A stretch of DNA of 29,950 bases, taken from positions 1 through 29,950 of the IMG/VR virus record IMGVR_UViG_3300008963_000020; one strand, written 5' to 3'. Shown piece after piece: positions 1 through 29,950 of the stretch. The position numbers and the translations under genes are program-made. Each line of letters opens with the position of its first letter. Position 1 is the stretch's first letter. Under the pieces are notes generated by a model. It was not told the DNA's origin. It worked only from the letters and a program-made list of their open reading frames with translations, and did not search any database. The DNA comes from a virus. Lineage: Duplodnaviria; Caudoviricetes.

Positions 1-2111
1 CCAGATTTTATATTGTCCGCATTTAGGTTTGAGACAGTTACTCGGGAAGCATCGATAGTTCCGGTTCTAATTTTGTCACCGTCAATTACGGTACCGGGAG
101 CTTTAATATCTCTATCACTATTAAAAGCAATAAAGGTATTGGACGCTACTGTTGGCGAAAGAATTCCGCCTGGGCTAACTATTGTCTCGTTAATAGAACC
201 ACTTGGGGAGTTATTAATAATTCTTATTATGTCATCAGCACTAAGTTCGTTGTCAGGTATGTTATTAATCTGCTGATTTACATAAGTAGTGGTAGCCAGA
301 GAGTTTAAATTTATATTTCCTGAAGAAAATACAGCACCATCTGAAGCCCTGATTCGAAAAGTCCGTTCTCCGAATTGGTCATATGCCTCGAGACCGTTTT
401 TAGTTAGAATAATGCCATTTTGGTCACTACCACTACCATCATTTACATTTGGACCGGTTTGAATCCCAAGTCCTGTAATTAGCTGACCGTCCAATGTACC
501 GACATCAATTACATCAAATTTGACTGGCTTATCTACTTCTGCTGTAAAAGTAGATTGAGCAGATACTTCCGTATTTCCATGAACATCATTTAAAACAAAT
601 CGTACGTAGTACGCGTTTCCATCAGTTAAGTCATTAGCATTTAGTACTAGATAGCCTCCTGGTTCAGCGGGAAAGCTACCATAAAAAGTACCCGTGCCTT
701 CTTGGAAGGTACCATCTTGTATTGAAAAACCATTAATCGTTGATAGGTGAACCTCTATCTCATAAGCGTCTACAGCAGGGGGTAGGGTGCCGTCTGTTTG
801 TAGGCCGTCCCAGCTGAAAGTGGGGGTCCCCAAATATTGAGATACCTGAGGAGCGGTAGGTGTTTTTATTTGCTTTGCAGCAGGGGTTATTTCAACATCT
901 ATCTCAGCGGGCTCCGAGAGAAGTCCTCCACTATCAACAGCATAAACGCGGAATGTCACAGTCGCTACTGCTTGACCATTACGTTTTACCTCAAAGCCAT
1001 CTTTTGTCCACTGAGTGTCGTCCCCCAAAATGACATCGCCTTTTTCAAATGGCTCTGATTCCGCGTACCTGTGCCATACCTGCACACCAAGTAAATCATC
1101 CAAAGGGTTGCCTTCTGCATTTGTAGTTGGATTAGACCAATTAAGAGTTACGCGTGCCACCCCGGCTGTAGTACCGTCCACAGCCCTACTCTCCGAATTA
1201 CCAGTAAGGTTGGTCACTGGCCCTGGAGCCACACCGTCGTCACCTACAAATTCGTTGAAAGATATCCACCTAATGTCTCTCCAAGTAAAAACCTGGTCGG
1301 TTGCCTCGCTGTTGTCTACCCAGGTGGCTCCATCTCTAACAAAGTTGTGAGCAACTGCATATACATGCCTAGTTACAGTAGTGACAGGGGTGGTATTAAT
1401 TGGTTCAGCTAGAGGCGAGGAGATTTCATACTCGATAAAGTCAGTATCTACGTTAGACAGTCTAAAGAGACCGTCTCTACCAAAAACGATAGGGTTTTCA
1501 ATACCAAGCTCTACATAAACAACATCTCCAACTTTAAACTTGTGTTGCCCGGTAAGGCCGATTCTTATAGTGCTGTCAGAGCCTTCATAGCTAGCAATTT
1601 GCACTTTAGTTATAAGCTCGATTGGCTGAGATGTGCCCTCAGGTGCAGCAACATCAGTTGCATACAGAACTGAATTTATTAGCTCTGGTTCTTGGTCAGT
1701 AGGTGTGTATTGATAGTTCTTACGCTCATCGCCGTCCCATGGCTCCGAGCTCGCAGAAACAATAGTGAAATTATTTCCAGAGACTTCAAAGTCGGCATCA
1801 GCTGACCCATTTATACCGCTTACTTGGAAGCGGCCATCGGCTTTTGAACCGGGGTCAGCACCAAGAAATACCTCTACGCGGGGAGAGCTGCCTGATACGC
1901 CGCTTCCGTAAAGATACGCTTTCTCGACCGGTAGGTATTGATTTGGAGCAGAGTTAGAAACAATTACATCTACCGAATCTGCCAGCTCTTCGGCAGCAGC
2001 TTGCTCGCTAGAAGATAGTAAGTCAATGGGACGAAACTCTAAAGTTTTTACCCTACGGTCTAACGTACTTAGCAGATTAGTGAGCTTCCTGCGTCTTCTT
2101 CTAATTGCCAA
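1..2111 (-). CDS. Minor tail / tail-tip (host-specificity-type) protein, partial (runs off the left edge, >700 aa); not in the ORF track
   Basis: TTG start at 2111 preceded by GGAGG and overlapping the upstream stop. Manual translation gives MAIRRRRRKLTNLLSTLDRRVKTLEFRP..., an H-x-F-x-x-G-D beta module (TGQHKFKVGDVVYV), an FN3-like segment (VARVTLNWSNPTTNAEGNPLDDLLGVQVW) and ...IDGDKIRTGTIDASRVTVSNLNADNI near the edge. No stop in the segments translated. Follows the hub gene. Confidence 0.8.
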   Translation of the reverse strand, partial: MAIRRRRRKLTNLLSTLDRRVKTLEFRPIDLLSSSEQAAAEELADSVDVIVSNSAPNQYLPVEKAYLYGSGVSGSSPRVEVFLGADPGSKADGRFQVSGINGSADADFEVSGNNFTIVSASSEPWDGDERKNYQYTPTDQEPELINSVLYATDVAAPEGTSQPIELITKVQIASYEGSDSTIRIGLTGQHKFKVGDVVYVELGIENPIVFGRDGLFRLSNVDTDFIEYEISSPLAEPINTTPVTTVTRHVYAVAHNFVRDGATWVDNSEATDQVFTWRDIRWISFNEFVGDDGVAPGPVTNLTGNSESRAVDGTTAGVARVTLNWSNPTTNAEGNPLDDLLGVQVWHRYAESEPFEKGDVILGDDTQWTKDGFEVKRNGQAVATVTFRVYAVDSGGLLSEPAEIDVEITPAAKQIKTPTAPQVSQYLGTPTFSWDGLQTDGTLPPAVDAYEIEVHLSTINGFSIQDGTFQEGTGTFYGSFPAEPGGYLVLNANDLTDGNAYYVRFVLNDVHGNTEVSAQSTFTAEVDKPVKFDVIDVGTLDGQLITGLGIQTGPNVNDGSGSDQNGIILTKNGLEAYDQFGERTFRIRASDGAVFSSGNINLNSLATTTYVNQQINNIPDNELSADDIIRIINNSPSGSINETIVSPGGILSPTVASNTFIAFNSDRDIKAPGTVIDGDKIRTGTIDASRVTVSNLNADNIKS

Positions 2112-4143
2112 TCTTATCAACCTCCGGTTCAGTTACGAGCTCCAAAGATACTTCTTCCGGGAAAGAAGGATTATCTGGAACAGTGACTTCAAGTGCGTCT
2201 ATTTTTCTCAGTAAGACTTGTCTATTAGTACCATCACGGAGCTCTATATAACTTTGCAGCCTGAGTCTTACAAAGTCATCATTAATTATCACAGAGCACC
2301 AGTCACCAGGCTTATATGAGCCTATTTCAGGTATCATCGAACCATTTACATCTATTGTAAAGTTACTGCTTGGAGGTTTACTCTCTTCTAGATACCTTTT
2401 TGCAACGCCTTGCAGTAAAACTTCATTCCGAGACTCGAAAGTTTCAGTTTGGTCAATTAGAGGCCAGCCTCTATCTAGTAAATCTATATCGGCAGCCGCT
2501 GAGTACGGTTGACTAGCAGATTCGCTTAAGTCGGGGTCATTTCCCTTTACCCAAAAACGGGTAGCTGACGTCTCGGCTGATTCTTCAAAACTTGCATTTG
2601 ATATATTTCCAGGATATTCAAATACAGTTTTGTCCGCACCGAAGGCACTGACAGGAGCAAACTCTCCTGATGGTAGCTTTCCATCAGGCAAGCTATTTAC
2701 ATAAGTACTTAAAGTGGGCGGAACTAGAGGTAGAAAGGTAAAAATCTTTCTAAACTTATTTGTAGAGTTGTCAAATTCGCAATCAATCCTATATTCAAAG
2801 CCGTTAGGTACATTTGAATATTCATCCAGTATTTCGCCTATAGACCTCAGCTCGAAACCGCGGAGTATGGCGTTTCGCTGACGCTCTTGGCTAGGCTGGT
2901 CTGTAGAAAACTCGATACCCAAGAAAGAATTATTGCTGTATGGCCCATATGTGGAGAAGGTTACCGCCGGGTCAACTATCGCAACTGCCTCAGAAGATGC
3001 CGGGCTGAAAGCGACTAGAGAACCTAGGACCACAAAGGTAAAGTTGTTCGCCTGAGGCTCTCCAACTGTTCTAATGGTGTGGAACCCGTCTACTGATGGA
3101 TTAAGGTCTTGAATATATACAATATCCCCCTCTTTAAATCCATGGGGGCCACTTGTAGTTATGGTGACGGTATTGTTTAAGCGTTGCCAGAAGGTTATGT
3201 CAGCACTCTGTCGGGCAGCGCCCGTTTGAGCCACGTTTTGGCCCGTGTTCTCATATGTAAAAGTCTTACTGTCTATAACTTCTTTAACTTTTGCGTCCTG
3301 AGTGTCAAACCCCCTCCCCGTATCGGTTACCTTTATCCTTTGTCCTTTTACAAGCTCATGATTTCTATTTAACGTGATTCTGGCTACGTTCGAACTTCGT
3401 GAGTATGTGCTAATAACATTGAATAAATCAATTCCCGGTTCGATAGCGTCATTTGCAAACTGCAAGTCAAAAAAGTCATTTTCTAGCTCGCCGAGAATAT
3501 ATCGGGCGTAGTCATATGTGTCCTGACGTACCTCCACAGTGATAATGCCTTCTTCAACAATTTGGTCAGGAATGGTCACAGTTCTACCCTGAGCATCCAC
3601 ATACTCGGCATTTACAGTTATTTGGTCTGTTCCGTTTGTAGTTAGTACGCTAAAAGTGTCACTATATAGACTCCTGTCGGGGCCCCAATCTAAATAAATT
3701 GGCTCTCCAACTTCAAAAGCATATTCTGCAAAGTCTAAGTTGATAGTAGCTACCCCCGACTCAACAGTAGCATTAGCACTAAAAGCATTAGAAAAGGTCT
3801 GCCAAAGAACTCGACTATACAGATAACTTGTAAACTCCGAGGCTGAAACATCAAGGGACTTTGAGACTATGTCGTATGTTCTTGACCATATAATGCCTCC
3901 CCATACTGTAACACCGTTTCTAGTTATAAAAAGTGCACGTTTACCCGGGAGAGTATTTTCATAAAGACTTAGATTAAAAGTCTCTGCAACTACTGGTATG
4001 CTTCCGAAAAATTGACCGGCTTCGCGAAGAGAGCGACCGTAACTTACTCCTGTAAAGGGGATTTCAGCAAGCAGTTCATTAGTGTTGATATCGGTAACAA
4101 AGTACCTATACTCAACCTCTGCAGGTTTTCTTGTCTCTACCAT
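2101..4143 (-). CDS. Minor tail protein (baseplate hub/Tal-like, siphovirus gp37-like), 680 aa
   Basis: Position after Dit. N-terminal LLAEIPFTGVSYGRSL...RNGVTVWGGIIW and C-terminal GSYKPGDWCSVIINDDF are typical of actinophage hub proteins. Contains inserted HG-x-x-x-GD beta modules. Confidence 0.75.
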   Translation of the reverse strand: MVETRKPAEVEYRYFVTDINTNELLAEIPFTGVSYGRSLREAGQFFGSIPVVAETFNLSLYENTLPGKRALFITRNGVTVWGGIIWSRTYDIVSKSLDVSASEFTSYLYSRVLWQTFSNAFSANATVESGVATINLDFAEYAFEVGEPIYLDWGPDRSLYSDTFSVLTTNGTDQITVNAEYVDAQGRTVTIPDQIVEEGIITVEVRQDTYDYARYILGELENDFFDLQFANDAIEPGIDLFNVISTYSRSSNVARITLNRNHELVKGQRIKVTDTGRGFDTQDAKVKEVIDSKTFTYENTGQNVAQTGAARQSADITFWQRLNNTVTITTSGPHGFKEGDIVYIQDLNPSVDGFHTIRTVGEPQANNFTFVVLGSLVAFSPASSEAVAIVDPAVTFSTYGPYSNNSFLGIEFSTDQPSQERQRNAILRGFELRSIGEILDEYSNVPNGFEYRIDCEFDNSTNKFRKIFTFLPLVPPTLSTYVNSLPDGKLPSGEFAPVSAFGADKTVFEYPGNISNASFEESAETSATRFWVKGNDPDLSESASQPYSAAADIDLLDRGWPLIDQTETFESRNEVLLQGVAKRYLEESKPPSSNFTIDVNGSMIPEIGSYKPGDWCSVIINDDFVRLRLQSYIELRDGTNRQVLLRKIDALEVTVPDNPSFPEEVSLELVTEPEVDKIGN

Positions 4144-4166
4144 ATTTTGTCTTTTATCCTATGTGT

Positions 4167-5105
4167 TTAGCCTATCCAGCCGGACCTATATAAAATTCTA
4201 CAGCTTCCGGAGCCGGAATAAGTGAAAAAGTTCTCTCCGGGGTCTAAATATAGCCAATCTAGCAAAGTGTCGGTTTTAAATCTGCCGCTCAGGACAGATT
4301 CATCCTCTACTAACAAGACTTCCCTATTCAAAGAATCTATCTCTAACGTTTGACCCGATTCCAAAGAGTCAACTATTTGTACGGTTTCGGTCTCAAAATT
4401 CTCACTGTTGCTTTTAACAATGCTTATAGGAGATGCAGGGCTTGCAGATACGGGACCAAATATTTGAAAAATAGTAGACACCTTTGTATTACCCTGATTA
4501 ACTACGGGCGGGCTAGAACTAGTTATACCAGCTGAACGATAGTTGTTGGCACCACCTACCCATTCGTACTTAACTGGGTCAGCAGCTTTAAATCCAATAG
4601 AAAAATTAGTTCTACCCCTAGCCGTTACGGTCTCAATCGAAGGCGAGCCAGAAAGTCTTACAAAAGCAGCCTTGGGAGTAGGTGCCTCACGGACAACTAA
4701 CCAATTACCTTTTCTGACTAAATCTGTAGCTTTAATTAGCTTATCTCTAGCTTTAGCAACTTGGTCAGGGTTTTGAGTAAGAAAACTTCCGGTCAAAGTT
4801 ATATTTCTAGCATTATACCTACCAGTGGCATCATAGTCACCATCGCCCCAACCTCTGCGGAGAGAAGGTAGCTCTGGGTCCGGCTGACGCCACCAGTTGG
4901 CTATATCTGTCATTACCCAAACAACACCATCTTCATCAATAGTGTTTAGTACAAGGTCTCCAATTTCAACATCCGCTTCCAGCTTAAGGCCAGATAGGTA
5001 GGGAGCTGGTAAGGCAGATAAGCCTCCATCTACTTTTTCATTTTCTATCGCTTGAGCCGCAGCGTCAGCTACTGTGTCATAGAACTGGTTATATTCTTCA
5101 GCCAT
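4167..5105 (-). CDS. Distal tail protein (Dit-like minor tail protein), 312 aa
   Basis: Directly downstream of the tape measure gene with a TAATG overlap. Motifs GDGDY...RNITLTG, F-x-AADPVKY, NQGN, W-x-x-LDPGEN and terminal YRSGW are characteristic of siphovirus Dit proteins. Confidence 0.8.
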   Translation of the reverse strand: MAEEYNQFYDTVADAAAQAIENEKVDGGLSALPAPYLSGLKLEADVEIGDLVLNTIDEDGVVWVMTDIANWWRQPDPELPSLRRGWGDGDYDATGRYNARNITLTGSFLTQNPDQVAKARDKLIKATDLVRKGNWLVVREAPTPKAAFVRLSGSPSIETVTARGRTNFSIGFKAADPVKYEWVGGANNYRSAGITSSSPPVVNQGNTKVSTIFQIFGPVSASPASPISIVKSNSENFETETVQIVDSLESGQTLEIDSLNREVLLVEDESVLSGRFKTDTLLDWLYLDPGENFFTYSGSGSCRILYRSGWIG

Positions 5106-7912
5106 TAAAAGGTTCCCTTTCTAACCTGGAACGCAATCTTGCGTGAGACTTCCTCTGCCAGCTCACGTACGTCCATACCAGGAGCGGGATTAACTGTGAC
5201 ATTTATGTCGCCACCACCTCTCTTGGAAACAGCGCTCTCTATAGAGTTCATAAGTGCCCTATCCCTTGCCGATAACCCATCTGGACCCAAAGGCTCTACT
5301 CGTTCGTTTCTGCCCCCCTCTCCAATTATGGCTAGGGTACCTCCATCCACAGCATCCACTATGCCGCCCTCTGCTAACTTAGGGATTCTTCCAATGTTGT
5401 AGGCTGCAATCTTTGAAATATCGAATCCAACAGCACTAGGTAGGTCTAAATTTATTGCCGAAGCAGCATCTCTGACCCAGTTGGGGATAGGTATAGATAT
5501 ACTGTTTAAAGAGTAAATAATTCCATCATTTAGGCCTGTAATAAGGGAGTTAACAAACCCCTCCCAAAGGTCAAGGAGTCCGTTAATCATATCTATAAAA
5601 CCGTTTTGTATGACGTTTGTACCAAACACCATATCTGTGTCTCTTTCGAAGCTCGTGGAAAGCGAGCCCGTGAAATCTTCCCAGCCGCTTTTTAAGTTGT
5701 TTTTGAGACCATTCCACTTTTCTTCTAGACCAGGGGCGCCCTCTTCAATCCAGCCAACAAGCCTGCCAGTGCTTTCCTCTAAGTTGCCCCATAAGTCATT
5801 GAAGAAGTTTTTAAATTGGGTCTCAAGAAGGTCGCCTGCTCCTGTTATCTCTAAGAGGAGGCCACCAGCAGTAAGGGCAATTCCTATAAATCCAGGTCCT
5901 GATATTTTGGGTGTCTTAAATACAGAGCCTAGCTTGCCTCCAGTAACTCCAGCTTTTTTATTTGTATCGCCTAATAGGTTAGGGAAAGTCTTTTTGAAAA
6001 ACCCGCGTATACCACCGCCAGTAGGCGTAAAACCGCCTTTAGGTCCAATCTTAAATCCTAGAACCCTGGCAAAAGGATTAAATATAAATAATAAGAAACC
6101 ACCAAGTGGCAAGAGAACAAAGTTTGTGATTAAGGTAAATATTAAACCTATAGCATTTAGAGTCTGGAATATAGGGGATACAATCCCCAGGATTTTTTGC
6201 CCAGTGTCACTACCAATAAACTCATTAACCCCTGATAGTGCTCCTGTTAAGGTCTCGAAAAAGGCTTCCATACCCCCTTCGTCTGTAATGTTATTCATGA
6301 AAGTGATTAGTTCAGTCAAGAACTCTCCCAGCTCAGGCAAGGCCCCAATCATCTTATCCATGAATTCGCCAAAGTTCTCTTGGAATTCCTCACTATTCAG
6401 TTCGTCCAAAAACTCACCTAGTTCAGGGGAAGCACCCAGCTCAAATATACCGCCTAAGATGTTTCCAATTAGGTCTAGTAGTTTTGTACCATTTTCAGTA
6501 GCTAGGTTTAAGTTTTCTGCAAACTGTTCGTCGTCTCCGATATTAGAAAAACGTTCTGTTATCTCTTCCAGGTAATCTAGTAGGGTGTCAGCTGCCCCGC
6601 CTTCTTCGGCTGCTTCACCAATGCCAAATATTCCACCTATAATGTTTCCTAATATAGTGCCAAGCTGAGAGGCGCGGTCGGCGGCTGTCTCAAAGAATTC
6701 AGTTAAGCCCCCGCCCTCTTCCGAGTTCGCCGCTCTTAGGTCAGAAAGAATATTGCTTGTGCTACCCTCCATGCTCCCGAGGAATCTATCGATAATTGGC
6801 TCTGCTGCAATTAAAATTTCTAAAAATATGGAAAATACATTTCCTAGAATTGTTCCAATTGTCGGGATATCTTCAGAAAATTGATTAATTAAAGTTGTAA
6901 AACTTTCTGCCCCGCCATTGTCCAAGATGGCATTAAAGAAGTTTTCAGCTGCCATACCAAGTGACTCACCGAAGGCCTCTACGGCCTCGCCGAACTCGTC
7001 TTGTCTTAGTACCTCATTTTCAAGTTTTTTGAGACCTTTCATCAGCCCTGGGACAAAGCCATCTGATATTTTCTCTTCTAACTCTTCAAAAAGCCCTTGA
7101 AGACTCACAAGATATTCGGCTAAAGCTCGCTGGCTGTCGTTAAGTCCCGCAAATGGGTCTTGGACCCCGCCTCCAACGCTTGCAGGAGATATCCCATCTT
7201 CTACCTGCTTTTGGAGGTCTGAGTTTTGGTCTTTTGCTCTTCGGAAGGCTAGTTCGGCTTCCTCATACGCCAACTGTGCTTCGCGCCTAGCTCTAGAGTT
7301 AGGCGGCAGGTCTTGAACCCTAATTAAGTTTTCTCTAGCTTTTTCTAGATTTAAAGCTGCTCTCTCTTCACTAAGCGCGGCTTCTTCTGCGTTAAACCTT
7401 AACTGTTGCATCTCTTCATTTATGTCACGGAGAGTTCCAGCAAATTGTTGATTCTGCTCGTTCGCTTGAGCTACCGCTGCGCCTACTCCACTTAAGCCAA
7501 TTCTGGCTCCTATAGCTGCCGCACCTAAGGTTACAAACGCTCCCCCTAAAGCAGCAACAGCCGGTAACGCTGTGGCTAATACTCCAACTAAAGTTGTTAA
7601 GACACCGCCAAGAGCACCAATCGCTGCTACTACTCCAGATAAGGCAGGGCCTAAGAAATTGCTAACCCTAATCAAACTGAGAAGTCTTTGCCTAGCTGCC
7701 TGTAGCTCCCCCTCCATGCCCTGGAGAGATTGAATTAATCTACTAAATGGGTTTCCAGAGGCGCTTTGAAAGTTTTTAGTGAAACTTCTTCCCATGGAGC
7801 TACCTGCATTACCAGCAGCGGCCGAAGCCCCCTCTAAGCTCTTTTTGATATCGCTACCAACATTGGTAGTTATAGCACGCACAACAATTGTTGCACTACC
7901 TAACACTGCCAT
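5105..7912 (-). CDS. Tape measure protein, 935 aa
   Basis: Long Ala/Gly/Leu-rich helical ORF after the chaperone pair. Starts MAVLGSATIVVRA, has hydrophobic segments and a coiled coil, and a C-terminal IPKLAEGGIV...IIGEGGRNERVEPL...INVTVN motif. Confidence 0.9.
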   Translation of the reverse strand: MAVLGSATIVVRAITTNVGSDIKKSLEGASAAAGNAGSSMGRSFTKNFQSASGNPFSRLIQSLQGMEGELQAARQRLLSLIRVSNFLGPALSGVVAAIGALGGVLTTLVGVLATALPAVAALGGAFVTLGAAAIGARIGLSGVGAAVAQANEQNQQFAGTLRDINEEMQQLRFNAEEAALSEERAALNLEKARENLIRVQDLPPNSRARREAQLAYEEAELAFRRAKDQNSDLQKQVEDGISPASVGGGVQDPFAGLNDSQRALAEYLVSLQGLFEELEEKISDGFVPGLMKGLKKLENEVLRQDEFGEAVEAFGESLGMAAENFFNAILDNGGAESFTTLINQFSEDIPTIGTILGNVFSIFLEILIAAEPIIDRFLGSMEGSTSNILSDLRAANSEEGGGLTEFFETAADRASQLGTILGNIIGGIFGIGEAAEEGGAADTLLDYLEEITERFSNIGDDEQFAENLNLATENGTKLLDLIGNILGGIFELGASPELGEFLDELNSEEFQENFGEFMDKMIGALPELGEFLTELITFMNNITDEGGMEAFFETLTGALSGVNEFIGSDTGQKILGIVSPIFQTLNAIGLIFTLITNFVLLPLGGFLLFIFNPFARVLGFKIGPKGGFTPTGGGIRGFFKKTFPNLLGDTNKKAGVTGGKLGSVFKTPKISGPGFIGIALTAGGLLLEITGAGDLLETQFKNFFNDLWGNLEESTGRLVGWIEEGAPGLEEKWNGLKNNLKSGWEDFTGSLSTSFERDTDMVFGTNVIQNGFIDMINGLLDLWEGFVNSLITGLNDGIIYSLNSISIPIPNWVRDAASAINLDLPSAVGFDISKIAAYNIGRIPKLAEGGIVDAVDGGTLAIIGEGGRNERVEPLGPDGLSARDRALMNSIESAVSKRGGGDINVTVNPAPGMDVRELAEEVSRKIAFQVRKGTF

Positions 7913-7932
7913 AACTTACCTTTCTTTGTTGG

Positions 7933-8346
7933 TTACCCACCAATAGGTGGGTCGAGTAGAGCTCCGAAGGGGGCTAAAGACTCGCCTTTTGCTTCAGTGG
8001 GCGGAATGTAATTTTTAGGAGGTTTTGCCGTCGGACTAGGTTCGTCCAAATCAAACTCTTGCGAAGGGTCTATATATTGCCTACCCTGGGCACCAGAGGA
8101 CCTAGCCGCATATTTATAAGTTTGGTCATATAAGGAATACAGTCTGCTTCTCATATCGGAAACACTCTGAACCTCTTCGGCAGAACCATACCTAGCATCT
8201 TGTTCAAAGAAAAAATGGACTACATCGCAAAGTTCGGACGCTTCCATTTCTTTAAGGTCTAATTTCATTGCTAGGGCTTTTCCATTTACATACGGCCAGA
8301 GGTCAATTGCCCAGCTTAGGAGGCCTCTGGCTGCTTTTCCGGGCGG
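7933..8346 (-). CDS. Tail assembly chaperone, C-terminal (gpT-like) part, probably expressed by -1 frameshift from the upstream gene
   Basis: The frame is open from the TAA at 8347-8349 through 7933. It overlaps the last ~10 codons of the upstream chaperone in the -1 frame and encodes ..SWAIDLWPYVNGKALAMKLD.. upstream of the first ATG (8268). Confidence 0.7.
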   Translation of the reverse strand, partial: PPGKAARGLLSWAIDLWPYVNGKALAMKLDLKEMEASELCDVVHFFFEQDARYGSAEEVQSVSDMRSRLYSLYDQTYKYAARSSGAQGRQYIDPSQEFDLDEPSPTAKPPKNYIPPTEAKGESLAPFGALLDPPIGG

Positions 8347-8654
8347 TTAGTCAGTTGCTCCGTAATCCAGGCCACAATGTCTCCGAGAGCTTCTACCGTA
8401 ACAACCTTATCCTTGCTATCAAGTAGTGCACTAAACCTTGTGTAGCTTTCCTCGGTTAGAACGTATCCGAAGAACTCGCTAATCATCTTTGCTTGGTCTG
8501 CAGGATTGTCGCTGCCAGCTTTAGCAGTCATGTCTAGCAAAACCTTACCCTGAACAGCTTTAACACACTCGAACTCCTCGTCGTGAAGCTTAAATTTAGC
8601 TCCTACAATTGATTCGTCGATAAACTTGCTACCAAAATCTTTGATTTCAGCCAT
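8316..8654 (-). CDS. Tail assembly chaperone (gpG-like), 112 aa
   Basis: Size and position two ORFs upstream of the tape measure gene. F-x-L-x-x-EEF start and LGDIVAWITEQLTNRP ending are typical of actinophage chaperones. Confidence 0.75.
   Translation of the reverse strand: MAEIKDFGSKFIDESIVGAKFKLHDEEFECVKAVQGKVLLDMTAKAGSDNPADQAKMISEFFGYVLTEESYTRFSALLDSKDKVVTVEALGDIVAWITEQLTNRPEKQPEAS
8334..8343 (-). other. Candidate programmed -1 ribosomal frameshift site C-CCG-GAA-AAG
   Basis: Zero-frame CCG GAA AAG becomes CCC GGA AAA in -1. It lies in the only ~30-nt window where both frames are open. Confidence 0.65.
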
Positions 8655-8713
8655 CTTTGTATCTTCTTTCTTTAGTCATTTATTTCATAGTTAAGCGCAA
8701 TACGCCTGATACT

Positions 8714-8723
8714 ATTGTATCGG
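8714..8723 (-). promoter_or_regulatory. Putative promoter -10-type element CCGATACAAT upstream of the chaperone/tail-tip genes
   Basis: Intergenic. The identical 10-mer occurs at 28403-28412 and a related ACGGTAAAAT at 15498-15507. Contains TAnnnT. Confidence 0.55.
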
Positions 8724-8725
8724 AC

Positions 8726-9256
8726 TTAGTAGATAACTATTTTTGGCTTGAAGATAGATAGCTGTCGCGTCAGATATCGGTTCGGCTGAGTGCCTGGGTG
8801 TCTAACCATAGGTGTAAAAATTTTTTTACCGTTTTTCACAAACTTTAAATTCTTTGATGACGAGGCCATAATTACGTGCGGCCTAGTGCCTTCATGGTGC
8901 ATCAAAGCATAATTTAAATCAGAACCAATAACTATGTATTGACCAGTAGCGTTACCAAGGTGTCGCTTATATATAGAACTTTTTAGTCGACCAGTGTCGA
9001 CTCCCACCTGAGCCTTTGCCATTTTCTGAGCGAGCTCTGCTCGACGCTCTAGCTTTCTCCAAAGAGGACCTGCAGGAGTGTTTAAATACGCCCTCAGTCG
9101 GTGGTGATATAGACGTATCCTAGTTACTTCAAATTCAAACGTTGTGGGGTTTGCAACGTTGCGGGCTATCCTGCTAGTTTGGCGTAAGGACTTTATGCTC
9201 TTACGAACAACATAAGTTCCCCAGTTGTCAGGAATCCAGGGCTTAAAAAGTGGCAT
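8726..9256 (-). CDS. HK97 gp10-like neck/tail-completion protein, 176 aa
   Basis: Basic protein with VGVDTGRLKSSI, YALMHHEGTRPHVI and HPGTQPNRYL motifs. Confidence 0.75.
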   Translation of the reverse strand: MPLFKPWIPDNWGTYVVRKSIKSLRQTSRIARNVANPTTFEFEVTRIRLYHHRLRAYLNTPAGPLWRKLERRAELAQKMAKAQVGVDTGRLKSSIYKRHLGNATGQYIVIGSDLNYALMHHEGTRPHVIMASSSKNLKFVKNGKKIFTPMVRHPGTQPNRYLTRQLSIFKPKIVIY

Positions 9257-9265
9257 TTATTTTCC

Positions 9266-9772
9266 TTACGGGATAATCATAGTCAGCTGCATGTTAACTA
9301 GTTGGAATCCTCCCTCAGGAGGTGTAGCATCCAACCCAACTACGACTCCAGGACCAAATCCTCCGGACTCATCCCACATGTCGATTCTTTTAGCAGACTC
9401 CATCAACACCCAAGCATCAATTGCTGCTCTCGCTGAATACTCCTGGATTTTCTCAGCTGTAGGTGCACGTCCGTTAACACCAACTGTTGGAACTTCTCTA
9501 GCAATAGAGATTCCTACTGTTGCGCTACGAGGCACGCTGTTACCTTTGTATGGCTGAGGAATTTCTTCTCCAGGTGTACCAAGGAATGCCTGAATCATAT
9601 ACACAACAAGCTGCTCGGAATCAACCGCAGGCTGACCCATAGTCCAGTATTGCCGATTAGGTAGTGCGACATTGTATTCTGCAAATTCTTTTGCCACGCG
9701 GTCAACAATGCCGTCCATCATATTCTTAAGATTCAGCGCATCCTCGGATACACCTGAGAAGTCAATAGCCAT
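9266..9772 (-). CDS. Putative tail terminator / head-tail connector, 168 aa
   Basis: Position in the neck cluster. PAVDSEQLVV...GISIAR...PEGG pattern resembles cluster-B-like connector proteins. Confidence 0.55.
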   Translation of the reverse strand: MAIDFSGVSEDALNLKNMMDGIVDRVAKEFAEYNVALPNRQYWTMGQPAVDSEQLVVYMIQAFLGTPGEEIPQPYKGNSVPRSATVGISIAREVPTVGVNGRAPTAEKIQEYSARAAIDAWVLMESAKRIDMWDESGGFGPGVVVGLDATPPEGGFQLVNMQLTMIIP

Positions 9773-9979
9773 TTAGAGTTCCTCTGAGGTCCCTTCTTCT
9801 GATTCCTCTACTACTGGTGACTCTACCACGGGCTCCTCAACAATAGTTGTCTCTTCAACAACAGGTTCTGGAGCAGGCTTAGGTGCAGGTGCAGCCTTTG
9901 CCTTTGGAGCAGCCTTCTTCACAGTCTTTGCCTTACCTAGCATGTCAGCTGAGGTAAAGTTAGTTTGTACTTCTGCCAT
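9773..9979 (-). CDS. Hypothetical protein, 68 aa (Lys/Ala/Pro-rich N-half, Glu/Val-rich C-half)
   Basis: AAGGAAAG upstream of the ATG; exactly fills the gap between neighbouring genes. Confidence 0.65.
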   Translation of the reverse strand: MAEVQTNFTSADMLGKAKTVKKAAPKAKAAPAPKPAPEPVVEETTIVEEPVVESPVVEESEEGTSEEL

Positions 9980-9991
9980 ATTTACTTTCCT

Positions 9992-11101
9992 TTAGTTGTA
10001 CATCTGGGTTTTTAGGTTCCCAGTTGCGAGCTCAACGATGCTTTCCACACCGTCTTGATTCTGGGAAGCATAAAGTGACCATGTCCCAGGGTCCACCATC
10101 CCGATAGTTTTCTGGATGGAATCATAATCAGCAGTAAAGCTAATTGTCTCAGCTGCAGTATCAAGCGTTACGTCTTCGGCTGGAACTGTATACGTAGTAG
10201 TGCCGCTATAGTTCTTTAGTTCAATCTTTGGGGTGAACCCGCTATCAGGAAAAAAGTTACTTAGGTCTAGACCCAAGCCTTCAGAGGACCAAGAGACATC
10301 TCCTCCAACCACAGAAGTCAAGTCAAAATTTTCGTTAGGAGTAAGTTTTAAAGTCTTTGGAGAGTAGCGACGAGCTCTTGGTCTATCTGTAGAAAATACT
10401 TTTGCCTTGCGACGAGCGTTATCTGGGTTTACAACCTTTAAGAAAAGGTCAATCTCATAGAGACCAGTGCGAAGCTCGTCAATAAACTCTTGGTTGTCAA
10501 GGATGGTATAGGAAACGCCTTGACGTGATACAGAGGTTACACGCTGAGGAAGTTCACAATCCTCGTCCCCTGACCAGAGTCTAGCAAACTCAAGAGCAAG
10601 CTTACGAGCTGCCATTTTTCCAGCAACCGGAACTGGTAGCCCGTAAGAGTAAGTAATTTCTGTATTGCAGGGGGTCCAAGGGGTGCCAGCTCTGACATGT
10701 ACTGTTGACTTATCTACAAGGTAGTAGCTGCTAGGGTCAATGATTTTACCTACACGGTTGCGTATTGAGTGAATCTTTGTTACAGGCCCGCCGCGAAGTT
10801 TAATTCTCGAGTCTGGTGAAAGGCCGTCAGAAGTAAGCTCTGAGTACTCATCGTAATCAGAGGCCGGGATGTTGTAAACATCTCCACCAAAAAGAACAGG
10901 ACTGTTGGTTTTTTCGGAAGGCCCCATGCGGTTGTTCCGCAGAGTACAAATATATCTTTCAGTTACTGTAGTAACTCCCGTATATTTACGGCCCGACATG
11001 GCCCAAAGTAGGTTTGAAGCAACTTGAACCGCTTCATCTGCATACTCGGTAAAGCCGTAGTTACCTAGCTCTTCAGCTGTAATCCATAGATTGCTTGCCA
11101 T
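9992..11101 (-). CDS. Head-to-tail adaptor with C-terminal beta-rich extension, 369 aa
   Basis: AS-x-LLWAMSGRKY, ITYSYG-x-P-x-P, C-x-LPQRVTSVSRQGVS and TGLYEIDLF-x-x-x-x-NP motifs match cluster-B-like adaptors. Confidence 0.8.
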   Translation of the reverse strand: MASNLWITAEELGNYGFTEYADEAVQVASNLLWAMSGRKYTGVTTVTERYICTLRNNRMGPSEKTNSPVLFGGDVYNIPASDYDEYSELTSDGLSPDSRIKLRGGPVTKIHSIRNRVGKIIDPSSYYLVDKSTVHVRAGTPWTPCNTEITYSYGLPVPVAGKMAARKLALEFARLWSGDEDCELPQRVTSVSRQGVSYTILDNQEFIDELRTGLYEIDLFLKVVNPDNARRKAKVFSTDRPRARRYSPKTLKLTPNENFDLTSVVGGDVSWSSEGLGLDLSNFFPDSGFTPKIELKNYSGTTTYTVPAEDVTLDTAAETISFTADYDSIQKTIGMVDPGTWSLYASQNQDGVESIVELATGNLKTQMYN

Positions 11102-11112
11102 TATCTCTTCCT

Positions 11113-11167
11113 AAAAATTACGGGCGATGCACCTGATATCAAGGATACCGCGAGATGCACCGCCCGT
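11113..11167 (-). terminator. Intrinsic terminator after the major tail gene
   Basis: Minus-strand stem ACGGGCGGTGCATCT / AGGTGCATCGCCCGT (15 bp, two G-U pairs) plus inner GGTATC/GATATC, followed by AATTTTT. Confidence 0.75.
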
Positions 11168-11180
11168 GTTAATTTTGGTC

Positions 11181-12212
11181 TTAGTCTTCGTTTGACCTAA
11201 TTACGTTGTCGAATCCAACCTCTGGGTTGTAATCAACACTGCCTGGTACATTGTACTGGCCGGTTGAGTCAGAAGGCTTCGAGGACACTACTGCGTCTGC
11301 ATCAGTTACGGTTACGGCTGGAGCATCAGCTGCAGTCTTAGCGTATTTGATGGTTCTGGTAGTAGTTGCGGTAATTGTGTAGGTACCGTTGAAGGTCAAG
11401 TCAACACCAGAGACTGTTACTGTCTCACCAACTGTGAAGCCGTGAGCGGCCTCAAGTGTAAGGATTGCCTCGTTATTTGAGATTTCCTTCTTAGTTACGT
11501 TGAAGACTGCACCCTGGTCTAGCTCAGTTACCTGAACAGGGGTGTTGTTTTCATCGTAAGTATAGAATCCGGTGAGGCCAATTGGAGCCTTTGCTGCACG
11601 TGAGTATGAGTAAGGACGCTCTGCTGCAACTGGATACTCCCAGCTGTTATCAATCCCCGTTGAGAAGTTAGCGTTTCCTAGACCGTAGCCCTCAAAGGTG
11701 GTGGCAAGCATGCCGTTCTCAATTACGCGGTCACCAGATAGGCGAAGCTTTGCGTATGGGAACACCCAGTGGAAGTAAGGAAGAACAGAAGCCTTCTTAC
11801 CATCTTTAATTGCGTGTGACCAAGCTTCAACGGCTACACCGTTACCTGATGGGTCATCACCAACACCTGGCGAGGCAAAACCAACTGATTGGTCATTGCC
11901 GTTGACGTCCTTGCGCAAGAGTAGCCCGCCAGAGATTAGAGCAGATAGCTCTGGGTCTGGTTCGGCGATTGCAAGCTCCATGGTGATACGCTTTAGTGTG
12001 TCAGGAGACTTATATGTCACAAAGACCGCACCATTTGCGTTTTTCTCGGTAATCTCGTCGCCCTCTTCGTATTCAGGGGTGAATGAGACCCTCATAAAAC
12101 CGGCTGTTACATAACTGTCTCCAGGTCCGGTTAGTAGGTTTCCAGCAGCATCTAGGCGGGTGACACGGATAGACACACCCTGAATGCTGGCTGCATATTC
12201 TTGAGTAGCCAT
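11181..12212 (-). CDS. Major tail (tube) protein with C-terminal accessory beta domain, 343 aa
   Basis: IRVTRLDAAG, V-x-F-x-PEYEEGDEITEKNANG, G-x-AVE-x-W and YFHWVFP motifs. AAGGAG RBS; followed by a terminator. Confidence 0.88.
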   Translation of the reverse strand: MATQEYAASIQGVSIRVTRLDAAGNLLTGPGDSYVTAGFMRVSFTPEYEEGDEITEKNANGAVFVTYKSPDTLKRITMELAIAEPDPELSALISGGLLLRKDVNGNDQSVGFASPGVGDDPSGNGVAVEAWSHAIKDGKKASVLPYFHWVFPYAKLRLSGDRVIENGMLATTFEGYGLGNANFSTGIDNSWEYPVAAERPYSYSRAAKAPIGLTGFYTYDENNTPVQVTELDQGAVFNVTKKEISNNEAILTLEAAHGFTVGETVTVSGVDLTFNGTYTITATTTRTIKYAKTAADAPAVTVTDADAVVSSKPSDSTGQYNVPGSVDYNPEVGFDNVIRSNED

Positions 12213-12237
12213 TTAGCTATTCTCCTTATTTCTTTGG

Positions 12238-13116
12238 TTAGGCCGTCAAATCAACTCTGGCGGCTAGGTGGATGGATGTGTCAAAGTGAACCGAAGCACT
12301 TCGGAACGCTTTGATACGCATGTCATTTTGATTACCTGACACGTCATACCCTTGGGCTAGAGTGTCGTTTACTACTTCCGAAGCGCCTAGATGTATTGCT
12401 AAGTGTCCAGAAGCGTAAATCCATTTATTAATGTCCGAAGCGTCTGCACCAGATGCTCCAACAGGACCGTCTCCGTTGTATCCGGCCCCGATAATAACAG
12501 GAGAACCAAGTCGGGTAACAATCATGTTTTCTTTTTTATCAAACTGCAAAGCAGTTTTTAAGATAGAAGCAACGTCCGCGCTCATGTGAATATATGGTTG
12601 CTCCCCGAGAGGTGACAAAGAACGGGCTTTGTGTTCTACTAGAGCAAGTGCCCTCTCTGCTGAAAGCGCATTGCCCGAATCTAAAGTTGTTACGGTGCTT
12701 GCATCTCTAAGATAAGGGTTACCAAGAGTTTCTCCTTGAGTAACTGCACCTGACCATAGCTCAGTCTCAACGGCTTTCTGAGTAGCAGCATCTAGCTGCT
12801 TAAGGACTCTTTCGAATCTATCTTGACCTACTAGACCAAAAGTAGAATCTGTATCTTCTACCTCGATGAAGAATGGCTTTACATCAATAAATCTTGCAGG
12901 TTTGGTTGTAGCAGCATAGACATCTTCTATTGTACTGTCTGTGTCATCAATGTTTCGTAAAGCTGTTGGCTCAGCGTAAAATTCTTGTGCGTATCCGCGG
13001 ACCCAGCGCTCTTGGTTGGCCGTAGCGGTATAAGTCTCGGGCTTGATAATGCTGAATAGGCCCGACTTGCTCGGGTTCAGTTCTGGTGCTGTAAATACAC
13101 CGTTTTCGAAAGCCAT
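12238..13116 (-). CDS. Second capsid protein (major capsid pentamer-type, cluster-B-like), 292 aa
   Basis: Lies between the major capsid and major tail genes. GLFS, PF-x-I, QKAVE-x-ELW-x-G, IHM, TRLGSPVIIGAGY, WIYASG and NQND motifs. Confidence 0.7.
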   Translation of the reverse strand: MAFENGVFTAPELNPSKSGLFSIIKPETYTATANQERWVRGYAQEFYAEPTALRNIDDTDSTIEDVYAATTKPARFIDVKPFFIEVEDTDSTFGLVGQDRFERVLKQLDAATQKAVETELWSGAVTQGETLGNPYLRDASTVTTLDSGNALSAERALALVEHKARSLSPLGEQPYIHMSADVASILKTALQFDKKENMIVTRLGSPVIIGAGYNGDGPVGASGADASDINKWIYASGHLAIHLGASEVVNDTLAQGYDVSGNQNDMRIKAFRSASVHFDTSIHLAARVDLTA

Positions 13117-13150
13117 TTATAGGTCCTGTCTTAAATCTAAGTTTGTTGGG

Positions 13151-13188
13151 TAGGGAGTGCCCGGGACCGGAGCCCCGAGCACCCCCTA
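13151..13188 (-). terminator. Strong stem-loop between the two capsid genes (terminator, attenuator or mRNA stabiliser; no U-tract)
   Basis: TAGGGGGTGCTCGGGGC-TCCG-GTCCCGGGCACTCCCTA: 17-bp stem with 3 G-U pairs valid only on the minus strand, and a C(UCCG)G UNCG tetraloop. Confidence 0.7.
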
Positions 13189-13203
13189 GAGCACTATTTT
13201 ATT

Positions 13204-15387
13204 TTAGAGCTCAATAGCGGCTGCGGTTGCGCCACCAGTGGTGTCACGGAGAGCAGCTGCTACACCGTTGACACTAATGGTTGATGTCACCTTCAGTGAC
13301 TCGACTCCAACGAACGCTACGTTCTCGAAGGTCTCAACGAACATCTTGTAGTCGTTGGTTCCAACAAGTGAGCTGTCGCGGATGATACCTAGGTCTAGAG
13401 TTCCACCATCCAAGAATAGGAAGCTTCCCTCTGCGAACAGGTACCAGTCGAATGAGTCTGCAAACTCGTTAAGAGCTCCAGTACCCTGCGCACCGAATGG
13501 GTTTCCGTCCAAGGTTGGCACTAGGTCTACACCAACATTTGCTAGGTAACCGGTAATCTCCGACTGCGATACAGCCAAAGTTCCGTCACCTGGCATTGAC
13601 AAGGTCAAGTCCGCTGCCATCGCGTCATATACCCAGGCAGGAATAACTGCCTTCAAGCGTGTGCTTGGGTCTAGGCGGTGACGTGAACGGTAACCGGTTG
13701 CTGCGCGACGTAGCTGTACCAAGAAGTCACGGCCGAAGCCAATTAGGCTTGAGGTGGTAACTGCGGTTGAAGCTGCACCAATCTTGCTTAGCAAGTTAGC
13801 CTCTGCCTCACGTGCGTGCTGTACCAGACCTAGCTCGTTGTGACGAGCAATCAACTCTGGGTATGCACGAGTCATGAGGTTACCGAACTGCATCTGTAGA
13901 GTAATAGCGTCAGTTGACACTGTGTTCTCTGCAGCAGCGGTTACGGTGTAGCTGGTTTTTGCTGCTGGGTCTGGGCTATCGGCCGCATCGTTTGCAGCAG
14001 TCCAGACACCAACGGCGTCAGCATATGTACCGTCAGCGAACTGAGGTGGTGTTACAAAGCGGATACCGCCACGGTCAGCCTGGAAACGTGGCAACATGTC
14101 ACGAACCGGGCGAACGGTGGTTGAACCGACACTGTAGATGTCGTACTGAACCTCGACAGGTGCGGCGTGTCCACCGGAAGCGGTTAGGGCTTCCTGTCCA
14201 ACAACGGCCTCAATTTTAGCCTGGTTCTCTAGCGGGTCAGTACCGAGGAAACGCTCCTCTGGGTACTGGGTTGAGAAAGATGCAACGATGTGCTGCTCTC
14301 CATCTCCTCCGTTGACACGACGTAGGCCGTGCAGACGCTTTTCCATAGCGGCTGACACCTCACTCATGTCCTTCATTTCGGTGCCTGCCGTGTAGCCAGG
14401 AATGTCAGCACCAGCAGTGATTGCTACTGGGGCTTCGGTTACCTGAACAACGGGACGGCGGTCAGCAGGAGCTTCAAAGTTCTCCTCAGCAGATGCAGTC
14501 ACTGTAGCCTGCCCTTCCTCTACCTCTTCGGTAGCGTTAGATAGTTCAATTGTTGTTTCTTGTTCGGTTGAAGCTTCTGCTTCTTCCACAACCTCAGCTG
14601 AAAGCTCAGCCTCTGGTTCACTTTCGCTTGAGAGCTCGCTTGCTTCCTCAGCGGCAGCTTCTACGGTCTCCTCCTCGGCGGAAGCTTCAGCTTCTACCTC
14701 GGTCTCAACAGCAGCTTCTGCAACCTCTTCGGTAGCTAGCTCAGTCTCTGTGGAGTCTTCAGTTACTTCTTCTGACTCGGTTGATAGTTCTGAACCTTCG
14801 TCCTGAACAGTCGATGCTTCTTCGGATTCGGAGGCAGCCTCGGACTTGTCGTCCTCGTCCTCGTCCTCGTCCTCTGACTTGTCGTATCCCAATTCCGTGG
14901 TTGAAGCCTCAGACATTTCGTCCTCGTCCTCGTCCTCGTCTGAATCCATACCAGCTTCTGTTTCCTCTTCAGCCTCGTCCTCTTCTGAGTCCATAGCTGC
15001 TTCGGCGTCTTCTGGCATTTCTTCTTTGGTTTCCTCTTCTGGATTTTCATCCATAGATTTCTCCATTTCCTCGGTCTCGGGCTCCATTTCCATTTTATCC
15101 ATGGCAGCCTCTTCCTCTCCAGCCGCCTCGCTCTCGCCCTTGACACGAGCGGTTGCTTCAGCAGCTTTAGCCGCCAGCTCGGCAGCCAATGTCTCACGGC
15201 GAGACAACTCGGCGCGAACCATGTCAAGAGAGTCGGCTAGCGACGTCATAGCATCAACTGTCTCAGGAGACGGGTCTTCACCCTCAACCATCTCAAACTG
15301 GCTGACAATATCGTCTTGTAGCTCAGCGACTTGTTCGTCGCTTAGCTCAGCGATAGTGTCAAGCTGAGTTTTAATTTGGTCGTACAC
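13204..15387 (-). CDS. Major capsid protein (hexamer-type, HK97 fold) with fused N-terminal acidic scaffold, ~727 aa
   Basis: Start reassigned to GTG at 15387 (AGGAGG SD at 15392-15397). Motifs LTASGG-x-x-AP-x-x-x-x-YD, RPVRD-x-LP-x-F-x-ADRGGIRF, GNL-x-x-RAYPE and GGTLDLGIIRDS-x-L-x-x-TND. Confidence 0.9.
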   Translation of the reverse strand: MYDQIKTQLDTIAELSDEQVAELQDDIVSQFEMVEGEDPSPETVDAMTSLADSLDMVRAELSRRETLAAELAAKAAEATARVKGESEAAGEEEAAMDKMEMEPETEEMEKSMDENPEEETKEEMPEDAEAAMDSEEDEAEEETEAGMDSDEDEDEDEMSEASTTELGYDKSEDEDEDEDDKSEAASESEEASTVQDEGSELSTESEEVTEDSTETELATEEVAEAAVETEVEAEASAEEETVEAAAEEASELSSESEPEAELSAEVVEEAEASTEQETTIELSNATEEVEEGQATVTASAEENFEAPADRRPVVQVTEAPVAITAGADIPGYTAGTEMKDMSEVSAAMEKRLHGLRRVNGGDGEQHIVASFSTQYPEERFLGTDPLENQAKIEAVVGQEALTASGGHAAPVEVQYDIYSVGSTTVRPVRDMLPRFQADRGGIRFVTPPQFADGTYADAVGVWTAANDAADSPDPAAKTSYTVTAAAENTVSTDAITLQMQFGNLMTRAYPELIARHNELGLVQHAREAEANLLSKIGAASTAVTTSSLIGFGRDFLVQLRRAATGYRSRHRLDPSTRLKAVIPAWVYDAMAADLTLSMPGDGTLAVSQSEITGYLANVGVDLVPTLDGNPFGAQGTGALNEFADSFDWYLFAEGSFLFLDGGTLDLGIIRDSSLVGTNDYKMFVETFENVAFVGVESLKVTSTISVNGVAAALRDTTGGATAAAIEL
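14851..14940. repeat. Two (GTCCTC)n hexanucleotide microsatellites encoding Asp-Glu repeats in the capsid scaffold
   Basis: (GTCCTC)x4 at 14851-14874 and x3.5 at 14920-14940. Confidence 0.85.
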
Positions 15388-15391
15388 TGTA

Positions 15392-15507
15392 CCTCCTAGG
15401 CCAGTTTCGGTTAATGGACGTCGTAACGCCCTATGATTTACAATCAAGGTCAGGGACTTAGACGTAGCAAAGACGTCAAGGCACTAAACCTAATGTAATT
15501 TTACCGT
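15392..15507 (-). promoter_or_regulatory. Putative promoter (ACGGTAAAAT) plus structured ~100-nt 5' leader and SD of the major capsid gene
   Basis: TAAAAT at 15498-15503. Hairpins at 15461-15477, 15434-15446 and 15416-15431 (UACG loop). The 5' AGGTTTAGT can pair with ACTGGCCT next to the SD. Confidence 0.5.
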
Positions 15508-15520
15508 ATATTTTAGGGCA

Positions 15521-18500
15521 CTAGTTAAGGAGGCGGAGTAATTTACTCATCTCGGACTGCACCTCACCCTGGGAGAACAGGTCTCCACCTGACATATATG
15601 TTTTAAGCTTGTCCGTAGCTATAGCAGCGTCTTCTTTTCCAATCTTGCTTTCAACCCTGTTAACCATTCCCTCAATTAGGTCTTTTAGACCTGAAGGGAG
15701 GTCACTGTACTTAATTTTTTCTGCATCTTTACCAAAAGGTAGGGGTAAGTTAGAGATTGCTTTACCTAATTCGGCGGCCGTAGCCCTGACGTTTCCTAGA
15801 GCTTCCGGGTTAAGGGCTTTGGTGTCTAATCTGTCTAACATAACTAGTAGGTCAGACCCTGCGGCAGCAGAACGGACGTAGTCTCCAGCAAAATCAAGGT
15901 TGTAAGCTTCCTCGGCTTTTTCTAGAGCTTTCTGAGCACCTGAAACACCTAAATCTTGCTTTAGCCTAGCTAACACCTTGCGGTATTTACCTTTAGCATC
16001 ACGAGGTTGGTTAACGCCGGAGATATACTTTTCGCGTCCCTCTTCAGGGTCGAAATCTCCTCCCCGGCCTTCAGCTTTTTTTAATTCTTCTTCCTCGTCG
16101 GCTGCCTTCTTAGCATCGCGGAGCTGTCTATTGTCTTCCTCGTCAGGCTCTGCAAACTCAGAAGAAGCCGAAGCTGTTATGCCCCACTCTTCTGGAATCA
16201 TATCTTCGCGGTCTAAATCACGAGCACGCTTAACAATGTGCCTTTTTGCTTTATCAATGTCCTTAGCCCTACCATGAGCCTGAATAGCATCTTTCAAATC
16301 TTCAGTATCAGCTATAGGAAATGAGCCATCTGGAAGAGCTTTACCTTCTTCGGCGTATTTTTCGCGAGTTTCTTCGGTATAGTCCTTAAACTCTGAAGCG
16401 CTTAGCTCAGAGATTCTGTTCCTCATCTGAGCAACTTTAAACTCGGCAATATCTGACCTTGAGTATGAATCAAGCCTCTTTTTTGCCTTAGCTGCTCTTT
16501 CGCGCAAATCAGGCGTAGAGTGTGCTAGCTGTGAGAGCTTATCCGCTCTGGTGCTTAGCGTGGTGACTGCTTCAGATTTCATCATGGCAAAGAAGCTAGC
16601 GCCAGCGGCAACTAGTGCAAGTACCTCTCCCGATGCGACCATTGCACGTGCAACTGGGAAACCTGGAACATTTACCTGACAAACAGCAACAAGTTCAAGA
16701 GCTCCGCCGATTGGTCGCCAGTCTCCAGATGGGGCCGAGGCACGCAGTGCCCGCACTTCACTCTCCCCAACGTTTGGACGCAGTGAACCTGATACCCAAA
16801 TGCCGAACTCGTCTTCTCCTGCATGTACATCAGCAATTGCCGAAGCTGTGTCATCGTAATGCTTAGCTGCATCTTCTGCACTTGCACTTAAGGGGGCGTG
16901 CCCGCCTGCCAAGGTTAGCTGTCCGACTGGAACATCCTTACCTGCATCGGTGTGGACAACTCCAGTGTGGAAATATGCGTACTTGCTCCGTGAGCGCGGT
17001 GGCTTAGTTGAACGTGGCAATCCGATGTGGCTAACGTGCCATGCAGCAATATGCCCATAGATGTGGCCACTAGGGTCAACAGTCAGAGGGGTTGGCTTTG
17101 TCAGTCCAGGATTTTCGAACCAACCCTGTGGTGGAGTAACTGGGATTTCTCCAGCTAGGTATCCAGAAGCAGCTAGTGGCTCTAGATTAGTGAACTCATC
17201 CATTGACTCTTCGTAGAGTCCATCTTTCGGGGTCACGTCGTCCTCCTGATACCCAGATTGTTGAATAGAAATAGAGCATTCTTGGAATGCGGGCTTAGCT
17301 ACAATTGTAGCAGCCATGACCCTGGCCTTATTGATAATCAGCTTGTCCTTGCCCATCTCGCTGTCTTCAGCATTTTCAGATTTTTCTTCCTTTGCCTCAA
17401 ATTGGTCTAGGTCAGCTGAAACTCCATGGAGGAACCCGTGCTTAACCATTCGTTCGGCTTCGCGGCCATAGGGGCCGGTGTCGAACACTCCATATGCGTT
17501 TCCAATACCTTTATCGGTTTTTTCCATATAGTCAATTCGACCAACTACTACAGAACCGTCATGACCAGAGCCAGTTTTAATCTGCCATAGAAGCGGAACA
17601 GGCAGGTCTCTTACACCAATTGCACCCTTTTTAAATCTACGACCATCTCCAGAGTCTGCTTCTTCGGGGATAACTAGAGGAATGTAAAACTTTGCACCCT
17701 CTTTTTCCCTGCGCGCACTTGCTCGGAGAGCTACTTTCTCACGCGCATCTTCAGCTCTTGCTCGGAGTTCGCTCTGTTTTAAAATGATGGAGTCTAGTTG
17801 CTCGACGCTTTTAAACATAGCGCTCGAAAGGAGGCTCTTTTTTCCAACGTTATATTTACTGCCAGTGTAGACACCTGTCATTTCTTTGTGGCGAAGCTGA
17901 CAATATCCTTTTGCACGTGGCCCCATGTATTTAGAAAGATAGCGTACACAACGGGTCCAATCTCCAGGGGTATTCCACATAATCTTTGCGCCACCGATTC
18001 CACGGGTCCAATAACGGCGAAGATTCTCTGCGTTACCGCGGTTGCGGTCCAACCCACCGGCAGCAACAATACTGGTTACGTTCTTTTTCCAATACTCAAG
18101 CAATACGCCTGAAGCTGTTACGCTCTTCTCGTCAACTTGCTTTAGAACATCATTTAAAACTTCTTTTTCATCTAGCTCCACTACAGGCGGTGGGGTGGCT
18201 GACTTAAGGTCTGCCATTATTTGGTCGTTACGTACCCACTCGCCTTCTTTGCGCTCATACACAACAGGAGCTGTAGATTCTTTTGTTTCGGGGACAATGG
18301 CAACTAAGTCCATAACTGCACTAAGGTCGTCGGGGGAGACTAGAGCTAGATATTTAGCGGGAATGTCAGTTTCTTCTGGCGTCTGAGTAGCAGCAGCTGT
18401 AACAGCTGGCTTAAACTTTTTACGCTGGTCCAGAACATATGCGTCCCAGTTGTTGATTAGTTGCTGGAAGTCTCCAGCTTCCATAGGGGGTAGAGTGCCT

Positions 18501-19852
18501 GGCAGTTGAGCCTTAGGATATCCTTTAGGAGTTCTAGGCTCTCCTAGAATGCCGGAAGTATCTAGGGGAGATTCAACTTTAGGAACTCTACGTGGACCTT
18601 CTGCATCCTCTTCGGCCTCAGTAAACTCAGCGCCGACCTCTATTTCTTTTCCTGAATCTAGCTTGACTTTTACTTTCCCTGTTTTTGAATTAACAGAAGT
18701 AATTGTTCCAGAACCACGCTGTCTATCCCCGCCAACTACAGTACGTGCGCCGGCAGACACAAACTTGCCTCCTGCGTCGCGAGGTTGGTTTGAGGCCTTC
18801 TGAGAACGCTCTTCTTCGGTATAGTTACCGTCTTGGTCTGTAACTGGCTCCCCTGCAGCAAGCATCACCATATCAATCATGTCAAAGTCTTCTTCGTTAA
18901 GACCAGCCTCCATAAGGAATGTTTCCTCAGGGTCAATCTCTTCTAGCAAGATTGGCTCAAATGGACGCTCTTGCAAATAGGCCGAAACAATCATGGCTGA
19001 GGAGGGGTCGATAATCACATGGGTTTTTTCAACAGTATCGTACGGCTCATCTAAGGCACGGTCGTAAAAATAAATATCACTATCTACGTGACCTAGGTCG
19101 TCCCAAGAGCAGTCATCCCAGACATATACGCGACCATCAATATCAATCTTATATAGGCGGTCAATACCTGACCCATCCATGCGGACACGGGCCATAAACT
19201 CTGGACCTGCGTTCATATCTAAATCGTGAGCAACCTTAAAATCGTTTAGGTACGCGTCATACGTTTCGTCATTTGAGTAGTCCTCAAAAGCAGAAGCGGT
19301 CTTTGCTTCTTTCTTATCCTCGCGCTCCACAATGGCGGATGCCCAACGCTGACCAGCGTCTCCACCCCAAAGTGCCCATGCGATTCTGCCCGCAGAGGGG
19401 AAACCGTCTTCTCCGTACTCGTAGCCTTTAGCCTTCTTGTCTACTTCGTGACGAGGAAAATATTTTGCAATGTGGCGAACTTTTTCAATTCCAATTTGTC
19501 CACCCTTGGCCAAACGACGAGCTGTGTTGTAACCGACTCTGGTTCCACCTCGACCGTGCTCTTTACGCCACTTAAGACCTTTTTTAGCTTCCTTTTGGAC
19601 ACCGCCAGGAATAGTGTACATAGAACTTCCTGCAGCTGTGATTGAAGCTTCTACTGTAGATAGGGCCGCCGCGGCCAGCTCCTCGGTGATTGGCCCTACT
19701 GATGCATCTCTTTGGTCAGCTTTTGCGGCCATGGTAAGTAGCTCATGCTGAGAAAAGTCTTCAACTAGATTGCTGGCAACGTTAACTGCTGCATACATCC
19801 CGTCTTTCTCGAATACAGCATGCTCGTTGTTTTTACCAATAAAATTAATCAT
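15521..19852 (-). CDS. Multidomain capsid maturation (prohead) protease, 1443 aa
   Basis: Directly upstream of the capsid gene. Protease core SGDGRRF...LPVPLLWQ...GHDGSVVVGRID...GVSADLD...AATIVAKPAF (~17270-17690), with candidate His at 17561-17563 and Ser at 17417-17419. A second cluster-B-type domain follows (GHIAAW...YAYFHTG...HYDDT...GEDEFGIW...SGDWR...VNVPGFP), plus several small accessory domains. Confidence 0.85.
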   Translation of the reverse strand: MINFIGKNNEHAVFEKDGMYAAVNVASNLVEDFSQHELLTMAAKADQRDASVGPITEELAAAALSTVEASITAAGSSMYTIPGGVQKEAKKGLKWRKEHGRGGTRVGYNTARRLAKGGQIGIEKVRHIAKYFPRHEVDKKAKGYEYGEDGFPSAGRIAWALWGGDAGQRWASAIVEREDKKEAKTASAFEDYSNDETYDAYLNDFKVAHDLDMNAGPEFMARVRMDGSGIDRLYKIDIDGRVYVWDDCSWDDLGHVDSDIYFYDRALDEPYDTVEKTHVIIDPSSAMIVSAYLQERPFEPILLEEIDPEETFLMEAGLNEEDFDMIDMVMLAAGEPVTDQDGNYTEEERSQKASNQPRDAGGKFVSAGARTVVGGDRQRGSGTITSVNSKTGKVKVKLDSGKEIEVGAEFTEAEEDAEGPRRVPKVESPLDTSGILGEPRTPKGYPKAQLPGTLPPMEAGDFQQLINNWDAYVLDQRKKFKPAVTAAATQTPEETDIPAKYLALVSPDDLSAVMDLVAIVPETKESTAPVVYERKEGEWVRNDQIMADLKSATPPPVVELDEKEVLNDVLKQVDEKSVTASGVLLEYWKKNVTSIVAAGGLDRNRGNAENLRRYWTRGIGGAKIMWNTPGDWTRCVRYLSKYMGPRAKGYCQLRHKEMTGVYTGSKYNVGKKSLLSSAMFKSVEQLDSIILKQSELRARAEDAREKVALRASARREKEGAKFYIPLVIPEEADSGDGRRFKKGAIGVRDLPVPLLWQIKTGSGHDGSVVVGRIDYMEKTDKGIGNAYGVFDTGPYGREAERMVKHGFLHGVSADLDQFEAKEEKSENAEDSEMGKDKLIINKARVMAATIVAKPAFQECSISIQQSGYQEDDVTPKDGLYEESMDEFTNLEPLAASGYLAGEIPVTPPQGWFENPGLTKPTPLTVDPSGHIYGHIAAWHVSHIGLPRSTKPPRSRSKYAYFHTGVVHTDAGKDVPVGQLTLAGGHAPLSASAEDAAKHYDDTASAIADVHAGEDEFGIWVSGSLRPNVGESEVRALRASAPSGDWRPIGGALELVAVCQVNVPGFPVARAMVASGEVLALVAAGASFFAMMKSEAVTTLSTRADKLSQLAHSTPDLRERAAKAKKRLDSYSRSDIAEFKVAQMRNRISELSASEFKDYTEETREKYAEEGKALPDGSFPIADTEDLKDAIQAHGRAKDIDKAKRHIVKRARDLDREDMIPEEWGITASASSEFAEPDEEDNRQLRDAKKAADEEEELKKAEGRGGDFDPEEGREKYISGVNQPRDAKGKYRKVLARLKQDLGVSGAQKALEKAEEAYNLDFAGDYVRSAAAGSDLLVMLDRLDTKALNPEALGNVRATAAELGKAISNLPLPFGKDAEKIKYSDLPSGLKDLIEGMVNRVESKIGKEDAAIATDKLKTYMSGGDLFSQGEVQSEMSKLLRLLN

Positions 19853-20204
19853 TTACTGCAGGGCTCCTACCAAACTCATCATGCACAATCTTGGCATTTT
19901 CTATAAGGTGCTTTTCTGTTAACTTATTGTCTTTATAAAGGTCTAAAGTTTTTACATCTTTGTTGTCCCAGTCGACTTTATAGACCATATAGTTTTGCCA
20001 CTTGGTGTATCCTCTGTCCTCTTCACCGTTGAGCGGTACCCAGTTTTCTGACTGAAAGTCCCACTCGTCAACACCTAAGGGAGAATACATCCATGCTGTT
20101 TCCACTCGCCTAGTTGTAGGATGAACATAGAAAAGCACGTCCACGCCAATATCAGTCTTATCAGAGATTGGTTCAGACTTCTTTAAAAACTTGTTGCCCA
20201 TCAA
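19845..20204 (-). CDS. Hypothetical protein, ~119 aa
   Basis: GAGAAGG upstream; 3' end overlaps the protease start by 8 nt; Trp/Tyr-rich beta-like sequence. Confidence 0.75.
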   Translation of the reverse strand: MMGNKFLKKSEPISDKTDIGVDVLFYVHPTTRRVETAWMYSPLGVDEWDFQSENWVPLNGEEDRGYTKWQNYMVYKVDWDNKDVKTLDLYKDNKLTEKHLIENAKIVHDEFGRSPAVND

Positions 20205-20227
20205 TTATACCTTCTCTTGTGCTTTGT

Positions 20228-20578
20228 CTAGTCTACCACTTCAGAGCCGTCTTCAAGAGAACGAGTACCTTTACCTAGGCCTAAAGAAGCCATAGTCGGG
20301 TGCTCGCCAGTAATCTTCATTTTCTCTGAAGGGAACATTACATTGAGCAAATACACTGTTGTACGCAAATCTGTCAACGTAGTTGGTAAGTAAGGCCCCT
20401 CGGGTGTGGCGGGAAAATTCTCACCGTATTCATTTACAAGGATGTCCACGAAGGCTTGGATAGTTTGCTCCTGAGCATTTGCTTCAAAGTCATCCTTATC
20501 AGCTAAAAGCCCTTCTTCGGGAGTCCACTCGAAAGAAAGCCCGTCTAAGTTAAAACTTACTGGTTCTGTATATTCCAC
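20228..20578 (-). CDS. Small acidic hypothetical protein, 116 aa, translationally coupled to the giant gene (candidate partner/inhibitor)
   Basis: GTG start overlaps the TAG of the 2591-aa gene (TAGTG); contains an FPATPEGPYL motif. Confidence 0.7.
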   Translation of the reverse strand: MEYTEPVSFNLDGLSFEWTPEEGLLADKDDFEANAQEQTIQAFVDILVNEYGENFPATPEGPYLPTTLTDLRTTVYLLNVMFPSEKMKITGEHPTMASLGLGKGTRSLEDGSEVVD

Positions 20579-23500
20579 TAATCACTCGACCTCTCCAGCC
20601 GTTCGGCTATTGTCTTGGTATCTCCCTCTTTTGTTTTAAAAGCAAGGAGCGTACCAAGCATATAATTTACCGCATCTTGGTCATATGAGTCAACTGGTCG
20701 TCCCACCTGGTGCGAAACGTCTATTGGATTACTAAATGCAGAGTCCTCATACCACTTGCCGTCTGCTGAGTTGTAGTAGCCAGTCTTCACGTTATCAGGC
20801 ACCACCGTGTTTCGAGCATTAACATCTCTATAAATAACTGGCCTGCCATTAGGTCCTTTTGCGACCGCAAATAAGCCTTGACCGTTTATCGCCCTGTTGT
20901 TGTATGTACCAAATACTGATTCAAACAAGGTAGTGCCGAGTTCGGTTGCATTTTCGTCAGGATTGTTAGCAAGATTTGCATTCCTTCGTAAATATACTTT
21001 TGTACTGTACGGCACAGACACGTCTGAGACTAGTCCAACTTCTTTTTTAGAGTATCCGGGTAAAGTAGATAGCTCGAAAATTTCATTTCCATCTTCGTCA
21101 ACTTTCTTACTTCGGTTATATACATATGCTCCCTCAGCGCTAACTAGGTCTGGGTTAGTTTTTTGAACAAAGTGCCACAGTTCATGCAGAGCGTTGTTGC
21201 CATGAGGGCCTGACCCTCCTTGCTCGGGGAAAAGGCTAGATTTATCATTAGCTAACTGAAGACCATAACTACCATCAGTATAAACACCAAAGTAGCCTCT
21301 TCTATCATTTGATTTGCTGACACGAATTACTTTACCTTCGGATTCTAGGTCATCAATTAAGCCTTGAATTATAGGTCGTGGCATGAATTGAAGTGCATCG
21401 TTAATAGACTTTCTAAAAGTACTACTAGATGGCAGAGGCTCGTCTTGACCGAAACCGAAACTATCAAACTTATGTAGATATTTGTCTAATTTTAAAACAT
21501 TAAACTCGACACCTTGCTCCTCCAGCTCCTCTTTAAGGGCTCGGCGGAAAAGATTAGAAACCTCTGCTCTTTTATCTAAGGCTCTCTGAGACGCGGCTCT
21601 TTGCTTTTTTCGAAGTTTCTCTGTATCGGAGCGGGAACGTCCGCTTCTAACTGAGGTCTCTACTTCCAACCTAGCTGATTCTTTTTTAGCATCCAAAACT
21701 TCAATTTCTTTTTCCAACTTTTTTACATTAGCCTGGAACTCTTCGTTATCATTAAAACGTTTTACAGCTTTATTGTATACATCCTCCCCGCCAGCTCTAA
21801 ACTCTTCTACTTTGCTAAGAGCCGCATCAGTAGGACGGTAGACACCTTTTGTCTTGTCGCCTTTTACTGGAGCAACAGCCTCGCCGAACTCGCCTTTGCG
21901 AAGCTGCTCTGCAGCATCTGCTGTTGAGCGCCTCGGGATTAACTGCACGCCTGGTACCAAGTTTGAAACACTGCTAGCCGCTCCCGTCTCCCCCGCAGGT
22001 GTTGCTTTAGGAGTCGGCATTTCTTGCTTAGTGGCTATTTTGTTTAGGAGATTCCGAGCCGTTTTCGCAACTTCCTGATACTCGTTTGCAGTCAGGTCGG
22101 GGTTGTCTACAGCATTAAATATTTTTTCATACTCCTCTGACATAGATGTATCTTCATCTAAATCATCAGCACGTAGCTCACGTAGGCGGTCGGCAAGCCC
22201 TCTAAGTTTTAGTCTAGCGGCTTCAGACACAGGCTCATCATCTTTAAATGGAACTGTATCTCTAGGCTCTACTTCCTGCTTAATGTCTTCTTTATCGGGG
22301 GTCTCAAGCGCCTCTTGCTCTTCTTTCCTGTTCTGCTTAGCAAGGTCTGTCTGAAGTTCTTCCAATTCTTTTTCGGTACGACCTTCAAAGTCTTTCAGAA
22401 TCTGGTTGTCTGTCTTTCTGTAGAAGACCTTTAGCTCAGGGTCATATGCAACATCTGGTCGCTTCGATAGACGCCTCAGCGCAAGGTCCTCCTCGCGAAT
22501 CCAGTGTGAGTACTCGTCAATTTCTGAATCCTGGTCATCAGACAACTTCATGTTGTTCGTGTTGAGTCCCTCAGGCAATCTCTTACCCTTAAACTCTACC
22601 TCGGCGTAGTCAGAGAAGGTATACTTACCATCGTTGGGGTTCTCTACAGCCTTAAGAGCCACGATGCGACCCCTAGATACTACACCTTCATTATTCTTCC
22701 ACTCAACAACATCACCTACCGCTAGCTGCTTGTTGTCACGGTCAACGTGGGTAACTATCGGCCTACTTTTATCAGTTCCTCGGCCGCTGTTCAGACGTGA
22801 TTTAACGCTCGATAGGAAAGCGGATAGCTGCTCTTCATTAGCATTGGGGAACTTCTCACGCATGGAGCTTTCAAGGAAGTCATAAGCCTTATCTTTTTGC
22901 TCAGGTGTGTTAGGTAGGGTACCTACATAGCTAGCGAAAATACGCGCAGCTGCTTCTTGGTCACCATTGTCAAAGGCTGAATAGAAAGAAGGAACTTCTC
23001 CTCTACGCTGAGTCCAAAAGACTGTGTCATCTGTATTCAGCTGCTGGTTACGACCACTGAGCATAATCTTTGCGTGCTCTTCAGGGGTGCGCAGCTTCAA
23101 GTCCGTATCATTCTTTCCGGTTTCAGCAATGTTGTCGGCGTTGGCTTTGCGTAGTCTACTAATACCACCATAGGCACCACCGTATAGACGACGCTCTTTG
23201 TCTGGGTTCGATGCCAAATCAAAATCTTCGTCTGGACGCTCGATGTATTTATTTAGAAGGTTCTCAATACCGCGACTCTGCTGAGCCTTGCCACCCACAC
23301 CCACGAGAGATGCGAAGGAGTTACGAGGGCTGTAGTGGATGTATTGCTCTTTACGACCGTCAACATCAACATCAAAAACAAGCATCATCTTATTGTCGTC
23401 AGTTTCTTTGACTTTAATCTGAACGCTGACTTCTTGTCCCTCTGCGGGGCCAAACTCTTCTTTATAGGTCTTGCGGTGAACGACAATAGAGCCGTCCGAA

Positions 23501-26500
23501 GCGATTCCTGCTTCTGGGTAGTACTCCAAAAGCTTGGCTTTAATATCTTCGGGGGTACCAGAGCCTTTGGCCTCTTGAATATCCTCAGGCCTAAATGGAG
23601 TTCTATTTACTTCAGAAACACCGTTGTCATACCGCTCTAGGTCTGTAGGTATTAGACCTGCGGGGGTAGGCTGGAAGCCTTCAGGAACGTTTGTATAGAT
23701 GTCCTCGACGTCAGGAGTTGGGTCTGCAACGACTGTCTCTTCAGGCTCTTCTACATCTTCTATCTCTTCTTCGTAGTCGTCCTCGTCCTCGGTAGCTCTC
23801 CGCTCGAGCTCCAAGCGACGTCTTTCGTCTATCTTGCGGCGGGTCTCTTCTAGAGCTTCCCTAGCCTTTCTTAATTCGTCTATAGTATCGGTGAGGTCTC
23901 GGTCCTCAACGGGACGACTTCGAGGTTTTCTACGTTCTAGAGGGAGGGCGTCAGTGCCGTCCTTCTTAACCCTAGACAACCTAGCTGCCGTGGCTGCCGG
24001 GCTTACGTTACCGTCCTCAAGGTCGTCTTGGAAGTCATCATCTTTAGAGACAGCAGTTTGGATTTCCTCGAAATCAGCAGGGTCTCCTGTCTGCCTATAC
24101 CTATCTATTGCCCTCTTGACTCTTCCATCTCTGTCGTAATTCTCGAAGAACTTCTCTAGCCTGTCTAAGTTGGCATCGTCTGAGTCTTTAATTCTGTTTG
24201 GGAAGTCTGCCTCGAGCTCGTCCCATGAGTTGTATTTCTTTGTGCCAATCTGAGGATTAGTGCGTGGACGCAGCGTGATTGTTCCATCTTTGTTCTGCTT
24301 AACGTTCCAACGCTCACCGTTTACATATTTACTATATGTACCGTTTACGGTCTCTGTCCATGTTTCTACAAAACTTGGTGTCTCTGTAAACTCGGTGGGT
24401 AGCGAATCCTCAGGGACGTTATCCTTACGCATGTCGTCGACAAGCTTCTTTGCATCTACTTCTGCTTGCTCAGGGGTGGCCTTTTTCTCAGGAGTACGGG
24501 CATCTACAGGCTCGTCTTTAGCGTAAGTAATTTTTCCATCTGCCCCGTCGTGCTCAACGCTAACTACATCAATACCACTCTTGGTTCGTCCTTTACGAAC
24601 ATTAGTGACTTTTCCAAGCAGTCCGCCCTCGTCATCAAAAATCTCGTCTCCGACTTTAACGTCTGCAGCAGTCTTACCGGGTGTTCTGGTGCTAGGAGCT
24701 TCCTTTGGCTCAGGAGCCTTTGGAGTTTCTGGTTCTCTAGGAGCGGGCTCTTCCCGAGGTTCAGGCTCGCCAAACTCCAAGCGTGAGACGCGGTTGCCTT
24801 TACGGAAAGTTTTTTCGTAGGGGTCTCCGGCTTCGTCTGTTCCTATTAGAAGAACTTCGTCGTTCTCCAATCCTTCGCTGTCTTCCAAGCGGACATTTTT
24901 ACCTGTCTCCGGGTCAACAAAGAAAGTGTCGTCATCTGGGTCAAGGTCCTCAACCGCAGCTCTTCTTGTGGTTCTAACCGGCCTGTCAAAATCAGAGGGG
25001 GTGTCATCTGGGTCTACATCCAGACCATCTACATCATCGTCAAAATCGAACTCGTCGTCGTCTAGCATGCCTGAAGGGGAGAAGCTAGCTTCTTCCAGCT
25101 GTGGCATATTCCAGGCAGCTGCACCGACATCAGGTTCTCTATCCATGGCCTCGTTGGCAGGAACTACACCTTCTCTACCTTGGTAGTCGCGTAGCCACCC
25201 TAGCTTACCGAGTGACATTTTTTCTCTAGCCCTAGTTACAGCTACGTATATAGTACGCATCTCTTCCATAGACGGCATCTTAGTCTCAGAAGTAGGAGTA
25301 CCGTCTTCGGCGTTAGTTAGGGCTTCTTTTGGTTCAGGGAAGTCTTCACCAATAATGACATTATCTGCCTCCAGACCCTTCATTCGGTGAGTAGTTGTTA
25401 CTCTAACGTCATAGTCAGGGTCTTCGTCAGCCTTTGGCTTCAACCCCTCTGGCACCTTGTTAGAAATTTCAGCAATAACGCTTGCTCGCTGCTCATCGTC
25501 AGCATTAGGCATGTATTTGCTCCACACCTTGTTGGCGCCATTCCACCTAAAGCCTTTGCTCTTTATGTAGTCCTTAAACGTTGTATCGCTATCAATCTTT
25601 GCAGTGACAGCTTTAAAGTCACCAGAGATTTCTATATTGCCTTCATCATTAACTTTATAGTTTTGGCGCTGTCCGCCAATATCCAGCAGAGTGGCTTCCT
25701 CGCCTGGAGCTCCCGTAATCTCATCAGAAATTAGGTTGGATGCTCCGCCCTCCGAATCATTCAAAACCTTCAAGTTTGGAATAATATTGTCTTCGACTTC
25801 CTTCAGGCCTGCTTCCCAGTCGTTGCCTCCAATCTTGGTTAACAGGTCTATCCACTTAGAGGCTCTTGCCTCTTTGTCGATTGCAATTAAGTCCCTGACA
25901 TCCTTCATCGTTCGAAGTCCCGCGAAGTCATCGCTGTCAGCATCTCTACCGTCAGGAGTTTTTGGAGAAGCACCTCTTGAATCAAAGTCAGTGTCTTTCA
26001 ACCACTTCAAGGTGTATACAGCATTCTCTAGGTCAGTCTTAAATACTGGCAGAACACCTACACTTCTTCCTTCTTCTAATAGCTTCTGAATCTCGTTCAA
26101 TCCACCTGAATTAGAACGGACAATAATTACAGTGTCTTCATCAGGACCCATGGGGATTGCGTCCCGGTCAACAATTTCCCCGCCTTCTCCAACTGCCCTA
26201 ATTCTTGTGTCACTACCAATTAGGTTAAGAGCGGCGTTACCGGGGCCCGCTAGTTCTGGACCAAAGCGACGAACCATAGTAAGAGGTAGAACAACCTCGG
26301 CGTCTTTACTTGCTTTCTTTAGTGCGTTAATTGCACCATTCCACTCATAGATTGCCTGGTTAGGGTCTCCAACGTGGACTATTTGAACATTCTTCTGATT
26401 CTTAACTACAGCAGCAACTGCCGCGTTTGTGTCCTGAGCCTCGTCAAAAAATACTGTGTCAACTTTTTCGCCGTTGACTTCCATCTCGCTTAGGTCAGGT

Positions 26501-28353
26501 TCACTTAGGGACCACATTTTGACTGAGTGATTTCCTTGCACCCTAATACGCTTGCCCTCGTACTTGCCCTCTGACTTGTTGTAATTAGGGTTGGTACCGC
26601 GCTGAACATCTGCCCAATAGTCATTAGCATAGTCCAGGAGCTTTGCTACTACTTTATCGTCGGGCTTGGCGTCTGGCTTATCTTCTGGCCTAAACTTTGC
26701 TACAGCAGCTAGAACATGCTTGCGTGAAATCTCTTTATCGTCACTGTTAGAAAAACGCCCGACAATCTTGCCTACTATGTTAGCAACCTGCGGAGACGTA
26801 AAGTTCTCTCCAAAGAGAGGCATTTCATCGTAACCCTTTAGCTTTGCAATAGCTTTATCTCCTGAAGCAACATAACCTTTGCGGCCATTCATGGCTGCTT
26901 TTTGGTCTTTGGTTAGATATGCATATGCTAGAGAACTTGTCGTACGTGCCTCTGTATTTTCCTTCGGCATACGTCTTTCAGCTTCTAGCTGGTTCTTTTT
27001 ATTAAACTGTAGAGCTAGTACTCGAGACTTGGGCCTTTCACGCTTAATTGCCTTGGCAGCTGCTACTAAAGTTGTAGTCTTTCCTGAACCTGCAAGTGCA
27101 TTAACTACTGTACGGTATCCACCTCTAACAACGGCATTAAGGGCATTGGTCTGCTCGTCACTTGGTGTGAAGCCATCAAAATCTTCTACATATTCTTCAG
27201 GCTGTCCTAAAGCTTCTATCTCAGAGAGTGAAACCTTCTCCTCGGTCTCCTCAGGCTCCTCATACTCTTGCTCGGCTTTTTCTTTATCTTTTAAATCTTC
27301 TTCGGTGGGCTGCTGCAGGGGGCGGGCTGGTTCCTCAGGGTAAACCTTTGGCTCGTCATCTTCAAAAATGATTTCATCATCATCATCCAAATTTAGAGGT
27401 GACCCCTCCACCTCTTCTAGCTTGGGAGCCTCTTTTTCTTCTTGTTTTCTTTCTTTTTCTCTTCTTTCTTTTTCTCTTCTTTCTTCTCCTTTTTCAAAAT
27501 CTAAATCTCTAAAAGGAGTTTTATCAAATTCATCAACTGTTTCTAAGGGGGAGCTTCCACTGGTATCAGACACTAGCCCTCTAATTTGTTTACGAGTTAG
27601 AGGCTTACCAACCTGTTTTCCAGTTTTATTAGAAACTTTATACCACTGACCGTCCTCTTCATTTTTTATAAATCTTTTCCAGTCCCCCTCTGTACCTGTA
27701 GGTCCCTTTTGCCTAATCTTGGTTCCCTTAGGCAGGTTCAGGAACTCTACTAAGTCTCTTAGCCCAGCAAAAGATTTTTTCTTTTTTACTGGCTCGCCGA
27801 CAATGTCTGATACGTCTTGACCGGTTTTTGCTTGCTCTGAGAGAGCTGGTGGAAGTTTAGCCAGCGGCTCTGCCTCGCGCTCTTTGCGGAACTCAGCGTC
27901 TTCTTCGTCAGTTAGTTCGCCAAGAGCCATCTCACGGTCGAGCTCGGAGGCTTCTGTGATGTTCAGGTCTTCAATGTTTTGAGGTTGGTCAGCAACATCT
28001 TCTGGCAGCTCGTGAGCAAGGTCTGGGTCAATACCCTTCCTTCTAAGGAAGTCTTTATCAATCTGAGCGGTCAGTAGCTCACCGTTAGATGAGTTAATCT
28101 CTAGGACATCGCCCTTTTTTATGCCATATTCTGCAAAGTCGTCGTTGGTCACATAAGAACGAATCTTCGTTCCATCGTCATTACCGCCGATAGCACGTAA
28201 GTTATTGACGTTTACTGTCTCGCGTTGCTTGCTATTCCCGGAGAAGGCGCCAATAGCTGCTCTCAGGCGGGCACCAGTGGTTACCCAGCGTCCTTTTTTA
28301 TCACGGGGTTGCTTGCGAGCGTTTATGCTTCGCTCTAGCGAGGTATAAGCCAT
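20578..28353 (-). CDS. Giant polyvalent protein, 2591 aa: QPRD leader, SF1 (UvrD/Rep/FBH1-like) helicase, SH3-like repeats and C-terminal HExxH zinc metallopeptidase
   Basis: GAGGA RBS. Helicase motifs in order: Q (SDEQ), I (ALAGSGKTTT, ~27071-27097), Ia (LQFNKK), II (FFDEAQD, core DEAQD at 26431-26445), III (VGDPNQAIYEWNGA), IV (LTMVRRFG), IVa (IVRSN), V (TTHRMKGLEADNV), VI (EEMRTIYVAVTRAR, ~25228-25270). HELWH at 21172-21186 with downstream ATELGTTLFE. Confidence 0.85.
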   Translation of the reverse strand: MAYTSLERSINARKQPRDKKGRWVTTGARLRAAIGAFSGNSKQRETVNVNNLRAIGGNDDGTKIRSYVTNDDFAEYGIKKGDVLEINSSNGELLTAQIDKDFLRRKGIDPDLAHELPEDVADQPQNIEDLNITEASELDREMALGELTDEEDAEFRKEREAEPLAKLPPALSEQAKTGQDVSDIVGEPVKKKKSFAGLRDLVEFLNLPKGTKIRQKGPTGTEGDWKRFIKNEEDGQWYKVSNKTGKQVGKPLTRKQIRGLVSDTSGSSPLETVDEFDKTPFRDLDFEKGEERREKERREKERKQEEKEAPKLEEVEGSPLNLDDDDEIIFEDDEPKVYPEEPARPLQQPTEEDLKDKEKAEQEYEEPEETEEKVSLSEIEALGQPEEYVEDFDGFTPSDEQTNALNAVVRGGYRTVVNALAGSGKTTTLVAAAKAIKRERPKSRVLALQFNKKNQLEAERRMPKENTEARTTSSLAYAYLTKDQKAAMNGRKGYVASGDKAIAKLKGYDEMPLFGENFTSPQVANIVGKIVGRFSNSDDKEISRKHVLAAVAKFRPEDKPDAKPDDKVVAKLLDYANDYWADVQRGTNPNYNKSEGKYEGKRIRVQGNHSVKMWSLSEPDLSEMEVNGEKVDTVFFDEAQDTNAAVAAVVKNQKNVQIVHVGDPNQAIYEWNGAINALKKASKDAEVVLPLTMVRRFGPELAGPGNAALNLIGSDTRIRAVGEGGEIVDRDAIPMGPDEDTVIIVRSNSGGLNEIQKLLEEGRSVGVLPVFKTDLENAVYTLKWLKDTDFDSRGASPKTPDGRDADSDDFAGLRTMKDVRDLIAIDKEARASKWIDLLTKIGGNDWEAGLKEVEDNIIPNLKVLNDSEGGASNLISDEITGAPGEEATLLDIGGQRQNYKVNDEGNIEISGDFKAVTAKIDSDTTFKDYIKSKGFRWNGANKVWSKYMPNADDEQRASVIAEISNKVPEGLKPKADEDPDYDVRVTTTHRMKGLEADNVIIGEDFPEPKEALTNAEDGTPTSETKMPSMEEMRTIYVAVTRAREKMSLGKLGWLRDYQGREGVVPANEAMDREPDVGAAAWNMPQLEEASFSPSGMLDDDEFDFDDDVDGLDVDPDDTPSDFDRPVRTTRRAAVEDLDPDDDTFFVDPETGKNVRLEDSEGLENDEVLLIGTDEAGDPYEKTFRKGNRVSRLEFGEPEPREEPAPREPETPKAPEPKEAPSTRTPGKTAADVKVGDEIFDDEGGLLGKVTNVRKGRTKSGIDVVSVEHDGADGKITYAKDEPVDARTPEKKATPEQAEVDAKKLVDDMRKDNVPEDSLPTEFTETPSFVETWTETVNGTYSKYVNGERWNVKQNKDGTITLRPRTNPQIGTKKYNSWDELEADFPNRIKDSDDANLDRLEKFFENYDRDGRVKRAIDRYRQTGDPADFEEIQTAVSKDDDFQDDLEDGNVSPAATAARLSRVKKDGTDALPLERRKPRSRPVEDRDLTDTIDELRKAREALEETRRKIDERRRLELERRATEDEDDYEEEIEDVEEPEETVVADPTPDVEDIYTNVPEGFQPTPAGLIPTDLERYDNGVSEVNRTPFRPEDIQEAKGSGTPEDIKAKLLEYYPEAGIASDGSIVVHRKTYKEEFGPAEGQEVSVQIKVKETDDNKMMLVFDVDVDGRKEQYIHYSPRNSFASLVGVGGKAQQSRGIENLLNKYIERPDEDFDLASNPDKERRLYGGAYGGISRLRKANADNIAETGKNDTDLKLRTPEEHAKIMLSGRNQQLNTDDTVFWTQRRGEVPSFYSAFDNGDQEAAARIFASYVGTLPNTPEQKDKAYDFLESSMREKFPNANEEQLSAFLSSVKSRLNSGRGTDKSRPIVTHVDRDNKQLAVGDVVEWKNNEGVVSRGRIVALKAVENPNDGKYTFSDYAEVEFKGKRLPEGLNTNNMKLSDDQDSEIDEYSHWIREEDLALRRLSKRPDVAYDPELKVFYRKTDNQILKDFEGRTEKELEELQTDLAKQNRKEEQEALETPDKEDIKQEVEPRDTVPFKDDEPVSEAARLKLRGLADRLRELRADDLDEDTSMSEEYEKIFNAVDNPDLTANEYQEVAKTARNLLNKIATKQEMPTPKATPAGETGAASSVSNLVPGVQLIPRRSTADAAEQLRKGEFGEAVAPVKGDKTKGVYRPTDAALSKVEEFRAGGEDVYNKAVKRFNDNEEFQANVKKLEKEIEVLDAKKESARLEVETSVRSGRSRSDTEKLRKKQRAASQRALDKRAEVSNLFRRALKEELEEQGVEFNVLKLDKYLHKFDSFGFGQDEPLPSSSTFRKSINDALQFMPRPIIQGLIDDLESEGKVIRVSKSNDRRGYFGVYTDGSYGLQLANDKSSLFPEQGGSGPHGNNALHELWHFVQKTNPDLVSAEGAYVYNRSKKVDEDGNEIFELSTLPGYSKKEVGLVSDVSVPYSTKVYLRRNANLANNPDENATELGTTLFESVFGTYNNRAINGQGLFAVAKGPNGRPVIYRDVNARNTVVPDNVKTGYYNSADGKWYEDSAFSNPIDVSHQVGRPVDSYDQDAVNYMLGTLLAFKTKEGDTKTIAERLERSSD

Positions 28354-28402
28354 TGAAATCCTCGAGGTTCAAGTAAAATTTACCCTAAGCGGGTCTTTAT
28401 CA

Positions 28403-28412
28403 ATTGTATCGG
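28403..28412 (-). promoter_or_regulatory. Putative promoter element CCGATACAAT upstream of the giant gene
   Basis: Identical to 8714-8723; lies in an AT-rich intergenic gap ~50 nt before the ATG. Confidence 0.55.
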
Positions 28413-28429
28413 TATTTAAATAATGTTAT

Positions 28430-28975
28430 TTAAATATAGAGGTCAATATCGTTTATATTGTCGACTATCTCACTAAACTTAGCCCAGCGGAAGTTCTGCC
28501 TATCCGTAGGCATCTCTACATCACCCCTAGTTAGATAGTCTTTAGAGTCGTTCACCCAAGCAGGTACATCATCTAAGGCTTCAAAAATCTCTTTAGAAGA
28601 ACCGTCAGCTAGAGCAAGTTCTGCGGCTTTATTGGCTTCTGCATATTTTGAAAGAATCAGTTTTGCGACCTCTTCCCGCAAACTAGCCTCGTTTTCCGGA
28701 TTTTCCAAATTTTCCAAAGTGTCATAAAAGTCAGAAAAACCGTCAATCATGTATTTTTCCATTGGGTCATCAGTTTCGGGGTTTTTCATTTTTTCAACAT
28801 ATGTGTTAAAAACCGAAATTTTTTCTAACTCTTCTTTAATTCGCTCTTTGGTCTCTCCTCGGGCCGCCATGCGGGTAATAGCACCTTTAGGGTCAAACAT
28901 GTCCTCGCCAGTAACAGGCGATGTTTGGGTAGATAGCGCCCCTATAAAATCCATTCGACTTTCGTTATAGCTCAT
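28430..28975 (-). CDS. Hypothetical acidic helical protein, ~181 aa
   Basis: Start reassigned to ATG at 28975 (GAAGGA upstream, 11-nt overlap with the previous gene). Confidence 0.7.
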   Translation of the reverse strand: MSYNESRMDFIGALSTQTSPVTGEDMFDPKGAITRMAARGETKERIKEELEKISVFNTYVEKMKNPETDDPMEKYMIDGFSDFYDTLENLENPENEASLREEVAKLILSKYAEANKAAELALADGSSKEIFEALDDVPAWVNDSKDYLTRGDVEMPTDRQNFRWAKFSEIVDNINDIDLYI

Positions 28976-29438
28976 TCTCTGCGGCTTCCTTCTCAAGGTC
29001 TTTAACTAAATTATACACGTCTGTTGAGATTTGACCAGTCTCTTTTAAAATTTCTAGACGCTTCCATGCGTGGATATTAGAAAAGTCATCTAGGTTTTGG
29101 TTAACGGCTGATGCAATAAGAGCGACTTTATTTTCGTCCAAACTAGAGCTACTACTTAGCCAAGCAAGCTTGCCTTCTACTGATGTTTGGTTGTGAATAT
29201 AGTTTTCTGGGAACAAGTCCAAATCTCTTGTGTACCCAAAGTTTTCTCCGACCTGAGCCAAAACAAACTCTGTTGCACGTGAAAGAGCCTTCTCTTCATC
29301 ATTAGATATTTGAAGTTCACGATAGGCGACCTCTTGCACGCCACTAAACTCTATGGGCTCATCTGCTGGACGCGATTCGTTAGCGTAGGCAACTACAGAA
29401 GCTAGGTCTTTATATAGTTCCCTGTGCTCTTTATTCAT
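28965..29438 (-). CDS. Hypothetical protein, ~157 aa
   Basis: Start reassigned to ATG at 29438 (ATGAATAA overlap with the upstream stop); contains a DLDLFPENY motif. Confidence 0.7.
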   Translation of the reverse strand: MNKEHRELYKDLASVVAYANESRPADEPIEFSGVQEVAYRELQISNDEEKALSRATEFVLAQVGENFGYTRDLDLFPENYIHNQTSVEGKLAWLSSSSSLDENKVALIASAVNQNLDDFSNIHAWKRLEILKETGQISTDVYNLVKDLEKEAAENEL

Positions 29439-29950
29439 CCTCAATTCTAGACTCCTTAGGTAGTAGGTCGGCATCTGGACTGTCATATAGAGCTGTTGCT
29501 AGAAGAGCTGCTCGCTTGACAGGGTCTCCACCATCTTTTTCAGCTCGCAAATAAGCCGCCCTAAGTGCTGGAAGCACGTCGTACGACATGTCGGAGAATT
29601 CTGCTAGCTCGAGGAGCGCTTGCTCGTGAGAGTCGTAATTCTTAGCTGGCTTGAGTTCGATAAATGTCTCTTGCGTGGCTGCTGCCGCTGCTGTGATTGC
29701 ATTATCTTTTTTGGAAGAACGCTTATGTGCTGCTGGCAGCAAGTCGTTATCTTGAACGTATTTACTGTTTTTTGGGTTACCATTACGCAGTAGGTAGAGG
29801 AATGCATTTACTCTAGCCATTGACCATGAGTTTCTGTTTTGGTCTGGACGATGTGAAGTTGAGAAAGCGCCAGCACCACGACGGTAAACAGCTTTTAGAG
29901 TGCGAAGATTTGTTTTCTTGCTCTTTGCATCTCCGTGCTTTTCGTTGTGC
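29431..29950 (-). CDS. Head-module hypothetical protein, partial (start beyond the right edge), with LKAVYRRGAGAFSTSHRP...ARVNAF...DNDLLP domain
   Basis: The frame stays open upstream of the track's ATG (29820) to the window end: HNEKHGDAKSKKTNLRTLKAVYRRGAGAFSTSHRPDQNRNSWSMARVNAFL. I recognise this motif from small domains in phage head modules (DUF5824-like, from memory, unverified). Confidence 0.75.
   Translation of the reverse strand, partial: HNEKHGDAKSKKTNLRTLKAVYRRGAGAFSTSHRPDQNRNSWSMARVNAFLYLLRNGNPKNSKYVQDNDLLPAAHKRSSKKDNAITAAAAATQETFIELKPAKNYDSHEQALLELAEFSDMSYDVLPALRAAYLRAEKDGGDPVKRAALLATALYDSPDADLLPKESRIEDE

Follow-up and report, generated by a model that had tools for sequence, protein, structure and literature searches.

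The P1 protein DarB is packaged in the virion and co-injected. It is the antirestriction archetype of the polyvalent proteins, and in the accessible text of Iyer 2017 (PMC5512222) the helicases of phage polyvalent proteins are of the SNF2/SF2 type and occur with a methylase. UvrD-like SF1 helicases are described there in polyvalent proteins of actinomycete plasmids, with no mention of phage head modules in that text, which also defines the zincin core as an HExxH helix following a three-stranded sheet, with a Glu on a later helix. Among SF1 enzymes, FBH1 is described in the available part of its report as a 3'-5' motor with a divergent 2B region that clears RAD51 filaments and is active on forked DNA (PMC12946210).

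The window analysed here is a stretch of 29,950 nucleotides from a caudoviricete. A preliminary description had placed in it a 2591-aa ORF with SF1 helicase and metallopeptidase motifs joined by long acidic linkers, two small ORFs upstream of a prohead protease and no replication genes, and all of these points were borne out (Table 1). The Asp+Glu content of the linkers peaks at 30-46% per 50 aa, and among the 19 window ORFs scanned with Pfam and PHROGs (short ORFs in 1-2100 left out), no replication gene was found besides the helicase of the giant itself. The giant gene comes after the terminase and portal genes, and pieces of it are 100% identical in another assembly. Scans for DNA repeats, promoters and terminators gave nothing beyond chance. 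Four blocks of the protein outside the helicase and peptidase are also conserved (aa 13-190, the small block and D4 of Table 1, and aa 1555-1990, covering D5); these blocks and the complete lack of cysteine had gone unnoticed in the preliminary description.

Table 1. Features of the window and of the giant ORF; all lie on the (-) strand.
Feature	Position	Remarks
Giant ORF, SF1 helicase and predicted zincin	20578..28353	2591 aa, 0 cysteines, 20% Asp+Glu
N-terminal header, aa 1-110	28024..28353	helix, QPRDKKGRW and small beta domain; predicted head-loading tag
FBH1-like SF1 helicase, aa 381-1082	25108..27213	all motifs intact: Q (PSDEQ) 27151-27165; I (ALAGSGKT) 27076-27099; Ia 26998-27018; II (DEAQD) 26431-26445; III 26344-26373; IIIa 26263-26280; IV 26110-26121; V 25369-25395; VI 25228-25248
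Insert of ~105 aa between helicase motifs IV and V	25429..25746	typical of fused forms
Small conserved block, aa 1225-1295	24469..24681	conservation
Alpha/beta domain D4, aa 1310-1480	23914..24426	conserved, without family match
Domain D5, aa 1556-1990	22384..23688	conserved, without family match
Long helical hairpin, predicted, aa ~2176-2280	21514..21828	
Zincin-like metallopeptidase, predicted, aa 2281-2572	20638..21513	HELWH (aa 2390-2394) 21172-21186; conserved E2471 20941-20943
Two small ORFs between giant and prohead protease	19845..20578	116 and 119 aa
Prohead-protease protein	15521..19852	1443 aa; header motif twice (aa 356, aa 1282)
Major capsid hexamer-type protein	13204..15447	
173-aa ORF	28965..29486	weakly like the ~190-aa region fused ahead of the header in other giants

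The complete, ordered set of UvrD/Rep/FBH1-like motifs claimed for ~25200-27170 agrees with the motifs Q to VI as mapped here, and the residues of Walker A, Walker B and motifs III, IV, V and VI are invariant in 16/16 aligned orthologues, as expected of a UvrD-like SF1 enzyme with its catalytic residues in place. The domain matched Pfam UvrD-helicase (E 4.5e-15) and phrog_1967 (E 9.7e-65, aa 386-1047), and the closest solved structure by sequence was human FBH1 (PDB 9xzj, E 2.2e-19), followed by GajB (1e-5), with no structure of UvrD, Rep or PcrA among the PDB matches at E 1e-3. By likeness to FBH1 and UvrD, the helicase would be a 3'-5' translocase. Its ~105-aa insert showed a weak likeness to DUF5710 in one relative. 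An orthologue of UvrD, Rep, PcrA or HelD was rejected on the best NCBIfam score, 58 bits against an equivalog cut-off of 543. Gabija GajB is defined by an adjacent GajA nuclease gene; here, GajB profiles matched short motif stretches only, and no nuclease/ATPase family was found in the neighbouring genes with Pfam and PHROGs.

The C-terminal HELWH...E zincin motif claimed previously was upheld both by conservation and by structure prediction. H2390, E2391, H2394 and E2471 are invariant in 16/16 sequences of one alignment and 19/19 of a second, and HExxH lies close to the C-terminus in all 24 best matches (window protein counted). The peptidase model (pLDDT 87) consists of a helix, three strands, the HExxH helix and, further along the chain, a helix headed by E2471, which is the layout of a zincin core. 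No significant PDB or Pfam match was obtained for the domain, including the Pfam profile MPTase-PolyVal (PF18818), and the model of aa 2150-2591 had no PDB match at E 1e-3, the rows of a wide search covering the helical hairpin only; a new fold is not demonstrated by that result. A tblastn search of cultured phages with the last 590 aa gave no match, and a search for stand-alone peptidases returned a single 159-aa fragment among 4242 candidates. Among the cultured relatives, Atuin gp71 lacks HExxH, and the HExxH domain of Talia1610 gp77 is not detectably related to the window peptidase. For the two domains between helicase and peptidase, the model of aa 1300-1990 likewise gave no fold match at E 1e-3 (best Z 8.3), which does not establish a new fold, and D5 had no usable match in the ESM Atlas. 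The C-terminal end of D5 (aa ~1865-1940) forms an SH3/KOW/Tudor-like barrel in the model, with a middling score against a DSIF KOW domain (Z 7.9, rmsd 2.4, 61 aligned).

The giant is one of a family of proteins, 2-6.5 kaa long, whose genes lie between those for portal and protease in phages of actinobacterial type. From 160 loci fetched by helicase motifs, 21 had a helicase ORF longer than 1300 aa (17 distinct proteins, window's phage counted). Close homologues lying mainly in replication modules had been named as evidence against a head role, and our neighbourhood survey found all 21 giant loci to be head-linked: 19 with a same-strand portal, protease or capsid marker, one with the post-portal gene and one as a prohead-protease fusion itself. 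None of 118 stand-alone helicase loci had head markers, a weak control because these markers are lineage-specific. Cargo domains are exchanged within this slot: the 60 giant matches comprised fusions to Peptidase_S78 (10), ArdC-N with MPTase-PolyVal (17), DEDDh exonuclease (15), primase (2) and NUDIX (2), and one locus carries four ART (ADP-ribosyltransferase) domains. The earlier reading of the giant as a polyvalent, head-associated protein is thus well supported by its context, namely the head linkage and the fusion of the helicase to ArdC, ART and prohead protease in relatives. In cultured phages (Talia1610 gp77, Atuin gp71) the gene order is portal, giant annotated as helicase, protease and capsid. 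In Talia1610 a separate helicase is encoded next to Pol I, RuvC and RecA, and the header-bearing giants in the same slot of A3Wally and DSL-LC01 have no UvrD match whatsoever; the giant is therefore not the replication helicase. A search for DnaB (0/5 records) was uninformative.

The N-terminal header, QxRDxxG(R/K)(F/W), is shared by the giant, the prohead-protease protein and the helicase-free giants of the same slot, the header and the protease module being aligned by hhalign at 95.4% (E 2e-8). Of 46 giants without S78, 39 have it, whereas none of 10 fused to S78 and none of four of a separately branching type does, as though anchoring were achieved either by the header or by fusion to the protease. 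Head-module loci had 33 occurrences of the motif in 136,322 residues vs two in 929,947 residues elsewhere, counts for which the regular expression and profile were derived from the same proteins. Searches of the PDB gave four matches to the motif profile, the best three being virion proteins (best E 0.0046), and none with phmmer. The 173-aa ORF upstream of the giant resembles the ~190-aa region preceding the header in other giants with E 5e-7 among 8 window proteins and 6e-4 in the locus set. The header motif is not discussed in the available text of the Milano and JBD30 papers, and nothing relevant was found in the literature on an RDxxG motif in phages. In 17 of 52 contexts the header is preceded by a short Ala-rich putative cleavage site, which is absent from the window giant, so the position of a cut is not indicated, and the only internal repeat of this site was inside the helicase. 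Two of 18 header members, both protease copies, resembled the NF-YA/CCT profile PF02045 under the cut-off (best E 0.014). It is conceivable, and we would put it no higher than speculation, that a portable ~30-residue NF-YA-like tag (helix and QxRDxxGRF) grips packaged DNA, whatever enzyme follows it in the chain being thereby loaded and ejected together with the genome, and that its passenger in this lineage is a virion-borne, FBH1-like anti-recombinase stripping RecA filaments or R-loop complexes from entering DNA, with this clade as the closest relative of eukaryotic FBH1 among viruses of prokaryotes.

Only fused forms of the helicase are almost devoid of cysteine, with 18 cysteines in 43,760 residues of fused spans and 376 in 29,488 residues of stand-alone spans, counts that are not independent samples. 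Four stand-alone helicases of the same clade have 3-4 cysteines each, and in Talia1610 cysteine makes up 0.79% of the enzymes and 0/2709 residues of gp77. Non-virion plasmid-type giants are also cysteine-poor (0-2 per span).

The explanation we prefer, with somewhat more confidence than doubt, is that the giant is a polyvalent-type head cargo, packed via its header and likely ejected with the DNA, with helicase and peptidase acting in the next host. The gene would be expressed late, and the protein would probably be packed inside the head through the header; overall, its delivery to the next host along with the DNA appears slightly favoured. Early in infection the helicase would translocate 3'-5' on phage DNA that is single-stranded or forked, where, very tentatively, its job may be to strip off bound host proteins or to unwind branches. 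The peptidase may, tentatively, cut the polyprotein into working modules, and cleavage of a host target seems less probable still; nothing in the data favours host defence proteins as its substrate over self-processing. The literature yielded no virion proteomics on any family member. A protein of an estimated ~290 kDa would have to be unfolded or fragmented to cross a long tail.

Alternatively, the giant could be anchored at the prohead and do its work in the cell that produces the phage, where it would unwind branched or recombining concatemers ahead of the packaging motor; instead of being injected, it would then be cleaved into pieces or stay behind. A gene placed after terminase and portal, a header common to the giant and the maturation protease, the exonuclease and primase domains of relatives and the action of FBH1 on forked DNA (available text of PMC12946210) are all consistent with such a role. 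However, the helicase is missing entirely from some phages with this head module, the ArdC, ART and NUDIX cargo found at this position suits a new host better than work at packaging, and the loss of cysteine would not be expected for a job confined to the cytoplasm. We regard this alternative as unlikely.

It is less likely that the giant is a soluble late recombination or repair helicase (an anti-recombinase) that merely lies in a late operon and does not enter the particle. In a first helicase tree, 66 of 70 giants fell on one side (three partial rows and one two-helicase protein were left out). When the nearest stand-alone matches were added (59 selected rows), strict monophyly of the giants was no longer recovered, since four stand-alone helicases fell inside the 34-row clade (SH-aLRT 100); giants alone as a clade were not rejected by the AU test (p 0.35). 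Outside the head clade branched two giants of SNF2 or related type, one of them with a name from Asanoa. Two of the four in-clade enzymes (L017, L047) lie in non-structural phage regions, so helicases of this type also function as ordinary soluble enzymes, and stand-alone relatives occur among replication or metabolic genes (Satis gp83 and the same two loci). Against this stand the uniform head linkage of the giant loci, the fusion to prohead protease and the confinement of the header motif to head-module proteins. Nothing relevant was found in the literature on Satis or Racecar.

A further possibility, which we consider improbable, is that the giant is injected and acts chiefly through its peptidase, directed at a host defence protein, the helicase only carrying or positioning it on DNA like a DNA-dependent protease. 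In close relatives the peptidase has indeed diverged faster (60% identity vs 84% for the helicase; pN 0.275 vs 0.104), and BFVD rows for the peptidase were weakly SprT-like (E 0.04). The synonymous sites of these relatives are saturated, so no test of positive selection is possible; the faster change may instead reflect relaxed constraint, and the peptidase is missing or replaced in cultured helicase giants. Finally, an inner structural or scaffold protein with inactive enzyme domains as passengers, although in keeping with the long acidic linkers, the helical hairpin and a lack of cysteine as in capsid and tape-measure proteins, is very improbable given catalytic residues that are invariant despite ~30% overall identity and a helicase core among the most conserved parts.

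If the giant is packaged and ejected as we prefer, it would be an SF1 motor delivered by the virion to act early in infection; we found no report of such an enzyme in phage heads. The candidate loading tag carries cargo of 1,600 to 6,500 residues and could be used to load phage heads with proteins. Cultured soil phages with header and helicase, and others with the header only, make packaging, ejection and the tag directly testable.

The helicase core of the window protein is similar to that of FBH1; it differs in its 2B-region insert and its fusion to phage cargo domains, and the F-box of FBH1 has no counterpart, no F-box family being found at E 0.1. No relevant literature was found linking FBH1/UvrD to phage, or the hexamer protein to a helicase. 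The Arthrobacter phage proteins Talia1610 gp77 and Atuin gp71, both annotated as helicase and without a functional study that we could find, share the slot after the portal, the header, the helicase clade (31% identity), the absence of cysteine and 20% acidic residues with the window giant, but not its D4, D5 and peptidase. ArdC of plasmid R388 (PMC7213743) similarly combines an ssDNA-handling domain with a C-terminal metalloprotease and is fused to this helicase in the 17 giants counted above; the window giant has no ArdC-N, and a motor where ArdC has passive ssDNA binding. DarB is of similar size and has a helicase-like motor, but a DarB-type protein (adenine methylase and SNF2-type SF2 helicase) was rejected with Pfam, as the window giant has neither domain and carries an SF1 motor instead. 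The suggestion that an SF1 helicase in this role may be undescribed does not hold for polyvalent proteins in general, given the plasmid cases in the accessible text of PMC5512222, which form a separate branch; for the SF1-helicase clade of phage head modules it stands, in that no paper on it was found. Like the polyvalent proteins of that text, the window giant is a large multidomain chain with at least two domains of unlike activities, encoded among portal, packaging and head genes and bearing a zincin-like HExxH, and its relatives carry ArdC-N, MPTase, ART and Toprim primase. The polyvalent class itself is already known, and the window giant is an SF1 variant within it.

The window's giant is most likely, to judge from sequence comparisons, a packaged, genome-borne protein that would clear DNA in the next cell. 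Its ORF lies on the minus strand (2591 aa), and comparison with 57 other matches resolved conserved blocks separated by acidic linkers. All the SF1 motifs that the preliminary description had placed, in order, at ~25200-27170 were found there, and the C-terminal HELWH...E motif was also confirmed, HELWH (aa 2390-2394) and E2471 being invariant across the aligned orthologues.

Conserved blocks of the window's giant
Block	Position in giant (aa)	Strand	Basis
Header	13-190		conservation vs 57 matches
SF1 helicase	381-1082	minus	all motifs, in order
Small conserved block	1225-1295		conservation vs 57 matches
D4	1310-1480		conservation vs 57 matches
D5	1555-1990		conservation vs 57 matches
Helical hairpin + peptidase	2160-2572		conservation vs 57 matches

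Neither D4 nor D5 had a family match; the C-terminal end of D5 is an SH3/KOW-like barrel. Among solved structures, human FBH1 gave the closest sequence match to the helicase (E 2.2e-19); passages of PMC12946210 describe it as a 3'-5' SF1 motor that strips RAD51 filaments and whose 2B is divergent. Between motifs IV and V, 26 of the 27 fused helicases that could be measured (30 examined) have 201-383 aa, and all 25 measurable stand-alone ones (27 examined) have 103-116 aa; one of four inserts scanned matched DUF5710 (E 2e-4).

Among the best 7999 candidates of 1425-4535 aa, 60 giants were found, some of them carrying ArdC-N plus MPTase-PolyVal (17), DEDDh exonuclease (15), prohead protease (10), primase (2) or NUDIX (2). 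A search of shorter proteins gave eight matches at E 1e-20, with identity of at most 34% over 58%. Two motif scans that did not select for length, from which the top-ranked 80 of at least 316 and 80 of at least 167 matches were taken, yielded 160 loci. Of these, 118 have a complete stand-alone helicase, 21 have a giant, and in 21 the ORF has an open end. Every one of the 21 giant loci (17 distinct proteins, two loci being the window's own phage) was head-linked, so that the neighbourhood survey proposed earlier did not place giant helicases mainly in replication modules. Head markers occurred at 0/118 stand-alone loci, a weak control because they suit only the giants' head type. In a 59-row tree, a branch with SH-aLRT 100 separated 30 giants and four stand-alone helicases from the remaining rows, which include two giants that we label plasmid-type because they have SNF2 partners and one is named from Asanoa. 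One of the four (locus L017, 9992-12313) lies in a metabolic-gene region beside an opposite-strand gene resembling the post-portal protein, and may be a head-module fragment that has been displaced.

Giants of 6,544-6,548 aa occupy the portal-protease slot in two loci (L012 467-20113, L014 1484-21118), the former with helicase, DEDDh exonuclease, four ART domains, and weak KTSC and WYL matches. Two other head-module giants fuse helicase, DnaG-type primase, and exonuclease (L060 3468-12201, L062 2969-12340). Second header-led giants were seen within single head modules (L013 154-5613, L015 14943-21935, L171 1-5484), one with ART and DUF3626; thus, two cargo proteins per phage are possible.

Overlapping contigs place terminase and portal upstream of the window's giant; downstream are the prohead-protease protein, a capsid hexamer-type protein, tail tube, adaptor, tape measure, and Dit. 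The 129-aa ORF at 29431-29820 is one truncated end of a post-portal protein that has 416 aa in full (comparison locus L002, 6518-7768) and precedes most giants. The 1443-aa protease protein (15521-19852) is composite, with several unknown PHROG blocks and two header motifs, and its counterparts in L009, L013, Talia1610, and DSL-LC01 are divided over two or three genes. Hydrophobic-x-Ala-Ala/Ser-Gly sites, repeated in this protein and present in the capsid protein, may be maturation cut sites; such a site lies upstream of the header in 17/52 contexts vs a 6.9% background. The capsid protein shares 72% identity with its counterpart in Actinomycetia phage DSL-LC01, a metagenome assembly going by its paper's title, and ~26% with mycobacteriophage hexamer proteins; the host is therefore probably actinobacterial.

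In cultured phages, Talia1610 gp77 (2709 aa) and Atuin gp71 (3113 aa) both follow the portal, and Mimi and Racecar gave similar matches. Talia1610 has a second, separate helicase in a Pol I-RuvC-RecA module. Just before its portal, a phosphoribosyltransferase and a nicotinate ribosyltransferase are annotated (L001 11604-14207), which we take to be possibly an NAD-rebuilding counter-defence. Several separately annotated terminase pieces precede the portal in Microbacterium phages A3Wally (L167 2686-4606) and Cece (L174 4359-5701). In A3Wally, Cece, and DSL-LC01, the same slot holds header-led, acidic, nearly cysteine-free giants without helicase (no UvrD match in A3Wally or DSL-LC01, both searched). 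Slot and header are thus constant and the cargo can be swapped, a pattern that speaks against the giant being essential for replication or packaging; a packaging aid acting in the producer cell is an unlikely alternative.

The header is shared with the protease protein (54% identity, 30-residue core; profile match 95.4%, E 2e-8). Head-module loci contained 33 copies of its motif, against two in a sevenfold larger amount of other sequence, a partly circular test; the motif was present in 39/46 non-protease-fused and 0/10 protease-fused giants, again partly circular and from non-independent lineages. A phmmer search of the header against PDB found no match; the best PDB matches of the motif were virion proteins. 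Unrelated phages also carry QxRDxxGRF in virion proteins, baseplate hub or other (9rku_Af, 8fqc_C1, 8rk3_c), so it may be a general virion-interior motif. The NF-YA DNA-binding motif profile matched weakly (2/18 members, E 0.014). Cysteines are ~30-fold scarcer in fused than in stand-alone helicase spans, and the four stand-alone helicases of the head clade retain them; cysteine loss may reflect an extracellular stage. A soluble late helicase is improbable.

For the packaged, DNA-clearing protein, we propose that the giant would be produced along with the head genes, brought into the prohead by its header, and freed in the next cell after accompanying the genome; its motor would clear proteins or branched structures off phage DNA, and the peptidase would process the giant's own chain. 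This mechanism is weakened because the peptidase is unconfirmed and exchangeable among relatives, no cut site is visible in the window's giant, and ArdC protease activity is dispensable according to PMC7213743. In the C-terminal model (pLDDT 87), a helix and three strands precede the helix bearing HExxH, which is followed further along by one headed by E2471, a layout agreeing with the zincin core as defined in sections of Iyer 2017 (PMC5512222). The proposed structure check thus supported the core topology in a predicted model, and fold searches confirmed no named zincin, PDB lists being filled by the helical hairpin. BFVD matches were three uncharacterised phage proteins (E 1.6e-5 to 1.2e-4), and ESM Atlas matches were unnamed clusters (0.92-0.93), one with 17% ATLF-family members. 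An effector led by the peptidase has little probability. The helicase catalytic residues show no variation in 16/16 aligned orthologues, and an inert scaffold is very hard to credit.

The polyvalent-protein reading stood in part, as the giant shows the features of phage-type polyvalent proteins testable from sequence and lacks the testable features of P1 DarB. That the protein may be undescribed also needs narrowing. We found no paper on a giant-helicase head clade in literature that omits most subscription papers, and a jumbo-phage review mentions SF1, in the sections available, solely in recombination; SF1 helicases in polyvalent proteins are already in Iyer 2017 (PMC5512222), whose accessible text names them only for actinomycete plasmids and whose FTP supplements may hold phage cases. 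What appears new is the clade of SF1 giants encoded among phage head genes; the polyvalent class is a known kind.
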